A DNA stretch of 64,000 bases from the IMG/VR virus record IMGVR_UViG_3300029267_003207; one strand, written 5' to 3'. Of the stretch, positions 1 to 64,000 are shown piece by piece. Below the pieces are notes generated by a model, which was not told the DNA's origin, did not search any database, and worked only from the letters and a program-made list of their open reading frames with translations. Origin of the DNA: a virus. Lineage: Duplodnaviria > Heunggongvirae > Uroviricota > Caudoviricetes. Position 1 is the stretch's first letter; each line of letters begins with the position of its first letter. Position numbers and translations under genes: made by a program.

Positions 1-507
1 CTTGAAACACGTGACGCCATTGTCGGAAGTTGAAAGTCGTGAAGATTCTAGTTGCTGTGCAATTAGGTAACACTTGACGAGCATCTTCAGGCTTCCAGCC
101 AGCATCAAGAAGTTCATTATAGCTATTGTTTGCATTTATAAGAGCCTTAATAAACTTATTTGAACTTGTTTCATTGTACTCACCCGGGTTAATACCGGGC
201 GGCGCAATAAACTGGATACTCTTTTTACCGTAGTTCACATATCGCTGAGACTCTTGGCTGTAGGCTCCTAGTCGGTGCCGAACCAACTGATGGCTACAAG
301 ACCGGTCACAAGTAATCAAAACACTAGCCACACAATGCTCAAGGACACTTTCGTGTCCTTTAGAGATTAGCGTCTTGAGAAATTTTTCTGTGCTACCTAT
401 TGGTTCACTGCGATAACAAGTTCTAGCGGCCCTCTCAATTATACTTTCACACTGGGTGGGCCACTGAACTATCTCTATAAAGGGGTCTATTAGGTGTACG
501 TCCATAT
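1..507 (-). CDS. thyX: Flavin-dependent thymidylate synthase ThyX (N-terminal part; gene runs off the window start)
   Basis: Hand translation of the minus strand from ATG at 507 gives MDVHLIDPF...SHQLVRHRLGAYSQESQRYVNY, which matches the ThyX signature RHRxxxxxS...RY. The ORF is open to position 1. Confidence 0.7.
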
Positions 508-536
508 TTTGCTCCAAGATCAATTGCTTTTTACTT

Positions 537-725
537 CTACCATTTCCGCTGACCCCTCATGAATCTCGGATGTGCTGGAGAATAGAATCGCATTTGAACA
601 ACTGGCACTGAGATAATCTTCTTAGCTCTTCCACCACACTTTTCACACTTAACTGTTTTCTTGGGCTCTTTTGTGATCTCTGTTGTTAAGTGGCCGCACT
701 TACATTCATATTCAAAAACTGGCAT
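537..725 (-). CDS. FmdB-family zinc-ribbon protein
   Basis: The internal Met of the 78-aa ORF gives MPVFEYECKCGHLTTEI...CEKCGG, the classic FmdB two-CxxC motif. Its ATG overlaps the upstream stop as TAATG. Confidence 0.55.
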   Translation of the reverse strand: MPVFEYECKCGHLTTEITKEPKKTVKCEKCGGRAKKIISVPVVQMRFYSPAHPRFMRGQRKW

Positions 726-1114
726 TATTTTTCCTCTGTTTCGTATACACGCAAATCTAAAGACGGTACGCACCCGAGTTTAATAGGTTTAAGCCCCAAC
801 GGAATCGGGATTTTATACATAGGGACATCGTTTTCTTCCAGATAGGAAACAAGCTTCTCAACAACATCCATCAAAAATTCTGAAGTGAAATTTGTCTCAC
901 GCATTTTCTCCCAGACATGTTCTACCACATGGTAAGAACTCAATTTAACCATGCTTAGATCAAGTGAAGCAGAATATTTATCTCCTTCATAAGTTACCTG
1001 AAATGTCATAGCTGGTTTTTCTTCAATCTCAATGATTTTTACAATATTTTTGAATGATTTAACGAGTATCTCAGGTGTTAAATCAGCTTGAGCTATTGCT
1101 TCTCTTAGTGTCAT
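725..1114 (-). CDS. hypothetical protein
   Basis: 129-aa ORF packed tightly in the operon; no motif recognised. Confidence 0.45.
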   Translation of the reverse strand: MTLREAIAQADLTPEILVKSFKNIVKIIEIEEKPAMTFQVTYEGDKYSASLDLSMVKLSSYHVVEHVWEKMRETNFTSEFLMDVVEKLVSYLEENDVPMYKIPIPLGLKPIKLGCVPSLDLRVYETEEK

Positions 1115-2459
1115 TGTTCAATTCCTCTTTGAATTTTTTTAATTCATCTATTAAGAAATAAGGATGTCTTCCTTTTTCTTTGTATCTCTTCAGTTTTCCT
1201 TCTTTCAGTAGGTCTTTCACCATCTTATAAGATATTTGTAAAAATTCACATGCTTGTTTGGTGTTGAGCCTGTTTTCCATCTCATACTTAAATTGGACTA
1301 AGTCATCTTCCTTAAAATACAAACGTTCTTGTTTCCTTTTATAGAACTTGACTCTTTTTCTATGTATAAGCTCTTTGAAGTAATCCCATTCAAGGCCAAC
1401 AAACTCACATGCTTCCTTACTAGTTAATTCGCTAGCTCGCTTTTCTCTGTAGGCATCTAAATCTTTTTTCAAAAAATAAAGGCCTACTCCAGGATGGTAT
1501 TTCTTTTCAAGTTGTCCCTTTTTTACTGCGTAATTTATAGCGTACTCTGTTTTATTAAGGTACTCTCGCGCTTCAGAAAAGTCTAATATTTCTTTCAAGC
1601 CAGTTTTAATTTTTTCAAGATCGTCAATATGGTACCATTTAATATTAGTCTTTCCGATCTTTTTGGGCTCGATGTTGAAAAAATCTATGTAAGCCCTAAA
1701 ACGAGTGTCTGTTACTTTTAAAAATCTGCAAGCTTGCATGGGTTTAAAAAAGTCGCCACTGCTTATTTTTTCTAGTTCCTCGATTGAATATGTTTCTTTA
1801 AAATCATTCTTGGTTCTAGAGTCTAAGTCTTTAATCTTTTCCCAAATCTGGGGTCTTTCATTGTAGATAAAGCGTATATCTTTCAGGCTCATAAAAGGGC
1901 AACACCAGCAGGATACTCTTGTTAAGCCTTTATAAAGGCCGCCCCAGTCGTACCCTCTAGCATAACAGTATTCAAGAGCTTCTTTTTCTGTTACTCCCCA
2001 CTCCACAAGAGGGAATCTTCGCTCACCTTTGCTGCTCTGGTTATGCTCTGTTCTATGGGCTTCATCAGCAGCTATACCTAAATAAACTACTAACGGTCTA
2101 TTTTTAGCATCAAAGTAGCCCTCAGTTACAGATATTTTTAAATGACCGGTACACCACCTGGAACGAAGTGTTGGGTGCCCGTAGCCAAGAGTGCCATCTG
2201 CACATTTTACTTTGGTGCAGTAGTAATCATAGTCATGCTCATCACGAAGAGTTTTTATCTCCCGGCCGATATCTTTTGATACCTGTTTTATATGTTCAAT
2301 AGCTTCAGGGTGTTCCATGCCGGTATCACAAAAAACAATTTCGTCGATGTGCATACCTTTTTCGATCATCATTAGTAGCATAGCGGTCGAATCTTTTCCA
2401 CCGCTAAAACTCACAACATGTAGTGGGTCACCTTTTAATACTTTTCTTTTACGTCCCAT
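1083..2459 (-). CDS. PAPS-reductase-like PP-loop ATP pyrophosphatase with three C-terminal HTH-like repeats
   Basis: N-terminus has VVSFSGGKDSTAMLL (the SGGxDS PP-loop). C-terminus carries three ~45-aa repeats (..KEACEFVGLEWDYF.., ..KQACEFLQISYKMVKDLL..) that look like MerR/excisionase-type DNA-binding HTH. Confidence 0.7.
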   Translation of the reverse strand: MGRKRKVLKGDPLHVVSFSGGKDSTAMLLMMIEKGMHIDEIVFCDTGMEHPEAIEHIKQVSKDIGREIKTLRDEHDYDYYCTKVKCADGTLGYGHPTLRSRWCTGHLKISVTEGYFDAKNRPLVVYLGIAADEAHRTEHNQSSKGERRFPLVEWGVTEKEALEYCYARGYDWGGLYKGLTRVSCWCCPFMSLKDIRFIYNERPQIWEKIKDLDSRTKNDFKETYSIEELEKISSGDFFKPMQACRFLKVTDTRFRAYIDFFNIEPKKIGKTNIKWYHIDDLEKIKTGLKEILDFSEAREYLNKTEYAINYAVKKGQLEKKYHPGVGLYFLKKDLDAYREKRASELTSKEACEFVGLEWDYFKELIHRKRVKFYKRKQERLYFKEDDLVQFKYEMENRLNTKQACEFLQISYKMVKDLLKEGKLKRYKEKGRHPYFLIDELKKFKEELNNDTKRSNSSS

Positions 2460-3415
2460 TAGAATTTCAACGCTTTAAATAACTCATTATTGTCCATTAA
2501 AGTGGCAGCTTTGTTCAAATTTTCAAGCTCTTGATCATTTTCTTCTTTCGACATGTCCATGAATATATGGCCGTTTTGGATGTTATTCCAAGCAGTCTGT
2601 AGTCGATGGAGAAGTGTGTTCTGATACAACTTCGAAAGCTGGCCTCTATGTTGGGCGACTCTGACAAGAGGACGCGGAGAACTTGGCTTACAAGCAAGCT
2701 GATCAACTGCGACAATGACATCTGTTCCAACTGGTTCCTTTAGTACCCACGCGTATATACATAACTGGTCGGCCCACTGCTTTCCGCCTTCTTCAAACGG
2801 CGTGGCACCAATCTCGTAATCACCGATCAATTTTGGGCTGTAATTCTTGTGGGCTTTTCCATTGTTTCGAGAAGGCTTGGCCGTTTCCTCGTTCCATGTA
2901 TCCCATACCTTCTTGTAGTTTTTGGCGGGGCTTGTTGTGTACTTAGAAAAGTAGCCATTCACCTTCCAGTCTAACAAAACTCGCTTTCCATCATGCCTTG
3001 TGTATAAGCAGTCTGGTTTTCCTAAGAGATTGACTCCTTCAACTTCCCGTTTAACCAAAAACTCAAAACGCGCTGACTCTCCTTTAAGAATATCCTCTAA
3101 AAGTTCATCATACGCGCCTACTTTTTTGTAGCCATCAAATAAGTACTGTCCGATCTCTTTTACTTCATCCCTGTTATGCTTTTCAACTTGGGACTCAAAC
3201 AAAGTGTCAAACTCGAACTGGTCATCAACTTTCCCAAAAATAGCTTTATATAACTCATGTTTAACAAAGGCATCAAAGGAAGAACCAACCGCCATTGCTG
3301 GTGTTTGTGGTTCCCTAGGAAGACGAGTATCTGCCAAGTAATTATAGAAGAAGGCATGAGGGTCAGTCTCATACGTATTCAAACTAGTAGGAGACAGGTA
3401 TTTAATTGTTCTCAT
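2459..3415 (-). CDS. PD-(D/E)XK family nuclease (Cas4/RecB-like fold without a Cys cluster)
   Basis: N-terminal SPTSLNTYETDP motif and a core GKPDCLYTRHDGKRVLLDWKV (D...D/ExK). Confidence 0.55.
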   Translation of the reverse strand: MRTIKYLSPTSLNTYETDPHAFFYNYLADTRLPREPQTPAMAVGSSFDAFVKHELYKAIFGKVDDQFEFDTLFESQVEKHNRDEVKEIGQYLFDGYKKVGAYDELLEDILKGESARFEFLVKREVEGVNLLGKPDCLYTRHDGKRVLLDWKVNGYFSKYTTSPAKNYKKVWDTWNEETAKPSRNNGKAHKNYSPKLIGDYEIGATPFEEGGKQWADQLCIYAWVLKEPVGTDVIVAVDQLACKPSSPRPLVRVAQHRGQLSKLYQNTLLHRLQTAWNNIQNGHIFMDMSKEENDQELENLNKAATLMDNNELFKALKF

Positions 3416-3617
3416 GCTTTACCATCATCTTCCTAACTGTATTGGTTTCTGGGTTACGAAGAAACACTTCAGTGAAACCAGCGTCTTGTTGCTTAGTAAA
3501 ATAATATAGCAGTTGAAAAGCCCTTTGGGCAACACTTCCAAGAGATTCATTTGGTTCTTTAATCTCTTGTATGGCTTTCATTGCGTCTTTTTTTAATAGT
3601 ACAGGGTATTCGTCCAA
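3402..3617 (-). CDS. hypothetical small protein (start uncertain)
   Basis: 71-aa ORF. The predicted TTG start lies inside the TnpB right-end sequence, so a downstream ATG (MKAIQEIKE) is more plausible. Confidence 0.3.
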   Translation of the reverse strand: MDEYPVLLKKDAMKAIQEIKEPNESLGSVAQRAFQLLYYFTKQQDAGFTEVFLRNPETNTVRKMMVKHENN

Positions 3618-3760
3618 GTCTCTAACTCCTTATGTTAGTTCTCGTTTCACTGTCGGCCACTGGCAAGTTGCCTGTAACTTTACCAACTCCACGAGCGTTA
3701 ATTTCCGCCAACTCAGCGGTATGTTTTAGATTGATAGCTGCGTTAAGGTCACGATCAATT
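3560..3760 (-). ncRNA. candidate omega-RNA (reRNA) region: tnpB 3' end plus right-end flank
   Basis: Inferred from known TnpB biology, where the guide RNA derives from the tnpB 3' end and right end. The last ~110 nt of tnpB plus ~10 nt downstream are conserved in a second copy at 26262..26375. The exact RNA ends are not determinable from sequence. Confidence 0.3.
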
Positions 3761-4767
3761 TGCAACCCACAACTACATTTATAAACTCTATCTGATAGCT
3801 TCATATTTTTCAAGCTACCACAATTTGAACATAACTTAGTTGAAGGAAAATAGCGATCTACTATCTGAACTTCAACGCCCGCCCAAGCTGATTTATATTC
3901 TACTTGCCTGCGAAATTCTCGCATGTTTGCATCAAGAATGTGGCTTGAAAACTTTTTCATCGAGCTAACTGCTAAGTCTTCTAAAACTACTACTGAAGGT
4001 TGCTTGGTTCTCACAATCTCACTAGTAGCTTTATGGGTTGCATCACTTCGAATGTTGCTAATTTTCAACCACAAACGAGCAAGTTTCACCTTGAGCTTGT
4101 TATATCTGTTGCTTCCTTTTACTCTTCGACTTAGCTTTCTCTGAATATGCTTTAGTTTCTTTTGAAATCGAAATAAGGCTTTTGGATTAGCAAAGACTGT
4201 TCCGTCAGAACAGGCTGCTAAATTTCTAACTCCTAAGTCTATTCCTATAACTCCATTTTTCTCTTCATTAAGCTGAGTTTCTTCTTCAACTTGAAGAGAA
4301 ACAAACCACTTTCCAGCACGCTCACTGATGGTTGCGCTTGTTGAAGTGGTATGTCTACCTAATGGTAAGTAGTTCCTTTCTTTGAGCCTAACCCAACCAA
4401 TTTTAGGGAGCTTTATTTTTCCGGCTTCAACAGTAAAGTAGCCCTGAAGAGTAAATGAAATCTTTCCATGTTTCGACTTGAACTTAGGGTGCTTACTCAT
4501 CTTCTTGAAAAATCTTGAATAAGCCTGTGAAAGATGGCGCAAGCTATAAACTAAAGCCGTGTTACTGACTCCATATAAGAAGTCATTTTCTTGCTTATGT
4601 TCAGTAAGTCTCTTATTCAACCAGAAAGCATTTGGTTTGAACTCTCTTTTTGAAATCTTCTCCAGAGCCCAATTCCATATAAAACGAGTGCAGCCAGCAT
4701 GTTGCTTGAAAGAAGCAATTTGCTTTCTATTCGGCTTTAGCTGTGTTTTATATGACTTATGAGACAT
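3622..4767 (-). CDS. tnpB: TnpB (IS200/IS605 OrfB-family RuvC-like RNA-guided endonuclease)
   Basis: RuvC-I GIDLGVRNLAACSDG, RuvC-II VVVLEDL, zinc ribbon CSNCGS..KCSCG, RuvC-III DRDLNAAINL. 381 aa. No Y1 transposase nearby. Confidence 0.85.
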   Translation of the reverse strand: MSHKSYKTQLKPNRKQIASFKQHAGCTRFIWNWALEKISKREFKPNAFWLNKRLTEHKQENDFLYGVSNTALVYSLRHLSQAYSRFFKKMSKHPKFKSKHGKISFTLQGYFTVEAGKIKLPKIGWVRLKERNYLPLGRHTTSTSATISERAGKWFVSLQVEEETQLNEEKNGVIGIDLGVRNLAACSDGTVFANPKALFRFQKKLKHIQRKLSRRVKGSNRYNKLKVKLARLWLKISNIRSDATHKATSEIVRTKQPSVVVLEDLAVSSMKKFSSHILDANMREFRRQVEYKSAWAGVEVQIVDRYFPSTKLCSNCGSLKNMKLSDRVYKCSCGLQIDRDLNAAINLKHTAELAEINARGVGKVTGNLPVADSETRTNIRS

Positions 4768-4782
4768 ACCTTCAAATTTCTA

Positions 4783-5028
4783 CTAGTCCACCTTTAATTC
4801 TAGTTTTGCTTTCTCTATTTTAGTTCTTAGTTTCTGACATTTGTTACTGAGCCGATTAACATGCTCTTTTAGTTCATATATACATTGAAGTTCATAGTTT
4901 TCATGCTCTTGCCAATCATCGGCATAGCAATCCCATGAGCAGTATCCTTCACTCAACGGGTGGAGATCATAGTCATACCCACAATTAGAACAATAATGAA
5001 AATCAGTTCCACATTTTCTACATGCCAT
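4783..5028 (-). CDS. zinc-ribbon protein
   Basis: CRKCGT..CSNCG plus CSWDC, then a coiled-coil C-terminus. Ends 15 nt upstream of the tnpB start. Confidence 0.4.
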
Positions 5029-5218
5029 TTTGACGGGTCTCCAATAGGGTGTATTCTAGCTCGATTTCCAAAGAACGAATTCTTTCGTTAGCAAGCTGAA
5101 TAGCAAGTTCAAGTTCTTCAACCCGCCTATGTAGGTCGTTATCCTTTATAACGCACGCTTTTGCGGACATAAAAACATCAACAAGTGCGGCATTTAGTTT
5201 TCTCATTTCTGGCACCAA
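5018..5218 (-). CDS. hypothetical coiled-coil protein
   Basis: 66-aa ORF in the operon context. Confidence 0.3.
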
Positions 5219-5301
5219 ATAGAGGATATGGGATAGTAGGGTGGGTCAATACTAGGCGGTTATGGAAAAGTCGTGTAAGTTTGTAGTTCAAGCTACAGGC
5301 C

Positions 5302-5490
5302 CTAAACTATGGCGGCTTTTCTAACAGTGCGGTAACCACCTATTTCTCTTGATTCTAAAACAATTACGTTCTCTTGTGCAAAGATGTTATAAACATCCAC
5401 ATGACCACCACCGTAGTACTTCATTACTGGAAGGTTGCCGTGTTCTTCAATTAGTTTGTCTACTTTGTCTCTTAGGTCTTTAAGATACAT
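5302..5490 (-). CDS. hypothetical protein
   Basis: 62-aa ORF immediately upstream of the tRNA. Confidence 0.3.
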   Translation of the reverse strand: MYLKDLRDKVDKLIEEHGNLPVMKYYGGGHVDVYNIFAQENVIVLESREIGGYRTVRKAAIV

Positions 5491-5505
5491 AATTATTCTC
5501 CAAAG

Positions 5506-5577
5506 AGCCGCTGCTCGGATTTGAACCGAGATATACTGCTTTACAAGAGCAGTGTCTTACCGTTAGACAACAGCGGC
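5506..5577 (-). tRNA. tRNA-Thr (anticodon UGU)
   Basis: The reverse complement folds by hand into a cloverleaf: acceptor GCCGCTG/CAGCGGC, anticodon stem CTGCT/AGCAG with loop CTTGTAA, T-arm CTCGG-TTCAAAT-CCGAG. Confidence 0.7.
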
Positions 5578-5865
5578 CTACGGCAACATTTTTTCAAACT
5601 TATATCCACACTTTGAGCATTTACACCAATAATCTAACATAAAGACGCCGTCGCCAAGCACACCTAACTCATAATACTCTTCCAACGTGTATCCTAGCTG
5701 TTCACTCTTTAGTTCGTCTATTCTTGCCAAAGCCATGTAATAATTAGTTCCTTCTAACTTGGCTGCTTCCTCTAGTGCTTTCTTGATTTCTTCTGTCTCT
5801 TCATAAGGACAGTACGGGCAAACCCTATAATTTTCAGCGCTCAAATCTTTCCTCCATTTTAACAA
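5578..5865 (-). CDS. zinc-finger protein
   Basis: CPYCPYEE...CKCSKCG Cys pairs. Confidence 0.4.
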   Translation of the reverse strand: MLKWRKDLSAENYRVCPYCPYEETEEIKKALEEAAKLEGTNYYMALARIDELKSEQLGYTLEEYYELGVLGDGVFMLDYWCKCSKCGYKFEKMLP

Positions 5866-6505
5866 CTAATGGATGACGTACAATATCCCCGTAATTTAAT
5901 CTCTGTACTGCCAAATCTTCAACATCTTCCATACGAGTCATAACATCTTTGAGGCCGCTATTCATTATGTCGGCTTGCTTAATATCTCCCACAATAACCA
6001 TCTTGGAACCCTCTCCAAGACGAGATAGAACCATTCGCAATTCTTCTAAAGTGGCATTCTGGCATTCGTCAGCCACTAGAAAAGTATTTTTCAAAGTCCT
6101 TCCACGAAAGAAACCAATTGGGCAAATCTCAACCGTTCCATCATTCATGAATTGGTTAATGAACTTCTTGTCAATGAAGTAAGAAAGTTCATCAAACAGA
6201 GGTACAAGATAAGGGCCAAGCTTTTCAACTAGTCCACCTGGAAGATATCCAAGAGACGAGCTTGCTTCGACCGCCGGTCTAGTAAGCATAATCTTGCTAA
6301 ACTCACCATTCTTCAATCCTCGAACGGCCATAGCTACAGCTATATGCGTCTTTCCACTGCCAGCAGGACCACTGCAAAGAGTAACAGTGTTGCTCTTTAT
6401 CTTGTTTATAAAGCTTCTCTGACCCTCTGTTCGGGCTTTCAAACTAATGTCCTTGAAACCAGTTGGCTTCTCATACTCTCTCTTACGTCTCTTCCTTCGA
6501 CTCAT
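5834..6505 (-). CDS. phoH: PhoH-like ATPase
   Basis: Walker A GPAGSGKTHIAVA plus the PhoH-typical LTRPAVEA..LGYLPGG..EKLGPYL..P..DE. Confidence 0.85.
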   Translation of the reverse strand: MSRRKRRKREYEKPTGFKDISLKARTEGQRSFINKIKSNTVTLCSGPAGSGKTHIAVAMAVRGLKNGEFSKIMLTRPAVEASSSLGYLPGGLVEKLGPYLVPLFDELSYFIDKKFINQFMNDGTVEICPIGFFRGRTLKNTFLVADECQNATLEELRMVLSRLGEGSKMVIVGDIKQADIMNSGLKDVMTRMEDVEDLAVQRLNYGDIVRHPLVVKMEERFER

Positions 6506-7566
6506 GCCTTCCTCAAAAAACGTGCTTCTTTTGGGGTCCCGCCGTCACTCAGTTCACGGTAACGAAACGTCACCAGTTCGCCTTTTTTAAGATAATGGCC
6601 TTCAAAATTCCCCGGCATACGTTCTCCTGGGTGCCGCTTTGCATGGTTATACATTTCCTTTGTCTCAAATACACGATCTATATCCGCCATACCGGACAAT
6701 TTAAATTCAGTTCCCCTATAATTTACAACTAAAGAACCAATTCTTCCAAGGTGTTTGGAGCCTTTATCTGTTTCCTTCCCTGAAACATATCCAACAATTT
6801 CAGCTTCGGCGTCATAAAATGGTTTATGTTTCAGAATAGAGGCGTGCCGTTTTGGAATCCAAAGAGCTTGTGGGTCACGAAGTACAAGTCCCTCACCTCC
6901 TTTAGATAAAACATTTTCTATTTCTTTATTTAGGGCTGGCTCATAATCCTCTTTTGGTAAAGTCTTATGTAGGAGCAGAAAAATATCTTCATTATTTAAC
7001 CACTCATTTAATTTTTCAAGGCGGTCTTGGAATATTGTATTAGGTTTCAAAGAAACAAAGTCTGAGCATTTGTGCCTCTTTGCATAAATTCGACTATTTT
7101 GCTTAATTGTAACACTGGTGTGTGCGTTTTTAATTACGCCATTTCCTAGAAAGCTTTCTATGGGCGGGGAGTCAAAAATTGCATATTCAATGTCTTTCCA
7201 ACCTTCTTCAGGTTGTAGCTTGCTACAGATTGATCTACAAAGCTGGAAATTACCGTATCCAGCCCATAATTCACCATCAAGAGGAACACAAGGGAGCTTA
7301 TTTAGAAACCAATCTGGTGCAAAAATAGGGTTGCCGTACCTGGACCACAGACCCGTTGCTTTTAATTCAATATGGGGCTTTAGGTTGCCCGTTCTAGGGT
7401 TGACATGACTGGCATATGGTACGTTACTGATCTTCTTTCCGCGAGAAATTCCGCCATCCCAAATTGCGCGAAACCCGTCAAGTTTTTCAGAAACTAGCCA
7501 ACCGCCAACATCTTGCTCTCTGTAAGTTTTGGCAAGAGTTACATACTCTCTACGACATTCAGGCAT
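6502..7566 (-). CDS. ATP-dependent DNA ligase (minimal T7/Chlorella-virus type)
   Basis: Motif I EKLDGFRA (KxDGxR), motif III PLDGELW, motif IV EGLVLRD, motif V ILKHK, and an OB-like C-terminus. Confidence 0.75.
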   Translation of the reverse strand: MPECRREYVTLAKTYREQDVGGWLVSEKLDGFRAIWDGGISRGKKISNVPYASHVNPRTGNLKPHIELKATGLWSRYGNPIFAPDWFLNKLPCVPLDGELWAGYGNFQLCRSICSKLQPEEGWKDIEYAIFDSPPIESFLGNGVIKNAHTSVTIKQNSRIYAKRHKCSDFVSLKPNTIFQDRLEKLNEWLNNEDIFLLLHKTLPKEDYEPALNKEIENVLSKGGEGLVLRDPQALWIPKRHASILKHKPFYDAEAEIVGYVSGKETDKGSKHLGRIGSLVVNYRGTEFKLSGMADIDRVFETKEMYNHAKRHPGERMPGNFEGHYLKKGELVTFRYRELSDGGTPKEARFLRKA

Positions 7567-8099
7567 CCTAACACCTCTTTCACCAATTCAAATCCTGTTT
7601 TATCCCGATAAGCATAATCAACGTCGCCCCAAGGAGTAGGTATAAAGATTGTTTTTCCTTTGGCGGCGAATCTGCTACAATTTTCCATGTTGTCGTCGAT
7701 TAAAATTGATCCTTCAGCAAAGTCTTCTTTTTTATCTACGAACAATAGTTTACCAAGATATCTAGGAAAATAATTGGCGATCCACGCAATTTTACCTTGC
7801 ATGCAGCTTTCTGCCGGAACATCTCCATCTCCAAGCCATGGGCGAGACATGATATACACTTCTTTGTCAATCTGCTCCACAGCATTCACTAGATAATGCG
7901 CCCAGGGTAAAATAGGCATCTTTGCCCAAAAGGAGTAACAAGAGAAATAGTCAAATAGCTTGTTATCATCAATCTCTTGGCAAGCTTCCTGAATTCGGTA
8001 TTTCCCGTAATTGGACTTATTGTATATTTTTACACCGTGCCAATTTTCAACCTGCCCGACTAAGTCACATAGAACACCGTCCATGTCAATATAAATCAC
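7539..8099 (-). CDS. HAD-superfamily 5'(3')-deoxyribonucleotidase-like
   Basis: N-terminal MIYIDMDGVLCD is HAD motif I (DxDGV) at the very start, as in NT5C-type nucleotidases. Confidence 0.6.
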   Translation of the reverse strand: MIYIDMDGVLCDLVGQVENWHGVKIYNKSNYGKYRIQEACQEIDDNKLFDYFSCYSFWAKMPILPWAHYLVNAVEQIDKEVYIMSRPWLGDGDVPAESCMQGKIAWIANYFPRYLGKLLFVDKKEDFAEGSILIDDNMENCSRFAAKGKTIFIPTPWGDVDYAYRDKTGFELVKEVLGCLNVVESM

Positions 8100-8575
8100 T
8101 GTGTTCTTCCTCCGTCTGCCATGATGTTCATGTAACGTTTTCTGGCTTCTTCTTTATCTTCTTCTGGGAGTTTTTCGATAATTACGTGGACAAGAAAACT
8201 AATGTAGTTCAACTTACGAATAAGAATCTCATTTGACCGTGACAAGTCTTGTGTTGCCTGACAGTATTCGACAATTGTGTTTTCTTTATTATTCAACCGT
8301 CTATATAAATCATCCGTGACTTTTTTTAACGCTTTCAGTTCTCTTTCGGTGGCATTTTTATTTCTAATAGCTTCTTCAGTTACATTTAGAAGCCTCTCAG
8401 CATGCTTCTCGGCCTCAATAAAAGTTTCGACCTTTGTTATTCCTTCATAAGACTCAAGATACCGTGTTGTGTGGTCAATCGCAATCTGGCTTAAAATAGA
8501 GATAGCTACAATTGTAACCGTAACCAAACTAATGAGAGTGCAAACTAACAACCCTGTTTTCAAGCATTTAATCAT
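8096..8575 (-). CDS. membrane-anchored coiled-coil protein
   Basis: N-terminal TM helix (LLVCTLISLVTVTIVAISIL) followed by a charged coiled coil. Confidence 0.4.
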   Translation of the reverse strand: MIKCLKTGLLVCTLISLVTVTIVAISILSQIAIDHTTRYLESYEGITKVETFIEAEKHAERLLNVTEEAIRNKNATERELKALKKVTDDLYRRLNNKENTIVEYCQATQDLSRSNEILIRKLNYISFLVHVIIEKLPEEDKEEARKRYMNIMADGGRTQ

Positions 8576-9215
8576 CTGCTAGGCTCCTTAAAAATTTTTC
8601 GAAACGCTCCTGTAATCTTTTCTTACCTTTTTCCGTTTTCATCCCACCGTTTAGTAGAGACTCAAAATACTCTTTCTCGTCAGGCGTTAGAATAATTTTT
8701 TCTAAGATTTCAAAAGCTTCAAGTAGTTCTATGTCAAAGTTGAAAGTAGCAACATTAGACGTGTTATTGCTAGTTTGAACTAAATATATGGGCTTTCCGT
8801 TCTTTTTACGTTCTTCATAATTTTTCTTTAGCCTTGGAGCAGCTAGAGATTTCAAATCATTTATATGGAGTTCGATGGATTTGCGAATAGTTCCAAGTAT
8901 GTAACTAGATAGGCGATCAAGATGCTTCTCTTCAAGTCTATTAACGACTTGGCAAATACTTAAAGCTCCTTCGCCAACAATATCATCTACAAAAGATTTG
9001 GTAATTGGCCAGTTACGCAAAAACCTACCAACAGTATACCGTAAAAGAGGTAAACACTTTAGAACTACTTCCTGTTTATTGGCCTCTCCACCTTCTTCCA
9101 GGAATCTTTTTACTAGAATCTCTAGCGAGTCCTTGGGGACGCGCGCCTTAAAAAGAGGGTGGAAAACTGGAACAAGTCCTTTTTGAGATTTTCTAAGGTG
9201 TACTATATGCTTCAT
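8568..9215 (-). CDS. putative phage sigma factor
   Basis: Region-2-like LKCLPLLRYTVGRFL and a region-4-like C-terminal LTPDEKEYFESLLNG. Weak, by resemblance only. Confidence 0.4.
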   Translation of the reverse strand: MKHIVHLRKSQKGLVPVFHPLFKARVPKDSLEILVKRFLEEGGEANKQEVVLKCLPLLRYTVGRFLRNWPITKSFVDDIVGEGALSICQVVNRLEEKHLDRLSSYILGTIRKSIELHINDLKSLAAPRLKKNYEERKKNGKPIYLVQTSNNTSNVATFNFDIELLEAFEILEKIILTPDEKEYFESLLNGGMKTEKGKKRLQERFEKFLRSLADD

Positions 9216-9246
9216 TTTCTAACTCCTGAGTATATTATACCCAGAA

Positions 9247-9798
9247 TTAAGTCATTTTGCAAGAACAAAGTTTCTCAACTTGCCAAAAAACCAAAATTTT
9301 TTCATGCTCGAAAATGTAATCTAACGTATAAGTGCATCCTTTTGGGTCATAAACCAGTTTACCGTCCGTGGCAACAGCATGGGTCTTGCCATTTTTTCGT
9401 TTGAGACCAATTACACCAATACAAGTTATATAGTCTCTAAGGTTTATGTCCCAAGCTTCCTCGTTGTTAGAGTAACACTCCTTACCGAAATGTGTGATTG
9501 CGGCATACCGCTTTGATAAAGCATAGTCTGTCATTTCCTGGGCATGGTATCCTTGTGATCCGTCATGACCACAGAACTTCTGCACCTCTTCTAATGAGGT
9601 ATCAGTGACCATTGCGAACGCGGCACCCATACAATCTTTGTTGTTGCTGCCTTTAACTAGTTTCATTTTAACCTTTTTGGTAGATACGAACGTAATCACG
9701 TAGATTGAACTCGAAAGTTCTACTGCTGTCAAGCTCAGTATGGTAGCAGTCCAAGCATTTGCTCCCTTTTGCGCAATGTCTGCACACTTTAGCACCAC
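9247..9798 (-). CDS. putative papain-like (C39-like) cysteine peptidase; true start probably at internal Met (~9669)
   Basis: DCMGAAFAMV resembles the C39 Cys motif and GKTHAVATDG supplies a His. The upstream part of the 183-aa ORF overlaps the 9668..9901 ORF. Confidence 0.35.
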   Translation of the reverse strand: MVLKCADIAQKGANAWTATILSLTAVELSSSIYVITFVSTKKVKMKLVKGSNNKDCMGAAFAMVTDTSLEEVQKFCGHDGSQGYHAQEMTDYALSKRYAAITHFGKECYSNNEEAWDINLRDYITCIGVIGLKRKNGKTHAVATDGKLVYDPKGCTYTLDYIFEHEKILVFWQVEKLCSCKMT

Positions 9799-9901
9799 AA
9801 ATGATACAAGTAATCAAGTTGCCTGGAGTTGACTGGCAGCACTCACATTTTAACATTATACTACAACCTCTACTCTCTCTGGGTCTGGGGAATACGCACA
9901 A
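9668..9901 (-). CDS. Cys-rich zinc-finger protein
   Basis: CECC..C..C..CGAKVCRHC..C..C: about 12 Cys in 77 aa. Confidence 0.35.
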   Translation of the reverse strand: MCVFPRPRESRGCSIMLKCECCQSTPGNLITCIICGAKVCRHCAKGSKCLDCYHTELDSSRTFEFNLRDYVRIYQKG

Positions 9902-10041
9902 TCTGTCACTTCAATTACAATTCGTTCTGGCTCTTGATCTACCATTTGGCAAAAATTTTCTATAGCCTCCTCACTAGTGTTGGCTTCTATTCTATAAACT
10001 TGATGCGCGACTATTGGAACATAGATATCATAGCTTTTCAT
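9856..10041 (-). CDS. hypothetical small acidic protein
   Basis: 61-aa ORF. Confidence 0.3.
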   Translation of the reverse strand: MKSYDIYVPIVAHQVYRIEANTSEEAIENFCQMVDQEPERIVIEVTDCAYSPDPERVEVVV

Positions 10042-10418
10042 TCGAATTCTTCCATTATCTTATCGACATTCATTTCATCATCCCATTGAGGCTTCCAGTA
10101 TTCGCGCCAATTAGGAGGTTCAAACAGCTTGTCATACTCTTCTTCGCTTGTCAGAATCCAAATCCCTAACCCATACTTTTCCCAAGTTGGGAACTTAATC
10201 TTTTGTGCTCTTGTGAAGACATAACTAATAGGATTTTTAACCTCTAACCACCTGGGACCATATTTTGGATGGAATACATAGAGATCAGGAATCCCAGATT
10301 GAAAAGCCCCACCAACCATACGTTCCACAAGCCAGCCGCGATCACGTAAATAATTAACGATGCGTGATTGAATTCCATACTCAGGGCCGTGCTTGGGGCG
10401 TATTTTTATTGGGTCCAT
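10038..10418 (-). CDS. VRR-NUC / PD-(D/E)XK-type nuclease
   Basis: GIPDLYVF...RWLEVK matches the VRR-NUC core (PD..(D/E)xK). Confidence 0.5.
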   Translation of the reverse strand: MDPIKIRPKHGPEYGIQSRIVNYLRDRGWLVERMVGGAFQSGIPDLYVFHPKYGPRWLEVKNPISYVFTRAQKIKFPTWEKYGLGIWILTSEEEYDKLFEPPNWREYWKPQWDDEMNVDKIMEEFE

Positions 10419-10825
10419 TACTTACCTGTTGATCCAAAGCCACCAAAAGCTCGTTCTGTTACATTTAGCTCATCTACTTCATCAAAGAATATAGTAGGCT
10501 GTTGAATCACAATAGCTTGAGCAATTCGATCTCCTCTTTTAATACGGTATAGTGGGCCGTTGTTTCGAAGAAGCACTTTCCATTCTCCTCTATACGTTTC
10601 ATCAATGACTCCCGCTCGAACCTCGATTCCATTCAAAGCCATACTAGAGCGGTCTTTAAGAAGAATTACACCATTCTTAAAAGAAGAAGAAACACCGGTA
10701 CTGACAAGCCTCAGATCATTCTCCCATAAAATAGCATCTTCATCAGCATAGATGTCAAAGCCATTACCTTTATTACGGGTTGGAACCTTAGCAGTTGGCG
10801 TCAGAAGCTTAATTCGTACTTTCAT
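10418..10825 (-). CDS. dut: dUTP diphosphatase (dUTPase); start at internal Met MKVRIK
   Basis: dUTPase motifs NGFDIYA, RSS, GVIDETYRGE, GDRIAQ and C-terminal RAFGGFGSTGK. Confidence 0.85.
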   Translation of the reverse strand: MKVRIKLLTPTAKVPTRNKGNGFDIYADEDAILWENDLRLVSTGVSSSFKNGVILLKDRSSMALNGIEVRAGVIDETYRGEWKVLLRNNGPLYRIKRGDRIAQAIVIQQPTIFFDEVDELNVTERAFGGFGSTGK

Positions 10826-11876
10826 GCTTCTCTCCTGGATCAAACAACATGTCTTCATTCTTCTCACTTCGTGCATAATAGTCGGCACTCACACTCTTTA
10901 CAATACATCTGCCGAGAGTGCCGTGATACCGTGGAATAGTGGGCTTGATTACAATACCTTCGCGGCCATCAAAATGTTGTGATGGTTGCAAATGAGTTTT
11001 ACCGCAAGTGAACTCTTCGATCAAGTTTGCAAAATATGGGCCGATGTATAGAACCGGTACATGGGGCAAATTATGCTCCTGACAAAACTTATATGTATCA
11101 CAAGGAGGCAAAAACTCACCATTAACCATAATGTCAAACAGAATATAGGTTGGTTCGGTTCCATAGTCCATATCTTGAACACCGGCACCGTAGACTTCAC
11201 CATAGAAAACTACATCACCTTCAAACTCATTGAGAGCATCTATGAGTTTACTGTCCCTTAGCGGTACGTCATAGATTCCCGCATCATCAAGCTTTCGGCG
11301 AACATTATGGCTCCCTACACAAATTTCATCCTTGATTCGACCCACACGGAAGTTAGTGCCATGGACCTTTTCAGTAATAATGATAGCACTACCTTGAAGA
11401 GAATCCTCAAATTCTTTTTTGAATCTCCAGTAATGTTGTATTCCAGTATACTTGAAGAATCCCTCCTTCTTTTGAGCAGGGGCGCCGCCAGGCATTTTCA
11501 TTGGAGGCTGATACTTCTTGGCTTTAAAATAAGAGGTAAGAATCTCACCCTCTTCGCTAACACCGTGATTGCTAGCTTTATCAATAAAGCCATAAGACGG
11601 AATACCGCGAAGCTTAGCGGCGTAAATACAACACGGAACCCACTTAACACCATCATATCGAGAATGTTTTAGATACTTAGACACTCCAAGCTTCTCGGAA
11701 ACATCCTCTGGAATCATCAAATCAGGTGGAAAATAAATGACCAAATCGCCGACAGCATACTCACCCTTGGGCGCACAAACCTGCGTCCCAAAAATCTTAA
11801 CAATTTCAAGTCGATCAGCATAAGGATGAGTATGTACACTAGTTACACGTGTTGTGTAAATTCCAATGTCAGACAT
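10809..11876 (-). CDS. RNA ligase (Rnl2/Rnl5-like nucleotidyltransferase) with N-terminal tRNA-binding-type OB domain
   Basis: N-terminal HTHPYADRLEIVKIFG resembles the Trbp111/CsaA/EMAPII tRNA-binding OB motif (HPxADxL). Central TEKVHGTNFRVG is the Rnl2-type lysine-adenylylation motif I (KxHGxN). Confidence 0.6.
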   Translation of the reverse strand: MSDIGIYTTRVTSVHTHPYADRLEIVKIFGTQVCAPKGEYAVGDLVIYFPPDLMIPEDVSEKLGVSKYLKHSRYDGVKWVPCCIYAAKLRGIPSYGFIDKASNHGVSEEGEILTSYFKAKKYQPPMKMPGGAPAQKKEGFFKYTGIQHYWRFKKEFEDSLQGSAIIITEKVHGTNFRVGRIKDEICVGSHNVRRKLDDAGIYDVPLRDSKLIDALNEFEGDVVFYGEVYGAGVQDMDYGTEPTYILFDIMVNGEFLPPCDTYKFCQEHNLPHVPVLYIGPYFANLIEEFTCGKTHLQPSQHFDGREGIVIKPTIPRYHGTLGRCIVKSVSADYYARSEKNEDMLFDPGEKHESTN

Positions 11877-11877
11877 T

Positions 11878-12150
11878 CTAGTCTCCTAAATACCAAAGAT
11901 CACGAAGTCGAGTCCAGGTTGGTTTGTTAATATCCGGGTGCCCAAGAGCTTCGGGGTTGGTTTTCAGTTTGTGAAAAGCTTCCTCTACATCTGTCTCAAT
12001 AAGATAGCGCTGGCCAGCCGGAATTGAGAACCAATTGTTAATCAACCATTCCACATGTTCAGTTACTGCATATGTGTCACGTCCAAGTAGGTATCGTGTA
12101 GACTGGTGGATCATTCTTGCGGGAAGTTTCATTTCTACATCACTAGACAT
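11878..12150 (-). CDS. hypothetical protein (start taken at internal Met)
   Basis: Taking the internal start removes the 143-bp out-of-frame overlap with the upstream ORF. Confidence 0.3.
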   Translation of the reverse strand: MSSDVEMKLPARMIHQSTRYLLGRDTYAVTEHVEWLINNWFSIPAGQRYLIETDVEEAFHKLKTNPEALGHPDINKPTWTRLRDLWYLGD

Positions 12151-12697
12151 TATCTTTCCTCTCATAATAAGGGCAGTTCTCGGCATCTCTGTTTGTCCAA
12201 CCCGAATTGTTAATATAATAATTAGTATCTTGATATCTTGCGCAGGTTTTTCTTTTCTGGCAGTTTTCAAGTTTGCATCCGGCAAATTCAGGAATAAACT
12301 TAGGAAAATAAAAAGGGCAATTTACTGCATCTTCTACCAAAACATACGTAAAAGGGCCTTTATATTCGCTTTTCGGCAAATATCTTTCACAAGTTTTTCT
12401 ACGTGTGCAATCGGATCGGTTGCAAAAACTAATATCTCTCATTTTATTTATGTGGTTAGCTGCGGTTCTTGATTCGTTTTTTTGGTGAGACCCAACACAT
12501 TTTTCAACGATAAGTGAATTTACCCGTTTAAATCGCTCTCTACCCCAAAATTCTATATCAACTGTGACAATATGGGTGAAAGACTTACTGAAACGTTTTA
12601 ACTCTTTTGGTGTGATGACTTTATAAACTAATACACTTTTTTCAAAGTAGAAATCACCTGGTTCAAGTCTATTTGGATGGATAAGAATTGCTCTCAT
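12143..12697 (-). CDS. hypothetical protein with tandem Cx4Cx4TCxRY zinc-knuckle-like repeats
   Basis: CNRSDCTRRKTCERYL and CKLENCQKRKTCARYQ repeats. Confidence 0.45.
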   Translation of the reverse strand: MRAILIHPNRLEPGDFYFEKSVLVYKVITPKELKRFSKSFTHIVTVDIEFWGRERFKRVNSLIVEKCVGSHQKNESRTAANHINKMRDISFCNRSDCTRRKTCERYLPKSEYKGPFTYVLVEDAVNCPFYFPKFIPEFAGCKLENCQKRKTCARYQDTNYYINNSGWTNRDAENCPYYERKDNV

Positions 12698-12856
12698 CTA
12701 CAATCTCCCAATGACCACATTAGCATGGAAACAAAAAAAACACTATTTTTTCAACAGGCCAATCGGACACCGACGCACATAATTCGCCTTTTTTCGGCCA
12801 AGCTTTTAATTCCTTATGGATGATTGCTTCCATTTCTTTACAACAATACGGGCACT

Positions 12857-13078
12857 TCATTTTGGCGTCCAGCATTTGTACATTTCACGGTGACCGCAGT
12901 TGAAACAATAACAATCTACTTCTGTGCATTCGCCGGTTGGTTTATCTGACTTGACATAAACATAAGAGTCGCCTTGTTTCATAGGCTTTCCATAATGTAG
13001 CTTTGTTTCGGTTGAAACTTTTCTAGTTTTACCGCAATTAGGGCATTCAGACTGAAACTTCATTACCGACACCGCCAC
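12857..13078 (-). CDS. zinc-ribbon protein
   Basis: CPNCG...CFNCGH Cys pairs. Confidence 0.4.
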   Translation of the reverse strand: MAVSVMKFQSECPNCGKTRKVSTETKLHYGKPMKQGDSYVYVKSDKPTGECTEVDCYCFNCGHREMYKCWTPK

Positions 13079-15392
13079 CTTTTTGACTCCAGTTTTTCAT
13101 CTCTTTGACCCAGTCCATTCCAATGAGAGGTATATACTTTCTATAGTGGGCGACTCGATCTCTAACAACGTCCACAACTTTATCGATGTACTCTGGCTTA
13201 TTTACAACCATTACTTCATCATGGATATTCATCGGGGCAACACACCATTCATTAAATCCAGTTGGTTGTAAATCCCAAATATGTCGCTGAACATCTTTTG
13301 TCACTTGGGCGCCAATCGACTGGATCAAGTGATTTCCAGCGGCCCTAACATTTGTTGATTGAATTGCAAAAGCAGCACCATAAAGAGCGCTACTAACAGC
13401 ACCGGCAGCAGTTTGTAATCGATCTCGGCGACACACTTTAACATCGACTTGTCGCCAGTGTTTGGGCATATTTCGAGCAAGATCAAACAAAGCCTTACAA
13501 CATTCATTTTCAAGCGTGAAGTATCGACGGAAACCAAGAATAGTTTCAACATATTCGGCTGGCTCATTCCACTTAACTTCTGAGCCAATTCCCCCTGGTT
13601 GAGTCATGGCTTGAAACTGGTTGGCTACTCTTTCGCGAGTTTTCTTAATTCCAGGGTATTTTCTCTGAAAATCTTCGAAAGCATCTTCAGCAACATCAAG
13701 CGGAATAGCAAGCTTTTGGTGGATGGTATTATGGTCTCCCCCATAGAGCATCGCGAACACAGCTTGTTTTCCCCGTGTGTACTTGTCAAAATCTGTGCCC
13801 TTCGATTTAACGATGTCATCGTAACTGTCATCTGGGTACAAACTTTCGCCCATTAGAGCGTGAATTTTTTTTCCAGCTAATAGGTCTTTATGCAGCTTTT
13901 CATCCTTAAAAACCGCGTCAGCAATAGTAATCTCGAAGCTTGAAAAGTCCCCACCACTTAGTTTCATTTCATCCCATGCCAAAGGAAATACTTTACGGAC
14001 GTAATCTGCGTGCTTGATGCCCTGTGGGTTGAGCCCATCACCGCCACTCATTCGTGACGACATAGTTCCAATGACCTTGAAACTTGCGTGAAAACGTCCT
14101 GCTGTTAGAAGCTTATCATAAAGCTCAACTTCCTTAATAGCTTCTTTTGCTTCAAGAATAGTCTTAGCTCTAAGAGCAACAGGCATAGGGCCGGGCTTTA
14201 ATTCACCTTTGCCATCACATCGGGGGCAGCCTTCGCCCATACACTTCAAGCAAATCTCGTCCTCTTCAATGACAAAATCACGAATCTGTTCAATGTTTGC
14301 CTTCTGTGTGCTATCTTCAATCAGCAAAGCCTCGGTTTCATCCATACACTCTTTGAGATAATCCCGCACTTCGCTGGGCTTAGTGATAGTTATTGGAGAT
14401 GAATCAACCTTGGCTTGTGCTTTGTCACGTAAACTGGACATGGCTTCAATGTCAATCTCGAAACCGTGCCAACGTACAGCGGCAACAGCGCAAGACAAAA
14501 CACTATCGTCATCATCAACTTCAGGTCGGTCAAAATGGTCATACAAGTCCCTTGTGTAAACAACATCCATTTCCGCATATTTACGGGCGGGAATATTTTC
14601 GTGCCAATGGTCAATATGGTACTTAATCAAGGCTGGCCAAGCATACTGCGTCTTACCTTTTACAGCTACTTCCCATTTTGGGCCTTTGGCTATGGCTGAA
14701 GCAAAGGGCGCATAGCCAAGTTCAAAGGGCCGATACTTTTTGTCAAGCTCAATATCAGAAAAATGGAAGTCAGGCTTTTTCTTCAAAGCATGTTCGGCCA
14801 GATACTTTAAGCCACCGGCTGGATGAAAATTCAAAACTACATCCTTGAACTCAGAATCAACCAAACCGTTCTTAGTTCGGTCAAGAACTTTCCATTTTGG
14901 TGCGTTCTGGTCTTTTCGCCGTGCGAACATCAAATCATCAAACTTCATACGATTCTCAAGCTCGTCTGCCAGCAAGCGGGCCAAAGCAACAGGAACCTTC
15001 TTTATTCGAATAGGTTCCCGGTTCATTAGACACTGATATGGGCCTTTTCGGGTATGAAGCATGATGTCAAACGTGGACCTAGGGCTAAAACAGCCCTGAT
15101 CACGTCCAGCCGCCTCCAGAGAGGCTACTAGTTCGATATCCGACTCAGGTATCATACTACCTGGAAGGAGACTCCAGATCGTTCGTAGCTTGCACAGATG
15201 GAACCAATCAAAAGAATTATTAAACCCGATAAAACAGTTGTCGGCCACCTCATCTAAGAGGTCAATAGTCTTATTTACTGACTCTTTCCACGGCTCGTAA
15301 AGAACGACAGGCCCATCATCTACCGCATACTGTATAAGAACAGGCATTCCGTAAAGGCCACAAGTTTCAGTATCAAGATAATAATTCTTCAT
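13047..15392 (-). CDS. Family A DNA polymerase with 3'-5' exonuclease domain
   Basis: Exo I YYLDTETCGL; pol motif A GGDFSSFEITIA; motif B RGKQAVFAMLYGG; motif C NIHDEVMV. Confidence 0.9.
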   Translation of the reverse strand: MKNYYLDTETCGLYGMPVLIQYAVDDGPVVLYEPWKESVNKTIDLLDEVADNCFIGFNNSFDWFHLCKLRTIWSLLPGSMIPESDIELVASLEAAGRDQGCFSPRSTFDIMLHTRKGPYQCLMNREPIRIKKVPVALARLLADELENRMKFDDLMFARRKDQNAPKWKVLDRTKNGLVDSEFKDVVLNFHPAGGLKYLAEHALKKKPDFHFSDIELDKKYRPFELGYAPFASAIAKGPKWEVAVKGKTQYAWPALIKYHIDHWHENIPARKYAEMDVVYTRDLYDHFDRPEVDDDDSVLSCAVAAVRWHGFEIDIEAMSSLRDKAQAKVDSSPITITKPSEVRDYLKECMDETEALLIEDSTQKANIEQIRDFVIEEDEICLKCMGEGCPRCDGKGELKPGPMPVALRAKTILEAKEAIKEVELYDKLLTAGRFHASFKVIGTMSSRMSGGDGLNPQGIKHADYVRKVFPLAWDEMKLSGGDFSSFEITIADAVFKDEKLHKDLLAGKKIHALMGESLYPDDSYDDIVKSKGTDFDKYTRGKQAVFAMLYGGDHNTIHQKLAIPLDVAEDAFEDFQRKYPGIKKTRERVANQFQAMTQPGGIGSEVKWNEPAEYVETILGFRRYFTLENECCKALFDLARNMPKHWRQVDVKVCRRDRLQTAAGAVSSALYGAAFAIQSTNVRAAGNHLIQSIGAQVTKDVQRHIWDLQPTGFNEWCVAPMNIHDEVMVVNKPEYIDKVVDVVRDRVAHYRKYIPLIGMDWVKEMKNWSQKGGGVGNEVSV

Positions 15393-15447
15393 GTCTATAT
15401 TATACCAGGAAAAAAGAATTTGTCAAGGGTGTAAATTATTTATTTAC

Positions 15448-16266
15448 TTACTTTTTTCCCTCGACAGTTAAATCATACTCAAGTGCTTCGTCACTACTCA
15501 ACCCAATTAAATCAAATAAATGTGAAGTAACCACTTCTCCTTGAACCCACATCAATGCAGCAATCACATGTTTAAGAGCATCAGAAGAATCTCTCTGTAG
15601 TAAATAAGTAACTAATTCACTCGTTCTTTTTTTTCTATCTTTTAATTTATTATCCTCTTCACTAGTCAGTTCCTTGACTCTATCGGCTCTACGTTTCAGA
15701 ATTTTCTTTGCCTCAGAAGTGATTACTGTATCCGGCTTGTTTTTATAGAACCGTATGAGTTTTTTAACTTCTTTTAAAGACAAGTTTCCAGACTCAACCA
15801 TCATTTTAACTTCGTCTGGAAGTAGCAGAAAATCTCTCCTAATAGCCACCCAGTCTTTGCTTCTATTTAGTCTTCGTGCTATTTCTAAAATACTGACATT
15901 GGTTCTTAGAAGCTTATCGACAACTACCGCTTCCTCGCTTATGCTTAGATTTTCTCTGATTAAGTTCTCTGTAAAATTGATCTCTTCTGAATCTTCTCTG
16001 TTTACTGGAGTAACTAATTTTGCAGGGATGGAGTCTCGCTTTAGAAGATATTTAAAGGCAATATACCTTCTAAAACCAGCTAATAGAACATAAGTGGCTT
16101 TTACTCCATCTTGTTTTGTAGCTCTTCGAACAATAACAGGTTGTAGAAGACCGTGCTTCTTTATACTTTCGGCCAGCCCTCTACAAGAAGATGGTGTTAT
16201 TTCAAACCTACAATTGAACATTTGATTAACATGTATCTTGTCCAAAGGGCACTTAAATTGTCTCAT
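15448..16266 (-). CDS. ParB-like nuclease domain protein
   Basis: LLQPVIVRR...YVLLAGFRRYIA matches the ParB/Srx N-terminal domain. Confidence 0.65.
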   Translation of the reverse strand: MRQFKCPLDKIHVNQMFNCRFEITPSSCRGLAESIKKHGLLQPVIVRRATKQDGVKATYVLLAGFRRYIAFKYLLKRDSIPAKLVTPVNREDSEEINFTENLIRENLSISEEAVVVDKLLRTNVSILEIARRLNRSKDWVAIRRDFLLLPDEVKMMVESGNLSLKEVKKLIRFYKNKPDTVITSEAKKILKRRADRVKELTSEEDNKLKDRKKRTSELVTYLLQRDSSDALKHVIAALMWVQGEVVTSHLFDLIGLSSDEALEYDLTVEGKK

Positions 16267-17503
16267 TGTCTACCTCTATTTTGTACCGTTTCGGTCCTTC
16301 TAACTCAGCTTCTTGATCTCTAAGCTTAACAGGAAGTCGCCAAGTTACTCCGTGTTTCTCATTAACTCCGTGTATAAGCTGAATAGGCTCTGACATTTTA
16401 CCTAGAGAATTATAGGCATAAGCATCAGTTGCTACCCAAGCACCATTTACTAACTGCTCCCCATCAACACCACTAATACTAGCTGGTGTATGAAAATGCC
16501 CGCAACAGAAGTATCGATTATTTGGGCGAATATCCTTCTGACGCATTAGAAGTTGGAATCGCTGTTGACGGCGTTCAAGTCCGTACCAAGGAATTCCTAG
16601 ACTGCTTCTGACATCATCGCCATGAGAAAGATTGAACAGATTATTTTCAACCAGTATATTAAAAGTGAAAGTATCCGGAATAAGAAACCCTACGTTTTTC
16701 AAATCTCTACAATGTAACTCAGCTATCTTTGCGATCAAATAATCCCAGTTATCATGTGCGCCATGGTAATCCTTTTTCTTTGATCTACGCCCATGGTTAC
16801 CTGGAACATACACGACATTTATATCTTGAAAATATGTGGATAAGTCACGGTACATAAGAGCATGTAACTCACCAATTGCAAGGCAATTTTTGAATTGGTT
16901 CTTGAACTCACTTCGCGTGACGGCACCATGAATCTCTCCACTTGTGAAATCACCATAGCAAAGAATAGTAAGCTTTGGGAAACTATAGCTGTTAGCTAAA
17001 GTAGTTTGTGTCCACTTCAAAACAGTGTCAACATACTTCTCAGCCCTGCAACAACTCACAGAGAAATCGTGCTTCTCAAGACCACCGCATTCACTAGGAA
17101 CGACAATTTGGTCGTGGTGACCATCAGACATGTGCATAACTAGATGCTCAGTCAGCCGCCCTTTAGGTTTGCTCACAGCCTTCAATGGTGGCGATTCGAA
17201 TGGTTCTATAACATCTACAAGCTCATCTACAATACAATCAAACAAACCTTGTTGCTTTGCTGCTTCCTTCAGCTTCTTTAGAGCTAGATTTCGTTCAAGC
17301 TTTAGATGTAGAATTTCCGTTTTCAGCTTGTCAATTTCTGACGTATCCTCATTTAGGGATATACCGTCAACCAATCCTCGACATACATCTGATATATAAC
17401 TCCTACTGTAACCAAACTCCTCTCCAACTTCTTTTTGAGTTTTGCCTTCAGCTAGTCTTGCTTTAATCTTTAATAATTCTTCTTTGGTCATTTTTTCTCC
17501 CAA
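16253..17503 (-). CDS. HTH domain fused to calcineurin-like metallophosphoesterase
   Basis: N-terminal HTH (KTQKEVGEEFGYSRSYISDV). Phosphoesterase motifs MSDGHHD, CYGDFTSGEIHG, VPGNHG, CCGHFHTP. Confidence 0.6.
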   Translation of the reverse strand: MGEKMTKEELLKIKARLAEGKTQKEVGEEFGYSRSYISDVCRGLVDGISLNEDTSEIDKLKTEILHLKLERNLALKKLKEAAKQQGLFDCIVDELVDVIEPFESPPLKAVSKPKGRLTEHLVMHMSDGHHDQIVVPSECGGLEKHDFSVSCCRAEKYVDTVLKWTQTTLANSYSFPKLTILCYGDFTSGEIHGAVTRSEFKNQFKNCLAIGELHALMYRDLSTYFQDINVVYVPGNHGRRSKKKDYHGAHDNWDYLIAKIAELHCRDLKNVGFLIPDTFTFNILVENNLFNLSHGDDVRSSLGIPWYGLERRQQRFQLLMRQKDIRPNNRYFCCGHFHTPASISGVDGEQLVNGAWVATDAYAYNSLGKMSEPIQLIHGVNEKHGVTWRLPVKLRDQEAELEGPKRYKIEVDNETI

Positions 17504-18096
17504 ATAGGTGTCACTTTTTTACCTGTGTGCAATCGTTTGTGATCTCCCCTAGACAAAAGCATCAAATTTTCAGGTTGGTTATTTTGCCCATTTTCATCAA
17601 TGTGGTGTACTATTTCATTCTCTTTAAGCGGCCTTCCTAACTCTAATGCTACAACAAGTCTATGTTCAAATACTTCTCCTTTATTATTAGCCATGCTAGA
17701 AAAGCATTCAGGGCACTTAACATAAATATAATTAGATACAAAACCACCTTTCCAACTAGGATGTGTGCTTCCTTTCTTCAATTTGTGCCTAATTTTTGAA
17801 GAATTATCCCCTCTCCATATCGAAAGATCAATGCCATTGATTTCATATTCAAGTTGACTCTTCTTATCTGGGAATAAAGCTAAATTGGTAAGGGCGTTAT
17901 TTTTATTGTTTCCATCTAAATGAAAAACGCACTCTTCTTCTTTCAAGGAGCGACAAATTTCAATTGCAACAAGTAGCCTTGATTCCAAAACCCTGCCAGT
18001 GTACTTTACACGTTTAAGCACACTAGGTATCCTATAAAGAGACTTACCACAAACACTGCATACACAATTAGCCTCTCTAGTCATCAGTTGCCTCAA
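17488..18096 (-). CDS. HNH homing endonuclease (duplicated HNH_3-like module)
   Basis: EHRLVVALELGRPLKENEIVHHIDENGQNNQPENL plus a degenerate second copy; zinc ribbon CVCSVCG. Confidence 0.7.
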   Translation of the reverse strand: MRQLMTREANCVCSVCGKSLYRIPSVLKRVKYTGRVLESRLLVAIEICRSLKEEECVFHLDGNNKNNALTNLALFPDKKSQLEYEINGIDLSIWRGDNSSKIRHKLKKGSTHPSWKGGFVSNYIYVKCPECFSSMANNKGEVFEHRLVVALELGRPLKENEIVHHIDENGQNNQPENLMLLSRGDHKRLHTGKKVTPIWEKK

Positions 18097-18238
18097 AAAA
18101 AATTTCGAATGCCGGACTCAACCTGTTCAATGGTTGTTCGACTTGCTTCTAGTTTATCTAATCGCTCTTGTAGTTGGTTAAAGGCAGTTGTTAATAGCTA
18201 TACACCTTGTGATTGCCATAACTACCCACCCAATAAGA

Positions 18239-20098
18239 TTATCCATTATATACCTCTCTGATGATAAGGGGTTTACGTTCTTTCTTTACTTCTTCTTGAT
18301 CCCCAAATTCCATCAAGTAATCTATTGCTCTCTCGAACCATAATGGTTCTTCACCAGAGAAGATAGCTTTCTTGATGTCGAGATTCTGAAGATGCTTTTT
18401 CTTTTCTCGCCATTCTCCAGTATTAACGATTTGAGCTAATTTATTTATCCATTCTTCCTCGCTGTATGTATTCCAATCTTCCATGCCGACCCGTCGATTC
18501 AAAACAGTTCCCACTTTAGTTCGGAATGTATCTCCATCGCAATTAAGAAATGGCATATCAAGATATAAAGCTTCAACCAAAGTATTGAAACAACCAAAGT
18601 TACTTGGAGTAGAATTAAGAAGTATGTCCGAGTTCTCTTCCGTGTGTTTCATATAATCAAAGTATTCAAACTCCGACCAAACTTTTGCTTTATCTCCAAA
18701 TATAGCATGGATATCTCGCATGAATGGAAGTACAGCACAATTTCGGTTGATAGAAATGCTAGGATAAAAATGCAACTTGGCCGGTTTCTCAAATTTATCA
18801 ACCGCTTTCTTTAGGTTCATAAGCAGTGGGTAGCAATACTTATCGGGTCCCCAAGTTGCTTGAATTATTACTTCATCGTGGTCCTTGACAATTCCACGTT
18901 TCTGGTAATTTGGATAAGATGCTAGACACCCCATACCCGGAATCAAAACCATCCGCTCGGTGTACTTATCCTGGACCTTAGAAATATCTTCAACTTCTTC
19001 ACCACCAAGGAAGTAATCAATCTTACTTCCAAAGGTACTGGCTGGATGTCCGTAGCTCATAACTTGAATCGGTGCAAGACGCAAATTGCTCATTAGAACA
19101 CTTTCCGGTGTCATTCCAATATCAGCATAGTATAGCATCTTGAAATCATTTTTAGTGATTCCTTCAATTCCGCTGTCTTCAAGATAGATCACGTCGTCGA
19201 AACAATCCGTCATGAGTTCTCTCGGCTTATAGCCAGTATGTATCAATGTCACATGGTACTTTCCAAACAGTCGCTCAATTAATGGTCGAGCACTTTTACA
19301 CACCGCGCTATTAGGAAACCATTTAGAAGTAACAAGGGCGATCTTGTTATCCTTTGGTGTATTTACTATATTAAGATCAATACTTTGACGTTGACAAGCA
19401 TTGTTGATCTTAGGCTTGTGGACAGCGTCGCAGTCTCCATCAATATAGCTTGAACTGAAATAAGTCACATGGCAAGAATCTTCAAACACAGTTAGACGGT
19501 CATCAGTTTCCTGATAAAATCGTTTCATGTTTTTATAGAGAAGCTCACTTGTAGGACTGGCACTAGGAGCCAACGCTGAGATATACCAACGAGAAGCCAA
19601 ACCAGGGTTAATGTCAAAGAACTTACTTATAGGTAACTGAAGCTCATTACGAACAGTGTATAGAAAGCAAACCTTTGGTAAATTATTTTCCTGCGCAAGA
19701 ACAACTTGAAGAACTGCATCTGTCGTCTTGTAAAGCGACATAGCAACCACGTTGGCAAAAATATGGCAATTTGCCGCATAGATTAAAACTCTATCCTTTG
19801 GCACTAGAAAATTTGGATCTGCCATTACTGAAAAAACGGTGGTTACGAACCTGTTCAACAACCTAAGACCGGTTTCGTCTAATCTTCGCAACGTGTTTTC
19901 AGAGTAAAAACGTAGTACTTTTAAAATTGCCTCACTTACAACTCTGTTATCGCCCCTAGAAATAGTTTTAATAATTTCGCGGTGATCCAAAGCTGGAATC
20001 GGGCCGCTATTATCGATCAGCTTGTTCAACTTCAAATTTTCATTTGACTCATGCTTCTTGGCCCACTTGCGATTATGTCGTCTATTCTTTTTGCTCAA
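18239..20098 (-). CDS. GT41-family (O-GlcNAc-transferase-like) glycosyltransferase
   Basis: LRLAPIQVMSYGHPASTFGSKIDYFLGGE parallels the OGT catalytic-domain block (R)PAPIQVSWLGYPGTTGA..MDYIITD. The C-terminus parallels the OGT C-lobe (NCDGDTFRTKVGTVLNRRVGMEDW vs LCNGHTTG..LASRVAASQL). Confidence 0.55.
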   Translation of the reverse strand: MSKKNRRHNRKWAKKHESNENLKLNKLIDNSGPIPALDHREIIKTISRGDNRVVSEAILKVLRFYSENTLRRLDETGLRLLNRFVTTVFSVMADPNFLVPKDRVLIYAANCHIFANVVAMSLYKTTDAVLQVVLAQENNLPKVCFLYTVRNELQLPISKFFDINPGLASRWYISALAPSASPTSELLYKNMKRFYQETDDRLTVFEDSCHVTYFSSSYIDGDCDAVHKPKINNACQRQSIDLNIVNTPKDNKIALVTSKWFPNSAVCKSARPLIERLFGKYHVTLIHTGYKPRELMTDCFDDVIYLEDSGIEGITKNDFKMLYYADIGMTPESVLMSNLRLAPIQVMSYGHPASTFGSKIDYFLGGEEVEDISKVQDKYTERMVLIPGMGCLASYPNYQKRGIVKDHDEVIIQATWGPDKYCYPLLMNLKKAVDKFEKPAKLHFYPSISINRNCAVLPFMRDIHAIFGDKAKVWSEFEYFDYMKHTEENSDILLNSTPSNFGCFNTLVEALYLDMPFLNCDGDTFRTKVGTVLNRRVGMEDWNTYSEEEWINKLAQIVNTGEWREKKKHLQNLDIKKAIFSGEEPLWFERAIDYLMEFGDQEEVKKERKPLIIREVYNG

Positions 20099-20586
20099 AT
20101 TTTCACCTTTTTTCCACTAACTAAAACCTCTGAACCTATATCTTCCAATATTATAAGCTTAATGCCAGCTCTCCTGAGAATTTTATGCCCCAACTCAATT
20201 TGTTTTTTCCATGCTGGCATTGCGTCAATTGCTGCTTTAGAGGTTATAACCTCTTTAATTTCTGCTGCTACTATGGCCTTTGCGCACTCAGTACAACAAG
20301 CTGCCGTGGCTGCTAATCCAACATCGTGTGGGTGACAATTTTTTAAGTATTCGTATAATGCTGCTTGTTCCGCATGAAGCATAATTGGATATTTATCAAA
20401 CTTCTCAAGATCACTAATTTCAAAACCCTTTGAAAGCTTATTAGGCTCAGAGCTAAGAATCTCAAATGTCTCAAGATCATAGACTATGGCACAAATTTGT
20501 GTTCTCGGATCATCGCTGTCATTAGTTCCTAAAGCAGCTTGTCTTAATAACCATTTGTGATCTCTAAAAGTTGAATAATATCTCAT
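20095..20586 (-). CDS. dCMP deaminase
   Basis: Zinc ligand motifs HAEQAA and AACCTECAKAI (PCxxC). Confidence 0.8.
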   Translation of the reverse strand: MRYYSTFRDHKWLLRQAALGTNDSDDPRTQICAIVYDLETFEILSSEPNKLSKGFEISDLEKFDKYPIMLHAEQAALYEYLKNCHPHDVGLAATAACCTECAKAIVAAEIKEVITSKAAIDAMPAWKKQIELGHKILRRAGIKLIILEDIGSEVLVSGKKVKI

Positions 20587-21632
20587 ACTCTTCCCACCAT
20601 ATCATTGCTATAGGTGTATGTGTCTATCCCCCCTAGTTCCTTATAAATATCATTTGCCCTCCAAGGCGTTGTGACAAAGACCTTATCCAGTTTAAGCTCT
20701 TTACGCCCTTTGATTCTCTGGCCTGTTCCAGGCACATACTTTCCAACCTTACGGATGTCCGAATCATAAATCTCACTTGTGTTTGGGGTGAGATGGTTTA
20801 AAAAAGAAGCGCCCTTACCGGCAGCGCCCCAGAAAGCAATTTCACCAGCAATATCGTCAATCTGCTTCTTTAAACTCGCGAAATCAAATCCAGGGCAAAC
20901 TGGTATCTCGTAATGAGTTGGTTTATATCCTTTATCTTTTACACCAATGAATGTGAGAACTGTTCCACAGTTATTGACGAACAAAACTCTCATTCGCAAA
21001 CCAGCATTGCATAATAAAGTTATAAGACTGTTACGTGAGAAATTTTGCGGATGTGCTGGCATGAAATCACAGAACCATTTTCTCTCAAGTGTCTTTTCGA
21101 CATTAGGAACTTCGATAAAGAAAAGAGCATCATCGCCAGCCTCGCCAACTATTTGGTTTATTATTTTTCGAGGTTCTAGAAAATGCTCAAGTGTATGACG
21201 AAGAATAATGGTGTCCGGATTTATCTCACTAATCAAACCGTGTCTTGGGTTAGTTAAAACAGTGTGTCGGTCGGATTTACCGTTGGGGTCTATACAATAA
21301 CCTTTATCTGTTATCAAATCTAAAAACCCACAGTCCCCGCCACCAATATCCAAACACTTCTCACAAGGTGAGAACTCCTTCAAAAGCCCGGCTTGTTTCT
21401 TAACATGTCTGCCCCAGCCACCATTATACATTGGGTACTCTGAATACTCCAAATATATATCTTCTTCATTATAAACATGCTGGCACTTATAGCACATCTT
21501 CATCTCAAGCATGTGCATAGGAACGGATACAGCTTCAATATAACTTTCGGGAAGCTTGGTACAGGCATCTGGTGCTTGACCTGAAAAAATTAGTTTGGTT
21601 CTTGTGCTTCCACAGACTGGACATTCGCGCAT
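20583..21632 (-). CDS. SAM-dependent C-methyltransferase (sugar C-methyltransferase-like, TylC3/Methyltransf_13-14 architecture)
   Basis: N-terminal zinc ribbon CPVCGS...CYKCQ, SAM motif I LDIGGGDCGFL, and a long C-terminal domain as in NDP-sugar C3-methyltransferases. Confidence 0.6.
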   Translation of the reverse strand: MRECPVCGSTRTKLIFSGQAPDACTKLPESYIEAVSVPMHMLEMKMCYKCQHVYNEEDIYLEYSEYPMYNGGWGRHVKKQAGLLKEFSPCEKCLDIGGGDCGFLDLITDKGYCIDPNGKSDRHTVLTNPRHGLISEINPDTIILRHTLEHFLEPRKIINQIVGEAGDDALFFIEVPNVEKTLERKWFCDFMPAHPQNFSRNSLITLLCNAGLRMRVLFVNNCGTVLTFIGVKDKGYKPTHYEIPVCPGFDFASLKKQIDDIAGEIAFWGAAGKGASFLNHLTPNTSEIYDSDIRKVGKYVPGTGQRIKGRKELKLDKVFVTTPWRANDIYKELGGIDTYTYSNDMVGRV

Positions 21633-21790
21633 ATATCTATTCCTTGTTCATGTGCTTGCGTAACTAGTCGAAGATAAAGTCGAAAGAGAAAATTACCTTC
21701 TTCCACAGTTTTGATTTTGTCTAAATCACGACCAACAATATCTATTAGCTTTTCAATTTGTTTAGATGATAGTTCAAGTTGCATAAACAA
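21590..21790 (-). CDS. hypothetical protein
   Basis: 66-aa ORF. Confidence 0.3.
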   Translation of the reverse strand: MFMQLELSSKQIEKLIDIVGRDLDKIKTVEEGNFLFRLYLRLVTQAHEQGIDICANVQSVEAQEPN

Positions 21791-22103
21791 AATCCTTTGC
21801 TTTAAGAAGCATTTTTATCTGTCTATCCGTAAGATAAGACATCCGAATTGCTTCTTCGGTAATCTTAGAAGACGGACTAACATTCACAAAAGACCTAATC
21901 AATTGTGAAACCAACTGCCTAGCAGAATAATTATCGTGCTCACTAATCTCCTCTTGAAGTTCGTGAATACGATTATTCGTTAGAAGCAAAAGTTTCCAAG
22001 TATACTTAGACTTAGAAATATCTTCTTCAAGGTCCTCAAGCATTCGGCGGCAAAACTGAAGCTTCTTTAGAGCCTTAGTTTTTCCTTTATCATTATGAAT
22101 CAT
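21774..22103 (-). CDS. hypothetical protein
   Basis: 109-aa ORF. Confidence 0.3.
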   Translation of the reverse strand: MIHNDKGKTKALKKLQFCRRMLEDLEEDISKSKYTWKLLLLTNNRIHELQEEISEHDNYSARQLVSQLIRSFVNVSPSSKITEEAIRMSYLTDRQIKMLLKAKDFVYAT

Positions 22104-22306
22104 ATTTTCTCCAAAATAAAATGCTTATTTAACTTATAGTCTGTTTGCCAAATGGCTTGTTTAACTAATGAATGGGTAGCTGGAAGACTATTAGATATGG
22201 CGGTAACCACAGTGAAAAAAGAAACTGGTGCATTCTTATCAAGATAGTTTTCTACTGATTTTTGAATAGTTAGTCTATCGAAAACGTAATCTGTTATGCT
22301 GAGCAC
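22100..22306 (-). CDS. hypothetical protein
   Basis: 68-aa ORF. Confidence 0.3.
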   Translation of the reverse strand: MLSITDYVFDRLTIQKSVENYLDKNAPVSFFTVVTAISNSLPATHSLVKQAIWQTDYKLNKHFILEKI

Positions 22307-23118
22307 TTACTACTCCAAATGGGTTTGACTTCTTTGTTTCCGTTTTCAACTTTCATATGATCTGAATGATTCTTGTATAACTCTAAATTATTTATATCGT
22401 CATTTAGATTGTTTCTATCTATATGGTGTACACTTTCCTCTTTTGATAAGGGTCTGCCTAATGCTTTGGCAACAATTAACCTATACCTTGGGACATAACC
22501 ATCAGAATGAGACATTTCTGAAAATTCTTTCGGGCATTTTACTAATACTGCTCGTGTGTGAACTTTATTAGTGAAGCCTTGTTCTATCTTTTCTCTGTAA
22601 AAATCTTTACCTCTCCCGCTCCAAATAGGCTGCGCAGTAAGATTGTTTCTATGAAAAGCTTTATGTGCTGCCCTAGTTTCGAAAAGTTCTAAATTCTCTA
22701 ACCTGTTATCAGTCTTATCTTCATTCACATGGTGTACTGCTTCTTTCTTCAATAAAGGGCGTCCAATTGCCTGAGCAACGATCAATCTATGTTCAGCTAC
22801 TCTACCAGCTTCCGTAGACATGCTCAAATAATCCTTTGGGCATTGTACATATCTATAAGAAACATTTGTCTTCCAACTATGGTGGTTCTTTCCTTTTGGT
22901 TTAACTAATTTCGAGTGTCCTATGCCGACGCACCTGTGGCTACAATACACGTTGTTGAGAATGTTCTTTGGTGTGCGTTCTATTTCTTTGCCACAAATAC
23001 AGCAGTGAACTTTCACTTTTTTACTCTTCAATTTATCTGCGCACACACAACTACAACACACCTGATTTTTACGTCTAGTGGAATACTTTTTATTACACTG
23101 TTTACACACTTTAATCAT
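22294..23118 (-). CDS. HNH homing endonuclease (two HNH_3-like repeats plus zinc finger)
   Basis: AEHRLIVAQAIGRPLLKKEAVHHVNEDKTDNRLENL and RYRLIVAKALGRPLSKEESVHHIDRNNLNDDINNL. N-terminal CKQCNKK..CCSCVC. Confidence 0.7.
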   Translation of the reverse strand: MIKVCKQCNKKYSTRRKNQVCCSCVCADKLKSKKVKVHCCICGKEIERTPKNILNNVYCSHRCVGIGHSKLVKPKGKNHHSWKTNVSYRYVQCPKDYLSMSTEAGRVAEHRLIVAQAIGRPLLKKEAVHHVNEDKTDNRLENLELFETRAAHKAFHRNNLTAQPIWSGRGKDFYREKIEQGFTNKVHTRAVLVKCPKEFSEMSHSDGYVPRYRLIVAKALGRPLSKEESVHHIDRNNLNDDINNLELYKNHSDHMKVENGNKEVKPIWSSKCSA

Positions 23119-25001
23119 AGAACATCCTCAAACTCCCCTAATGCCATCAGTTCCAGCTTTCTATTATCCTTTAGAACTTCAAGAACTTTTTCATCAGTAG
23201 GCAAATGGATAAGATCAACAATTTGGCAACCTTTATTGTTATCCATTCCAATTCGATGGCATCTATCCTCTGCTTGAAGCCTATTCTCTGGGCTAAAATC
23301 TGAGTCCCAAAAACATACAGTTCTTGATTCAGTAAGATTCAAGCCCATTCCACCAGAAGCAGGATGTGCCACGAATGCAACTTTTTCAGTATCACCGTGC
23401 CAGTAGTCAAGAACATCAGTAGTAAGTTGCTGCGTACTAGCGGCATCATATACATTCCACCCTCTTCCGTCAACTTGACACACGCTCCATGATTGTGACA
23501 AGCAAATTTTACGAATTCTGTCAATGCTGCCAGTGAAGCAAGCAAAAATTACAATTCGCCCCTGCTCTTCATTCTCCTCAAGAACTGTTTTAAGAGCCTC
23601 TTCTTTAGGTGTGGGTATTTCTTTTGCATACCTAACTTTATTTGGAACTTCTCCGGTTCCCCTACAAGTCGGACAGTCTCTTTCTACTTTTTCAAACCTT
23701 GCAAGCTGTTCTTCAGACAAAAGCTCTCCACTCTCATAAATTCGTTCAGGGCTTTCTGAATCCTGCCAAATTTCAGTTCTTCCTGTTCCTTCACAAACTG
23801 GGCACTTCTTAGTTCCATCAGTTTTTTCCATATAGCAGAAACCACTGGACAATTCACGGAGTCTAGTAAGCCCTTCGATTGTGGACTTCGAAGCCTTTAG
23901 TAGAGCTTTGGCAACTCTTACAGTCTTAGCATCGGGCTCACAACGAATCATTCTGTATACCTTATCAGGAAGATCGAGACAATCTTTTTTTAGTTTAACA
24001 TTGACAAGACCCCTGAGTCGATCAGATAGCTTGGCGACCTCGTTCACACTCTTCTTGTACTTGTGGCCTTCATGCTCTTCATCTGGCAACTTACCACAAA
24101 TAGCGCACTTATTTTCATTATCAAGCCAAGTGCTACGCGAATAGAATTTACCCTGTGGTGTTTCTTTTAATTCAAAGATACCAAGTCGCTGTTCAAAAGC
24201 CTTATAACTTCCTTCTCTCAGAAAGCCCGGAAAAGTTACTTCTGCTTGGCTCCACCACTCGCAAGGACTCTTAGGAGCAACAGTACCAGACATTAGAACA
24301 ATGTAACCATCTTGCCCATGTTCCTCCCTAATAGCGTCAGCAAGAGCCTGAGCGGCCTTAGTGCGTTGTGCATTAGGAGACTTAACGCGAGATGATTCAT
24401 CGAACACGACGCCTTGTGGAGCCGGATCACCTGGAGTCCAAGTCTTCATACGCTTAACAAGACCTTGGTAAGTGAGCATCTCGACATTCAGACTTGGATC
24501 AATTTCCCACTTAATAAATTCACGCTCTACTGCATTCAAACCAGAACGCGGACCAACCCAGAACCAATTCTTGGCGTCAGAAAGCTCCATTGCAGAAATG
24601 GCAGACAAGCTCTTGCCGACCCCCATCGAAGCGGCCAAAATAACCGTTCGATAGGTAAGAATATGGTCAGCTAAATCCTTCTGATGCTCATACAACGAAC
24701 GAGGATACTCATGCCTAATCAGCGGACGGTCAAACCACTCAAAGATATTTTCGCCCATCAGGTAGCGTAATTGAATAGTATTGCGTCGGCAATTATCAAC
24801 TCGCCAACATTTCTTCGGAGGGTCATCGAATCCAAGCCATTTTGCACCTTTTAGACATTTAATTTCATCCTTTAGTGCAAAAGGACTACTAATAAATTCA
24901 ATGTGATTCTCAGTGACCTTTAGCTTCACAGGCATCTTAACAAGCTTGCCGCGCTTATTAGGAACCTTTAGGGTGAGATTAGCATACTTAGGATACATCA
25001 A
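23115..25001 (-). CDS. SNF2-family (DEAD/DEAH-like) helicase with inserted zinc ribbon
   Basis: Walker A AASMGVGKSLSA, motif II VFDESSRVKS, zinc ribbon CPVCEGTGR..CPTCRGTG, motif VI QAEDRCHRIGM. Confidence 0.75.
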   Translation of the reverse strand: MMYPKYANLTLKVPNKRGKLVKMPVKLKVTENHIEFISSPFALKDEIKCLKGAKWLGFDDPPKKCWRVDNCRRNTIQLRYLMGENIFEWFDRPLIRHEYPRSLYEHQKDLADHILTYRTVILAASMGVGKSLSAISAMELSDAKNWFWVGPRSGLNAVEREFIKWEIDPSLNVEMLTYQGLVKRMKTWTPGDPAPQGVVFDESSRVKSPNAQRTKAAQALADAIREEHGQDGYIVLMSGTVAPKSPCEWWSQAEVTFPGFLREGSYKAFEQRLGIFELKETPQGKFYSRSTWLDNENKCAICGKLPDEEHEGHKYKKSVNEVAKLSDRLRGLVNVKLKKDCLDLPDKVYRMIRCEPDAKTVRVAKALLKASKSTIEGLTRLRELSSGFCYMEKTDGTKKCPVCEGTGRTEIWQDSESPERIYESGELLSEEQLARFEKVERDCPTCRGTGEVPNKVRYAKEIPTPKEEALKTVLEENEEQGRIVIFACFTGSIDRIRKICLSQSWSVCQVDGRGWNVYDAASTQQLTTDVLDYWHGDTEKVAFVAHPASGGMGLNLTESRTVCFWDSDFSPENRLQAEDRCHRIGMDNNKGCQIVDLIHLPTDEKVLEVLKDNRKLELMALGEFEDVL

Positions 25002-25396
25002 ATTCTTCCTCCACCAATTCGGTAGCTGATTTCCTGTAAGGTTTTCTTGACTTCTTCACTACATGCTTTAGTAAAGGCACCGTGAAAATCTCGTTTGCTT
25101 CCTACAAAGTAAACCAGACTCACGCCACGAAACTTGGTTTCAATTGAAATATGTGGAACCCCCAAAACTTCGATGAGTTCGACCATATCCAGCTCATCCA
25201 TTGCAACTAGAACGCCAATATGAGTCAAGACATCAGCATATCCAGGTTTTAGTTTATCAACCAGAGATGTGTAATGCTTCAAAGAACCGATAGACCCATC
25301 AACATCTCGCAGTGGGCTCTTATCGAGACATTGTTCAAACACTTCTGCCAATGTCTTGAGGTCTACGATAGGATGTGTAATGACCGCCACACTCAA
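24998..25396 (-). CDS. hypothetical protein
   Basis: 132-aa ORF, translationally coupled to its neighbours. Confidence 0.35.
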   Translation of the reverse strand: MSVAVITHPIVDLKTLAEVFEQCLDKSPLRDVDGSIGSLKHYTSLVDKLKPGYADVLTHIGVLVAMDELDMVELIEVLGVPHISIETKFRGVSLVYFVGSKRDFHGAFTKACSEEVKKTLQEISYRIGGGRI

Positions 25397-25671
25397 AGCT
25401 TCACCTGAAAGTCACCTGTTTCCCAGGCCCTGTCAAAATCTTCCATAGCTCTTTCTGGGCTTTCCCCGTAACCATAAATTCGGGCAACTATATCTTCTTC
25501 AAAGATATCTTGCGCAACTTTTTCATCCTCTAAACCACCAACACAAGCCCATTGGTCGCCATCAAAATAAATGAAGGACCTGTATAGATTAGCTGGACGA
25601 AGTCTTTGAAACAGGATGGCCTGGCGTAATTTTTCAGTTTCTAGTTTAGCTTCTATCAATGCTTCATCCAT
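25393..25671 (-). CDS. hypothetical protein
   Basis: 92-aa ORF. Confidence 0.35.
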   Translation of the reverse strand: MDEALIEAKLETEKLRQAILFQRLRPANLYRSFIYFDGDQWACVGGLEDEKVAQDIFEEDIVARIYGYGESPERAMEDFDRAWETGDFQVKL

Positions 25672-25942
25672 AATTTACTCCTAGTAATTTTGCCAGCTTT
25701 TCAGCTTTTTGTTCTATATCACGTTGCTCTTCTTCTGAGCGTAATGGTGCTTTATTAATAGTTATTTTAGAATCGCCATCTTTAATGGACCATTGAAATG
25801 CCACACCTTCATAAACAGGTTCTGGGAACTTAGATAAGGCTATAGCAGCAAATTCAATAGGTTGAGATGGATCGTCGAGATCATATAGCATACAATCCGC
25901 ATATTTAGTCTTGACACTATTAACAACTCCTTCGAATCTCAA
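25664..25942 (-). CDS. hypothetical protein
   Basis: 92-aa ORF. Confidence 0.35.
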   Translation of the reverse strand: MRFEGVVNSVKTKYADCMLYDLDDPSQPIEFAAIALSKFPEPVYEGVAFQWSIKDGDSKITINKAPLRSEEEQRDIEQKAEKLAKLLGVNYG

Positions 25943-26268
25943 TTAAATTTCCTCCAATCCCGGATAAACTGTTTAACCTTTCGGAACTTCCTGTTGTATT
26001 TCTCCTCAAAGATAAAATCAAAAGGCTCAATCTCGTCATCCATTAGATAATAACCGTTATCCAAAGCTTTGCCAAGAAGATTCATTGCTTGGAGAAAGGT
26101 CACTTTTTTATCATTTAGCAAGTTGTCAAGTTGCGTTGTTTCTTTACGAGTAAGTTCCAGTTCTTCGACTACATCATCACGTAATTCTGCAATTGCTTCT
26201 TCATGGTCTCGGGAATCAACAATGTCCTTGAACATGTTTCTAGTAATTTCAACAGCTTTATCTTCCAA
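25939..26268 (-). CDS. hypothetical protein (start uncertain)
   Basis: The predicted TTG start lies inside the TnpB-right-end-like repeat; an internal ATG start is more likely. Confidence 0.3.
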   Translation of the reverse strand: MEDKAVEITRNMFKDIVDSRDHEEAIAELRDDVVEELELTRKETTQLDNLLNDKKVTFLQAMNLLGKALDNGYYLMDDEIEPFDFIFEEKYNRKFRKVKQFIRDWRKFN

Positions 26269-26375
26269 GTCTCTAACTCCTTAATGTTAGTTCTCGTTTC
26301 AACGTCGGCCACCAGCAATATTGCTTGTAACCTTACCAACTCCACGAGCGTTAATTTCCGCTGACTCAGCGGTAT
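26262..26375 (-). mobile_element. Diverged second copy of the tnpB 3' end plus right end (solo RE / omega-RNA scaffold-like remnant)
   Basis: A ~114-nt direct repeat of 3612..3730 at about 85-90% identity with one indel. Similarity starts at the same boundary (tccaagtctctaactcc) and runs ~100 nt into tnpB-coding-like sequence, with no intact ORF. Confidence 0.6.
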
Positions 26376-26401
26376 GAAATTGCTTGGTTGTCACAATTTA
26401 G

Positions 26402-26476
26402 TCTGTGTGAGAGGATTCGAACCTCCGACCTCAGCGCCCCAAACGCCGCGCTCTAGCCAAGCTGAGCTACACACAG
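26402..26476 (-). tRNA. tRNA-Pro (anticodon UGG)
   Basis: The reverse complement folds: acceptor CTGTGTG/CACACAG, D-arm GCTC..GAGC, anticodon stem CGGCG/CGCTG with loop TTTGGGG, T-arm GGAGG-TTCGAAT-CCTCT. Confidence 0.65.
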
Positions 26477-26578
26477 AAAATGGCGGGTATGGGTGTTGAT
26501 CCCATCATCCAGAGCTTATGAAACTCCGGTGAGCACCGGCTCACCCGCGATATGAGACCCATTACCGGGTCTCTTTGT

Positions 26579-27271
26579 TTAACGCTCACGTCCGCGAGTA
26601 TCTTCCTCTGTATCGTCCGGACTGAGGAATTTTGTCACACGCTTTATGACTTCTTCGACAGATGGTTCAGTCGTGAACGGGGCCTTGCACTCCTTTACAA
26701 CGGACACATGCCAGCTTCCCTTCTTATTCTTGGCGTATCGAACACCTAGCGTTGCAGGAATAGGTCCATGTGGATCAGTTCCCTGTTGCTCGGCTGCTTC
26801 AGCGTTGAGCGGCAAATACGGATAAAGAGTCGGGCCAATTTTACGAGCAGATTTATTACAGAAGAACATCTCGTAAAACTGACACGTAGTCCGCTCATAG
26901 ACCAGGAAAGAGGGGCCATAGAGGCACCCCATTTCTCCCTTATCGCCGCGAGATACGATGTCCTTATATTCCTCCGAGTGCATATCAGTGCTGACAACAA
27001 CATTCTCAGAATCAGTAACATCCATAGCCTTAGCCCTCATGGCAAAGACAAGAATATCAATCTCATCACCTAGGTCAACAATTTCGTCCCCTGCTTGAGG
27101 AATGCCATAATGACCAGGAGCAACGGCTCCGGTATCAATGAATCGTCCTTTTGTATACAGTTGAATACGCCCAAGAAAATCTCCAACCTTGGAAATTTGC
27201 TGTAGTTCAGAAGGCGAAACAGTCGTACAGGGAAGAGAGGTGTAATCGTTCTTAACAAGTTCGTTACTCAT
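26579..27271 (-). CDS. hypothetical protein
   Basis: 230-aa ORF with no recognised motif. Two hairpins follow its 3' end (26490..26575). Confidence 0.45.
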   Translation of the reverse strand: MSNELVKNDYTSLPCTTVSPSELQQISKVGDFLGRIQLYTKGRFIDTGAVAPGHYGIPQAGDEIVDLGDEIDILVFAMRAKAMDVTDSENVVVSTDMHSEEYKDIVSRGDKGEMGCLYGPSFLVYERTTCQFYEMFFCNKSARKIGPTLYPYLPLNAEAAEQQGTDPHGPIPATLGVRYAKNKKGSWHVSVVKECKAPFTTEPSVEEVIKRVTKFLSPDDTEEDTRGRER

Positions 27272-28136
27272 AAGTTTTCCTTTTTCTAAGTTTTCCCTTA
27301 TTTAGGTTTTCTTTTTTTCTAGCTAGGGATTTTTTCACTTTTTCAACATACTCTTTTTGAGAGACACTATCTTGATGTGTCACCCAGTCTAGTGCCTTGT
27401 TCCAAATGTCTTCAGGTGTATCTTCGTCTAAAATTAGAAGTCGGCCCGCGACTCCAGTTTCACGTTCACGTAAAATTTGACGGAGTGATCTTAGTGAGGG
27501 CTTTAACTTGAATTCAGTTTGGATTTTTTCATTAGTTTCAAATAGCAGGGCTTCGCTAATTAGTTTTAGTTTGCGATCTACATAACTTTGAAATTCTTGT
27601 GTGCTATATTCTAAGCAGAAATCGACACACTCTTTTTGAACCTCAACGGGTAATTTAGCCATTGCCAATTGAGATTTTAGTGATGTTTTACTTATACGCT
27701 CGGCTACCTCCTCGTCTAGTCTGTTTAAAGAAAGAATTTTACGTACCCAATCTACTGGCTTTGATATTGCTGAAGCGAGACGATATAAGTCAAGAGATGG
27801 GTCTTTTAACAAAAGCAATTTTAAGTGTTTGGCGAATTCATATTTACTTGTAGGAATAAAAGAAGAGTTCATTTTTATCTGCATTATCAAGCAGTCAGAG
27901 TCCGTAAGATCAAGCACCTTACATGGAACCTCCTTTAAATTAAGTTGTACGGCACACTCTAGTCGGTGCATTCCGTCAACTAATTCGAACCGGGCTCCTT
28001 TTTTCCTGACGATTAAATCTTGCAAAATACCGCTGTCCTTGATAGAATCCCTTAGGGCAAGAAAATCTATGCTCCAAGTTTTCACTGGGCGAAGAAGAAC
28101 TTTAGGTTGGTCTATCAATTTGCGGTCAATGTTCAT
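27264..28136 (-). CDS. ParB-like nuclease domain protein (second paralogue)
   Basis: KKGARFELVDGMHRLECA matches the ParB N-terminal core (GxRxxxVDGxHR). Confidence 0.6.
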   Translation of the reverse strand: MNIDRKLIDQPKVLLRPVKTWSIDFLALRDSIKDSGILQDLIVRKKGARFELVDGMHRLECAVQLNLKEVPCKVLDLTDSDCLIMQIKMNSSFIPTSKYEFAKHLKLLLLKDPSLDLYRLASAISKPVDWVRKILSLNRLDEEVAERISKTSLKSQLAMAKLPVEVQKECVDFCLEYSTQEFQSYVDRKLKLISEALLFETNEKIQTEFKLKPSLRSLRQILRERETGVAGRLLILDEDTPEDIWNKALDWVTHQDSVSQKEYVEKVKKSLARKKENLNKGKLRKRKTYE

Positions 28137-28142
28137 GCTAGT

Positions 28143-28170
28143 ATTATAACAAAAACCCTGAAAAAGTCAA
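28143..28170 (-). promoter_or_regulatory. sigma70-like promoter reading leftward; likely leaderless transcript for the ParB-like gene
   Basis: On the minus strand: TTGACT, 16-nt spacer, TATAAT. The -10 ends 6 nt before the ATG at 28136, leaving no room for an SD. Confidence 0.45.
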
Positions 28171-28382
28171 TACTAAAAACAGGTAGGAAAAAAAATTTTT
28201 TTAACTAACCAAAATTGGGGGCACGTTAAAAATACGCCGCAAACTCTCTATATAGAGTTTCTTCACTTTTCTTTTTATTTACTTTTCTCACATATGTAAC
28301 TTTTCTATTTTTTCAACAAACCCCCTATAATAAGTAATAACTACTAAAGAGGGGTTTGAAAAAGATTAAAGAGGGGTACTCC

Positions 28383-28422
28383 AATTGACGTAAGATCTTA
28401 CCACACAAGAACTTACGTCAAT
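28383..28422. promoter_or_regulatory. Palindromic operator-like site in the divergent intergenic region
   Basis: aattgacgtaag - 16 nt - cttacgtcaatt is a perfect 12-bp inverted repeat, and the inner gtaagatcttac is itself palindromic. Nearby direct repeats aaagaggggt x2 at 28348..28378. Confidence 0.4.
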
Positions 28423-28661
28423 TTATCTTTCTCTCTTTTTTTACCTCACACCTCCACTAGAAGGGGAAAGTCATTTTTTTTGTTTTCTCTTTTTCATTCA
28501 ACTAGTACCTCATAGGTGGGGCACTTATTCGCGCACCCCTCAAAGGAGTTAAAAAACAAAACCGGCCTTTTTTGGGCATTTTTCGTCATTTTTCGGGGGG
28601 TTTGTTGAGCTTCAAATGACATGTTTTTTGCTCTTTTCCATCCCGTTTTGTCTTTTTACTC

Positions 28662-28690
28662 TTGACAAACCATCCTTCTCATTATATAAT
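28662..28690 (+). promoter_or_regulatory. Consensus sigma70 promoter for the rightward replication operon
   Basis: TTGACA (28662-28667), 17-nt spacer, TATAAT (28685-28690). AAGGAG SD at 28711-28716. Confidence 0.6.
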
Positions 28691-28723
28691 TGTGGTATTA
28701 TTTGCAAACTAAGGAGATATGTT

Positions 28724-31438
28724 TTGTTAAAAATTCGCGAAGCTGTTGCTAATTTTTTGAGAAATACTGCTGACCAGAATAAGACTCTAGTTAGCTGGTG
28801 GCACCCTGAACTTGAAACCCAGGTTCAAGTTCTAAGTAATACTGGTGAGAAAACTGACTTTGGCGGATTCACCAAAGATGGCGACACTTGGTGGCATATT
28901 CGTTGGCCTAAAAATGGAAAGACTACTCCTACTTGGAAGCCTAAGACTCAAACATTTGATCTCTCTAAGTACGCTGAATCTATTGGGACATCTGGGTGGA
29001 ATTGGGAAGACCACACAAGCGAATTTGTGTGCTTTGATCTGGATAGTGTCGAAAACCACGCAGAAGGACTCTCAGATTCAGAGCTTAATGAATTCATAGA
29101 AAAGGGCGCAGCCTGTGATTATGTAGATGTTTTCTCTTCCACTAGTGGGAAAGGTATTCATTATTATGTTCGCTTTGACCCTGAAAGTTTACCGCCGTCT
29201 GCCAATAGAGTTGAACACAAGACAGTAGCTCATTATGTTCTTAGTAAGCTGAAGCAGGATATAGGCGATAATCTAATAGCTAAACTTGATGTCTGCGGTA
29301 ACATTTTCTGGATTTGGTCCAGAAGAATGACAGATAAAAGCTACCAACATCTTAGCTCCGCAACACGTTTACTCCGATATGATGAAGATTTTGTCGACGG
29401 CTGGAAAGAAAAAGCTGAGGTGGTGAAAACTCCGTACACCACAAAGAGAATCATAACCTCTTATTTCGGTTCTGCCAATCTCAGTAAAGAGCATACAAAA
29501 ATTGCCAATGCTCTTTCTAAAAGCGGCTATAGTTTTGCATATGACCAGTCTGAAAAACGTATAACAACCCATACAAAAGCGCTGCAAGAATTATCTAAGA
29601 GTATGGATAATTTCGTAGGGGCCTTCACTACAAAATCAACCGGAGCGGACACAAAGCAGAATTGTTTCATGTTTCCAGTGGATAATGGCGGGTTCACTGT
29701 TTTTCGTTTTGGCAATGTTAAAGAAGATTTTCCATGGAAGGAATCTAAAAACAAAAACTGCTATTGTATGTTCAACAGTCCTATGGACCCAGTTGAGACC
29801 TTTCTACACTTTAATTTAGAGCATCAACCCAAACATAGTTCCAGGAAGGAGAGATTCTGCGCTGATTGTTTTGAGTCTCTTATCGATGCTCTTAAATTTC
29901 TGGGCTGTGACCATTTCCTAGATGAAAGTATTAAGGAGTTTGTAGACAAGTTTTATATTGAATTGGTTCCTACCACTTCTGATTCACTGAAAATTTGTGT
30001 TGATTCACAATATAAGGAAGCGATTAAAAATCGTGGATTTCAGGAATACTCAAGAGGGCATTTCAAATCTAAGGTTTTGAAATACAAACACAACAGATTT
30101 GGTGTCTATAAAGATAATAAAAAGGATCGCGACGCTCTCCTCAAAGATGATCAAATTATTGAAGTTGAAGGCTTGGAACATATAGCTAGGCACACAAAAC
30201 AACAGGCCATTTATGGAGTAGACTCAACTCAAGAGGGTCAATGGTGGGTTGGCTCAGATATTCCTGGAGAAGGACATAGATTTTGTAGAGTTAGAGGTGA
30301 TAATGATGTTGTAAAAGTTCTACAGTCAGAATATCCAGGAATGTCTGTAGAAACCGCTAAGATTATTTGCGGGGATTTGATAAAAAATCCATGGCTCATA
30401 ACTTGTGTACCATTTCAACCTGAGTATAGCAGAGCTAAGCAGTGGAATATGAGTGCCCCAAAGTTAGTTTTTAAGCCAGCCAATTTGGATGATTGTGAGC
30501 AAGCAACCCATCCTACTTGGGATAAGATTTTTTCGCATTGTGGTCAAGAGCTAGATGAAGTTTTAAAAGACCAACCATGGTATGGTCGCTGGGGACTCCA
30601 TACAGGTAAAGAATATCTAACAGCTTGGACTGCTTGTATGCTATTCGAACCAGACAAAAAACTACCGTATCTATTTCTTCATGGCAACCAAGAGACAGGA
30701 AAATCTTCTTTTCACGAAGCCATACGTCTTTTGATACAGGGAGGTGTTGAAGAGGGGTCGCGGCCCTTAACCAACACAAGCTCTTTCAATGGGCAACTAG
30801 AAGGAACTGTTTTAGTATATATCGAGGAAATAGATTTGTCAAGAAAAAAGCAACAGCAGAATATAGCGTATGAAAGGATCAAGGACTGGACAGTTAGCCC
30901 TTATCTATCTCTAAGGCACATGTATCGACCACCATATTTTGTCAAAAACTATTTGCATTTTGTTCAGGTTGCCAATCAAGTTAGTGCTTGCCCTATTGAT
31001 CAAGATGATACCAGAGTGACAGCTTTATTGGTTCCACCGATAGAAGGAGAAAAGATTCCCACAAATACGCGTGATCAAAGGTTACGAGATGAGGCGCCGA
31101 ATTTTATGGTCACATTAAAACGAGCGCATCGGCGTCTTCCTCCTATGGAAGGAAGGCTAAGGATACCTGTTGTTAAGACCCAGAGTAAATGTCAAGTTAT
31201 TGAGACATTAAGTAATGAACTAATGACTTTTGTTCGTGAAAACTGTCTGGAAAAAAGAACTAAATACACGTCTTTTGGTACATTTTATACTAAGTTCATG
31301 GAGAAATCTCCTTCTGATGTTCATGAGGGTTCTTGGTCTACTAGTAAGGTGAAACGAGAACTTTTAAATAATCATATTGCTGTTGAAGGCTCTGGCAATT
31401 CAGCAACTATTAAAGGTTTAATTTTGAAAGAGGAATAA
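28724..31438 (+). CDS. DNA primase-helicase (AEP/PrimPol domain plus D5-like SF3 helicase); probable TTG start
   Basis: AEP motifs VCFDLDSV and SSTSGKGIHYYV. SF3 helicase Walker A LFLHGNQETGKSS and Walker B TVLVYIEEID. TTG at 28724 sits 7 nt after AAGGAG, whereas the ORF-track ATG at 28616 lies upstream of the promoter. Confidence 0.75.
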   Translation: MLKIREAVANFLRNTADQNKTLVSWWHPELETQVQVLSNTGEKTDFGGFTKDGDTWWHIRWPKNGKTTPTWKPKTQTFDLSKYAESIGTSGWNWEDHTSEFVCFDLDSVENHAEGLSDSELNEFIEKGAACDYVDVFSSTSGKGIHYYVRFDPESLPPSANRVEHKTVAHYVLSKLKQDIGDNLIAKLDVCGNIFWIWSRRMTDKSYQHLSSATRLLRYDEDFVDGWKEKAEVVKTPYTTKRIITSYFGSANLSKEHTKIANALSKSGYSFAYDQSEKRITTHTKALQELSKSMDNFVGAFTTKSTGADTKQNCFMFPVDNGGFTVFRFGNVKEDFPWKESKNKNCYCMFNSPMDPVETFLHFNLEHQPKHSSRKERFCADCFESLIDALKFLGCDHFLDESIKEFVDKFYIELVPTTSDSLKICVDSQYKEAIKNRGFQEYSRGHFKSKVLKYKHNRFGVYKDNKKDRDALLKDDQIIEVEGLEHIARHTKQQAIYGVDSTQEGQWWVGSDIPGEGHRFCRVRGDNDVVKVLQSEYPGMSVETAKIICGDLIKNPWLITCVPFQPEYSRAKQWNMSAPKLVFKPANLDDCEQATHPTWDKIFSHCGQELDEVLKDQPWYGRWGLHTGKEYLTAWTACMLFEPDKKLPYLFLHGNQETGKSSFHEAIRLLIQGGVEEGSRPLTNTSSFNGQLEGTVLVYIEEIDLSRKKQQQNIAYERIKDWTVSPYLSLRHMYRPPYFVKNYLHFVQVANQVSACPIDQDDTRVTALLVPPIEGEKIPTNTRDQRLRDEAPNFMVTLKRAHRRLPPMEGRLRIPVVKTQSKCQVIETLSNELMTFVRENCLEKRTKYTSFGTFYTKFMEKSPSDVHEGSWSTSKVKRELLNNHIAVEGSGNSATIKGLILKEE

Positions 31439-31830
31439 TGTTAAAAGATTCAGGAACACGACGTGAATTCACAAATGGAGCTGTGCGAGACGCACAAGAG
31501 GGTAAAGGTCGTTTCGACTTACTACCTTGGGATTCTTTGTGGGAACTTTCAAAGGTTTTCGAAAAGGGCGCTAATAAATATTCAGCCAGAAACTGGGAGA
31601 AAGGTATAAATTACTCCGCGTTCTTAGATTCAGGAATACGTCATTTGGTCAAATTTCAATTAGGTTGGGTAGATGAACCACATCTAGCTATGGCAGCTTG
31701 GAATATTCTTTGTCTATTGACAACAGCTATTAGAGTGAATAAAGGTACGCTTCCTCCTGAGTTAGCTGATCTACCTTTTGCTAAGTTTATCAGCGTGTCT
31801 GAATTGGAGTTAGATAATGAAGTTTCCTGA
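31438..31830 (+). CDS. putative nucleotide pyrophosphohydrolase-like protein (dATP/dGTP diphosphohydrolase N-domain-like)
   Basis: GKGRFDLLPW...LSKVFEKGANKYSARNWEKG resembles, from memory, the phage dATP/dGTP diphosphohydrolase N-terminal family. Confidence 0.35.
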   Translation: MLKDSGTRREFTNGAVRDAQEGKGRFDLLPWDSLWELSKVFEKGANKYSARNWEKGINYSAFLDSGIRHLVKFQLGWVDEPHLAMAAWNILCLLTTAIRVNKGTLPPELADLPFAKFISVSELELDNEVS

Positions 31831-32461
31831 AATTATAAACTACCATGGTATAAGATCAGCTAGCAGCAATTTATTGTGTGCTATTGACTGTGAGACATCT
31901 GGAACTGAAGCTGGATACCATGAGATTCTTCAGTTAGCTATTCAACCATTAGATGAAAATTTCAAGCCGTATGAAAACATCCTACCTTTCTATGTGTACC
32001 TCAAACCGGACTACCCTGAAAGGGCCACTAGAAAAGCACTTCAAGTGAACGGAATGGACTTGGAGAACCTGAAAAGATTTGGCGTCTCTCAAGAGAAATG
32101 CCATGACTTGTTGATCGACTGGTATAATTCGTTGAAACTGAGTAGCAGTAGGCGTTTATTGCCGCTAGCGCAAAATTGGCCTTTTGATTATAGTTTCCTA
32201 AATAGTTGGTTGGGTCCAGATTTGTTTGGAGAGATTTTTGCCCCACACTATAGAGATACAATGGAGCTTGCTTTAATCATAGCTGATTTACATGCAATGG
32301 GAGGTAGTAGGATACCTTTCAACGCATACAACCTAAAATCACTTTGCAGTTTTTTTGGTGTGACATATAGCCCTGAGTCACATGATGCTTTGGAAGATGC
32401 TCTTGCTGCCTCTAAAGTATACCCACTAGAACTTAATTTTTTAAGGCATTTGTTGAATTGA
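31817..32461 (+). CDS. DnaQ-like (DEDDh) 3'-5' exonuclease
   Basis: Exo I AIDCETSG, Exo II WPFDYSFL, Exo III HDALEDALA. Confidence 0.75.
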   Translation: MKFPEIINYHGIRSASSNLLCAIDCETSGTEAGYHEILQLAIQPLDENFKPYENILPFYVYLKPDYPERATRKALQVNGMDLENLKRFGVSQEKCHDLLIDWYNSLKLSSSRRLLPLAQNWPFDYSFLNSWLGPDLFGEIFAPHYRDTMELALIIADLHAMGGSRIPFNAYNLKSLCSFFGVTYSPESHDALEDALAASKVYPLELNFLRHLLN

Positions 32462-32832
32462 CTAATTTGATTAAACACGCCCGCGAGCATGTTGAGTTGC
32501 CCTGTAAGTATTCTGCAAATCAGTGTCATTTTACTTATATAATGGACGGGTCAAGAATTGTTTCCTGGGGATACAATAAGGTTAAGAAGACACACCCTTT
32601 AGCTAAAAAATATGGGCATTTGTTTAACTGCATTCATAGTGAACTTGACGCTCTGATTAAAGCCAGAGATTCTCTTGACAAGTGTAAAGTAGTGAATGTC
32701 AGGATTAAGAAAAATGGGAATGTTGGCCTATCTAAACCTTGTCCGCAATGTCAAAAAATGCTAGAGGATCATGGTGTTGAGAGAGTTTATTATACAACAG
32801 AGAATGGTTTTGAGGTTTTGGAACTATGTTAA
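32458..32832 (+). CDS. CDA-fold zinc-dependent deaminase (second deaminase in the window)
   Basis: CIHSELDAL (H-x-E) and PCPQCQKML (PCxxC) in a 124-aa protein. Confidence 0.55.
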   Translation: MTNLIKHAREHVELPCKYSANQCHFTYIMDGSRIVSWGYNKVKKTHPLAKKYGHLFNCIHSELDALIKARDSLDKCKVVNVRIKKNGNVGLSKPCPQCQKMLEDHGVERVYYTTENGFEVLELC

Positions 32833-33317
32833 TAGATGCTGCTGAAATTTTGATGGCAGATTTAAAACATCTAGATATAAGCAGAAGAAGCAGTAATCTG
32901 ACGATACTTGCAAGAGTTAAACAACTTGTTGGCCTATCAGATGTTGAAGCTTTTTGTTTATATCTTTTAATGCAGAAGTATAACTGTGAGATAAAAAAAG
33001 GACGGGGTGAAGATTTTATTTTAGAGTATTCTGACGGTTTTAAAGAAAAGTTAAAAGAACTCTGCAAGTGTAAAGGGTCAAAGCTTCTAAGCTGTGCTCT
33101 TTCTCTGTATGATAAAAGATATAAAGACGCTCTCTTTTTATTTAACGATATAAATCTCCAAGAAGTAAAAAGCCGTTGGATGCCTTATGACGTAACTTTA
33201 GACGCCCTTACTTGCACTAAGTTTTCCGTAAGGGAGAATAAAGTAAGGTTTAAAACAACTGGAAAAGATATACGAGTAACATTTGAAACGAGACCAGCAT
33301 GCTTAAACGAATACTGA
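32826..33317 (+). CDS. hypothetical protein
   Basis: 163-aa ORF; start overlaps the upstream stop. Confidence 0.4.
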   Translation: MLIDAAEILMADLKHLDISRRSSNLTILARVKQLVGLSDVEAFCLYLLMQKYNCEIKKGRGEDFILEYSDGFKEKLKELCKCKGSKLLSCALSLYDKRYKDALFLFNDINLQEVKSRWMPYDVTLDALTCTKFSVRENKVRFKTTGKDIRVTFETRPACLNEY

Positions 33318-33778
33318 GTAAAGATATACGAAAAAACATCATCTGGGCCGCAACTCCAGAGATGCAATGTTATAATTTTGTTAGACTTTACCAGTCTATA
33401 TTCGACAATGTATTAGACGCATACGCATATGCTAGAGTTTTATTTCGTGAAGGAATTTTTCAGGATTCAAATCTAGAAAGTAAAACATTTCTCTATGACG
33501 ACCAAGTATTTTTAAAGTCCGTAACATTAAAATCTATTGCGGCTCTAAATCGCCATCCCGAACATATTTCTTTTGATTATTACTTATATGAGGTGCTATC
33601 CTTTCCATATAAATGTGATATTGTTAATCTTCAGGAGCTTCAGGATGCTCGGTCTCTTCCTCTTGGGGTTCAACTTCAAGATACTCTCTCTGATTCTCGA
33701 TGGATTGATCAATTTGATCTACCTCTTCAGGTTCCGGCGATTCGACTTTCTCTTCCTCTTGAACTTGTCGAGCCTTGA
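33299..33778 (+). CDS. hypothetical protein (C-terminal part overlaps an antisense ORF)
   Basis: 159-aa ORF. The 3' ~150 nt overlaps the minus-strand ORF 33624..33890. Confidence 0.35.
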   Translation: MLKRILSKDIRKNIIWAATPEMQCYNFVRLYQSIFDNVLDAYAYARVLFREGIFQDSNLESKTFLYDDQVFLKSVTLKSIAALNRHPEHISFDYYLYEVLSFPYKCDIVNLQELQDARSLPLGVQLQDTLSDSRWIDQFDLPLQVPAIRLSLPLELVEP

Positions 33779-33902
33779 CCTTCTGACTTCTCAGCCATGC
33801 ATCTCTATCTTTCCGTTTTGCAAAGTAAGGAATACGGTTGATTCCTGAATAGTCAATCCCTAATTTTTTACCACAACATTTTTTAGCCATGAGAGTTCTC
33901 CT

Positions 33903-34379
33903 ATGAATTTACGTGAGTATTTAAGCAAAAATTTTGTAAAAGAAGCTGGTGTAACTTATGAAGGTGCTAGTACCTATCTGTCAACTTATTCAGCTTATGA
34001 AATAACTAATAAAGTCCCTAACCTTAGCCAGTCACAATATTATTACTTGTTTCTGCGCCTATTCTCAACTCCATTGCGAATTAAGAAGAGCAGATTATTT
34101 GGTGACGAGGTTGTAATTGGTGTCTTTTTAAATAATGTAGACAAGCTCGTTGAGTCTATTGATAAGTGCCCAACCGATCTTTTGGAGTTTGTAAGTTGGC
34201 ACGTTAAGGAACTTGGTATCGCTACGTTTGATATTGAGTCAGCAGAAATTATAACATCTGAGCCTTGTGCTAGGAATTTTCCAACAGCATTGAAAATTAG
34301 AACTGTTGGAAACTCGGTTCTTGTTTCCGGCGACAAAAATCACAATAGTAAGTATATTCTTGCTCTACCTAAAGCTTAA
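33903..34379 (+). CDS. hypothetical protein
   Basis: 158-aa ORF. It is convergent with the SPFH gene, and their stop codons overlap. Confidence 0.4.
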   Translation: MNLREYLSKNFVKEAGVTYEGASTYLSTYSAYEITNKVPNLSQSQYYYLFLRLFSTPLRIKKSRLFGDEVVIGVFLNNVDKLVESIDKCPTDLLEFVSWHVKELGIATFDIESAEIITSEPCARNFPTALKIRTVGNSVLVSGDKNHNSKYILALPKA

Positions 34380-34921
34380 TCTTCCCCCACTGAGAAACCA
34401 CCTTCTGTAAATATTTTCAACATTTTGCAGGTAGTGAAGTCAGTAAAAGCGGCTCTTTGGACTAATAGTCCAAAGGGCCGCAATTCTTTTCGGCACTCTT
34501 CCGTGAGTTCCTTTTCGACCGCATCGCAGAGGTTTTTTAGTAAATATTCTAAAGGCCATTTTGAAACAATTCTTACGATGGCCGCTTGCGTTATATCTCC
34601 AATAGTTGTGTCGACATCCCAGTTCTTTTCACCATAAGCTAGAACTGCGTTATTTATTCTATAGACTACTACCCCACTAACAGTTACTTGCTTATGATCC
34701 AAAGTAAGTAGTGACTGAGAGGACGGATTTACCGTCTGGCGGGCCACAACAACCATTTCGACTTCTGATACCAATGGCCAGTATACATGCAGTCCTGGGG
34801 CCATCTCGACCGCTGTATGGCCTCTACGCCACTTAATTCCCCTATGAGTAGCCCTAACAATTAGTAACCGAGGAATTACCGATAAAACAGCCTGAAAAAT
34901 TTGGGATAAAAGGTCAAACAT
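34376..34921 (-). CDS. SPFH/band-7 domain protein
   Basis: HVYWPL..VVVARQTVN..LTLDHKQVTVSGVVVYRINNAVLAY..IGDITQAAIVRIVSKWPLEYLL follows the SPFH pattern (VDA.V.YRI.DP.KA...LAQ..LR). Confidence 0.55.
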   Translation of the reverse strand: MFDLLSQIFQAVLSVIPRLLIVRATHRGIKWRRGHTAVEMAPGLHVYWPLVSEVEMVVVARQTVNPSSQSLLTLDHKQVTVSGVVVYRINNAVLAYGEKNWDVDTTIGDITQAAIVRIVSKWPLEYLLKNLCDAVEKELTEECRKELRPFGLLVQRAAFTDFTTCKMLKIFTEGGFSVGED

Positions 34922-37900
34922 TAGTATTGATAGGGACTTGTTGGGATTACTAAATCTGTTAAACCCACACCAACGGAAAAAGATGTTCTTGGGTCTTTGA
35001 ACACTTTACTATTTATATCAACTGGCATCTCGACAATTGCATATTGAATTGGGTGACTTGATGACACATATACATTACTCACTGCTCCTTCACCAAGCTC
35101 ACTAGTGACCTCGCCCATAAAAGCTGACGAGTTGTTATCTTTCGTAAGAAGCCTGCTTCCAGACACATCATAATAGTGATCACTTGTTCCAGGAGGGGGG
35201 CTTGAATGAACAACCCATTGATCAACTGGGTCATGTGGGTTCCAGACATAATATAATTGATTCTCATAATCAACCGCTTCTCTGTAATTTGGGCCAGGAG
35301 TCATGCTGTACTTCCATTCTGACTCTGGGTCTTGTGGGTTCTTAATATAGTAAGTAGTTTCTGTGGCCTGCAACTCAGATATCATTGGATCAGTTCTTGG
35401 AGAGCCGTAGTAATCGTAGTACTCTTTAACATTCCACATAGCCCCCATCCAAATTAAGCTTGTATCTCTGTAGATTATGTCTCCATTATACATATAAACA
35501 ATCGCACCATCAGGCATTACTTGAGTAGAATACTTGTTCTGTGTGAAAATTTCAACAGCTTTATGGTAGCCATATTTTGCCACTAGTGCATCTTGAAACG
35601 CTGTTGTGGCATATGCATCTTGAACATTATCATAAAGTTCTTTGAATGTTTCAGGGAAAAGTTTTAGCTTAACTTTTACTTCACCTGTTGTCTTATTTAC
35701 CTTAACGTCAAATGTTGTGGTGCCACCAAAACTCATTTGACCCGTGCTTGTCAAGTAGTCTCTTACTTCTTTTCCATCTCCAGAGCACATTCCAGGAAGA
35801 GCCGTTCTATGGTTGGAGAAATTTTTAAACCCGCTCATAATAGTTTGGGTCACGCTTCTTGAGCCACTTTGAACTCCCTTACAGTAATAGTCGCAGCTTA
35901 TTTCTTGGCCGGTTTCATCACAGTTATATTTTTGCCCACTTAAACTTGTACAAGTATCAGTTGTTTTCCACATCATGTGTGGTAAGTCACAACAACTTTG
36001 TGTACTCTCGCTTGGAGTTGGCTGAACATCTAGAATAGCTTGCTGCCCCTTACATTTAGCGGCTAGTGCCCCAGAGTTATAATGATTACTAAGCCATTGA
36101 CTCATATTTGTTTGACAGTCTGAAAACATTTCAACTTCACAAATTAAGTCATCAGAATATATACAGCACATTGGCCCACACAGACAGTTTTGTTTCTCAC
36201 AAGGACCTTTTTGAAAACAGTATGGATAATCACAGGTAACTTTAAACACATAGTGCCAGAACCAGCAATCACCAGATTGTTCAAGTTCTTGTTCCCTATC
36301 TTCAATATCGTCTTCTGGGCGCCTATATTGAGCTTGTTGGTCATCTACATATGGCACATATGGGCGGCCGAATACATTATTACCGCTGTCAACTAGCTCC
36401 TCATCATTCGTGTCGCCACCCCCGTCGTTATAACCTCCATGCGGTATATCAAATGGATTGTCCTCATAGTCGTAACCATCTGGATCAGTTTCATCGCCCT
36501 CCCAATATCCTTCTCCTCCTATCCAACAATCTACGTCGTCAAAGTCATAAAAGAAAAATTTCCACTCTTGTATGCTATCTCCTCGATCTGATGGATATCT
36601 ATCCCAATCATAATCCCGATCATAATCCCGAGCATAATTCCCACTTATAAAAAATGGGTGTGTCGAAGGAGGAACTAATAAAGGTGTGTAATTTAAATCA
36701 AAGATTTTATTTTCAGACTTATTTGCTGGCCATGCCCAGTAGTATTCTTCATTTTCACCAAACCGTATTGGAGTCCATAAAGTTAGTGTGATACCATCAA
36801 CTTCTACACTTATGTTTGTTACAACACAGATAACATCTAACGGTTCAAAATACACTCCGTCATATATATTAAGCTTTAGGAGCGAAAGAGGTCCCTTGAA
36901 AGTGACAAATTTCCACGCGTTAGAGTCCCGTATAAACCAAAAAGTTGCACTCTTTTGTACATTGTTCTTTAAATTTAAGCAACTGTATTTGCTTTCATGC
37001 GGGATAAGACCATACTCGTCAACATTCTGCTCTATAAAGAATTTATTCTCTTTTGGGTCTGTATCTTTTCTTGGCGCATACGTATTTTTCCATGTAACTA
37101 TTTCTTTTGTACTCACTACATCGCTGGTAGTTATGTTATAGCCTTGATATATCTTAGAACTATCAATTGTAAGACAAGAGGAGGGCTTTTCAGAGAGATA
37201 ATGAATGTAAAAAGTGTTATCCCATATATTTAATGCGCACCTAGATTGATAAGCTATGTCTTTTATTAACTGGAATGCTGAGATTTTTTCTTGAAGCGTG
37301 AAACCAATTGGGTATTTTTCCAGCTTACTTTTTACATATGCAAAACTTTCTTCATCTATATTCAGGTCTGTGTACAGATTTATAATCCATTCTATAACAT
37401 CAACAGGATTCGGTCCGACATCAGATTCAAAGTCAACACAGACTTCATCTCCTAAACATTCACTTATTTGTTCCAAAGGCTTGTTAAAATGTATTTCAAC
37501 ACCTGTAAAATCACCATAATCAACTTCCCTTATCTCATAATTACTGTCTGGTATTTCTACCAATTTTCCAGGGTGTGAGCAAGTTGATTTTTTATACCCA
37601 AGAACACGGAAAACAACTCCTGGCACCAGACTCGCCAGAAAGATAGGTCCAGCACCAGCTAGTGAAAAAGAACTACCAGCCGGCGCAGTAAACCGACCTG
37701 CTATTTTCATATTGTAATATTCAGTTACAGTTCTATCAGCAGCTAGAATTTGCGTAATTAAATTATGGTGATTCACCGATTCTACTAACTGGTAGTAGAC
37801 TCCAAGCGCCTCCAAGTCATCTGTTACTTTAGGAAGTACATAATTATAGTTTGGTTTTCCGGTATCTAAATTAAGAAGATATGAATTTTTTGTCTCTGTC

Positions 37901-38934
37901 ATCCAGCAATCATTAGAGTCTTGACAAAAGTCATAAATGTCTGAAATTAGTTTATTGGCTTTTTGGTATTCGGTTCCATAGTAGGTGTAAGCTTGTGGTA
38001 CTTCTACTTCACACCCCTTTTCAAGATCAAAAGGATCAACAAATTGAACTTCGACTGGAGGCAGTTCTTTACTTTGAACTTCACCAAGGTAATTTTTAAG
38101 CGGATGTACTCGCCCCTGAATAGTGAATGTATTCCCAGAGAAGTATCCTTGAAATATTCCACCTTCTATGTTTATTTCATAGGGAGTGTTTTGTGGAAAA
38201 TTCTGACCATTGGTAACTTCAAAACTTTTATGCTCTTGACTTTTTTGCTCTTGTAAAGAGTATTCAAGCTTACAGTATTCATTTTCTCTGGCCTCTAAAC
38301 ACGCTACGTCTAAAGAAGCCATTGTTCCTTCTCCATAGGCGCGTGTTTGAACATAGGGACAGGCAATTTCTTTAACCTGCTCCATTCTCGGTTCTAAAGT
38401 ATAATCAGCTATAGCTTCGTCAGATTCCAATATGCCTATTATTGAACTACTTAATTTAACACAGGGGCTGCCACTTACTGTGCCGAATATCAATGGCCAA
38501 AATTTATCAAGTTTGGAATTCTTTATTTCAGGAAAAATATCAACAGCAGAGGGGTCAATTATGTGGTCATCATACTGTGAGAAAACAGTGAAATTTAGAA
38601 CCTTGTTTCTATACTCAATTGGTGACGATATTTTTCCAGTGCCAATAAATTCTCTCTGATCTTTAACTTTTAGATACAAGTCAACTCTTGCGCCGATAAT
38701 CTTTCTGTCTCGGAAAAAATCTGGTTCAAGGTTCAATGAAATATCACAAGAGAAACTTCCACCCGGTATGATATCATTTTCAACCCAATCCACCCTAATT
38801 TCTGACACAAAATCCGAGTCGCTGTATGAAGTCACCCCATCGTCCCAGTGAATATCAAAAGCATAACTTACATCTAAGGCTTGCTTTTTACTTATGTATC
38901 GTTCGAAATCAGAAGATAGAGGTCTCATTACCAC
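34921..38934 (-). CDS. large tail/baseplate structural protein (paralogue A, 1337 aa)
   Basis: Shares extended blocks with the 990-aa protein, e.g. FSGNTFTIQGRVHP vs FSGNTFHITNRIHP and VDVIEWIINLY..DIAYQSRC vs IDVIEWLVENF..DIAYQVRC. It also carries a Cys-rich C-terminal region. Confidence 0.5.
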   Translation of the reverse strand: MVMRPLSSDFERYISKKQALDVSYAFDIHWDDGVTSYSDSDFVSEIRVDWVENDIIPGGSFSCDISLNLEPDFFRDRKIIGARVDLYLKVKDQREFIGTGKISSPIEYRNKVLNFTVFSQYDDHIIDPSAVDIFPEIKNSKLDKFWPLIFGTVSGSPCVKLSSSIIGILESDEAIADYTLEPRMEQVKEIACPYVQTRAYGEGTMASLDVACLEARENEYCKLEYSLQEQKSQEHKSFEVTNGQNFPQNTPYEINIEGGIFQGYFSGNTFTIQGRVHPLKNYLGEVQSKELPPVEVQFVDPFDLEKGCEVEVPQAYTYYGTEYQKANKLISDIYDFCQDSNDCWMTETKNSYLLNLDTGKPNYNYVLPKVTDDLEALGVYYQLVESVNHHNLITQILAADRTVTEYYNMKIAGRFTAPAGSSFSLAGAGPIFLASLVPGVVFRVLGYKKSTCSHPGKLVEIPDSNYEIREVDYGDFTGVEIHFNKPLEQISECLGDEVCVDFESDVGPNPVDVIEWIINLYTDLNIDEESFAYVKSKLEKYPIGFTLQEKISAFQLIKDIAYQSRCALNIWDNTFYIHYLSEKPSSCLTIDSSKIYQGYNITTSDVVSTKEIVTWKNTYAPRKDTDPKENKFFIEQNVDEYGLIPHESKYSCLNLKNNVQKSATFWFIRDSNAWKFVTFKGPLSLLKLNIYDGVYFEPLDVICVVTNISVEVDGITLTLWTPIRFGENEEYYWAWPANKSENKIFDLNYTPLLVPPSTHPFFISGNYARDYDRDYDWDRYPSDRGDSIQEWKFFFYDFDDVDCWIGGEGYWEGDETDPDGYDYEDNPFDIPHGGYNDGGGDTNDEELVDSGNNVFGRPYVPYVDDQQAQYRRPEDDIEDREQELEQSGDCWFWHYVFKVTCDYPYCFQKGPCEKQNCLCGPMCCIYSDDLICEVEMFSDCQTNMSQWLSNHYNSGALAAKCKGQQAILDVQPTPSESTQSCCDLPHMMWKTTDTCTSLSGQKYNCDETGQEISCDYYCKGVQSGSRSVTQTIMSGFKNFSNHRTALPGMCSGDGKEVRDYLTSTGQMSFGGTTTFDVKVNKTTGEVKVKLKLFPETFKELYDNVQDAYATTAFQDALVAKYGYHKAVEIFTQNKYSTQVMPDGAIVYMYNGDIIYRDTSLIWMGAMWNVKEYYDYYGSPRTDPMISELQATETTYYIKNPQDPESEWKYSMTPGPNYREAVDYENQLYYVWNPHDPVDQWVVHSSPPPGTSDHYYDVSGSRLLTKDNNSSAFMGEVTSELGEGAVSNVYVSSSHPIQYAIVEMPVDINSKVFKDPRTSFSVGVGLTDLVIPTSPYQY

Positions 38935-39716
38935 TTTCCTTTGGGGCAGTGTTCGGTGGCCATTTTTATTTTATTCGTAACAGCCACACCTTTGTTTGCC
39001 AGCCGACAACCACAAACTAGGCATCGCCCGTCTTTAAAGAATTCACAGGATTTACATATATCAAAAATTCTTTCCACTTCTTCTTTTGGTCGAGAGTCCA
39101 TTCCGCCTGTCACCCACTTATATAAGGCTTTCGAATAATTTTTAACCTGTGAATCCAGAGATGGAAAAGATTCTGGAACCTTCTCATTTTCTTGTTTGAG
39201 CTTTTCTCTGAGTTCGTTAGTTTTCTTCTCTAACTCTTTTGATTGCTCGTCCCTAATTTTTTCCAGGACTTCTTCTTTTTTTATTTCTTTGTCAGCAGCT
39301 TCATTATTGATTTTTTCCAGTTGCTTAAAACATTTCGCGCACTCTTCATATGTGACTTGCTTATTTTTTTCGCCGCAGAAAACTATAGGAGCGAAAACAC
39401 CGTCTCTTCTTATGGTGTTATTAGTAAAAGCTTGAGGGCATTCAGGCCAAATATTTTTGAAACCTTTTTCAGTCTCCTGAAAGCCTTCTGGACAAGGACC
39501 ACCATAAACAAGAAGGCCTTGCTCCATTTTGACTGAACAAGGTTTTTGACGCCTACAATTTGTTTCCCGTCTCATTTGTTTTAATGGGCAGTTCGAGCAG
39601 TCGTCTTCGGTCACTTCTTTTCTGTAATTATCACATAAACAGTTTGTACATTTAAAAAAAGTGTAGATTTCACCCTTTGTATGTTTTGTGATTTTTTGTC
39701 GTTTAGTACAATTCAT
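38928..39716 (-). CDS. Cys-rich coiled-coil protein lying between the two giant tail paralogues
   Basis: Many CxxC pairs at both ends and a central K/E coiled coil. Confidence 0.4.
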   Translation of the reverse strand: MNCTKRQKITKHTKGEIYTFFKCTNCLCDNYRKEVTEDDCSNCPLKQMRRETNCRRQKPCSVKMEQGLLVYGGPCPEGFQETEKGFKNIWPECPQAFTNNTIRRDGVFAPIVFCGEKNKQVTYEECAKCFKQLEKINNEAADKEIKKEEVLEKIRDEQSKELEKKTNELREKLKQENEKVPESFPSLDSQVKNYSKALYKWVTGGMDSRPKEEVERIFDICKSCEFFKDGRCLVCGCRLANKGVAVTNKIKMATEHCPKGKW

Positions 39717-42685
39717 ATCAATAAGGCCTTTGTTGCTTCATAAAAATAATAAGCTTCGGTTGAATCAGGATCACTACAGTCCACCCCGTCTCGATTATTT
39801 AGAATAGTTGGAGAAGCATCAATTGCTACAGGTTGAAATACGCCTATCTCATAGCGACCGCCGTCCAATTTCAAGTTATCTATTTCTTGTTTTCTTTTAG
39901 TTATAAAATATTCAGCACCTTTTAAGTTCATAAACTTATGGCAAAATGAATACTCAGTACCTTCACAGGGCATCCCAGTTCCTGTTGTCTTACAGGCTTG
40001 ACCCGGTTTTGCAACTTGTGACGGTACAATATAATTAACTCTTACGTCAAAAGTACAAGGTAAGTTATCTATTGGAACTCCAACACCAGGAGAATTAGGT
40101 TTATTCTGAATTAGCTGCTTGTAGGCATATAAATTAGGGATATTTGGTTTCATACTATTGACAAAAGACTCAGTAGCAAATGATGCCACTATGCTTGCAT
40201 AATTTATCGGCGTGGCATAGGTTGATCCAGCATAATAGCAAGTTATTTCAGGGTAGGCGTCGCCTATATCTGATGGATATGGATCGCCGTGAGAAAGTAT
40301 GAAAGATGACCCAGAGTCGTAGAAAATATGTGTTTCTGGAACACTAATATCTATTGTTGAGCCAGCATCTTCCCCTTCTAATGGGAATCTTGCCTTAGCT
40401 GGTTTGTTTGATGGCCAGTACCAATAATATTCAGATGATTCGCCTTCTTTTACCGGGGTCCTTAACTCCACTTCTACTTCATTATTTTCATAGTCAAATA
40501 CTGTGTTTTCAACGATGCAGATGATTTCGTCTTCGCTAAAATCCTTCAAGTTTACAAGAACACTGTCTCCATGTTCAAGTAGTAGGAATTCAATCGGACC
40601 TTTGAATTTTAATGTCTTATAAACATTTGCTTTTCGGATTAACCAAAAAGTAGATGTTTTTAAGCATGATTGAAAATCATTTAATACATAGTAATCAAAA
40701 GACTCCGGATATGGCCCATACGTCGATAAATTATGTTTTAACGTGAAATTTAACTGGGTTCCAGATGCTGGATTATACGTAGGACGGTCCGTTCCAGTAA
40801 CGTAGTTTGATGCCAAATCAAATGAGGCATCTTCATATGCCCAATTGACAGTATAATCTGTTATCAAATCATTGGTATCTATTAAGCCAATAATTAAAGA
40901 GTCTGTTTTAACCTTGCTAGAGTCTATTGTCACCACTGGGTTAGGTTTTAGAGGGAGATAAGTTATGTATAGTTTATTCCCTTTGAGCATTATTTCACAC
41001 CTAACTTGATAGGCTATATCGCTGAGGAGGGTCCACAGATCTTTTTGAGACTGCAACGCAAAGTTTACTGGATAGTTATCTAAGTAAGGACGCACAAAAG
41101 AGAATGAGTCTTCGTCGATTTCGTAGCTTGAGAAGTTTTCAACCAACCACTCTATAACATCTATAGCATGTGGACCAATATCTGAAGTAAAAGATACAAA
41201 TATATCGTCTTTCCAAATCTGACTTATTTCGCTTAGCTTTCGAGGCATTTTGATTTCAACAGCAGTGAAAGCTCCATAATCGGTTTCTTGTATTTCATAG
41301 TAACTTTCTGGAACTTCTACTAACTTATCTGTATTAGCAGCATTATAGTGTTTATAAGCCAACACGGCGTCCACCGTACCAGGAACGATACTCACTATGT
41401 ATATTAAATCACTTTTGGTCGTAGATAAAACAAATTCACCTGGGTCGGCCACGAATTCAGACCCTCTGTTCATCGAGTAAAAGTATCTCCATGAGTCTTC
41501 TGAACCTCCGCCAAACCCATATGTGGCAGAAATATCGCTGGTCTTATCTTCGCAATTATAGTCTCCTGGTAAGGTTGCGGAAAGATTGCATGAACATACC
41601 GTTGAAGAAACTGGCAAAGCACTATTACCCGCATCTAAACCTTGCACACCTTTGTATACTAAAGCCTCTCCTGCAAAACTATATATGGGATCACTAGTAA
41701 GAAGTTCAGTTTTGGGGTGAATTCTATTTGTTATATGGAATGTGTTTCCTGAAAACCAGCCATTAAAAATAGCATCCCGGATTCTAAAAGATAATACCGA
41801 TCTTTGTGTGAATTTTATGCCATTGTATACAGTTAATGTGTCGGTGAGATTTTCTTCTTGTTCCGCTATATCTGTCATAATGGAACAGATTTCCTTGTAT
41901 CTTTTCTCAACACAAGTTGGGTTTGGGGAATACATAGCAACTGAGTCCGTGTTACTTGTCAAAGCACCCCAAGATGGAGAAATGTATACAGATTCGTCCG
42001 GGACCTCTGGTAAGGCCTCTACTTTTTTTGTGACAACACTTTCAGCCACTAGCGTTTTAGGACATAAGAGATTTTTAGCTTGCTCTAGTCTTCTATACAG
42101 AGAAGGGTCAGGTATTGTTGCCTTAGTTTCTAGTACACCATATAATGGACAACGTAGGGCGATTGTTTTTTCTCGACATACACTTCCAAACATCATTGGC
42201 CAAAATTGGCCGGATTGATTACCTGTCAAGTCCCCAAAATATCCTTCATCTGTTGTAAATCCAACAGGCTCTTTTTTGACGTCCGTCATAATCTGGACGG
42301 TCAAAGTTTTCTGTGTTGTATCGTACTCAATAGGAGCCGACAAGTTTCCAGAGAAGATTAAAAATTTATCGTTTACTGAAACTTTACTAAAACATTGATA
42401 TACATTGCACTTACATAAATAAAAGTTTGTATTGTCTAGGTGATGCTTAAATTCCTCTGAGGCATCATCGAATGTTACAGTGAGAGATTTTGCACTTCCA
42501 GACCCAACTGTTTTAGTGTAATCACTTAGACCACTAACCGATAAAATATTGGGCCTAACACCAGGAATATTTTTGTCGGCGAATAGGACTTCTCTACCGG
42601 CCAGGAATACTCCAATAACTATGACTGGTTCTGAACTTTGTTTGGAGTGCAGATACCTATTCATTGTGTCTGTTACATTTCGCAT
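39713..42685 (-). CDS. large tail/baseplate structural protein (paralogue B, 990 aa)
   Basis: See paralogue A; the conserved blocks span about 300 aa. Confidence 0.5.
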   Translation of the reverse strand: MRNVTDTMNRYLHSKQSSEPVIVIGVFLAGREVLFADKNIPGVRPNILSVSGLSDYTKTVGSGSAKSLTVTFDDASEEFKHHLDNTNFYLCKCNVYQCFSKVSVNDKFLIFSGNLSAPIEYDTTQKTLTVQIMTDVKKEPVGFTTDEGYFGDLTGNQSGQFWPMMFGSVCREKTIALRCPLYGVLETKATIPDPSLYRRLEQAKNLLCPKTLVAESVVTKKVEALPEVPDESVYISPSWGALTSNTDSVAMYSPNPTCVEKRYKEICSIMTDIAEQEENLTDTLTVYNGIKFTQRSVLSFRIRDAIFNGWFSGNTFHITNRIHPKTELLTSDPIYSFAGEALVYKGVQGLDAGNSALPVSSTVCSCNLSATLPGDYNCEDKTSDISATYGFGGGSEDSWRYFYSMNRGSEFVADPGEFVLSTTKSDLIYIVSIVPGTVDAVLAYKHYNAANTDKLVEVPESYYEIQETDYGAFTAVEIKMPRKLSEISQIWKDDIFVSFTSDIGPHAIDVIEWLVENFSSYEIDEDSFSFVRPYLDNYPVNFALQSQKDLWTLLSDIAYQVRCEIMLKGNKLYITYLPLKPNPVVTIDSSKVKTDSLIIGLIDTNDLITDYTVNWAYEDASFDLASNYVTGTDRPTYNPASGTQLNFTLKHNLSTYGPYPESFDYYVLNDFQSCLKTSTFWLIRKANVYKTLKFKGPIEFLLLEHGDSVLVNLKDFSEDEIICIVENTVFDYENNEVEVELRTPVKEGESSEYYWYWPSNKPAKARFPLEGEDAGSTIDISVPETHIFYDSGSSFILSHGDPYPSDIGDAYPEITCYYAGSTYATPINYASIVASFATESFVNSMKPNIPNLYAYKQLIQNKPNSPGVGVPIDNLPCTFDVRVNYIVPSQVAKPGQACKTTGTGMPCEGTEYSFCHKFMNLKGAEYFITKRKQEIDNLKLDGGRYEIGVFQPVAIDASPTILNNRDGVDCSDPDSTEAYYFYEATKALLI

Positions 42686-43062
42686 TATATTTCCTCTATC
42701 TCAACTGTAGCTTGCACATATTCATTTCCTGGAGAACCATGTGCGGCGCCTATTGTAGAAAATTCAAACGGGTTGTTTCTCAAGTACCCTATAATTTCGA
42801 GATCACCCCAATAAGCTTTTATTTTTCCTGTTGAATAGTGCCTATAAAATTCTAACAACTCCATACTTTTATTTCTAGTTAAATGAAAATCCCAAAGATA
42901 AAGTTTTTTCTTATCTTTCTTTTTAACAAAAGTATAGAGCGTACCATCTAGAGAACGGAAAGATTGCATCTCTGCCCTAAGACGTTTAGAATCACTAAAT
43001 CGTGGATTAGGAAGCAAAATAGTTGTTTTAGGCAGAAGAAAAGGTGCTACTAGTCTTACCAT
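42685..43062 (-). CDS. hypothetical tail-associated protein
   Basis: 125-aa ORF within the tail-tip operon. Confidence 0.35.
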   Translation of the reverse strand: MVRLVAPFLLPKTTILLPNPRFSDSKRLRAEMQSFRSLDGTLYTFVKKKDKKKLYLWDFHLTRNKSMELLEFYRHYSTGKIKAYWGDLEIIGYLRNNPFEFSTIGAAHGSPGNEYVQATVEIEEI

Positions 43063-43065
43063 AAT

Positions 43066-45045
43066 TTATGTCGGTATTTGATATACCGTTAGAATTAGTT
43101 CTTGTTCTATACCTAGTTGTTCGATTAGCATCGGATGCAGCAAGGATGTGACTTCATCAGATAAGTCAATAGTATCAGAGACGCTTCTAACTGCATCTAG
43201 TGTTATATTTGTTTCATCGAGTATATTTGCTGTAGAGGTAGATTCTGGGCCGCGGTCAATTATAGTACTAGGATCACTGGCCATGTTCAAATCTTGATTT
43301 ATTGAACGGCCATGATCTATAATTGTGCTTACTTCATCTGTTATATTGGCGTCATTGTCGACTAATCTTACTCTTAATACTTCAATTTCTTCTGACAAAT
43401 TAACAGTTGAACTACTTTCTTCATCAAGCGTCAAATCGTATCTATCTGATATAATTGTGACATATGAGATTGCAGACCTAGCCAAGTCTCGTGTGACTGT
43501 TACTTCATCTGTTATATTTACAGTGTCTAGAATCCACTTTGCTATTTCGTAATCAGTTGATTCAGTTAATGCTACGGATTGAACAGAGGCAGAGTCACCT
43601 CTCTTTTCTCCTTCAAATTGAAATGAGACCGTATATCCCCTTCTACCGTCTTCTATTACTGGTTCTTCAGGGTTAGTTATCAACCCTCTCCAGATGTATC
43701 CGTTCCAGTCACCTAAATTTATTTCTTTGCCCATTGTTTCATAGACAAAATCTTGAAAGGCGTCAGCTTCAGTAGCTGAAAGACCAATAAAAGTCACAAC
43801 AAGAGTTTGAATCTTTGGCCATATTTCATTAGCGTAGACAGAAATAGACCCACCTCTTGTCTCCTTATATGACCTAGTACAAGTATATCTAGAAATATCA
43901 TCTATTTCTGGCGCCCGAAGAACTATTTGATTTAGAGGGTATTCAATATTCGGCCAAGCTAGAACTACACGGTTGCTACTAGCATCTCTCTGTAGTGGCT
44001 TAATAGTTAATCTAAAAGGATTGGTTGCGTCCTCACCACAGAAAGGGTTGTATTCTCTTAGAACGCAAGACTTATTTGGTGTGTAAAATGTTAAGGCACT
44101 TAAATTTTCAATTTCTGAAGTTAGGCTTCTATTGAAAGTAAAATTAGCTGAAATTGTCTGCTGCAACCCTAATTCATTAGACGCATTCTTCGCCTTAGCT
44201 CCTATGACGTTATGCGTTAGACCTAAATTTGTTATTGGCCACCAGCGTCTAACTGCCTCGTCAGTAAGATTAAGAGTGTCAGTGAAACTAGGCTCAATTG
44301 GAGTTCCAGAGCGTAGGTCTAATTCAGTTTCTACTGAATAATTTTGAACTGCGTGTTGTACAAAAACATCAGAGTCGAAACGAATATAGTGGCCAACTGT
44401 TCCTCTATAAGGGTAACGAATTTCAACATTATCAGTTAAATTTAAATCAGTCCCTGGAAATCTTTTTGTTCCAAGATCAAAAAGAGCTTGATCCGTCAAA
44501 GTCATGACGCTTCCCATTGGAATCCCGCCACGAACTTGTTCTACTACAGCAGATTGACCTATATTGATCGTACTGGATATGTTGAATTCATACAAAGCCA
44601 CAATAGAATCTGTTAAATTTATTGTGCTTGACGCTGAGAAACTTCTTTCTTTTTGGTGTGATACATTTGTACTCAATTCAAGAGAAGAGATAGAGTGGTA
44701 ATTGAACGGGACATCTTTTTGTGTCGCATCCGCAATACCTAACGTATCAGTAATTGAAGTCTCAAGTTCAAAATTCAACCCTTGTGAAAGATTTATAGAA
44801 CTACTAGCAGGGTTGATTTTTTCAACAGTGTTACTATCTGATATATTAAGACTATCAGTTACACTTGTCTCATATTCAAAGAGATATGAGTCTGAAAGAT
44901 TAAGAGTAGAGTTTACAGTTTTCTCAATATCGGTGCCACTTGAATTAGCTGTAAGTAGCTCAATATATTGCTGGCTAACCCTAGCCTTACTAGGATTCTG
45001 TGCTAAAATTTCAATATACTGTTGAGAAACGCGAGCATTACTCAT
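43066..45045 (-). CDS. repetitive tail-fibre-like protein
   Basis: Degenerate LNLSD / LNISD / INLTD repeats, then TIIDxG repeats, and an N-terminal duplicated ARVSQQYIEIL segment. Confidence 0.4.
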   Translation of the reverse strand: MSNARVSQQYIEILAQNPSKARVSQQYIELLTANSSGTDIEKTVNSTLNLSDSYLFEYETSVTDSLNISDSNTVEKINPASSSINLSQGLNFELETSITDTLGIADATQKDVPFNYHSISSLELSTNVSHQKERSFSASSTINLTDSIVALYEFNISSTINIGQSAVVEQVRGGIPMGSVMTLTDQALFDLGTKRFPGTDLNLTDNVEIRYPYRGTVGHYIRFDSDVFVQHAVQNYSVETELDLRSGTPIEPSFTDTLNLTDEAVRRWWPITNLGLTHNVIGAKAKNASNELGLQQTISANFTFNRSLTSEIENLSALTFYTPNKSCVLREYNPFCGEDATNPFRLTIKPLQRDASSNRVVLAWPNIEYPLNQIVLRAPEIDDISRYTCTRSYKETRGGSISVYANEIWPKIQTLVVTFIGLSATEADAFQDFVYETMGKEINLGDWNGYIWRGLITNPEEPVIEDGRRGYTVSFQFEGEKRGDSASVQSVALTESTDYEIAKWILDTVNITDEVTVTRDLARSAISYVTIISDRYDLTLDEESSSTVNLSEEIEVLRVRLVDNDANITDEVSTIIDHGRSINQDLNMASDPSTIIDRGPESTSTANILDETNITLDAVRSVSDTIDLSDEVTSLLHPMLIEQLGIEQELILTVYQIPT

Positions 45046-46070
45046 ACTATTTCAAACCCAAATTTAGCAGAATTAACACCTGACTGAGTCCAAGCGCTAG
45101 ATGTATCTGGGTCCTCTTCTAGAATTTCCAGGCCTGAATTATAGACTGCCCCAAGAGTATAATTTGCACCTGTCTCCACTGTCCCATTTGAATCTACCAC
45201 TGTCCTAATATCAATAGAGTTTGTATCTGTTTTTTTAGCAGCTGTTATTATACTCAATCCACGAATAGTGTTTGCATCAGATGTATTATCATAAGTAAAT
45301 AAGTCACGATTACCAGAAGTACTGTCTTCTACATAAGTTGAATCACCATCAAATGGGGCGTCATCGACCAAAGCATAGTGATCATTACCCGTACTCAAAG
45401 TTGCAAAATTGCAGGAGTCATCTCCGTCTGGTTGGATTGTTATAATCTTGGCATCGCCAATAAAGTCATTATTAACATTACCGGTTGCGTCCATTATATA
45501 CAGATCATCAAACCAAAAATCCGGCGTACTGTAACCACCCACGTTTCTAAGTTTGAACTGATTGTAATAAGTAGCACTTCCATCTTGTGTGTCGCCGTTC
45601 CCGCTAATCCAGACATCCCCGTTCACCTTTACTGTGTAGGCTTCATTAGCCCCGACTGTAAACTTCCATTCTATAAAGTACCAGGTATCGGCCAAAAAAG
45701 TATTGCTGCTTGTATCAAGAGTTGAACCACCAACATTGATTGTAAGATTACTATTGGGTGTGACTTCTAGGCCTATAATATCGCTTCCATTATTAAAAGC
45801 TATAATAGCACCATCATCATTTGCCATAGGGGAAATATCGTCTGTTTTGAAAGCTATTCCGCAAATTAGCGTGTCGTTGGTTGTATCTAGCGCTGGAGAA
45901 GTAATTGGCTCATATGCAGTTGTGATTTTAAGCGAGTTTCCAGATAATCTACCTGTATCATCATCCATGAGAAGGTTTCCAACAGAGTAACCCCTAGCCG
46001 ACAATGAGTCTCCAATAGCAGCATCGGTGGCTCCATATAGATCAAAACCATCAGTCCAGAGTAATGACAT
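45042..46070 (-). CDS. tail-tip protein (lectin/jelly-roll-like composition)
   Basis: G/S/T/N/D-rich sequence, with ATGA coupling to the downstream gene. Confidence 0.4.
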   Translation of the reverse strand: MSLLWTDGFDLYGATDAAIGDSLSARGYSVGNLLMDDDTGRLSGNSLKITTAYEPITSPALDTTNDTLICGIAFKTDDISPMANDDGAIIAFNNGSDIIGLEVTPNSNLTINVGGSTLDTSSNTFLADTWYFIEWKFTVGANEAYTVKVNGDVWISGNGDTQDGSATYYNQFKLRNVGGYSTPDFWFDDLYIMDATGNVNNDFIGDAKIITIQPDGDDSCNFATLSTGNDHYALVDDAPFDGDSTYVEDSTSGNRDLFTYDNTSDANTIRGLSIITAAKKTDTNSIDIRTVVDSNGTVETGANYTLGAVYNSGLEILEEDPDTSSAWTQSGVNSAKFGFEIV

Positions 46071-46095
46071 GATATAACCTTAATAAGAAGACTAA

Positions 46096-46121
46096 GTGTG
46101 AAGCTCCTCTCCACACTTAGT
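46096..46121 (-). terminator. hairpin, possible intra-operon terminator
   Basis: taagtgtg-gagaggagcttc-cacactta on the minus strand, followed by tcttcttatt. Confidence 0.3.
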
Positions 46122-46137
46122 CAGGGACAGAGGAATA

Positions 46138-46623
46138 TTAACCAGAGACAGTATATGTCACCTTGATTGTGTCACCATTAGATGTTGAAACTGTGCTTGA
46201 GAAAGCTGCGGTTGACCAGAGCGTTCCTGAAGTACCATCCTTTGTGTTATTGGTACAAACGAAGATACCTTTCAATGTGGCCGTGTCGTTAATACTAAAA
46301 TTGGTAGTGTTAGCATTTGTTACTTGTCGAGAAGCAGCCGATCCAGCATCCCATTCAGGTCTACCAGATTCAGTATAAACATTACATTCACTCCAACCAG
46401 AGTGGCTTGACATCGTGTCGTCGTTACTAAACTCGGTCCAACCAGAGTTGTCCACAAGGCCCATATACCATGTAGATGTTTGCGAACTTCCGTTAAAACC
46501 GGCATCAAGAAGATATTCCATACCCTCGTCAACGATACCGTTCGGAAATTCATACGTCCCAATCTGCTCACCGTTTTTGTTGTAATGTTCTACGGTGAAA
46601 AAACCTTTTACGTTTGTCTTCAT
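46138..46623 (-). CDS. tail protein downstream of the tape measure
   Basis: 161-aa S/T-rich protein whose start overlaps the end of the tape-measure gene. Confidence 0.4.
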   Translation of the reverse strand: MKTNVKGFFTVEHYNKNGEQIGTYEFPNGIVDEGMEYLLDAGFNGSSQTSTWYMGLVDNSGWTEFSNDDTMSSHSGWSECNVYTESGRPEWDAGSAASRQVTNANTTNFSINDTATLKGIFVCTNNTKDGTSGTLWSTAAFSSTVSTSNGDTIKVTYTVSG

Positions 46624-49600
46624 AGTTTAATTGTACCTCTTCTAATTTCTCGTTTTAGTTCTGACGCGATACTTCGCACCGTTTGTCTTTCAGTTTCTTG
46701 TTGATTTACATGTACGTGTATGTCACCGATTGTTGTGTTTCCACCTTCACTGTGGTAAGAAGGTTTGGCACCAGAATTCATGGCGACCAATTCGGAATAA
46801 AACTTTCTAGTGGCATCGGCATTTACTACAAATTCACCCTTTGATAGCTGAGCAGGTATCGTGTCTTGTCCACGATTAGAGCCGCCCGCCGCGAAATATT
46901 TACCATATCTAGCTTTAGATGCGGCTGATGCCTGTTGTGCTGCCAGCAAAGCTTCTTCAGCGGCCCCTTTTAATTGCTTCATTAAGCCAATAGCTGTTCG
47001 AATAGCAGGATAAATAGTGGCCACAGCTCTCGGCCAAGAGCCAATTGCTCTTGCGACTGATCCTATTGCACCCATCATGGTCCCAAAATTTCTTAAAACC
47101 GAGCTTATTGCCTTTGAGAAATTACTAGCGAGTGATGTTGCAGTTTCAGTTATTTTATCCTTAACTGGGTTGAAAGCATCCCCTATTTTTTTAACTTCTG
47201 GCGGAACTTTATTTATATTAGGGATGAAGCGATCTATTAAAGCAGTGGATGCTTCTCCTATTTTTGTAGCTATTTGACTAATTTGTTCACTTAAATTAGA
47301 TAAATCTGGTGGTTGAAATTCTCCAACCCGTTGAAAGTTATCTGCCAGTAACCCTGAAGTTTCTGACATTGAGTACAAGCTTTCGGCAACAACAGGCAGA
47401 AGTGTGCTTAATTGAATTGCCGCTTGTGTGAAAGTAACAATCCCAGTTGGATTTATAGATGCTATTCCTTGAACCAAACCAGCTAAAGGACCAGAAACTA
47501 TTGCAGTGATCTGGCTATTTAATTCAGACATAACAATAGACACACTACCAATAGCTGCTCTTGACTGAGTTGCAAAGTTTACTAGTGGCTGAGAAATATT
47601 TGTCTGATTTACAGTTTGTAGACCGGATTTTAAATTGCCGAGTTGTGTTTTTGTGTTTGTCGTGGCGTTGGAAAAATTGTCAAGTGGCTGACTTATATTT
47701 GTCGTTGCTGTTGTATTCAACCGACTATTCACTTGGTCTACTTTACCGGGTAGTACTCCTATTTTACTATTCACACCATCGAGACTAGTACTAACTTGAG
47801 TGAAGCCACTATTCAGCGCAGTAGTTGTAGTAGTAGCTTGTTGCGTTCCAGTAGTTAAACCTTGAATTTTGTCTTGTTGTTGTTGTTGTAAATGCAAACC
47901 AGCTTGCACGGAGCCGTTATAATTATTCTGCGCACCTGCTAGCAGATTAGCTTGTGTAGTTACAGCTTTAAGTTTTTCATATTCCTCGCTTGTTAGCTGC
48001 CCACTTAACCTTAAATGAGTCACAGATTTTTCTAAGACTTTAAGATCAAATAGTTTTATTGGCTCTCCGCTTCTAAGAGAAGCTTGAATCCGCATTGATG
48101 CCTCTTGAGCCATAGCCATAAGTTGATCTATGTTCTCTTTTCCTTTTATGGCTATTTGGTCAAAGTTGCCATAATCTACATTTAATTTAATGGCGGGCAA
48201 ATTATTCAACCCAGCAAGAGTTTCATTCCATTTGCTACGGACCTCTTTGAATTGTGTCTCAAGAGATTGTGTTAATTGCTTATTTTCAGCGATTTTTTTC
48301 TGGAAGTTATTATATTCCGTAAACGCGGCTCTTAGTGAATCCGCACTAAGGTCTAGTTCACTGGTGATAATTCCTTGAGACTCTAATTTTCTAATAAAAG
48401 CTATGAAATCCTGTCCAGCTTTTTCACCCTCCATTTCAACTATTAATCTATAGGCATCTCCGATTTGCTTTTTTATGCTCGCATCTATTTTTTTCCCAGC
48501 TTGTTCTTCCAAGAATGTTCTTACTTCTATTAGGTAGTCTCTCTTATTTAGAGCAGCGTACACTAAGTCTGGATTCACTTTAAATAGCAGCTCCCACTCT
48601 TTTTGGGATATACTATCTATTTGACGTATAACATCGTCTAACTCCCTTGTAATGCTCTCTATCGCGGCATCACGTTGAGTTTTTGACATATCCCCAAGCT
48701 CTTGAATAGCTTCGATGGAGTTCTTTTTCACTGCATCCGCCGCAGCTATAAGCTTTTTATAGTCTAATGTCGCCATTTTACCGGCAACACTGTTTAAAGT
48801 TTTCTGTGTGTTTTGCGCGGAAGTTTCAAATACTTTGGCAGAATTTTGCAACTCTCCATGAAGTCTAACAGCTTGCGATTGAAAACTTTTTGCCAAGTTG
48901 GTTTTTCCTTGGTCTTGAAGTTTTATTGTTTCACGGGTTAATTTTTTAAAACTTGAAATACCTTTTGAATACGCCTCTTCAGCCGCTTTAGAGTCTGGTG
49001 GATTCGAATTAAATTCATCAACAGCATCATTGAAATCCTTTAAGGCGTAGCTTGCCTCTAATTGTGTTTTTCGCCACCCATCTAATTTTGAAAGTTCAAG
49101 AGACCTTTGATATTCTACCATGGCATCCTTGCCTTTTTGCATCATACCATTAAGTTTTTCCAACGCTGTCTTCGGCCTTTCAAAAGCTTCAGTTAAAGCT
49201 TCCTGCATTGATTTAGCTTCACCTGAAACAGAGCCTTCAAGACTTTCTACTTCTATTACAATTTCATTGATTGCTCTGCCGACACTGTCCGGCGCAGCAT
49301 CCCATGCTCTTGACCAAGCCGCAATTATTTGTAAACTAGACTCTGTTTCTGATTTAAATGAAGCCCAATATTGTTTCCATTGTCTTGCTCTCGTTATTTC
49401 CTCCTGAGTTCTTTGGAATTGCTGCAATTCAGCATTGAATCCAGTTAAGCTACTAGCTGCATCTGAAGAAGCTTTCTCAAAAAAGCGGACAATCTCCACC
49501 ACTATTTTAATTCCTGGCGCAATCGCCCATAAATAATCAGCAACAAATTCTAACGCCGGTTTTAGAATTGTGTATATACCATGAGCTATTCCAGCTATGG

Positions 49601-51314
49601 CTAGAACCACTCTCTTACTTCCAGTCAAAAGAATATTCATAGCAGTTGCAACAGTTTTTATGACGAATGCTGCCGACTTGAACTGCATTAAATAATCGTG
49701 TAGGGATACAAAGGCATTATATACAGACATAACGCCAGCTTTCATTGTGACCCAAACTGCTTCAAATGTTCCAGATACAACATTTAAAGCTTTTTCTACT
49801 AGTGGAACCGAATCTACGAAGCTACTCCAAGAAGTAGAAAGAGATTCTATTGCGCCCTTGGTATTTTCTATTGTCGCAGACAAAGCGTCTACGGACATTT
49901 CGGACGCTTCCCGTTTAATTTTTTGAAAATAGCCGTACCCCTTTTCAAGGGCCGATATCATGTTGTTGATGACTTCAACAACACTAGTGAAACCTTTTAC
50001 TAAAGCGGTTACAAATGGAATAAACTCTTTAGCCAGGGCTATCATAGAGTTTTTCATTTCATTGTAAGCCAAAGATAATTGTCTCGCTGGAGATTGAGAC
50101 ATTTTATCTAATGCTTCATTTAAGAAATCAGCTTCGTCCCTGATAGCTTTAAGAGTTTCTGCATACATTCGTCCTTCTTTTGTGTTGATGGCAAGAGCAC
50201 CCGCCATAGAACGGACTCGGGTGAACAATTTTGCCATCTCGACCGACGAACCGCCCGTTTCTTCGGTAAGCTTTTGGATGACACCACCAAGACCACCAAA
50301 AGTTTCAATAGCCTGCTGACCAGTTTCAACGCCCCATTTGCGAAAGATTGCTTCCATCTCTTCAGATGGTTTTACCAATTTCAAGAAGACACCGCGTAGC
50401 TGAGTTATTGAAACGTTGGCTTTTGTACCTTGTCTCGTCATTGTAGCGAGAGCGGCCATCACCTCTTCAAAAGAGATACCTAAAGCATGGGCCAATGGAT
50501 AGACTTTACCAAGGCTATTAGCCATTTCGCCAAGACGTAATCGACCGAGTTCAACAGTTTTGGCCAGTTTGCTAGAGATCTCATATGCTGTTCCAGCTTC
50601 TTGGCCATAAACATTTAATACTGATGAAAGAGCATTTACAGCATCACCTGTTGAGGAGGCTGTAACAGTGGCTAGACCTTGCGCAGTGGCTAGAAATTCA
50701 AAAGATTCGCCTGCTTCGACTACTTGGTTAGATAGTGTTTGATATAGACCTTCAGCAGTGACCTGTGCTGATTTTCCAAACGCATTAGATAATTCTATGA
50801 CTTTTGAGGTTAATGCATCATAGCTTCCAAGCATATTTTGCCCGATAGTTTGAACTTCGGCCAAGGCGTTTCCTAGTTCGACGGCGGATGTAAAAGCTTC
50901 TCGAAAAGCAGATATAACAGCACTTACAGCTCGGAAAGCTAATTGTCCAACTAGTATACCACCAACAAGTGTTGCGGCCTTGCCTAAGGCTGATATGCCT
51001 TTTGAAGCTTTTCCTGCTGAACCGTGCATATGGCCAAGACTTTTATGTGCCGTATCGACACGGGTTTTTAATCTGCTTACAGATTGTTCTGCTCTAGCAG
51101 AATTACTTCCGATTGATTTTGTAGCTTGGCTTGCTTTATTGGCATTAGCAGCATAAGAAGCAAGAGCACCACTTTGAAGCGCGGCATTAACTCTTTTGGC
51201 AGAAGCAGCTAGCTTATCGAGAGCAACAGCGCAACTTTTTAAAGACTTATTTAGCTTATTGATAGTTGCGATAGCTTGAGAAGCATCAAAATTGAATTTT
51301 TGTGAAAAATCCAT
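46620..51314 (-). CDS. tail tape measure protein (1564 aa)
   Basis: Long alpha-helical protein rich in A, L, Q, S and G, with a TMP-core-like N-terminal region (..GKASKGISALGKAATLVGGILVGQ..). Confidence 0.85.
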   Translation of the reverse strand: MDFSQKFNFDASQAIATINKLNKSLKSCAVALDKLAASAKRVNAALQSGALASYAANANKASQATKSIGSNSARAEQSVSRLKTRVDTAHKSLGHMHGSAGKASKGISALGKAATLVGGILVGQLAFRAVSAVISAFREAFTSAVELGNALAEVQTIGQNMLGSYDALTSKVIELSNAFGKSAQVTAEGLYQTLSNQVVEAGESFEFLATAQGLATVTASSTGDAVNALSSVLNVYGQEAGTAYEISSKLAKTVELGRLRLGEMANSLGKVYPLAHALGISFEEVMAALATMTRQGTKANVSITQLRGVFLKLVKPSEEMEAIFRKWGVETGQQAIETFGGLGGVIQKLTEETGGSSVEMAKLFTRVRSMAGALAINTKEGRMYAETLKAIRDEADFLNEALDKMSQSPARQLSLAYNEMKNSMIALAKEFIPFVTALVKGFTSVVEVINNMISALEKGYGYFQKIKREASEMSVDALSATIENTKGAIESLSTSWSSFVDSVPLVEKALNVVSGTFEAVWVTMKAGVMSVYNAFVSLHDYLMQFKSAAFVIKTVATAMNILLTGSKRVVLAIAGIAHGIYTILKPALEFVADYLWAIAPGIKIVVEIVRFFEKASSDAASSLTGFNAELQQFQRTQEEITRARQWKQYWASFKSETESSLQIIAAWSRAWDAAPDSVGRAINEIVIEVESLEGSVSGEAKSMQEALTEAFERPKTALEKLNGMMQKGKDAMVEYQRSLELSKLDGWRKTQLEASYALKDFNDAVDEFNSNPPDSKAAEEAYSKGISSFKKLTRETIKLQDQGKTNLAKSFQSQAVRLHGELQNSAKVFETSAQNTQKTLNSVAGKMATLDYKKLIAAADAVKKNSIEAIQELGDMSKTQRDAAIESITRELDDVIRQIDSISQKEWELLFKVNPDLVYAALNKRDYLIEVRTFLEEQAGKKIDASIKKQIGDAYRLIVEMEGEKAGQDFIAFIRKLESQGIITSELDLSADSLRAAFTEYNNFQKKIAENKQLTQSLETQFKEVRSKWNETLAGLNNLPAIKLNVDYGNFDQIAIKGKENIDQLMAMAQEASMRIQASLRSGEPIKLFDLKVLEKSVTHLRLSGQLTSEEYEKLKAVTTQANLLAGAQNNYNGSVQAGLHLQQQQQDKIQGLTTGTQQATTTTTALNSGFTQVSTSLDGVNSKIGVLPGKVDQVNSRLNTTATTNISQPLDNFSNATTNTKTQLGNLKSGLQTVNQTNISQPLVNFATQSRAAIGSVSIVMSELNSQITAIVSGPLAGLVQGIASINPTGIVTFTQAAIQLSTLLPVVAESLYSMSETSGLLADNFQRVGEFQPPDLSNLSEQISQIATKIGEASTALIDRFIPNINKVPPEVKKIGDAFNPVKDKITETATSLASNFSKAISSVLRNFGTMMGAIGSVARAIGSWPRAVATIYPAIRTAIGLMKQLKGAAEEALLAAQQASAASKARYGKYFAAGGSNRGQDTIPAQLSKGEFVVNADATRKFYSELVAMNSGAKPSYHSEGGNTTIGDIHVHVNQQETERQTVRSIASELKREIRRGTIKL

Positions 51315-51316
51315 AA

Positions 51317-51841
51317 TTAGACCTTTATCCGTCTAGCGGTCATAGCTATCGATGGATTTGGTAAAGTGATTTTTAGTTCTTCCACTGCTTTTTTACCTCT
51401 ATCTTCGATTCGGTATGGCCCTGGATTTTTCAAGCCTTTTGGACTAATAATATTATTATTAGCCGGAGCCTGTTCTCTTGGGATATATTGCTGAGCTCCA
51501 AAATTATTTATGATGAAATACTGTAAACTTGTACCCCATTCAAAATAAAACTTGCCAGAACTTTCGTTTATTGATACTTTGGCCGAACTTTCTTTTCTAC
51601 CTAGAGGTTTTCTATTCTTGTAAGATTTTTGCGGGCCATATTCAATAACCATATCTCCTAATCTGGCAAGTTTTTCAAAAGTAGCTCTGGAAGCACCAGA
51701 CCAAGTTGGAACAACTTCAATAGAAGCTTTTAGCCAAGCTCGAATAGCCTCTTTGAGCTTTGCTGTCATATATTTGGCAAGCTCTTTCTTATACCTGTTT
51801 GCGTCCAGTTTTGGCGCTTCCAGTAGGCACGTCACTTTCAT
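51317..51841 (-). CDS. hypothetical tail protein
   Basis: 174-aa ORF lying between the chaperone and the tape measure. Confidence 0.35.
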   Translation of the reverse strand: MKVTCLLEAPKLDANRYKKELAKYMTAKLKEAIRAWLKASIEVVPTWSGASRATFEKLARLGDMVIEYGPQKSYKNRKPLGRKESSAKVSINESSGKFYFEWGTSLQYFIINNFGAQQYIPREQAPANNNIISPKGLKNPGPYRIEDRGKKAVEELKITLPNPSIAMTARRIKV

Positions 51842-51934
51842 CGTGTACTCTTACTTGGTCAAAAGCTAAAATTTTTGCCTGTATATGAACAGGGCATGAG
51901 TCCCAGGAATCTTTTACTCCTGGGGGTTTTATTC

Positions 51935-52462
51935 CTAGTCGTTCGCAGGCGCGCCAGATGGCGTACTCTCCTGTTCTGAACTTTGGGAATAAGTATTTTC
52001 TTGCAGCGCCTGCTCCTCCCCAAGCAAAAAACTTTTTCGCGCCTCCTCAAGTTTTGTTTCGTCGAGGGCATTAGCTTGCAGTACAAGTTGCTGGATACGT
52101 CCGAGTTCAAATTCACTGAACCCAGCCTCCTTAAATTCATCTTGCCATTTCATCCAAGTTCGCGGATTGTTGATATCCACTTCAGACCATTCAATCTCGC
52201 TCGGCTCCAACGAGACAACAACCAAGTAAGCAAAACGTTTTTGGTCATACTGTTCTTTTGCTTGGCGATAAGTTGGATCGTTTTCATTCTCCTTAAAACC
52301 ATCTTTCGTTCTATAACCAGGTGCCTTAGGTAGGGGCACCAAAGCGTCGAATTCATCGAAAGATTTTAGGGCTGTTGCCCGAAAGACAATGTTTTGATCC
52401 TTTCGAGGAAGAACAAGAATTTCCTCATTAGGTCCATTAACTTCGATACCATTGATACGCAT
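51935..52462 (-). CDS. tail assembly chaperone (gpG-like)
   Basis: Its position between the major tail protein and the tape measure, an acidic C-terminus, and an internal slippery heptamer. Confidence 0.45.
   Translation of the reverse strand: MRINGIEVNGPNEEILVLPRKDQNIVFRATALKSFDEFDALVPLPKAPGYRTKDGFKENENDPTYRQAKEQYDQKRFAYLVVVSLEPSEIEWSEVDINNPRTWMKWQDEFKEAGFSEFELGRIQQLVLQANALDETKLEEARKSFLLGEEQALQENTYSQSSEQESTPSGAPAND
52025..52031 (-). other. candidate -1 programmed frameshift site (U UUU UUG) in the tail chaperone gene
   Basis: On the minus strand the codons agt ttt ttg give the heptamer T_TTT_TTG in the zero frame. The -1 frame then stays open for ~60 codons, to about 51795. Confidence 0.3.
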
Positions 52463-52493
52463 TCTACTCTGTTCCTTTTAAAATAAGAAGAAA

Positions 52494-52514
52494 TGTGCCC
52501 TCTGTTAGAGGGCA
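52494..52514 (-). terminator. rho-independent terminator after the major tail protein gene
   Basis: gtgccctc-tgtta-gagggcac has an 8-bp stem and is followed on the minus strand by atttcttcttatttt. Confidence 0.5.
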
Positions 52515-52526
52515 CGGTTATTAAGT

Positions 52527-53282
52527 TTACGAGCACTCGTCAGCGTCACTTCGTGTGGCATTAACTGTGCTAATGTTACAGCGACCAGATACGGAAATAG
52601 TTGCGTCGCCAACATTATACTCAAGCGATTCCCATCGGAAATCGTTGAACATAAATACATCGTCCTCAGTTGTTCCGCAAGACTGGCAACGGTAAACAAC
52701 TAAGTCAACAGCGTATGGTTCACATGTGTCCTCTGAGGACGTGATCCATTCAGACGCATTACCAGTTTTTCGCAAAGCATCACCGACGGTGATATCTTCA
52801 CCTGTTCCAGCCGTGACATGTTCAAACATGAAGTCTAGAGAAATTTCAACAGGCTGCTCGTCACCTTCTCGAACAGTGTCCAAGTTTCCTCGGTCGAGAA
52901 CATACTCGTATTCTTTAGCTTCAGTCCAAGTTAGGTTTCCTTCGCCAACCTTAACTTCAACTTGCTGCGAGGTAAAGGTAATCACGTCATCCGTGGCCGG
53001 TGCATTAGCCGTCCAAGCGGGCGTGAATGTAATACAAGTAGTAGGGCCAGTCGAAGCGGGATCACGACCAGTAACTGTATACGTGGTTGAGTTGTTTGCC
53101 GTGTTGACAGTAAACCGAGCACCGACAGGAACCAAATTAGTTGTTGTTGCTTCTGGGATGTTTACTGTGTTAATATTGACCGTAGTATCGTTGGCATCCG
53201 GTGCTGCTGTCTCAATTACAGCATTACCAGTTGTACCATCTCGAAAATAGATAGTGGTATCTCGCAGTTCAATAGCTGCCAT
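52527..53282 (-). CDS. putative major tail protein
   Basis: 251-aa T/N-rich beta-type protein. Placement upstream of the chaperone and tape measure, plus terminators on both sides, implies high expression. Confidence 0.45.
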   Translation of the reverse strand: MAAIELRDTTIYFRDGTTGNAVIETAAPDANDTTVNINTVNIPEATTTNLVPVGARFTVNTANNSTTYTVTGRDPASTGPTTCITFTPAWTANAPATDDVITFTSQQVEVKVGEGNLTWTEAKEYEYVLDRGNLDTVREGDEQPVEISLDFMFEHVTAGTGEDITVGDALRKTGNASEWITSSEDTCEPYAVDLVVYRCQSCGTTEDDVFMFNDFRWESLEYNVGDATISVSGRCNISTVNATRSDADECS

Positions 53283-53283
53283 T

Positions 53284-53766
53284 TTATTCTCCTAGTGTTG
53301 TTGTCATCTCAAAAGTGGCATCAATCTCAGCTTGATGCACACGCGTTTCATTTAGTGCTGTTCCAAAATCAAAGAATTTTATCTCATTGTTCCGATCTAA
53401 CTTGACCCTAAGACAATCAATAAAACTCCCATCATCACCATACTTATAAATATTTATTGGGGTGTCCATTGCATTCATAAACAAGCCGCCCCATTCGTTC
53501 AATGTATATGCATCCCCATTCATTTCCATAAAGTCGGTCAACAAAATATTAACGATTACAGTTAATTTCCACGTCCCTTTGCTTGTTTGACGTATATATG
53601 GTCCTTGAATTCTTAGCTCCGAATGATTTGCCTGCATGGTGGCATCTTTACGCTCGTCCACTGCTTCAACAAACATTGGAATTGAGTTGGCGTTAGCAAT
53701 ATCAGTAAAATATTTAATTAGCGACGCCCTTACCCATTTAACTAAATTCGCGGAAACACTTGACAT
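53284..53766 (-). CDS. head-tail joining / tail completion-like protein
   Basis: 160-aa ORF, called by position only. Confidence 0.3.
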   Translation of the reverse strand: MSSVSANLVKWVRASLIKYFTDIANANSIPMFVEAVDERKDATMQANHSELRIQGPYIRQTSKGTWKLTVIVNILLTDFMEMNGDAYTLNEWGGLFMNAMDTPINIYKYGDDGSFIDCLRVKLDRNNEIKFFDFGTALNETRVHQAEIDATFEMTTTLGE

Positions 53767-54383
53767 TATATTTTCTCATAAGAGTTAGCGTCAGAGATAC
53801 CAAGAGAACTAGTGACAGTTCTTTCAGCCTCTTTATTTTCGGACTCAGAATCAGAGAGAACGATAGAACTAGTAATAGTTCTTTCTGCCTCTTTGTTTTC
53901 TGACCCGTCGCCACTAATAGACATTGAATCAGATGTACTTAAAGCTACTTCTAAATCAGCAGACGCGCCAATTATTCTTTTCAACCCTAAAACCCAACCA
54001 GCGTGATATTCAAGCTCTTCGACTCCGGTAATTTCATATCGCTCATTCTCAATGAGAATCCAATCATCCATTGACAGCTCAAAGTATGTGGGCACATCTC
54101 TAATATCAATCACAATTATTTTAGAGCCCACGTCAAAAGTTGCACCAAAAATAAACATTTTATTAGCTGACATCATAGGTAGTTTGTAGTCAGTCTTCCT
54201 GCCAATATTTGTAGGAAGAAGAATAGCTTTGTTTATTTTTGTTCTAGAGCAAGTATAACTTTTCGCGCCTGTTATGTAGTTGGTGCTTGCAGTTATATTT
54301 TGGCACACTGTTATTGTATCTCCATATTGCTTTTTCAAGCTATAAAGAACTTGTCGATATGTTCTTTGGAGATTTCTATTCAC
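53766..54383 (-). CDS. head-tail joining protein
   Basis: 205-aa ORF, called by position only. Confidence 0.3.
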   Translation of the reverse strand: MNRNLQRTYRQVLYSLKKQYGDTITVCQNITASTNYITGAKSYTCSRTKINKAILLPTNIGRKTDYKLPMMSANKMFIFGATFDVGSKIIVIDIRDVPTYFELSMDDWILIENERYEITGVEELEYHAGWVLGLKRIIGASADLEVALSTSDSMSISGDGSENKEAERTITSSIVLSDSESENKEAERTVTSSLGISDANSYEKI

Positions 54384-54636
54384 TTAATTTTCCTTTTACG
54401 ATCTGATCAAAAAGCTGATTAGTGAACTTTAGTTGTTGTGTATTTTGCGCAAGAACGTCAGTTGTTCTCTCAACTAAAGCTGCTAGCGTCTCTCTTTGAT
54501 AGTCTTCCATTTTTTCTAGTTTTTGTGATAATAAATCTTCTCTACGCCAATCACGCCAAATGAAAAATAGCAAAAGACCTAAGACCGGTCCTAATCCCTG
54601 GAAAATTTGTAGCCAAGTAGTACCATCCCAATTCAT
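54376..54636 (-). CDS. small membrane protein
   Basis: One TM helix, GLGPVLGLLLFFIW. Confidence 0.4.
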   Translation of the reverse strand: MNWDGTTWLQIFQGLGPVLGLLLFFIWRDWRREDLLSQKLEKMEDYQRETLAALVERTTDVLAQNTQQLKFTNQLFDQIVKGKLSE

Positions 54637-54654
54637 GCTACCTCCTAAAAAATA

Positions 54655-54680
54655 AAGCCCGCCCGTATGGGCGGGCTTTT
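54655..54680. terminator. strong bidirectional rho-independent terminator after the major capsid gene
   Basis: gcccgccc-gtat-gggcgggc is an 8-bp GC stem flanked by T-runs on both strands (minus: tttattttttagg). Confidence 0.65.
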
Positions 54681-54702
54681 GGGTTTCAGTTTTTAGGAGT
54701 GT

Positions 54703-56100
54703 TTAGCTCCAGAGAATACAGCCAAGGCTTGTATTAAGAACCTTGACACCGGCAAGCAGGTCGAGCGTAACCCGAGTACCCTGATAGCTAATGTCGTACT
54801 GCATCGTTGCACGCATCGCGAGATCGTTGTAAGCGGCCAAGCCGGATTGCACACCAAGTGCGTTTCCAGGAAGTGCTAGTGGACGACAAACAAGAGCCAT
54901 AGCATGCGGATGGAATGCAAGGTTGTGACCACCAGATGGGCCCATAAAGGCATCGTCATTATCAGAAACATTTGCCGAAAGCGGACGATCAAGCCAGACA
55001 TCGTAAGCGCTTGCATTAGAAGAATTCACATATGTCTGAATAATCGTGTATGTATGGCGACTAGAACCAGTACCAAATGAAACAATTTGCCCAGCTTGTG
55101 GCGGTTTGTTGTAGCCATCGAAAGTGAGGGCTTTATCGTAACCAGAAGTGAAATCGCCCTGAACTGCACACTTCTTAAAGATTCGGCAAACAGCGTTTGC
55201 ATCACAGCCATGAACAAAGTTCGGGCTTACCGTGATACCTTCAGTCGTGCTGTTACCGGTTGCAACACTGTTGAGCGTCATTGCGTGGCCTTCACCAGCA
55301 ATCCAGATATACTCTCCGGCGGTTGCTTCATAGTTAGCGTCAGTGTTAATGGCAAAGTTCACAGAACCGTTACCTGCGGCCTGCGCTGCATCAATATTGC
55401 CAGATTGATAGTCGGCCGAACCCAAGCTAACATCACCAGTGTTTTGGTCCATGTATGTATTGAAGCCAAGAACACGTCCGAGCATCGCTTCTTCAAGAGC
55501 CGTACCGTCGTCACCACGTTGATTGGCTGCGGTAAAGAGTTCCGTATTAAGCATGTGCGTTTCCGCACTTGGGCAGAGAACCAAATTGCGATTCTCCATT
55601 GGAACGTTGTTGTTGTTAAGCTTTTCGCGGGCGTCGAGCATGTAACCCTTAGCCAACGTGCTATTCATCGTTTCAAGCTTTCCGGCATAGTTGGTAAGGA
55701 ATTGAGGCGTCTGACCAATGAGAACACGATCAATTCCGCGAGCCATTGCCCTGGCAGCAGGAGTGATATGGACATCAACAAGGTCTTGGAAAGACTTAGA
55801 TGCTTCCTCGTCCTTAATAATAAAGTTGACATACATATGCTGGTCAAGAGGAACAGCAACATTTGTCAGGCTTGCATCTTGCGATGTAACCGTATCGCTT
55901 TGAGCCTTACGGTAGAACTTGAAATCACCGGGAACTCTAGTATTTACAACATCACCATAGTTGGCAACATCCATTTCAAAATCCCGGTAAACCAGTCGAG
56001 ACATAACCATGTTCTCTTCTAACTGGATTAGACCTTCTTGTGCCCAAATCTCAGGGACCAAGGCATCATTGTCGTTAGCATAAAATCGAAAATTAAGCAT
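54703..56100 (-). CDS. major capsid protein
   Basis: 465-aa ORF directly after the scaffold gene and before a strong terminator. The call rests on position, as the fold cannot be verified. Confidence 0.6.
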   Translation of the reverse strand: MLNFRFYANDNDALVPEIWAQEGLIQLEENMVMSRLVYRDFEMDVANYGDVVNTRVPGDFKFYRKAQSDTVTSQDASLTNVAVPLDQHMYVNFIIKDEEASKSFQDLVDVHITPAARAMARGIDRVLIGQTPQFLTNYAGKLETMNSTLAKGYMLDAREKLNNNNVPMENRNLVLCPSAETHMLNTELFTAANQRGDDGTALEEAMLGRVLGFNTYMDQNTGDVSLGSADYQSGNIDAAQAAGNGSVNFAINTDANYEATAGEYIWIAGEGHAMTLNSVATGNSTTEGITVSPNFVHGCDANAVCRIFKKCAVQGDFTSGYDKALTFDGYNKPPQAGQIVSFGTGSSRHTYTIIQTYVNSSNASAYDVWLDRPLSANVSDNDDAFMGPSGGHNLAFHPHAMALVCRPLALPGNALGVQSGLAAYNDLAMRATMQYDISYQGTRVTLDLLAGVKVLNTSLGCILWS

Positions 56101-56109
56101 TTTTGCTCC

Positions 56110-56967
56110 TTATTTTTTTCCTCGGAGGCCGAGCAAGGCTGGGTCTTCTTTTCTAAGCCGCCTATATTGCTCAGGTGTCAATCGTGATACATCAATACTA
56201 CCCTTACCCGGAGCAGCGCCTCCGGTGGCGGAACCAGTCCCGATACCACTAACAACGTTGCTCTTGAACAAATTACCATAAAGATTAGGCAACTCACGCA
56301 TCCGTTTTACAGCTTCTTCAGGGGTTCTAAGTGTTGTAATTCGTTCCCCGGTTTTTTCATCAATATCTTCAAAGTCAACCTTTGGCGTCATTCCACCAGT
56401 CGGAATTCCTTCCGAATCGGTAAGTTCAACCATTTTGGTCATCGGTCGAAGAAGAGACATGATTTGTCCCGGGTTAAAAGCATCCGCGGAGACAGCCGCG
56501 TCCTGCAATGATCGATCGATCACTGAACTCTTATACATTCCTTCCCACTTGACAGCAGATTCTGTTGCTTGGGCAAGGTCATTCTTGTACTTTTCAGCTT
56601 GTTGTTTTCTCTCGTACTCAGCTTGTTGCTCTTTTGTTCGGAACGCCTTCTGAAGGTCTTCTAGCTCCTGTTGCATCTTATGACGCTGTTCTTTATGGAG
56701 ATTACCTTCTTTTAGCATCTTCTGATAGGAGGCTTCAAGCTTCTTGTATCTTTCTTGATGCTTCCTGCGGTCATCAGCCAGGAACCTATTTACATCATCT
56801 TGTGTAAAGTTGGAACTAACTGAATCTCCGCCATTATCTTCTTGACTCTGTCCGCTTAACTCTCCTTTATCCCAGCCAGCTTCAGTCTCTTGGCCACCTT
56901 CTTGACCACCTTCTACACTGCCTTCATTATCGAAAAACATAAAATAAATATAGCCGTCTTTAAGCAT
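56110..56967 (-). CDS. scaffolding protein
   Basis: Acidic N-terminus and a long E/K/Q coiled coil (KKLEASYQKMLKEG..QQELEDLQKAF), located between portal and capsid. Confidence 0.5.
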   Translation of the reverse strand: MLKDGYIYFMFFDNEGSVEGGQEGGQETEAGWDKGELSGQSQEDNGGDSVSSNFTQDDVNRFLADDRRKHQERYKKLEASYQKMLKEGNLHKEQRHKMQQELEDLQKAFRTKEQQAEYERKQQAEKYKNDLAQATESAVKWEGMYKSSVIDRSLQDAAVSADAFNPGQIMSLLRPMTKMVELTDSEGIPTGGMTPKVDFEDIDEKTGERITTLRTPEEAVKRMRELPNLYGNLFKSNVVSGIGTGSATGGAAPGKGSIDVSRLTPEQYRRLRKEDPALLGLRGKK

Positions 56968-57001
56968 TTTTACCTCTACATTGAGTAATTTACACCCTAG
57001 A

Positions 57002-57532
57002 TTATGTCACACGACTCATTTTAAACAAGTGGCTATCCCGTAAGAAAGGCCTCAAGAGTCGCCATGCCTTGGCACTAGGTACGCCATTGGCAATATGTTC
57101 CATGCTTACGTTATTTCTGTCGTAAGTTGTTCTGACGGAAGAGATTGTTTGTCCTATTACTGCTAAGTTCTCTGCTTCCATGTCAGGATCGATACCATCC
57201 AGAAGTGCGTAAGCTACTTCCCAGCAAGCTATCTTTATATCATCTGGAACGTTTGTGTCCGTCCCACGAGGAAATTCTAGCTCCTGAGAAAGATAAGCGG
57301 CCCGAATTTCTGCTTTGGTTGGTGCCGGGTCCACCAAGTCACCATCGCTATCATAAAGAATAGCATAGACTGCCGCTTTTTCCCCGGAAAAATTTAATCT
57401 ATCGATGATTTGGGTCGCACCAATTAGAGCTTGTTCGCGTTCAGTGGCATTGGCGCTTGTCCAAGTTGTTGAAAACAGCCTATTATCAAAATAGGTATTT
57501 GCTTCGTCTACTGTCCCATAATACGTGTACAA
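57002..57532 (-). CDS. hypothetical head-associated protein
   Basis: 176-aa ORF. Confidence 0.3.
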   Translation of the reverse strand: MYTYYGTVDEANTYFDNRLFSTTWTSANATEREQALIGATQIIDRLNFSGEKAAVYAILYDSDGDLVDPAPTKAEIRAAYLSQELEFPRGTDTNVPDDIKIACWEVAYALLDGIDPDMEAENLAVIGQTISSVRTTYDRNNVSMEHIANGVPSAKAWRLLRPFLRDSHLFKMSRVT

Positions 57533-57578
57533 GTCTCTAATTCCTAAATACTAGCTTTAGTTTGGCCACTAGTGGTAT

Positions 57579-57884
57579 TTACCACGCTACGAATGAGTAA
57601 TTAACTGTATTTGCTTCCGCTGCTACGTTAATTGTGTTTGGGGTGGAGATCGGAAGAAAAACCTTTTCTCCAGCACTAAGAGAATAGTTTCCTCCACCGC
57701 CCTGATTAGCGGTTGAATAAATAAACATAGCGTCGTTATTAGAGGCATCAGCTTTAATTGTGATACCCTCCACCAAAGTGATTCCGGTACTTGTGTTGAT
57801 CGTAACTCCGGTTAAACTATTGGTAGAGCCACTTCCCAACCATACTTTGTCGATAATAAGTCGTTTAGTTTCTGCTTGCCACAT
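57579..57884 (-). CDS. hypothetical protein
   Basis: 101-aa G/S/T/N-rich ORF. Confidence 0.3.
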   Translation of the reverse strand: MWQAETKRLIIDKVWLGSGSTNSLTGVTINTSTGITLVEGITIKADASNNDAMFIYSTANQGGGGNYSLSAGEKVFLPISTPNTINVAAEANTVNYSFVAW

Positions 57885-57885
57885 A

Positions 57886-58065
57886 CTACTTCATCTTTTT
57901 AAAAGTTTTTGCCAAGTTACACCGCTTTTGCGCCAAAGGTGAGAGGTTAGGCTGAGCACAAAACGCTTCCCAACTAGTAAAGCCAGCTCTTTTCGCTTGC
58001 TCCGTAAGGGCTCCCTTCTTGATATTGGCGTCCTGAATCCACTTTTTCTTTTTCTTTTTAGTCAT
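57886..58065 (-). CDS. small lysine-rich ORF (59 aa), absent from the ORF track
   Basis: Hand translation gives MTKKKKKKWIQDANIKKGALTEQAKRAGFTSWEAFCAQPNLSPLAQKRCNLAKTFKKMK. It shares ATGACTAA with the portal stop and fills an otherwise empty 170-bp gap. Confidence 0.3.
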   Translation of the reverse strand: MTKKKKKKWIQDANIKKGALTEQAKRAGFTSWEAFCAQPNLSPLAQKRCNLAKTFKKMK

Positions 58066-59869
58066 TTTCTCCTTTTTTTTCTTTTCCTTCTCCTCTTACA
58101 GGAGGTTGGGTTGTTTCTTTCATAGTTGTCTCAGTTGCCGCCTCTCGCTCTTTTTTACCTGATTCTGGGTCAGGGTCAAGATCAGGCACACCACGGGCAG
58201 CAGGATTCTTTTCGTCAGGAGACATTTGAGCTTCTTGGATTCTTGCGATTCTTGCGGCGTGGTCCTTTCTCGCTTGTTTATACTCGTTTTCTCCAAACCC
58301 TAAAGCCATTGACCCAACCTTTTCCCCACAGAGGCCAGCTTGAACAGCTTGAATGATGACTTGTGGGTCGGACGTTGTGTACGCGGCTTTGTCTATTTCC
58401 GCATATATTTTCTCCAATTGATCTAAATCAATTTTCCCACCCAGTAATTTATTAGCTATGATCTTGTATAGTTCTCGTTTTGAAGTCTCTCCAGGAATTG
58501 TGTATGCAAGTTCTGCTAATTTTTCAGATTCGTCAATTCGATCTTTATCATCTTTTAAAGAGTATCGGTCTGGATATTTGACGAGGGCAATTTCTTGCTT
58601 AGAAACATTAACATTTTCGTATGCAGCCCAGTATTTTGTAATTTTTTGCTCTGCACCTTCAAGAACCAAGCCAATATAAGATAAGCCAGCTTCAAGACCC
58701 TGGTCAGAAAGTTTCATAGCCTCAGCACTTTTAGCGCGGTGGCCTACTTTGTTAGCTACTGCTAAGTTGACTAGCTTTCGAATTTCATCTTCCAGCTTTT
58801 CCTGAAGCTGCATTGATGCTTTAAGTGGTTCAGAACTAGGATGAATGAATTCTGGAGCTTGGGCCTTGATATCATAAGCTCTGCCATGTGAAGCGCCTAC
58901 TTTGATCTCAGCATCACTAGCTCGTTGGTCACCTGCCATTCCTTGGTTATCGGGATTTGTACTAGGCTTTAGATGGCTGGGGGCAATTCTATTAAAGTCT
59001 CTTTGCTCAACATAGAATGGAAAATTAGCCTTTAAAGCATAAGCAATATCGCTTGAAGTAAGATTAAGAAGAGCTATTTGATGCTTATACACATCTGTAA
59101 GTAGTGAGTCTCCAATATCTAAAATAGTGAAGGGTATCTCTGGCAAGTTAAGTGGAACAGGTTCGAAAGTAGCTGGATTTCCCTTTTCGTCTACTGGATC
59201 GCCTTCTTTGTTGTAGAAGTGGTAATAAATTAAGTCGTCTTCATCACTTCTCCAAACTAACCTAAACCTCTCAAAACCATCACAAGGCAACGAGAGACCT
59301 CTATATACACTTTTATATTCTGTTGCGTAGTCTCGTAGAAGGATTGCGCGAAATTGACCGAGTTCTCCTGGCCTTGATTCCTCCCAAGACAGAATATCTT
59401 CACGTTTATACGAGTACAAGTAAGGTCTAGCCCCGACTGTATCAGCCAGAGTCGGTCCCACTATTTTAGGCATGTCTACATAAACACCTACCTTACCCAT
59501 TACAAGAAGTTCTGTTAAGACGTCAATACCCATAAAGGCATTCATAGGTGTGCCTTTAAGGTCTACACCTCCGTCTTGACCTAAAATAGCTTTCTTGTAA
59601 GACTTCGATCCACCTTTTCGAACTATGTCAGACATCCGCTGAAAAATGGAATTTCTAATGTCATTCACAGCAGCTTTAGCAAAGGCTGGAATAGGAGTAA
59701 CATCTTTCCGTGTATTATAATCAGAAAGCTCCTCTCTTGCTGTAAATTTCTTTAGGTAGAAAGAAACATATTCATCTCCACCCTCATAGCAACGACGCCA
59801 ATCCCACCATGTCTGTGACATTGTGGAAACAGAAGGGTGCCTAATTTGGGTTATGTTTAATTTTTCCAT
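58058..59869 (-). CDS. portal protein
   Basis: 603-aa ORF placed just upstream of scaffold and capsid, with a highly charged C-terminal tail. Called by position and size. Confidence 0.55.
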   Translation of the reverse strand: MEKLNITQIRHPSVSTMSQTWWDWRRCYEGGDEYVSFYLKKFTAREELSDYNTRKDVTPIPAFAKAAVNDIRNSIFQRMSDIVRKGGSKSYKKAILGQDGGVDLKGTPMNAFMGIDVLTELLVMGKVGVYVDMPKIVGPTLADTVGARPYLYSYKREDILSWEESRPGELGQFRAILLRDYATEYKSVYRGLSLPCDGFERFRLVWRSDEDDLIYYHFYNKEGDPVDEKGNPATFEPVPLNLPEIPFTILDIGDSLLTDVYKHQIALLNLTSSDIAYALKANFPFYVEQRDFNRIAPSHLKPSTNPDNQGMAGDQRASDAEIKVGASHGRAYDIKAQAPEFIHPSSEPLKASMQLQEKLEDEIRKLVNLAVANKVGHRAKSAEAMKLSDQGLEAGLSYIGLVLEGAEQKITKYWAAYENVNVSKQEIALVKYPDRYSLKDDKDRIDESEKLAELAYTIPGETSKRELYKIIANKLLGGKIDLDQLEKIYAEIDKAAYTTSDPQVIIQAVQAGLCGEKVGSMALGFGENEYKQARKDHAARIARIQEAQMSPDEKNPAARGVPDLDPDPESGKKEREAATETTMKETTQPPVRGEGKEKKGEND

Positions 59870-61872
59870 TATGCGTCTATATAGATAGAGGTTGAAAAGT
59901 TATAATCAAGTGGCATTGGTTCGCCAAGTTCTATTTTCCAGATAGTTAATGGGTCAGTGTTGCCGTGCCATGCTGGTATTCCGTATATATGTCCATTACC
60001 GGCCAGTTGAATTTGCCGCTGAGCAGCCGTAAGACCAGCTGGCTTAACAATTGTTTCACCTACTTTAGTATTTGGATCAATAATAAAAATAGCATCATTA
60101 TCGCCGCCTGGACCATATAGTAATTTTCCGCTTGGATGAGATACACCCATAACGTATCCGTCATTTGTAGGAGCGGTGTTCCCAGTTAATTCACCCCACT
60201 CCCCGGTAAATGGATTATAATATGCACCTTCATGGCCACTAGTTGTAGGAGTAATATACATAACTCCATCTGGCCCATTAAGAAAACCACCCCAACGTTT
60301 ATCCGCCGTATTGACAGAAGATAAGTCAATATCAATTTCTTCAAAAGACTCATCACTTGGGTCGAATTTTATAATGAAGTCATTTGTTCTGTATGGCAAT
60401 ATGTACATACAGTTGTCTGCTGCTAAGCACATATTTACAGTTGTGTTAGGTGAAAAAGTATTACCACTATAGTTTATAGTCTCAGTTGAATTATCATTTG
60501 GATCAAATTTAATTACATGAGTTGGCGTCTCTTGTGTAAAGTAAATATGAGCATTAAATAAAATCCCGCCGTAATATGTTCCACTCATATTACTAGTACA
60601 TTGTACAACGGAGTTATCACTGGGGTCAAATTTTATTATTTCCGAAGCTGTTTCACTGTAAGCATAAACACAATCCTCATACAATGCAGCGGCTCTAACT
60701 GTTTGGTTACCGGAGAAATTTATAGTGGAAACTGAATCGTCGTCAGGGTCAATTAGCAATGCTTCTGTTTCATTAAGCGGAAGAGATAGTACTTTACCAT
60801 CTGAAAGTGTTAAATGACATTGCCACCTTATACTAGAAGCAGACCCGTAGGTCCCACTGAGTTCACTTATCTTTGGTTCAGCAAATTGAACACTAGCATA
60901 TCTAGGCAGAACTTTACCCCAAGCTAATTTGAAAGAGTCCCAGTCACCACTACCATACTTAGGAAAAGCTTCAGTTGGTACTAACCATTGGTCACCACCA
61001 TAAACAAGTAACGCTCTTCGACCTTCTTCATAATACAGATCACCTGTATTCGGGCTGGCAGGAAAGAGCCCTTCAGCAGTTGACATAAAAGAAGAGATAC
61101 CATGTTCGACACCGGTTCGAACATAGTTATTATCATAGACAACTTCATCGGCATTTACGCTTGTGCCACTTGAAGGTGTAATGTAATCCGCTTGAAGCTG
61201 ACAAACAGAGTTAGCTTGTCCAATAGCATTAAGAGTTTGGCAGTTACCTGCAACACCCAATCTTGTTCCACTTGCAAAATCATTATCTGCATAGTTCATT
61301 GACACTGAGTAGTTGGTCGTGTTTCCACCAATTAGAAAACCGTATTCAGATTTAATTTGATTTCCTGTAGAAGGGAAAGCAATTTTACAATCTCTACCAA
61401 CGAAAACAGTTAGACTAGATGCAATATCTCCGAACGTGTTGAACTCAAGAGTATTGGTAGTACTGTCAATAATTAAGTAAGGTAGGATGTAACATTCATC
61501 ACAGTCAATATCATCAAAGGAAGCGGTTTGATTGAAGTGGATACTGTCACAGTAATTATGTGTGCCGTCTGTTGTTACAATATCGAAAACAGTTCCATCA
61601 CCTAAGTTACCTCCATGTCCACCAAGCTGAAGAGAGACTACATCGGCTTCCCAGTAATTATTTGTCTTAGCTGTAGACTTGCACCAATACTTATCAGACT
61701 TGAAAATCCAATAGCCGCTACCTTCATAAGCTGGCTCTGAATTATATGTACCATTCTGAGTTGTGTCAGTTTCATACACAGCAGTAGGAGTCCACTCTGG
61801 AGATGTAATCTCAAGTGTGTCTTCTAATTGAAGGCCCTGCATACGGGAACTTAAAACTAATATGCTGCTCAT
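59869..61872 (-). CDS. beta-propeller repeat protein (paralogue 1)
   Basis: Repeats IIKFDPSDNSV, VIKFDPNDNSTETINYSGN and FIIKFDPSDESFEEI resemble Vgb/lactonase-type propeller blades. Confidence 0.45.
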   Translation of the reverse strand: MSSILVLSSRMQGLQLEDTLEITSPEWTPTAVYETDTTQNGTYNSEPAYEGSGYWIFKSDKYWCKSTAKTNNYWEADVVSLQLGGHGGNLGDGTVFDIVTTDGTHNYCDSIHFNQTASFDDIDCDECYILPYLIIDSTTNTLEFNTFGDIASSLTVFVGRDCKIAFPSTGNQIKSEYGFLIGGNTTNYSVSMNYADNDFASGTRLGVAGNCQTLNAIGQANSVCQLQADYITPSSGTSVNADEVVYDNNYVRTGVEHGISSFMSTAEGLFPASPNTGDLYYEEGRRALLVYGGDQWLVPTEAFPKYGSGDWDSFKLAWGKVLPRYASVQFAEPKISELSGTYGSASSIRWQCHLTLSDGKVLSLPLNETEALLIDPDDDSVSTINFSGNQTVRAAALYEDCVYAYSETASEIIKFDPSDNSVVQCTSNMSGTYYGGILFNAHIYFTQETPTHVIKFDPNDNSTETINYSGNTFSPNTTVNMCLAADNCMYILPYRTNDFIIKFDPSDESFEEIDIDLSSVNTADKRWGGFLNGPDGVMYITPTTSGHEGAYYNPFTGEWGELTGNTAPTNDGYVMGVSHPSGKLLYGPGGDNDAIFIIDPNTKVGETIVKPAGLTAAQRQIQLAGNGHIYGIPAWHGNTDPLTIWKIELGEPMPLDYNFSTSIYIDA

Positions 61873-61875
61873 AGC

Positions 61876-63930
61876 TTACCGTGAGTTAAAGTGGGTGTAT
61901 TTCCAGTACTCATCATACTCGCAAAAAGTATGATAGAATTTTATGATGTGCATATACTTCCCTTGGTTGTCTAATCGGTAGAACACTCCAGGGGGACCAG
62001 GAAGGATTGTCAAATAGGCTTCTGTTGTTTCATTTGGTAGCTCTACAATTGACGCAGTGTCTGTGGCGGGATCAAAGATAATTGTTTCAGCACCAGAAGA
62101 TAGGTCATCTGGAAATATATAAAGTTTTCCATCTGCGCCACAGAATCCTTGGTAACGGGTTTCATTAGTTGTTCCAACCGCGTCTAGAAGAGTAATCTCT
62201 TCTGTCGATGGGTCGAAGCGAATAACATTAGCCGAAAAATCATCAGGAAAACCATACAAGAGACCATTAGGTGCTAGAATGGTTTGCCGCACAGCAGGGC
62301 AGTTTCCACAGTTGATTGTTTCAACTGAATCATCAGTTGTGTCAATCTTTAGAACAAAACCGTTCTCTGTAGCCGGTAACCCATAAATGTTTCCAGTATA
62401 CGTTAGCGATAGAGAAGTCCAAAGCTGTCCAGTTGAAGTGTTTAATGTATAGGAAGCACTAGTATCAGATGCACTTGGGTATGTTCCTTGCCTTACAACA
62501 TATGACTCATTCGCTGAACTATTATATAGTAGACCATAGACTGTATTTGTTGCTGTTGGCCCACAGGTAATAGCCATCCACGCATTGTTGGCTGTTCCAT
62601 TAGCATCAACTCCTGTTATATCACTATTAGAAGTTGGATTCGGTTCAAAGTATTGACAGCCACCAATATTTGTTGCCAGAAAGATTGTTTTACCGTCATA
62701 CCCAACAACACCATTGCTGGTGTTCCAAGAAGTTTGATCAATAGAGGTATAACTGTTGTCAGATAGATCAATAACAGCACAATTACCACCTGCTCCAGAA
62801 TCTTCAAAACCAGTCAGAACGATCTTGTTGTTGACTGTGAAACCTGCCCCACTGTGTAGCTGAGCACTAGCTGAGCCGTTTAGCGTAACAGCATTAACAG
62901 TGATATTGTTTAAGGGGTAATCTTTTAAGTCTCCCGCAGTTCGTGACAGAGCTAACTTGTAACCAGCATTATATGCATCATTGTTCATTGGTTTGAACGA
63001 TGGAAAATTATAGCTGATTCGCTGCCAAGTATTATTGTAGACAGTTCCATCTGTCAATGAATCTGGGACATAGATTTTTAGATTCATCTCATCAGGATCA
63101 ACCCATAACTCATAGTCCTTTGGACTTGCAGGCTCAGTTGTAGGGTACCTTGAAGCTTCAGACGGGCTTGTTACTTCCCAGTCACAGATGTTGACTGTAT
63201 TAGCACTGGTGACACCTACTACATTATTGGTATAGGTATCAGGAGTTTTAGAGTCAGTCTTGACATGCACCAAGCCATTTGGAGTCCAGGAACCAGCATC
63301 AGCGAAGTCTGTCTCATTAACTAGATCGAGACTGTTGATCGTTGTGTAGGACGAGATAGCAGAATTGATAGCTAGAGCTTTATCTGCTTGCGGCCAAGCG
63401 ACTTTGCTCTCACCATTATGACTCAACTGTAATGAATCACTGTCTGTCCCAATATGCTGAATTATTGTGGCATCGGAACCTTTTAGAAGATTGGAACCAA
63501 CTTGAATAGTGTCAGTTAGAAATTCTTCAAGATAGGCTGTATCACTTAGAATAGATTGGTCAGAGTCTCCATCTTGCTTAGCATAAAAGTAATCTGTTCC
63601 ATCCACTTGACGATAAGTAGCTAAGCGATTTGTGGCAAGGTAAGCGGCCTCATGTGAATAGTCTGTTTGAGTTGCATTCCAACACCAAAGACCTTCAGCG
63701 TAGTAAATCCACCCATTGTCACCTTCGTAAGCAGTCTCTCCACCATGTGTTCCATTTGGAGTGTACTCACCATTGATAGAAGAATTACTGCTATCAGTGA
63801 CTGTCATGTTGCCAGATGGAGCCACATAACTATGAAGATATAGAGACTCCATCGCAGAATTACCAGTACATAATTCTCCATTTTCTCTGATAGTTAAAAC
63901 AGGTAGTGTCTGTGAAGTGATTAGGCTCAT
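61876..63930 (-). CDS. beta-propeller repeat protein (paralogue 2)
   Basis: Repeats LLYGFPDDFSANVIRFDPSTEEI, KLYIFPDDLSSGAETIIFDPATD and VLKIDTTDDSVETI, with an N-terminal S/T/N/Y-rich domain. Confidence 0.45.
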   Translation of the reverse strand: MSLITSQTLPVLTIRENGELCTGNSAMESLYLHSYVAPSGNMTVTDSSNSSINGEYTPNGTHGGETAYEGDNGWIYYAEGLWCWNATQTDYSHEAAYLATNRLATYRQVDGTDYFYAKQDGDSDQSILSDTAYLEEFLTDTIQVGSNLLKGSDATIIQHIGTDSDSLQLSHNGESKVAWPQADKALAINSAISSYTTINSLDLVNETDFADAGSWTPNGLVHVKTDSKTPDTYTNNVVGVTSANTVNICDWEVTSPSEASRYPTTEPASPKDYELWVDPDEMNLKIYVPDSLTDGTVYNNTWQRISYNFPSFKPMNNDAYNAGYKLALSRTAGDLKDYPLNNITVNAVTLNGSASAQLHSGAGFTVNNKIVLTGFEDSGAGGNCAVIDLSDNSYTSIDQTSWNTSNGVVGYDGKTIFLATNIGGCQYFEPNPTSNSDITGVDANGTANNAWMAITCGPTATNTVYGLLYNSSANESYVVRQGTYPSASDTSASYTLNTSTGQLWTSLSLTYTGNIYGLPATENGFVLKIDTTDDSVETINCGNCPAVRQTILAPNGLLYGFPDDFSANVIRFDPSTEEITLLDAVGTTNETRYQGFCGADGKLYIFPDDLSSGAETIIFDPATDTASIVELPNETTEAYLTILPGPPGVFYRLDNQGKYMHIIKFYHTFCEYDEYWKYTHFNSR

Positions 63931-64000
63931 GTCGTATTCAAATACCTATTACAGAGGAAATTCGGATCAATCGGAACATCGAAGAGTTTGACTTTTTTGA

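Follow-up and report, generated by a model that had tools for sequence, protein, structure and literature searches.

A transposase-less TnpB-omegaRNA element of the IS607 lineage at gene starts of a tailed phage, with a probable role in RNA-guided homing

The stretch of DNA analyzed here (64 kb, hereafter the window) is the genome of a tailed phage, with genes for a P22-type coat protein, a tape measure protein, PolA and PhoH, and with two HNH_3 endonuclease genes. A near-identity DNA search of INPHARED with the phage gave no match, and by sequence the phage is distant from cultured phages. Within a co-directional block of DNA-metabolism genes lies tnpB, a gene for an RNA-guided nuclease of 381 aa (3622..4767, minus strand) that the ORF, family models and an alignment indicate to be intact. 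Its product has the Pfam domains HTH_OrfB_IS605, OrfB_IS605 and Cas12f1-like_TNB above cut-off and scores 298 bits against the NCBIfam model guided_TnpB (cut-off 100). The best matches among solved structures (PDB) are the TnpB chains 8iaz and 8exa/8h1j, with E values of 1e-45 to 1e-52. In an alignment of 25 sequences, the RuvC residues D177 (in IGIDLG), E263 (VLEDL) and D338/D340 (IDRDLNAA) are invariant, as is the C4 zinc finger C313/C316/C331/C333, which bears out an earlier note on this DNA that had described a catalytically intact TnpB of 381 aa with a RuvC triad and a zinc ribbon. Identity with TldR, a nuclease-dead repressor, was ruled out since the triad is intact. dN/dS values of tnpB against copies at other sites (four different sites) range from 0.09 to 0.16. 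The protein is intact and, by these ratios, under purifying selection, and its putative function is RNA-guided, TAM-dependent cleavage. TnpB matched 427 INPHARED records, and phage-borne TnpB genes are common; a JGI metagenome scan with the protein returned distant relatives only, plus one contig from our comparison set.

The left (upstream) neighbor of the insertion is a zinc-ribbon gene of 81 aa (ORF 4783..5028, minus strand), the stop codon of which is separated from the TnpB ATG by 15 nt, exactly as had been noted before. The sequence of this spacer, TAGAAATTTGAAGGT (4768..4782, minus strand), contains the GAAGG ribosome site used by tnpB. By analogy to the L004/L035 pair of sister phages described below, this site probably served the displaced gene before the insertion. 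The span 3560..4782 that had initially been delimited thus consists of ORF 3622..4767, a downstream flank and the 15-nt spacer. Downstream lies the displaced gene, which codes for 71 aa of no known family (3402..3617, minus strand) and whose ORF starts at a TTG borne by the element. Placement of tnpB in an "early operon" had also been suggested, which the present data do not show; the gene belongs to the co-directional block of DNA-metabolism genes, and no convincing promoter or terminator adjoins it.

Folding of the 3′ end of tnpB, a check called for in the earlier note, revealed a structured RNA. The omegaRNA scaffold of this cis copy (3615..3723, minus strand), delimited by a covariance model and a consensus fold, ends in AAGGAGTTAGAGACTTG; it takes in the final 33 codons of tnpB and a further 7 nt (~110 nt) and scores 109.7 bits. 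The consensus fold, from 9 sequences, shows compensatory changes in 10 of 19 pairs. In an alignment of 50 distinct sequences, which was fitted to the covariance model, 19 of the 19 predicted pairs covary, and pairing cells amount to 95.7% versus ~40% with the partners slid. The great majority of the 56 matches of the model lie beside the 3′ end of a tnpB match. Constraint is also visible at the codon level: dS is 3-5 fold lower in the last 40 codons of tnpB, and synonymous-site identity reaches 0.8-0.96 over the last 30. By these sequence criteria, the 3′ end of tnpB encodes a conserved, covarying omegaRNA scaffold. Scans of IMG/VR with two omegaRNA motifs gave no matches. The 16 nt that follow the right-end boundary, GACGAATACCCTGTAC (3599..3614, minus strand), correspond to codons 2-6 of the downstream gene and represent the predicted guide 1, its length being inferred from published TnpB systems.

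The right-end terminus (3615..3631, minus strand) is composed of the motif AAGGAG-N8-TTG, with the TTG (3617..3615) serving as start codon of the 71-aa gene. The boundary, formerly guessed at ~3612, was located at 3615, the last G of the conserved TTG. It is base-exact, ...AAGGAGTTAG-NNNN-TTG, at six independent junctions, three in the window (3615, 26266 and 57530) and one each in the sister phages L004, L006 and L007. The terminus motif occurs 3 times in the window at ≤3 mismatches, versus 0.27 expected. Every junction has the same Shine-Dalgarno and TTG arrangement, and the six downstream genes are mutually unrelated. An ordinary ATG gene start is found at the right-boundary point in both empty alleles available from sister phages, where the occupied alleles have TTG, and TTG starts ~6% of the other called genes; we therefore regard the TTG start as borne by the element. 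As the right end provides the displaced gene with a new Shine-Dalgarno sequence and TTG, the operon would still be translatable. The AAGGAG falls within the terminal hairpin, partly in its loop and partly in its stem, and the scaffold closes with the TTG triplet. The base after the right end is G at 3615, at 26266 and in L004 (TTGG), A in L006 and L007 (TTGA) and T at 57530 (TTGT).

The second junction of the window belongs to a stand-alone omegaRNA scaffold of 113 nt without tnpB (26264..26376, minus strand), detected by blastn and tblastn self-matches and by the covariance model. It is 90% identical to the cis copy and scores 110.2 bits over the full model, as good as the latter; TnpB residues 349-381 are the only part of the protein detectable at this locus. 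Of its four lineage-specific changes, two are loop insertions and the others form a single compensatory pair (G-C to A-U). The TTG of this copy (26268..26266) starts a gene of 109 aa (25939..26268), and the bases after its right-end boundary, GAAGATAAAGCTGTTG (26250..26265, minus strand), form the predicted guide 2. The solo copy is a complete scaffold without adjacent effector, in a genome with a compatible TnpB, and may putatively be active in trans. A tRNA-Pro(TGG) gene identified by ARAGORN and Rfam (26401..26476, minus strand) lies 24 nt upstream on the same strand, and a promoter-like site (28170..28143, minus strand; 11/12 match) is found upstream of this co-directional block. We infer that the tRNA and the solo omegaRNA are cotranscribed, in which case tRNA processing could free the omegaRNA 5′ end. 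The third junction is a relic of a right end, internally deleted to ~50 nt, TAAATACCACTAGTGGCCAAACTAAAGCTAGTATTTAGGAATTAGAGACTTG (57530..57581, minus strand), recognized by a weak covariance-model match and by sequence; its TTG (57532..57530) starts a gene of 176 aa (57002..57532).

In sister phages, elements with 72-87% aa identity are found at other gene junctions. Two of these sites have empty counterparts, namely, the thyX/RNR site, empty in L012 and occupied in L006, and the site empty in L035 and occupied in L004. The family is therefore mobile now or was so recently, and the proposal that tnpB was domesticated rather than inserted as an IS is not supported by these junctions. At the L004/L035 site, the only one with a clean empty allele, the left junction falls inside the start-codon heptamer ATGGCAC, and TnpB inherits the ribosome site and the ATG of the displaced gene, in keeping with the earlier view that space for a left end is lacking. 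No conserved sequence was found 5′ of the TnpB start codon among the compared copies. The 5′ part of tnpB itself was also rejected as the place of a concealed left end, as codons 1-50 show no excess synonymous conservation.

For the site of the window itself, exact-protein look-ups gave occupied sites only; every close relative has the insertion, which is fixed in this lineage in several metagenomes, and homologue searches with the flanking proteins yielded no distant homologues that resolve the site. The current target of guide 1 is accordingly a prediction. The pre-insertion sequence may have been a native ATG-GAC... start, or a continuous ORF of 81 + 71 aa split by the element. The predicted empty junctions would be GAAGGTATG joined to GACGAATACCCTG at site 1 and, at site 2, ...ATG then GAAGATAAAGCTG, directly after tRNA-Pro. 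Left flanks end in WATG, a candidate TAM derived from five flanks, of which one is reconstructed and one (L007) lies at an alternative upstream ATG. Short duplications are present at the junctions of L004 (TGGCAC) and L007 (TGAAAGCAA), weak in the window and absent from L006; those in L004 and L007 are not expected for IS607. A GG-core junction of a serine recombinase and a TG junction at the start codon are not told apart by these data: a GG or GA match at both junctions occurs in 3 of 5 elements, about chance level. In a manual comparison bearing on spread by off-target cutting, the right flanks of window copies 1 and 2 are alike at 9 of 16 bases, and those of window copy 1 and L004, the only other pair compared, at 4 of 16.

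No TnpA was found in the 64-kb window by domain scans and tblastn, consistent with the original reading. Among 34 mid-sized ORFs no Y1_Tnp or Resolvase domain was detected at E ≤ 0.01, both families were absent among the 25 best-matching families listed in a scan of 68 ORFs, and tblastn of the window with a related serine TnpA gave no match (best E = 0.085). The element had been framed as IS200/IS605-like, with Y1 TnpA and LE/TAM hairpins in mind. However, where its closest relatives retain a transposase, this is a serine recombinase: those with 54% and 52% identity have a MerR-HTH plus Resolvase serine recombinase directly upstream of tnpB, and a search aimed at this recombinase showed it to be present for 14 of 80 viral and 16 of 80 genomic relatives. 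As the nearest transposase-bearing relatives are of the IS607 type, a hairpin end of the IS200/IS605 kind is not expected, and membership of IS200/IS605 was ruled out, with neither Y1 TnpA in the window nor hairpin ends. A serine-recombinase TnpA upstream of tnpB, which defines IS607, is absent from the window as well. Its presence in those relatives makes the element, by sequence relationship, a derivative of the IS607 lineage and not a complete IS607. Canonical relatives (L030/L056) end in ...GAACGG, and the last ~9 nt of their right end (…AAGAACGG) are absent from the window element; as the left end is missing too, transposition by a serine TnpA is doubtful. The element thus appears to have been stripped of almost everything beyond the tnpB ORF and 7 nt, with tnpB as its sole gene, as in IS1341-type elements. 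Separately, L029 suggests that right ends of the IS607 lineage may provide the following gene with its ribosome site. Rfam searches of both omegaRNA copies, at gathering thresholds and at E ≤ 10, detected no RAGATH-18, and only tRNAs in the window; IStron identity was ruled out, as no group I intron family appeared in the Rfam scans.

We consider it probable that this locus is a transposase-less TnpB-omegaRNA element of IS607 descent, set in line into a phage operon at a gene start and engaged in homing. RNA-guided homing against element-free alleles in coinfecting phages is its most likely function, and among the roles suggested previously, homing or interphage competition is the most reasonable. 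The polycistronic transcript would be processed to an omegaRNA that carries, as its guide, ~16 nt from the very start of the downstream gene. The TnpB ribonucleoprotein would cut element-free alleles (...WATG plus target) in related coinfecting phages, and recombinational repair would copy the element into the cut allele, resulting in homing or gene drive. The carrier junction may be spared, as its candidate TAM position reads TTG and not ATG. After insertion the downstream gene would rely on the right end, and we propose that this dependence leads to loss of the element via internal deletion, which would explain the solo omegaRNA at 26264..26376 and the relic at 57530..57581. Given the further decayed copy, the solo copy may be a deletion product rather than a mobilized unit.

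A more elaborate version of this proposal is a "start-codon swap" lifestyle of an IS607-derived subfamily, including a two-locus drive; it is tentative and rather doubtful. As TAM, the element would use the ...(A/T)ATG of the target gene itself, and upon insertion TnpB would capture the ribosome site and ATG of that gene, which the ribosome site and TTG of the right end would keep translatable. The change from ATG to TTG would destroy the TAM and so protect the carrier genome. The tRNA-linked solo omegaRNA would additionally arm the single TnpB in trans, such that two loci would be driven at once in mixed infections.

Alternatively, tnpB might be a moron-like gene that passes between phages through recombination, illegitimate or homologous, at the borders of genes, with no insertion mechanism of its own. 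Consistent with such ordinary cassette exchange, the L004 site has three alleles: it is empty in L035, holds tnpB in L004 and, in L033/L034, holds an ankyrin-repeat gene joined on its left at the same ATGGCA. Furthermore, L003 has a recombination breakpoint within tnpB, and left junctions vary and show microhomologies. However, a boundary shared to the base by six right ends, all of which give the downstream gene a TTG start, is not expected from random exchange, and we regard this explanation as unlikely.

We also find it improbable that the element is a stranded passenger, an immobile leftover kept by the need of the downstream gene for its ribosome site and TTG, with an irrelevant, decaying TnpB activity and with the solo omegaRNA and the relic as later stages of decay. 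The coexistence in one genome of a full copy, a 113-nt solo and a ~50-nt relic, all of which keep the Shine-Dalgarno and TTG, and the loss of both canonical recombination ends would agree with it. Nevertheless, TnpB is under strong purifying selection at four different sites with its catalytic residues invariant, compensatory changes conserve the RNA structure, and the solo scaffold scores equal to the cis scaffold.

Exaptation of TnpB as a phage weapon whose guides cut host DNA, defense loci or unrelated competitor phages would fit the fixation of the insertion in the lineage across several metagenomes, the absence of a transposase and of recognizable ends, and the availability of a second guide RNA in trans. 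Nonetheless, both predicted guides are the first bases of the gene adjoining their right end, the signature of a selfish element that has not been reprogrammed, so that domestication is not supported by guide 1, and sister phages carry the element elsewhere, with empty alleles. The search for guide matches in other genomes proposed in the earlier note yielded nothing above chance level, and among the sequences compared the exact match of guide 1 is its own flank only. Scans limited to the viral sequences of IMG/VR gave 27 matches to the 16-mer of guide 1 and >119 to that of guide 2. None extended past the 16-mer, and ATG preceded 0 of the guide 1 matches and 3 of 80 guide 2 matches, as expected of chance matches. 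The weapon scenario is thus highly unlikely. Cis-regulation, in which TnpB would throttle translation of the next gene by binding or processing the polycistronic mRNA and selection would act on this coupling rather than on cleavage, could make use of the AAGGAG in the terminal hairpin and of the TTG as last scaffold triplet, but the unrelated downstream genes at the six sites offer no common regulatory target and the invariant RuvC triad would not be needed, so that we give it very little credence.

The preferred homing explanation rests on a published mechanism, since homing by TnpB has been described for IS605 and IS607 (PMC10690162, PMC13565253). As in the IS607 CboIStron of Clostridium botulinum (PMC10690162), the omegaRNA of the window element overlaps the 3′ end of tnpB and the guide is the right flank. 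Terminal inverted repeats are lacking in IS607 elements and in the window element, the proposed homing logic is alike, and the association of relatives with MerR-HTH/Resolvase TnpA places the window TnpB in the IS607 clade. In contrast with IS607 (PMC10690162), the window element lacks tnpA, a left end and the terminal ...GAACGG. IS607 ends and integrates at a GG dinucleotide and has a G-rich TAM (PMC13565253, PMC10690162), whereas the right end of the window element finishes at TTG, with a GG at some junctions only, and left flanks of this family end in WATG. A further difference is that no Rfam RAGATH-18 or group I intron match is found in the window.

IS1341-type elements are nonautonomous IS elements that keep both ends. 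Like TnpB-only elements of this type (PMC10691335), the window element is a lone tnpB without transposase and shows signs of recent mobility; unlike them, it has no detectable left end, a right end shorter than that of canonical relatives, and a translational fusion into an operon. TnpB-only elements and stand-alone omegaRNAs were thus already described (PMC10691335), and omegaRNAs of the latter kind acting in trans are attributed there to Altae-Tran et al. 2021. As summarized in that paper, those solo omegaRNAs resemble 26264..26376 in being scaffolds without effector, with a compatible TnpB and a different guide; set against that summary, the window copy differs in being phage-borne, in its position 24 nt after a tRNA and in forming the translation-initiation region of the next gene.

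IStrons, which combine IS605 or IS607 with a group I intron, share with the window a TnpB element that lowers the cost to the interrupted gene, and in both cases maturation of the omegaRNA may conflict with expression of the host gene. Rather than splicing, for which no intron is detectable, the window element swaps start codon and ribosome site. We did not find cost avoidance by an exchanged translation-initiation region in the literature searched. T4 SegF, SegB and Mob (PMC13565253) are likewise nuclease genes between conserved phage genes, and free-standing homing endonucleases cleave the lacking allele in coinfections with coconversion of flanks, as would be expected here. Unlike in T-even homing endonucleases, where the protein recognizes the target, a guide RNA and a TAM would specify it here, and self would be told from nonself by the insertion, possibly by one base (ATG versus TTG). 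TldR (PMC10705468), found in temperate phages, is also a homologue of TnpB encoded next to a guide RNA. However, TldR is catalytically dead in its RuvC domain and is guided to a host promoter, whereas the window TnpB has invariant catalytic residues and a guide made of the element's own flank.

Cas12 evolved from TnpB elements, and what these elements do naturally in viruses has received little study. With a putatively active copy, a solo guide and a relic in one phage, and with sister alleles at hand, gene-drive behavior would be directly testable here, and the ATG versus TTG next to the target, which may protect the carrier genome, represents a testable rule of self versus target. The compact enzyme (381 aa) and short scaffold (~110 nt) may also be of interest for genome editing. 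Should the element be a stranded passenger only, it would provide a clear case of an insertion made irreversible by the dependence of a neighbor gene. If, on the other hand, the start-codon swap proves true, this phage would provide a viral example of a minimal, two-spacer forerunner of CRISPR-like arrangements.

The window is a fragment of a tailed-phage genome, with genes for a P22-type coat, a tape measure, PolA, PhoH and a ligase, and is far from any cultured phage. An earlier note had described an intact tnpB gene, 15 nt from its upstream neighbor and with no tnpA, and this was borne out, but not the label "early" for the operon. The tnpB open reading frame (3622..4767, minus strand) encodes 381 aa, and its ATG lies 15 nt after the stop codon of the ORF at 4783..5028. 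The protein matches the Pfam families HTH_OrfB_IS605, OrfB_IS605 and Cas12f1-like_TNB, scores 298 bits with the NCBIfam guided_TnpB model (cut-off, 100), and has TnpB chains as its top matches among solved structures. Residues D177 (IGIDLG), E263 (VLEDL) and D338/D340 (IDRDLNAA) and the zinc-finger cysteines C313, C316, C331 and C333 are invariant in an alignment with 24 homologues (49-87% identity). Neither a Y1 transposase nor a resolvase domain turned up in a domain search of the window ORFs, a tblastn query with the serine TnpA of a relative gave no match in the window, and no convincing promoter or terminator was found beside tnpB. Between TnpB copies at different sites dN/dS is 0.09-0.16, i.e., strong purifying selection, which argues against the element being an inert passenger. 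The tnpB finding is real, and both the nuclease and its guide RNA are of a canonical type.

A tRNA-Thr(TGT) gene (5505..5577, minus strand) precedes tnpB by ~740 nt and is transcribed in the same direction; each of the window's two tRNA genes thus has a right-end copy of the element downstream. Two HNH_3 endonuclease genes (22294..23118 and 17488..18096, both minus strand) are candidate homing nucleases besides TnpB. The phage also encodes a MazZ-like dATP/dGTP diphosphohydrolase (31438..31830, plus strand), two dCMP-deaminase-family proteins (32458..32832, plus strand; 20095..20586, minus strand) and a PAPS-reductase protein with HTH_17 domains (1083..2459, minus strand). It may modify its DNA bases, with a possible effect on cleavage by any nuclease, including TnpB.

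tnpB genes are common in phages: 427 INPHARED records match the protein, with a best identity of 40%. Its metagenomic homologues fall into two groups, a tight one with 72-98% identity (proteins P0001-P0004) and a broad one with up to 58%. For the nearest relatives that retain a transposase, P0009 (54%) and P0017 (52%), tnpB lies 7 nt downstream of a gene with MerR-HTH and Resolvase domains, i.e., an IS607-type serine TnpA; this association was found for 14 of 80 viral and 16 of 80 genomic relatives. As TnpB scored below the cut-off with both the IS200 and IS607 "exception" models of NCBIfam, the family assignment rests on gene context. IS607 elements are without inverted repeats or hairpin ends; GG is their usual terminus, and their TAMs are rich in G (PMC13565253, PMC10690162). 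The IS200/IS605 frame of the earlier note, with an LE/TAM hairpin and a Y1 enzyme, therefore does not apply, the nearest transposase-bearing relatives carrying the serine enzyme instead.

Comparison of the window with itself revealed that 3613..3723, which comprises the final 33 tnpB codons and the bases after them, recurs at 26264..26376 with 90% identity. This region is conserved in relatives, with visible compensatory changes. The fold obtained from an alignment of nine sequences has three helices and an inner hairpin; 10 of its 19 pairs are compensated, and non-pairing cells are confined to the short inner hairpin. A covariance model built from these sequences gave 56 matches in 99 loci, with the large majority adjoining the 3′ end of the tnpB match. 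In the alignment made with, and hence fitted to, that model, 19/19 pairs covary and 95.7% of cells pair, compared with ~40% for slid partners. Two independent measures agree with the structure: dS decreases 3-5 fold in the last 40 tnpB codons, and identity at synonymous sites reaches 0.8-0.96 over the last 30. No Rfam family matches this omegaRNA. With covariation, dS and synonymous conservation combined, the predicted structured RNA of ~110 nt at the tnpB 3′ end, for which a search had been proposed, is well supported.

All close relatives recovered, which came from several metagenomes, have the order 81-aa gene, tnpB, 71-aa gene and PD-(D/E)XK nuclease gene. In sister phages (contigs L004/L005, L006 and L007), elements whose TnpB shares 72-87% identity occupy other places. 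Their common sequence runs to ...AAGGAGTTAG-NNNN-TTG, with divergence directly after, and in every case the next ORF begins at the element TTG. The element is mobile, or recently was, and its right end is exact. In L006 it lies between thyX and a ribonucleotide reductase gene, which in the empty allele of L012, from the window's own lineage, overlap (ATGA) with nothing between. The empty allele of contig L035 reads ...TCTAA ATGGCACCGTTAGAC, and the occupied allele of L004 reads ...TCCAA ATGGCAC|AAGTAGCATAT... on the left and ...GTTAGAGACTTGGCAC|CGTTAGAC on the right. According to these junctions, TnpB there has taken over the ATG and ribosome site of the displaced gene, whose start is now the element TTG, 8 nt after the element's AAGGAG. 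Since TTG starts make up ~6% among the other called genes of the lineage and both empty alleles have ATG, the TTG is element-borne. As no empty allele of the window's own site was found among recovered relatives or by flanking-protein searches, we infer by analogy that it would read ...GAAATTTGAAGGT ATG|GAC GAA TAC..., which would provide the 71-aa gene with a good start and ribosome site.

Contig L003 (ENA ERZ27256796 k141_1715513) is 99.5% identical to window 1546..4761 over 3.2 kb; ~13 of its 15 differences, including 6 gap positions, fall in the first ~120 nt of tnpB, the remainder of the match being nearly identical, and its upstream flank is unrelated. Either recombination with a breakpoint in tnpB produced this phage, or the contig was assembled as a chimera via another tnpB copy. 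Contig L029 (4150-4200) has a 56% identical, transposase-less tnpB in another operon, with a canonical-type right end finishing ...CCGAGG, 7 nt before the next gene's ATG. This G-rich IS607 terminus may serve as the next gene's ribosome site, which hints that ribosome-site supply is more general in the lineage.

The elements compared have no conserved sequence 5′ of the TnpB start codon, and their codons 1-50 are under no extra synonymous constraint. Canonical relatives (L030 compared with L056 and L032) start ~260 nt upstream of tnpA (GAACGGTTTACAAC...) and end ...GGTTTTGAAGAACGG(T), whereas the window subfamily stops at the TTG, ~9 nt short of their terminus. Both sequences on which a serine TnpA is expected to act are therefore absent from this subfamily, although it is found at at least six sites. 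Short direct duplications are not expected from a serine-recombinase (IS607) element. The junctions are flanked by TGGCAC in L004, by ATGAAAGCAA/TTGAAAGCAA, i.e., (A/T)TGAAAGCAA, in L007 (2056-2065, 3236-3245), and weakly by GTGGAC/TTGGAC, i.e., (G/T)TGGAC, in the window (4786..4791 and 3612..3617); those of L006 have no short duplication. The L004 junction exists in three states: empty (L035), with the tnpB element (L004), or with an ankyrin-repeat gene in a window-type phage (L033/L034; contig k141_1297638, junction at ~42.4 kb). As the left junction of the ankyrin gene, ATGGCA|TAA, is the insertion spot of the tnpB element, gene starts may be general exchange points.

The solo omegaRNA (26264..26376, minus strand) scores 110.2 bits with the covariance model, compared with 109.7 for the copy at tnpB, and only TnpB residues 349-381 are recognizable in it. 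The tRNA-Pro gene is 24 nt upstream of it, the co-directional block that contains it is preceded by a strong promoter-like site, and a 109-aa gene (25939..26268, minus strand) starts at the TTG of the solo copy. Four changes are specific to its lineage: a compensatory pair plus two insertions in loops. That it is a working second guide is conceivable, if somewhat doubtful; alternatively, it is a young deletion product. A third, internally deleted right end (57530..57581, minus strand), a weak match to the model, retains AATACC...GTGGCC...TAGGAATTAGAGACTTG. This relic begins directly at the stop codon of an upstream 101-aa gene, and its TTG starts a 176-aa gene (57002..57532, minus strand) of the structural module, close to that for the capsid (54703..56100). 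The window contains three occurrences of the right-end terminus motif, versus 0.27 expected. The copies form a series of full element, stand-alone omegaRNA and relic, each keeping the part needed for translation of the downstream gene. Stand-alone omegaRNAs working in trans are already known (PMC10691335), and model matches that adjoin no tnpB homologue in IMG/VR contigs L037 (4306-4417, minus strand; 38 bits) and L098 (435-531, plus strand; 23.7 bits) may be stand-alone omegaRNAs of other viruses.

Beyond these observations, published IS605/IS607 TnpB biology suggests a mechanism. The operon transcript would yield the omegaRNA, whose guide would be the initial ~16 nt of the gene that follows (GACGAATACCCTGTAC); that of the solo copy would be GAAGATAAAGCTGTTG. 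TnpB would cut alleles with the guide sequence after a TAM, i.e., those of element-free related phages in mixed infection, and recombinational repair would copy the element into the cut allele, in the manner of the free-standing homing endonucleases that T-even phages encode. At five sites the last bases of the left flank are (T/A)ATG (the window as reconstructed, L035, L012, L006, and L007, taking the upstream ATG rather than the TnpB start codon), and the right end finishes (C/T)TTG. A candidate TAM WATG would fit, with the carrier protected by the A-to-T difference; it differs from published IS607 TAMs. In all sequences compared, the predicted guides matched only at their own flanks. L035 (3258-3290) matches the L004 guide (1955-1975) over the first 12 nt only, followed by a one-codon indel, and could be an escape allele or reflect plain drift. 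Because the scaffold contains the ribosome site and the start codon of the next gene, translation of that gene should face competition from omegaRNA maturation or TnpB binding, plausibly as a side effect or a secondary function.

Phage-borne TnpB, elements with tnpB alone and stand-alone omegaRNAs all have precedents. Undescribed in the literature searched are insertion that is precise to the base at gene starts and exchanges the translation-initiation region, the reaching of several sites despite loss of both canonical ends, and the presence in one phage genome of a full copy together with a solo copy and a relic. We consider this tnpB locus to be of moderate interest.

What the first reader, a model, noticed from the sequence alone, without database searches (positions are those of the whole stretch)
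18239..21632. Phage-encoded GT41 (OGT-like) glycosyltransferase next to a sugar C-methyltransferase-like enzyme
The 619-aa protein matches the catalytic core of O-GlcNAc-transferase-family (GT41) enzymes, which are protein glycosyltransferases. Two genes downstream is a TylC3-type SAM-dependent C-methyltransferase with an N-terminal zinc ribbon, normally acting on NDP-deoxysugars. A dCMP deaminase lies between them and HNH endonucleases flank the cluster. This could be a virion-protein glycosylation module, since several structural proteins here are very S/T/N-rich, or a DNA or nucleotide sugar-modification module. No accompanying NDP-sugar pathway is present in the window.
Basis: partly seen in the sequence, partly recalled or inferred. 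Interest (0 to 1): 0.7.

Follow-up and report, generated by a model that had tools for sequence, protein, structure and literature searches.

The report
Phage sugar-methylase plus NGT-like glycosyltransferase pair
An uncultured long-tailed phage carries a conserved two-gene unit, a nucleotide-sugar C-methyltransferase and a soluble glycosyltransferase built like bacterial adhesin N-glycosyltransferases; the same pair sits in flagellin-glycosylation loci of planctomycete bacteria, so it most likely puts a methylated sugar on a protein, but the target is unknown.

Summary
The three genes are present as described, on the minus strand with 4-nt overlaps, and HNH genes flank them.

**The glycosyltransferase.** The 619-aa protein has the HMW1C/NGT architecture: an all-alpha domain plus a GT41-type GT-B domain. 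It does not have the TPR architecture of OGT.
- The AF2 model (pLDDT 92) matches AaNGT and ApNGT at TM 0.75-0.77, against about 0.5 for OGT and SPY.
- The family profile matches ApNGT at E 8.5e-85.
- Donor-site residues are invariant across the family.
- The two residues NGTs use to read the N-X-S/T sequon (R177, D215) are absent. It is an NGT-like sister family whose acceptor is unknown.

**The methyltransferase.** The 349-aa protein is a three-domain NDP-hexose C-methyltransferase of the MtmC/TcaB9/KijD1 type (TMq 0.8).

**The pair.** MT and GT form a coupled module.
- They are adjacent in 35 related viral loci and both absent in 14, with no mixed cases. This reflects only about 2-4 evolutionary events.
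- The same pair lies in Thermoguttaceae flagellar-filament loci.
- The deaminase is a passenger specific to this sub-lineage, and the HNH genes are mobile.

**Function.** Protein glycosylation with a C-methylated sugar made from a host NDP-ketosugar is the best reading. DNA modification is not supported, and the sequon enrichment in structural proteins is a compositional artefact.

This is a new variant of known kinds and is moderately interesting.

The parts
20583..21632 (-). 349-aa SAM-dependent NDP-hexose C-methyltransferase-like enzyme (MtmC/TcaB9/KijD1/TylC3 type). It has an N-terminal Cys4 zinc ribbon (C4, C7, C47, C50), a class-I SAM domain, and a C-terminal nucleotide-binding domain. 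It is the first gene of the unit.
   Evidence: Pfam Methyltransf_23 at 8.5e-11; Methyltransf_14 at 0.0019, sub-threshold. Family profile against PDB: MtmC 3.5e-38, TcaB9 6.9e-31, KijD1 4.9e-28, all full length. AF2 model pLDDT 90.6. In Foldseek the top 18 hits are all these C3-MTs at TMq 0.76-0.81; the next hits are generic MTs at TMq 0.38. The TcaB9 H181 and H225 equivalents (H150, H194) are invariant; the E224 equivalent is Ala in this phage.
20095..20586 (-). 163-aa dCMP/CMP-type zinc deaminase (HAE...CxxC), translationally coupled between MT and GT. It is probably a nucleotide-supply passenger and not part of the glycosylation chemistry.
   Evidence: PF00383 at 2.3e-8 and phrog_174 dCMP deaminase at 4.7e-11. 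PDB 7fh4 at 2.9e-9. It lies between MT and GT only in this phage and its 66%-identity relatives L170 and L171. It is absent from that position in all other module-bearing loci, and homologues lie 8-9 kb away in L011, L024 and others.
18239..20098 (-). [quoted passage not shown] The donor site is intact and the NGT sequon-reading residues are absent.
   Evidence: phmmer against PDB NGTs at about 1e-14. NCBIfam NGTferase at 71 bits, cutoff 1000. Family profile against ApNGT at 8.5e-85 over the full length; OGT, SPY and XcOGT at about 1e-20 over the catalytic part only. AF2 model pLDDT 91.9. Foldseek against AaNGT and ApNGT gives TM 0.75-0.77; OGT and SPY give 0.48-0.57. G350-H351-P352, K420, N505 and E509 are conserved, while R177 maps to P178 and D215 to V211.
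20095..20098 (-). TTGA overlap: deaminase stop and GT TTG start, with an AAGGTG Shine-Dalgarno-like motif 6-7 nt upstream.
   Evidence: Read directly from the sequence.
20583..20586 (-). ATGA overlap: MT stop and deaminase start.
   Evidence: Read directly from the sequence.
17488..18096 (-). Flanking HNH_3 homing-type endonuclease (202 aa, two HNH_3 stretches). A neighbour, not part of the module.
   Evidence: PF13392 at 1.9e-16 and several HNH PHROGs. Absent next to the module in L170, L171 and the other clade loci.
22294..23118 (-). Flanking HNH_3 homing-type endonuclease (274 aa, two HNH_3 stretches). A neighbour, not part of the module.
   Evidence: PF13392 at 5.5e-16. Not conserved in relatives.

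Best explanation
This is a two-enzyme accessory module for glycosylating a macromolecule, most likely a protein. It is carried in the early/replication gene array of a siphovirus-like phage.

**Step 1 (inferred from homology).** The MT is a three-domain NDP-hexose C-methyltransferase. It takes an NDP-4-keto(-6-deoxy)hexose from the host's own deoxysugar pathway, because the phage encodes no sugar pathway of its own. It adds a C-methyl branch using SAM.

**Step 2 (fold and donor site shown; donor and acceptor inferred).** The GT is a soluble, metal-independent, inverting GT41-type enzyme with the HMW1C/NGT all-alpha plus GT-B architecture. It transfers that sugar, or a related nucleotide sugar, onto a protein in the cytoplasm of the infected cell. 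It lacks the Arg177/Asp215 pair that NGTs use to read N-X-S/T, so its acceptor motif differs from that of classical NGTs. The linkage could be to Ser/Thr or to Asn.

**Acceptor.** By analogy with the bacterial MT+GT pairs in flagellin/FliD loci, the acceptor is a surface-exposed filament or virion protein. That means either a phage structural protein or the host's flagellin.

**Neighbours.** The dCMP deaminase wedged between the two genes is ordinary dTTP-supply metabolism, alongside the window's dUTPase and NT5C nucleotidase. The flanking HNH genes are mobile endonucleases.
For: **GT identity**
- Searches show full-length NGT homology and fold.
- Invariant GHP, K420 (ApNGT K441 / OGT K842 position), N505 and E/D509 show an intact nucleotide-sugar site.

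**MT identity**
- establish it. Both catalytic His residues are invariant.

**Coupling of MT and GT**
- The MT is directly upstream on the same strand, with a gap of -151 to +110 bp, in every module-bearing clade locus.
- The only exception is this sub-lineage, where the deaminase is inserted with 4-nt overlaps.
- Of 49 clade loci found through the neighbouring exonuclease, 35 have both genes, 14 have neither, and none is mixed. The one inferred loss (L113) removed both genes.
- The MTs beside GT homologues are full-length orthologues.
- The same pair occurs independently in bacterial loci L006/7, L008/45, L033 and L037, next to flagellin, FliD, FliS, FliW and CsrA.
- It also occurs inside a complete sugar-biosynthesis cluster (DegT, epimerase/dehydratase, NeuB, TPP enzyme, rSAM) on the phage-like contig L009.

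**Protein or glycan context**
- Further GT-only loci abut giant flagellins (L029-L031, L034, L035).
- Family members are fused to Methyltransf_23, GT4/GT1, sulfotransferase and GT14 branching domains.
- GT41 enzymes in enterobacterial flagellin glycosylation islands are nearly always fused to SAM-MT domains (PMC4875605).

**No sugar pathway or DNA-hypermodification genes in the window**
-.
Against: - No acceptor has been identified.
- No gene within +-10 kb co-varies with the module.
- The sequon and S/T enrichment in structural proteins is non-directional.
- The module lies in the replication gene array, not with the structural genes.
- C-methyltransferases of this type need a 4-keto sugar, and a ketoreductase usually follows. 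None is present, so the donor chemistry is speculative.
- The E224 equivalent of TcaB9 is Ala in this phage's MT.
- Most bacterial family members are stand-alone genes in unrelated contexts without the MT, so the family's acceptor may not be uniform.
- The sister relationship of phage GTs to flagellar-locus GTs has only 42% bootstrap support.
- The co-occurrence statistic rests on about 2-4 evolutionary events.
Confidence: 0.55

Rival explanations
1. Host-directed version. The module glycosylates the host's flagellin, or another surface filament such as a pilin, during infection or lysogeny. This would change a phage receptor, giving superinfection exclusion or keeping progeny from being trapped on cell debris. 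Phage virion proteins would not be the target.
For: Every bacterial MT+GT pair on an untruncated locus lies in a flagellar-filament locus. The NJ tree places the main phage GT clade next to the flagellar-locus GTs. The module sits among early/replication genes, not late genes. No phage gene co-varies with it.
Against: Bootstrap support for the sister relationship is weak, at 42/100. The host is unknown. No integrase or lysogeny module was seen in the ORFs scanned. Re-decorating an already assembled filament within a lytic cycle would be slow. The two nearest bacterial relatives (L082, L085) are not in flagellar contexts.
Confidence: 0.22
2. Classical NGT reading. The enzyme is a true cytoplasmic N-glycosyltransferase that glucosylates Asn in N-X-S/T sequons of virion proteins, for example the sequon-rich 659-aa protein at 43066-45045.
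For: The closest solved structures and the NCBIfam model are NGTs. The 659-aa ORF has 20 sequons against 8.5 expected, in a recurring N-[LI]-[ST]-D motif.
Against: AaNGT Arg177 and Asp215 are essential for reading the +2 Ser/Thr and are conserved among NGTs (PMC10507012). Here they are Pro178 and Val211, and no family member has Arg at the R177 position. The NGTferase score is 71 bits against a cutoff of 1000. The reversed motif S/T-x-N is equally enriched: 18 against 8.7 in the 659-aa ORF, and z 5.4 against 3.7 across the structural proteins.
Confidence: 0.08
3. DNA or nucleotide hypermodification. MT, deaminase and GT together modify phage DNA bases or nucleotide precursors to evade restriction.
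For: The unit is located in the replication/nucleotide-metabolism array with a dCMP deaminase translationally coupled inside it, and that arrangement is kept in the sub-lineage. Phage DNA GTs with GT-B folds exist (bioRxiv 10.1101/2023.12.21.572611).
Against: The window has no thymidylate-synthase-like hydroxymethylase, 5mYOX/TET or C5-cytosine MT. Known phage DNA GTs are GT-A or T4 beta-GT-like, not GT41. The MT is an NDP-sugar C-MT by fold, not a DNA MT. The deaminase is absent from the module in all other clade members. Bacterial homologues sit in flagellin loci and are fused to glycan-tailoring enzymes. About 11 kb of the 75-kb contig lies outside the window and was not examined.
Confidence: 0.07
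4. Non-protein acceptor. The GT decorates a cell-envelope glycan, lipid or small molecule with a methylated sugar, in a seroconversion-like change to the host surface.
For: Fusions to GT4/GT1, sulfotransferase and GT14 and the sugar-cluster context in L009 would also fit polysaccharide building. The NGT peptide-reading residues are missing.
Against: All characterised enzymes with this all-alpha plus GT41 architecture act on proteins. The protein is predicted to be soluble, with no membrane segment seen in the model. Aromatic residues in the acceptor groove (Y213, F214, Y218, equivalent to ApNGT Y217, M218, Y222) are conserved.
Confidence: 0.08

Closest known systems
HMW1C-like cytoplasmic N-glycosyltransferases (H. 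influenzae HMW1C, ApNGT, AaNGT; CAZy GT41)
   Same: The length is the same (about 620 aa). The two-domain architecture is the same: an all-alpha domain plus GT-B. Homology runs over the full length (profile E 8.5e-85, TM 0.75-0.77). The GHP motif and the K441, N521 and D525 donor-site positions are conserved.
   Different: Identity is only about 17%. The sequon-reading Arg177 and Asp215 (and usually His214) are absent, and positions H277, Q469 and H495 differ. It is encoded by a phage and paired with a sugar C-methyltransferase instead of an adhesin and its secretion partner. It scores far below the NGTferase equivalog cutoff.
Flagellin glycosylation islands with GT41 plus methyltransferase (Enterobacteriaceae FGIs, PMC4875605; Thermoguttaceae loci found here)
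   Same: A GT41-type GT is associated with a SAM methyltransferase. The planctomycete loci carry orthologues of both phage genes next to flagellin, FliD and FliS.
   Different: The phage has no flagellar genes and none of the rSAM/SPASM or sulfotransferase partners. The enterobacterial enzymes are GT-MT fusions described as SPINDLY-type (COG3914). None of these systems has been characterised biochemically.
NDP-hexose C-3-methyltransferases MtmC, TcaB9, KijD1 and TylC3
   Same: The three-domain fold matches (zinc ribbon, SAM domain, nucleotide-binding domain) at TMq about 0.8. Both active-site His residues are conserved.
   Different: It is about 60-70 residues shorter, with 15-18% identity. 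The E224 equivalent is Ala in this phage. It is not embedded in an antibiotic deoxysugar pathway, and no dehydratase, aminotransferase or ketoreductase accompanies it.
Mycobacteriophage virion glycosylation (Freeman et al. 2023, Cell Host Microbe; cited in PMC12582341; details from my own knowledge)
   Same: Phage-encoded glycosyltransferases, with methyltransferases in some clusters, decorate proteins using host nucleotide sugars.
   Different: Those are not GT41/NGT-like enzymes. Their genes lie next to the structural genes, and their acceptors (capsid and tail-tube C-terminal S/T tracts) are known. Here the acceptor is unknown and the module lies in the replication array.
Phage DNA glycosylation (T4 alpha/beta-GT; 5mYOX- or ThyS-associated GTs, bioRxiv 10.1101/2023.12.21.572611)
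   Same: A phage-encoded GT-B-fold enzyme lies near nucleotide-metabolism genes.
   Different: The GT family is different. The window has no hydroxymethyl-pyrimidine-generating enzyme, and the MT is a sugar C-MT, not a DNA C5-MT.
O-GlcNAc transferase / SPINDLY / XcOGT (TPR-containing GT41)
   Same: It shares the GT41 catalytic GT-B core and the catalytic Lys (profile E about 1e-20).
   Different: It has no TPR domain. The overall TM is only 0.48-0.57. The N-terminal domain has the HMW1C all-alpha fold.

Membership tests
CAZy GT41 / HMW1C-like NGT | GT-B catalytic domain with the GT41 donor-site signature (GHP motif and the Lys441, Asn521 and Asp525 positions of ApNGT) | tested here: met
   G350-H351-P352, K420 and N505 are invariant in 32 family members. 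E509 is E or D in all of them.
CAZy GT41 / HMW1C-like NGT | [quoted passage not shown] | tested here: met
   Profile positions 28-575 align to ApNGT 19-612 at E 8.5e-85. Foldseek TM is 0.75-0.77 over about 620 columns. Pfam HMW1C_N gives only a weak hit (0.054).
CAZy GT41 / HMW1C-like NGT | Sequon (N-X-S/T) recognition residues Arg177 and Asp215 (plus His214) of the AAD, which are essential and conserved among NGTs (PMC10507012) | tested here: not met
   R177 maps to P178; across the family this position is A, P or G and never R. D215 maps to V211; the family has V, E, L or G. H214 maps to H210; the family has S, Q, H or A.
CAZy GT41 / HMW1C-like NGT | Curated model thresholds (Pfam PF13844 gathering score; NCBIfam NGTferase equivalog) | tested here: not met
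   PF13844 scores 13.5 bits against a cutoff of 25 for the window protein, although most relatives pass it. NF049992 scores 71 bits against a cutoff of 1000.
CAZy GT41 / HMW1C-like NGT | UDP-Glc:protein Asn N-beta-glucosyltransferase activity | not testable with these tools
   Needs an enzyme assay or glycoproteomics.
O-GlcNAc transferase (OGT/SPY type) | N-terminal TPR superhelix preceding the GT41 catalytic domain | tested here: not met
   No TPR hits were found. The N-terminal domain aligns to the HMW1C AAD. TM to OGT and SPY is 0.48-0.57.
NDP-hexose C-methyltransferase (TylC3/TcaB9/MtmC/KijD1) | N-terminal Cys4 zinc-binding domain | tested here: met
   C4-x2-C7 and C47-x2-C50 are present. 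C47 and C50 are nearly invariant in A4, and C4, C47 and C50 are invariant in A1. This region aligns to MtmC and TcaB9 residues 11-60. Pfam Methyltransf_13 itself was not hit.
NDP-hexose C-methyltransferase (TylC3/TcaB9/MtmC/KijD1) | Class-I SAM-binding domain plus C-terminal nucleotide-sugar-binding domain (Methyltransf_14) | tested here: met
   Methyltransf_23 scores 8.5e-11. Methyltransf_14 is sub-threshold in this protein (18.4 against 23.5) but is present in relatives. The full-length profile match to MtmC is 3.5e-38 and the fold TMq is 0.76-0.81.
NDP-hexose C-methyltransferase (TylC3/TcaB9/MtmC/KijD1) | Active-site residues probed in TcaB9 (H181, E224, H225, Y222, Y76) | tested here: inconclusive
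   H181 maps to H150 and H225 to H194, and both are invariant. E224 maps to A193 here, though it is E in most of the family. Y222 maps to M191. Y76 lies in a loop that could not be aligned. The residue roles are from my own knowledge and from the PDB entry titles.
NDP-hexose C-methyltransferase (TylC3/TcaB9/MtmC/KijD1) | C-methylation of an NDP-4-keto-hexose | not testable with these tools
   Needs an enzyme assay.
Phage DNA sugar-hypermodification systems | An enzyme that makes the hydroxymethyl-pyrimidine acceptor (ThyS-like hydroxymethylase, or C5-MT plus 5mYOX), encoded with the GT | tested here: not met
   No such enzyme was found among the window ORFs scanned. About 11 kb of the contig outside the window was not seen.
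dCMP/CMP deaminase (for the middle gene) | H(C)AE and PCxxC zinc-binding motifs; PF00383 | tested here: met
   LHAEQ and CCTEC motifs are present. PF00383 scores 34.3 bits against a cutoff of 25. PDB 7fh4 scores 2.9e-9.

The most novel reading that the evidence does not exclude
A clade of uncultured tailed phages encodes a self-contained cytoplasmic protein-glycosylation system. It diverts a host NDP-4-keto-deoxysugar intermediate, C-methylates it, and attaches the branched-chain sugar to a protein. The transferase would be the first characterised member of a large NGT-like GT41 sister family (hundreds of 50%-identity clusters in Planctomycetota, Cyanobacteria, Verrucomicrobiota and phages). 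That family has lost the N-X-S/T reading residues and so has a new acceptor code. The target would be either virion proteins or the host flagellum, which would make it a phage-borne copy of a flagellin-glycosylation core.
Probability: 0.3. Interest if true: 0.75.

Novelty: new variant of a known kind. Interest (0 to 1): 0.55.

Why it matters
Soluble NGTs are valued glyco-engineering tools, and only the HMW1C/ApNGT/AaNGT type is understood. This finding points to a large, uncharacterised sister family. It has at least 150 full-length representatives at E<1e-139, and 3,509 representatives at E<=1e-30. The fold and donor site are the same as in NGTs, but the acceptor-reading surface is different. 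A C-methyltransferase partner implies an unusual branched-sugar donor.

Phage-encoded protein glycosylation is so far documented mainly in actinobacteriophages, with unrelated enzymes. A second, mechanistically distinct system would broaden the picture of how phages decorate proteins. This matters more because it is shared with planctomycete flagellin loci. It would also provide a compact two-gene cassette that can be tested directly in E. coli.

Tried and rejected
1. **N-X-S/T sequon enrichment as a pointer to the acceptor.** Structural proteins show 121 sequons against 88.8 expected, and the 659-aa ORF shows 20 against 8.5. The reversed motif S/T-x-N is as enriched or more so (134 against 89.2; 18 against 8.7). 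I rejected the signal as compositional patchiness.
2. **Relatives of the 659-aa protein in viral contigs.** None were found.
3. **Comparing structural modules of module-positive and module-negative phages through the MCP.** The 13 MCP relatives lie on contigs that do not overlap the scored set, so the comparison could not be made.
4. **A third gene that co-varies with the module within +-10 kb.** None exists. A trypsin-like peptidase occupies the slot in 6 of 14 module-less loci.
5. **Fisher test on the 35/0/0/14 table (p 1.5e-12).** I discounted it, because module presence needs only 2-4 changes on the exonuclease tree.
6. **GT phylogeny.** The phage clade is sister to the flagellar-locus GTs in NJ, but support is only 42/100, so I treat it as suggestive.
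7. **GenBank phage records.** They contain no DNA or GT protein match, and only remote MT matches at 21-24% identity.
8. **BFVD.** It contains no NGT-like viral structure.
9. **Promoter and terminator scan.** Hits are at chance level.
10. **L082 and L085, which nest within the phage GT clade.** They turned out to be genuine gammaproteobacterial chromosome contigs, not misbinned phage. They give no clear host assignment.
11. **Host identification.** I did not pursue it.

Full report
**Observation.**

- MT, 20583-21632 (349 aa).
- Deaminase, 20095-20586 (163 aa).
- GT, 18239-20098 (619 aa, TTG start).
- HNH_3 genes at 17488-18096 and 22294-23118.

The junctions read gtATGAga (MT stop / deaminase start) and atTTGAgc (deaminase stop / GT start). 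An AAGGTG motif lies upstream of the GT start. The three genes are therefore translationally coupled. Consensus promoter and terminator hits in the region are at chance level.

The window is a phage. It encodes:
- a major head protein, portal and scaffold;
- a tape-measure protein;
- PolA, ParB, an exonuclease and an SNF2 helicase;
- a primase (DUF5906) and an RNA ligase;
- a DNA ligase, PhoH, dUTPase and NT5C nucleotidase.

It has no relative in GenBank phage records. The same genome occurs on JGI metagenome contigs of up to 75 kb.

**The glycosyltransferase.**

Pfam alone gives only sub-threshold Glyco_transf_41 and HMW1C_N hits. Stronger evidence is consistent:
- phmmer against PDB sequences finds the HMW1C-like N-glycosyltransferases AaNGT and ApNGT at about 1e-14, with OGT far behind.
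- NCBIfam's only hit is NGTferase at 71 bits, well below the equivalog cutoff of 1000.
- A profile of 32 family members aligns to ApNGT over essentially its whole length (E 8.5e-85, 288 bits).
- SPY, XcOGT and OGT match only the catalytic half, at about 1e-20.
- The AF2 model is confident (pLDDT 91.9, pTM 0.88).
- It superposes on AaNGT and ApNGT at TM 0.75-0.77 over about 620 columns, against 0.48-0.57 for OGT and SPY.

So the architecture is an all-alpha domain plus a GT41-type GT-B domain. It is not TPR-OGT.

I added ApNGT (residues 9-602, reconstructed) to the family alignment to compare functional positions.
- Conserved: the GHP motif, the K441 equivalent (K420) and the N521 equivalent (N505) are invariant. 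The D525 equivalent is always E or D.
- Not conserved: the AaNGT structural study (PMC10507012) shows that Arg177 and Asp215 of the all-alpha domain read the +2 Ser/Thr of the sequon. Both are essential and conserved among NGTs.
- In this family those positions are Pro/Ala/Gly (never Arg) and Val/Glu/Leu/Gly.

The enzyme therefore keeps NGT donor chemistry but not the NGT acceptor code.

**The methyltransferase.**

- Methyltransf_23 is significant and Methyltransf_14 is just sub-threshold.
- The family profile matches MtmC (3.5e-38), TcaB9 (6.9e-31) and KijD1 (4.9e-28) over all three domains.
- The AF2 model (pLDDT 90.6) has these NDP-hexose C-3-methyltransferases as its top 18 Foldseek hits (TMq 0.76-0.81, E 1e-20 to 1e-24).
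- Generic class-I MTs follow twelve orders of magnitude lower, at TMq 0.38.
- The CxxC...CxxC zinc ribbon is present.
- The equivalents of TcaB9 H181 and H225 are invariant.
- The E224 equivalent is Glu in most of the family but Ala in this phage.

**What belongs together.**

Context of GT homologues shows MT+GT as the unit.
- In distant phage relatives (GT about 35% identical) an orthologous MT (about 31% identical, full length) lies immediately upstream on the same strand. The gap is -151 to +110 bp with no gene between.
- Using the conserved neighbouring exonuclease as an independent handle, I recovered 49 informative clade loci. Of these, 35 have both genes, 14 have neither, and none has only one.

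This table is not many independent events. On an exonuclease tree, module presence needs only two changes (2-4 in bootstraps): a gain at the base of a subclade, and one later loss that removed both genes. What the table does show:
- Both genes have been retained side by side through deep divergence. GT and MT are at 30-38% identity where the exonuclease is at 50-58%.
- They were lost together.

Independent support comes from bacteria.
- In Thermoguttaceae and related MAGs the orthologous MT and GT lie together beside giant flagellins, FliW, CsrA, FliD and FliS, with radical-SAM/SPASM or sulfotransferase genes.
- Five further loci have the GT next to a giant flagellin.
- On the phage-like contig L009 the GT heads a full sugar pathway that includes the MT.

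The deaminase sits between MT and GT only in this phage and its 66%-identical relatives L170 and L171. Elsewhere in the clade, deaminase homologues lie 8-9 kb away. Together with the window's dUTPase and NT5C nucleotidase, it looks like ordinary dTTP-supply metabolism. The HNH genes are absent from L170, L171 and the other loci, and are mobile elements.

**What it probably does.**

The phage encodes no NDP-sugar pathway. A C-methyltransferase of this type acts on NDP-4-keto-hexoses (established knowledge for TylC3, TcaB9, MtmC and KijD1).

The most economical model has three parts:
1. The MT taps a host deoxysugar intermediate such as dTDP-4-keto-6-deoxyglucose.
2. It methylates that intermediate.
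3. The GT transfers the product to a protein.

A protein acceptor is favoured for three reasons:
- Every characterised enzyme of this architecture glycosylates proteins.
- The bacterial pairs sit in flagellar-filament loci.
- Family members are fused to other glycan-tailoring enzymes: Methyltransf_23, GT4/GT1, sulfotransferase and GT14.

GT41 enzymes in enterobacterial flagellin islands are likewise nearly always fused to SAM-MT domains (PMC4875605).

These steps are inferred and not shown: the donor identity, whether a reduction step occurs, the linkage type and the acceptor.

**Acceptor search.**

- Structural proteins are S/T/N-rich. One of them (43066-45045) has 20 sequons in a recurring N-[LI]-[ST]-D motif.
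- The reversed motif is equally or more enriched, so the signal is compositional.
- No gene within +-10 kb tracks the module.
- Attempts to compare the structural modules of module-positive and module-negative phages failed for lack of overlapping contigs.
- An NJ tree puts the main phage GT clade next to the flagellar-locus GTs, but with only 42% bootstrap support.

The target could be virion proteins or the host's flagellin, and I cannot discriminate between them.

**DNA-modification rival.**

- The window has no hydroxymethylase, 5mYOX or C5-MT.
- Known phage DNA GTs are GT-A or T4 beta-GT-like.
- The MT is a sugar C-MT by fold.

I rate this rival as unlikely. About 11 kb of the contig lies outside the window and was not examined.

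**Novelty.**

- GenBank phages have no GT homologue and only remote MT matches.
- No BFVD viral structure resembles the GT beyond a generic GT-B fold.
- The literature search found GT41 in phages only as items in virome CAZy tallies.
- The exhaustive representative search shows the family is large. There are 3,509 representatives at E<=1e-30, a count that will include true NGTs and some OGT-type enzymes. At least 150 score E<1e-139 over the full length.
- In genomes the family occurs mainly in Planctomycetota, Cyanobacteria and Verrucomicrobiota MAGs.

I classify the finding as a new variant of known kinds: an NGT-fold enzyme with a different acceptor surface, coupled to a sugar C-methyltransferase and carried by phages.

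Noticed in passing
window 3622-4767 (-), with tRNA-Thr at 5505-5577 (-): A TnpB / IS605 OrfB gene (OrfB_IS605, Cas12f1-like TNB and HTH_OrfB_IS605 domains) sits inside the phage genome, close to a tRNA gene. I did not look for a possible omega-RNA, transposon ends or copies in a host genome. Such copies could help identify the host.
   Followed up: no
window 31438-31830 (+): This ORF has a dGTP_diPhyd_N domain (PF18909, E 3.9e-21), the N-terminal domain of dATP/dGTP diphosphohydrolases linked to 2-aminoadenine (Z-genome) phages. No PurZ-sized candidate was seen among the ORFs scanned in the window.
   Followed up: no
window 1083-2459 (-): A 458-aa protein fuses a PAPS-reductase domain to a C-terminal HTH_17 domain. 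A PD-(D/E)XK nuclease gene follows at 2459-3415. L009 also has PAPS_reduct and PDDEXK genes near its GT.
   Followed up: no
window 43066-45045 (-): A 659-aa structural-region protein has no Pfam or PHROG hit. It carries a recurring motif of the form (T/S)D(S/T)L-N-[LI]-[ST]-D, present in the N-terminal 330 residues and again at 510-615. It is probably a fibre or repeat protein. It has no close relative in IMG/VR.
   Followed up: partly
window 34376-34921 (-): An SPFH/Band_7 domain protein (E 1.5e-17) lies at the boundary between the plus-strand block and the structural module.
   Followed up: no
window 15448-16266 (-) and 27264-28136 (-): The window encodes two separate ParB_N-domain proteins. 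There is also a plus-strand gene block at about 28.6-34.4 kb, with a GC-skew sign change and a divergent intergenic region at about 28.15-28.6 kb.
   Followed up: no
window 17488-18096 (-) and 22294-23118 (-): Each of the two flanking HNH endonucleases contains two HNH_3 stretches, and both hit the same PHROGs. They are probably paralogous homing endonucleases. The SNF2 helicase is split into two ORFs in L001 but is intact in L002 and in the window.
   Followed up: partly
L005 935-3898; cluster c7 in L012: Related phages carry intein-like insertions in replication genes. The SNF2 helicase of L005 (987 aa) has a LAGLIDADG_3 hit. The primase-like protein in L012 has a long insert that also looks intein-like.
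   Followed up: no
L020 8155-11638; L144 4927-8825; L008 10001-13659; L036: Some phages and bacteria carry two or three tandem paralogues of the NGT-like GT after a single MT. This suggests either sequential sugar additions or more than one acceptor specificity.
   Followed up: partly
L006, L029, L030, L031, L034, L035 (Thermoguttaceae / Pirellulales MAGs): Giant flagellins of 900-1100 aa lie next to the GT. In L006, L029 and L030 a radical-SAM/SPASM gene sits directly upstream of it, and L006 also has FliW and CsrA. L008 adds three sulfotransferases. These appear to be undescribed flagellin-modification islands in Planctomycetota.
   Followed up: partly
L148 9008-9934 and five other module-less clade loci: In 6 of the 14 clade phages that lack MT+GT, a trypsin-like peptidase (PF13365) sits immediately upstream of the exonuclease, in the slot the module occupies elsewhere.
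   Followed up: no

Follow-up and report, generated by a model that had tools for sequence, protein, structure and literature searches.

The window, by which we mean the whole 64,000-nt stretch of phage DNA that was analysed, contains an intact tnpB gene at 3622..4767 that encodes a 381-aa protein (Pfam OrfB_IS605, 2.6e-26; Cas12f1-like_TNB, 1.3e-21; HTH_OrfB_IS605, 2.2e-12) and is the sole TnpB found in it. The RuvC residues D177, E263 and D338 are invariant in an alignment of 18 proteins, as are the zinc-finger cysteines. Like all the genes and copies under study, tnpB lies on the minus strand. Its last ~100 nt are overlapped by an omega-RNA-like scaffold, copy A (3614..3723), whose right end reads ...GAGACTTGG and provides both the RBS, AAGGAG, and the TTG start of the next gene, of 71 aa (3402..3617, beginning TTGGACGAA). 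At a distance of 22 kb from this tnpB-linked copy, a protein-less scaffold with its own right end, copy B (26265..26376), is found 24 nt downstream, in the RNA sense, of a tRNA-Pro(UGG) gene (26401..26476; ARAGORN and Rfam), which is a native neighbour, and runs into the TTG start (26268..26266) of a 109-aa ORF. No tnpB was seen among the ORFs around copy B, in agreement with the original prediction that the second copy has no TnpB ORF; just an 18-nt tnpB relic lies between the tRNA gene and the scaffold.

Local alignment and MAFFT both pair minus-strand positions 3723..3614 (A) with 26376..26265 (B), with 101 of 112 columns identical (90.2%). The repeat of the tnpB 3' end and right end that was originally described therefore stands, and the single indel attributed to it is replaced by two 1-nt insertions in copy B. 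An identical 19-mer, AAGGAGTTAGAGACTTGGA, ends both copies on the minus strand (3613..3631 in A, 26264..26282 in B). A search of the window allowing three mismatches returned one further site only, at 57528..57546, for a chance expectation of 0.02 sites.

Proteins 98, 87, 84 and 72% identical to this TnpB were retrieved from a large protein collection, on contigs L003-L007, where tnpB occupies at least four different gene neighbourhoods with precise boundaries. At 50% identity or more, this TnpB clade was found on phage-like metagenome contigs only, the best cellular relatives being ~36-46% identical. Near and distant searches of 50,697 GenBank phages gave no relative of the window, and the TnpB matches there are at most ~40% identical. 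We saw no tnpA beside any copy and could recognise no left-end hairpin even in the full-length elements, in which at most ~16 nt separate the flank from the start of tnpB. In three contexts the first letters of tnpB echo the right end (ATGG/TTGG, ATGA/TTGA and TTGA/TTGA). Separately, L003 shares with the window a 98%-identical tnpB and the same downstream genes, but its upstream flank (L003 1..90, compared with 4740..4860 of the window) is wholly different and its tnpB has a GTG start; the first ~500 nt of that gene are more diverged than the remainder. This flank switch and the diverged 5' portion indicate recombination breakpoints at and inside tnpB.

Two other features were noticed in the surroundings of copy B. 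Between a 230-aa gene and tRNA-Pro, the minus strand at 26477..26578 holds a conserved structured stretch whose first hairpin covaries with the L019 lineage and is followed by a tRNA-like segment that encodes CCA and may have a CAU anticodon loop. The idea of another, non-canonical tRNA(CAU) at this place was rejected, with no ARAGORN support and no Rfam match at E<=1. Further away, an imperfect inverted repeat of 32 nt (75% complementary, with a spacer of 7 nt) occupies 28368..28438, in the intergenic region from which a ParB-like operon on the minus strand and a DUF5906 primase-like gene on the plus strand diverge; a regulatory or origin function is possible.

A conserved structured RNA and its detached copies

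The repeated segment of ~111 nt folds into five helices with 28 pairs. Across six close sequences 99.4% of the cells are paired, and one stem position is G-C, U-A or A-U according to the lineage. The tnpB copies vary at wobble positions upstream of ATACCG, while from ATACCG on the nucleotides are conserved and such changes as occur there are paired. A covariance model built from this close set (R1) also recovers the element from more distant phage tnpB genes, again at their 3' end; R2 denotes the second covariance model. In an alignment of 23 distinct relatives, which is model-fitted and hence favours the structure, compensatory changes are present in 28 of 28 pairs and 94.2% of the cells are paired, compared with 36-47% in slid controls. 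In L108 and L109 the ORF stop falls inside hairpin 1, so the conservation there acts at the RNA level and does not come from coding. Rfam 15 gave no match to the scaffold at gathering score or at E<=1, which reflects that it holds no curated model of this RNA and is not counter-evidence. Exact and gapped scaffold patterns had no match in IMG/VR or in 185,579 species genomes, and one metagenome scan with the scaffold pattern returned L008 (the same contig as L005) and L009. Judged by its position, its structure and its family-wide conservation, the segment is the predicted omega-RNA scaffold of this TnpB clade. The original prediction had assigned the omega-RNA scaffold to the repeated region, which indeed coincides exactly with the conserved structured RNA of the clade.

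Copy B is complete. It extends over the full length of both covariance models and scores 135.9 bits with R1 and 93.7 bits with R2, compared with 130.3 and 91.7 bits for copy A. All 28 standard pairs are kept and none is broken, so that the disrupted scaffold which the original prediction had set against itself was not found. The four stem substitutions that separate B from A (U-G to U-A, G-U to G-C and a double G-C to A-U) all preserve pairing, both insertions sit in loops, and the other differences fall where the tnpB-linked copies vary too. Given 90% identity and differences that are either variable in the family or compensated, the TnpB encoded at 3622..4767 is likely to be compatible with scaffold B and is the presumed effector for its RNA. 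As far as can be read from sequence, copy B combines three features looked for in a stand-alone omega-RNA, namely no attached effector, an intact effector in the same genome and a complete scaffold.

Other detached scaffolds were found, in different states. The third site in the window corresponds to an internally deleted copy of scaffold and right end, relic C (57529..57601, minus strand; R1 21.4 bits, E 0.014 over the window), which lacks 41 central model positions and keeps its ends and the translation-start region AGGAATTAGAGACTTG. This region forms the RBS and TTG of a head-tail-connector-like ORF, and the relic also contains the end of the ORF before it. Relic C implies a third former tnpB insertion site in the phage and exemplifies the decayed state of a copy in this genome. 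On an unrelated IMG/VR phage contig, L105, a protein-less scaffold (3315..3417, minus strand) lies ~630 nt from tnpB on the opposite strand; it extends from hairpin 1 to the right end of that element and shows partly compensatory changes relative to the linked copy. Another detached protein-less match lies near tnpB on the IMG/VR contig L110 (1154..1239, plus strand). L105 and L110 suggest that solo omega-RNAs recur in phages.

Start-codon insertion and the deletion origin of copy B

Homology among the insertion contexts stops at ...GGAGTTAGAGAYTTG(G/A), which defines the right end, and the next gene always starts with the TTG of this motif. The shared boundary motif had been taken for a right end from the two copies; four other insertion contexts diverge at the same point and bear this out. 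The right end thus functions as a Shine-Dalgarno sequence and TTG start for the displaced gene, also in L004, L006 and L007, a role of the boundary motif that is absent from the original prediction. At both sites for which empty alleles were found, it has replaced the native ATG of the downstream gene. With the RBS and TTG that the right end brings, the downstream gene is not silenced by an insertion at its start codon.

At site A, the 81-aa gene and the 71-aa gene, the latter with a native ATG, adjoin in the empty alleles L183-L186 (...AACTAATGAACGAG...), where the window has tnpB between them. At site B, the homologues of the 109-aa protein fall into six clusters. Occupied alleles are carried by L010-L016, which are the same phage as the window and agree with it throughout the B locus (the only deviation is that of L015 in 24300..24499, ~1.8 kb from B), by L017, which is identical up to ~26200 and then mosaic, and by L009 and L018, a diverged lineage that still carries B. 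In the empty alleles, L019-L021 and L022, the tRNA-Pro gene is followed by 17 nt (TTAACCAGGAGAAAGAT or CTAACCGGGAGAAAGAC), by ATG or TTG, and then by GAAGAAAAAGCTGTTGAAATT. Specifically, L019-L021 read tRNA, TTAACCAGGAGAAAGAT and ATGGAAGAAAAAGC; the empty site of L019 is …GAAAGATATGGAAGAAAAAGCTGTTGAAATT and the allele of L022 is …GACTTGGAAG…. Within single samples (ERZ27256796, ERZ27256778 and ERZ27256770), site B is found both occupied and empty. In the occupied form the native RBS and ATG of the 109-aa gene (25939..26268) are replaced by the AAGGAG and TTG of the element, the N-terminal codons are conserved as protein, and on its 5' side the scaffold is preceded by the tnpB coding relic, then by 4 nt of the native spacer, then by the tRNA. 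The suggestion that tRNA-Pro had been the target of the mobile element does not hold, since the tRNA is present in occupied and empty alleles alike and the empty alleles place the junction at the ATG of the 109-aa gene, with the intact tRNA 17 nt upstream.

The L022 allele deserves a separate remark. In positions 1..160 of this contig (ENA ERZ27256796 k141_1013577), the sequence reads ...GGGAGAAAGACTTGGAAGAA, with a native TTG, where L019 reads ...GATATGGAAGAA, and its GACTTGG is identical to the right end of the element. This allele could be a footprint of element loss, a product of co-conversion, or an allele that escapes TAM recognition.

The origin of copy B is recorded in the 18-nt relic ATTGTGACAACCAAGCAA (26380..26397, minus strand), which is identical at 17 of 18 positions to 4017..4000 of tnpB. 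This internal tnpB segment, ATTGTGAGAACCAAGCAA (4000..4017, minus strand), codes for IVRTKQ just before RuvC-II. At up to two mismatches, the window contains no sites other than the relic and the segment, and the 18-mer is also found at the homologous tnpB position in L003, L004 and L006. An internal tnpB fragment of this kind beside copy B identifies it as the remains of a full-length tnpB after two deletions, one from the native spacer to about tnpB nt 745 and the other from about nt 765 to a point 3 nt short of hairpin 1. Site B has lost ~1,030 nt of the element and 0 of the 112 scaffold nt. An alternative derivation of the spacer 5' of B, as a degenerate RuvC-III remnant, was discarded: its alignment is not significant, with 170 of 2000 shuffles reaching the score, and the source is the IVRTKQ segment. 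Among related phages with 109-aa homologues, an intact tnpB at site B was found on no contig, and so nothing was found of the intact second tnpB in related phages that would point to simple decay. The tnpB fragment nonetheless bears out the alternative put forward at the outset, a deletion remnant of a second IS. Copy B is a deletion remnant and, at the same time, a guide scaffold that is complete, and each of the two alternatives originally offered is partly true.

Comparison of the window with L009 shows how little the B locus differs between diverged lineages. The three downstream genes have 15.8% of all their sites changed between the two, and 31 of 80 four-fold sites (39%), against one difference in 112 (111/112 identical), a change from A-U to G-U, in scaffold B and none in 76 in the tRNA. 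One difference or none in 112 positions would arise with a probability of 1e-7 at the overall rate and 1e-22 at the four-fold rate. The 24-nt spacer, which includes the presumably neutral coding relic, shows 1/24; since neutrality was expected there, the low divergence of B may stem from recent sharing or recombination of this block and not from selection acting on the scaffold. The last ~20 nt of B are constrained in any case by their use as the RBS and start codon of the 109-aa gene. These figures come from the one independent diverged lineage with B, whose contig L009 ends 20 nt upstream of the tRNA. Downstream, the first difference between the window and L009 is at position 12 of the candidate guide, which places the boundary of the identity block inside the guide-matching segment. 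Homing predicts such a boundary, which as a single observation cannot establish it, and L017 has an unrelated, ordinary mosaic breakpoint near B. Spread of the module as a unit would fit the occupied and empty alleles and the near-identical block in a diverged lineage, but copy B itself was formed by deletion in situ, and ordinary recombination may account for the block.

Candidate guides and the possible role of copy B

Immediately beyond the right end the flanks of the insertion contexts all differ, and at both copies the flank coincides with the first codons of the displaced gene. Candidate guide A, ACGAATACCCTGTACTATTA (3594..3613, minus strand; start uncertain by ~2 nt), is drawn from the 71-aa gene, and candidate guide B, AAGATAAAGCTGTTGAAATT (26245..26264, minus strand), from the 109-aa gene. 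Guide B matches the empty alleles L019 and L022 (AAGAAAAAGCTGTTGAAATT) at 19 of 20 positions; the one mismatch, at position 5, falls in the presumed seed. For guide A, neither the window nor IMG/VR gave any other match. Within the window, guide B is matched exactly over 17 nt at 35547..35566 (minus strand), in frame (KAVEI) within an ORF of 1337 aa. We rejected this site as a self-target of guide B, because the pattern AAGAWAAAGCTGTTGAAATT occurs in eight unrelated IMG/VR genes, all of them encoding E[DE]KAVEI, and the match is most likely a coincidence of codon usage. Of the comparison of both guides with phage and host genomes that had been proposed, the part run on the window and IMG/VR thus gave no meaningful second target.

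Left-end flanks and the two empty sites yielded no consistent TAM motif apart from the start codon. Next to the empty targets, on the 5' side, stand ATATG(G) in one and TAATG(A) in the other, against ACTTG(G) at the right end; these are compatible with a TAM that includes ATG, and they are not proof of one. On the minus strand between the 230-aa and 109-aa genes there is no sigma-70-like promoter or terminator. Two short complementarities were also noted. AAUUUCA, at the junction between spacer and scaffold B (26370..26385), is complementary to UGAAAUU, positions 14-20 of guide B (26245..26251, minus strand), and the CUUGG at the 3' terminus of the scaffold has its complement, CCAAG, in the tnpB relic. 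They could occlude the guide or arise by chance in AT-rich sequence.

We propose that copy B is a functional stand-alone omega-RNA module that can be used in trans by the one TnpB of the phage, and we give this reading a probability of about 0.5. The module began as a full-length tnpB element of the family represented by 3614..4767, inserted at the start codon of the 109-aa gene, which thereby came under the RBS and TTG of the element. Two deletions subsequently removed the tnpB ORF and left the 18-nt relic and, intact, the whole ~111-nt scaffold and the right end. The position of the scaffold between tRNA-Pro and the RBS, on the same strand and with no promoter- or terminator-like site, suggests that it is transcribed as the leader of the 109-aa mRNA, in which case the first ~20 nt of the gene would form a guide directed against uninserted alleles. 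TnpB produced from 3622..4767 could load this RNA in trans and cut the genomes of co-infecting related phages that carry the uninserted allele. Repair from an occupied genome might then copy the module, or the cut might simply disable the competitor, and the module would behave as a non-autonomous homing or exclusion element.

A role as a guide in trans is made plausible by the homology of the two copies, the structure, completeness and conservation of the scaffold, the intact TnpB, the presence of mixed alleles in the same samples, the solo scaffold of L105 and the stand-alone omega-RNAs reported elsewhere. We also count in its favour that the deletions ended 3 nt before hairpin 1, while relic C lost internal sequence. 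The mismatch of the empty alleles with guide B at position 5 counts against it, as do the little-changed spacer, the presence of B in just one independent diverged lineage and the constraint on its last ~20 nt. One can go further and imagine a single TnpB served by its own guide and by stand-alone scaffolds at former sites, an RNA-only gene drive that would recently have crossed diverged lineages through TnpB-triggered homing in co-infected cells, with the end of the identity block inside the guide-matching segment as its trace and L022 as a TAM-escape or footprint allele; this extension we hold to be rather unlikely. If true, it would represent a naturally occurring halfway stage from the transposon nuclease with one guide to a CRISPR-like system with several, serving virus-virus competition.

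The strongest competing explanation is that copy B is an inert young remnant, a dead tnpB insertion whose last ~20 nt persist as RBS and start codon while the rest has not yet decayed; the near-identity between lineages would then reflect recent recombination of the block from the tRNA to the right end. We regard this as a real, though tentative, possibility. It accords with the origin of B by deletion from a full-length tnpB, with a presumably neutral spacer that is conserved too (1/24), with the mosaic recombination nearby in L017, and with relic C, which shows that the end point of decay is a bare translation-start region. It does not account easily for a loss that spared every scaffold nucleotide and stopped just short of hairpin 1, for stem substitutions that all keep pairing in a copy that outscores the functional one, for an identity block between the window and L009 that ends within the guide segment, or for an independent phage, L105, with the same solo architecture from hairpin 1 to the right end.

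Alternatively, the scaffold could act in cis or as a decoy, as a leader that tunes translation or stability of the 109-aa mRNA, as an aid to 3' processing of tRNA-Pro, or by titrating or recruiting TnpB to regulate the gene. The same-strand arrangement between tRNA and RBS, with no promoter- or terminator-like site separating them, would suit such a role, as would the location of the Shine-Dalgarno sequence AAGGAG in the loop of hairpin 5, the last hairpin, and the same arrangement at site A, which couples omega-RNA maturation to expression of the 71-aa gene. Yet in the empty alleles the gene follows a plain 17-nt spacer, so the leader is not needed; no feature separates B from a guide-competent scaffold, and the L105 solo copy is left unexplained, which makes a cis or decoy role improbable in our judgement. 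Chance similarity, or a repeated phage regulatory motif with no relation to tnpB, is a negligible contender. A short related motif does occur at a third gene start (57528..57546), but that site is itself a deleted copy, and neither idea can be reconciled with a 112-nt match at 90% identity that reaches 136 bits (E 1e-26) against the covariance model, with the 17/18 tnpB coding relic adjoining copy B, or with the insertion and empty alleles among related phages.

Relation to known systems

The locus is unusually favourable natural material. Site B is available in occupied and empty form, a decayed form exists elsewhere in the genome, and the path from a full tnpB element to an RNA-only module can be traced. 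With an intact effector in the same phage and coexisting alleles, RNA-guided homing or exclusion of competitors between phages becomes directly testable. Should function in trans fail, the locus would be an ordinary transposon scar. The family as a whole appears adapted to densely packed phage genomes through a right end that brings an RBS and a TTG.

Among known units, copy A and its relatives resemble IS1341-type solo tnpB elements, being tnpB-only units in at least four gene contexts with the right-end flank as guide; they differ from these in being found on phage-like contigs only and in having a right end whose Shine-Dalgarno sequence and TTG replace the downstream ATG. For copy B, a parallel exists in the orphan CRISPR mini-arrays and solitary repeat units borne by phages, which likewise are guide modules that lack their effector and rely on one encoded elsewhere. 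Unlike these, copy B has no repeat-spacer architecture and no spacer acquisition, and its guide is fixed by the insertion site.

PATEs are protein-less IS200/IS605 derivatives that often encode omega-RNAs needing TnpB in trans (Meers et al. 2023, PMC10055086). Copy B shares with them a non-autonomous, protein-less nature, a right end with an omega-RNA and, by prediction, the need for TnpB in trans. However, PATEs keep left-end and right-end hairpins and are moved by TnpA, whereas copy B has no left end and retains only a tnpB coding relic; without a left end it falls outside the PATEs.

The tnpB element as a whole recalls the free-standing homing-endonuclease genes of T-even-type phages, for which decayed remnants are known and homing into co-infecting phages has been discussed (PMC13565253). 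Both are selfish nucleases between conserved phage genes that are polymorphic, are expected to spread by co-infection and decay by deletion. The difference is that specificity here would reside in the RNA, so that the module can outlive the nuclease gene at its locus and be served in trans, which a remnant of a protein homing endonuclease cannot.

The closest counterparts of copy B are the stand-alone omega-RNAs of the OMEGA systems, which have no effector, are reported to work in trans and have a biological role described as unknown (PMC10691335, summarising Altae-Tran et al. 2021). As in these, a scaffold without an adjacent effector or transposase is accompanied by a presumably compatible effector elsewhere in the genome, and the flank would serve as guide. 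Copy B differs in residing in a phage genome, in having arisen by a traceable in-situ deletion of tnpB with no evident mobilisation of a mini-transposon, and in lying at a gene start, to which it supplies the RBS and start codon; its activity in trans is a prediction. Stand-alone omega-RNAs have thus already been described and are known from bacteria, and copy B is a new, well-documented member from a phage.
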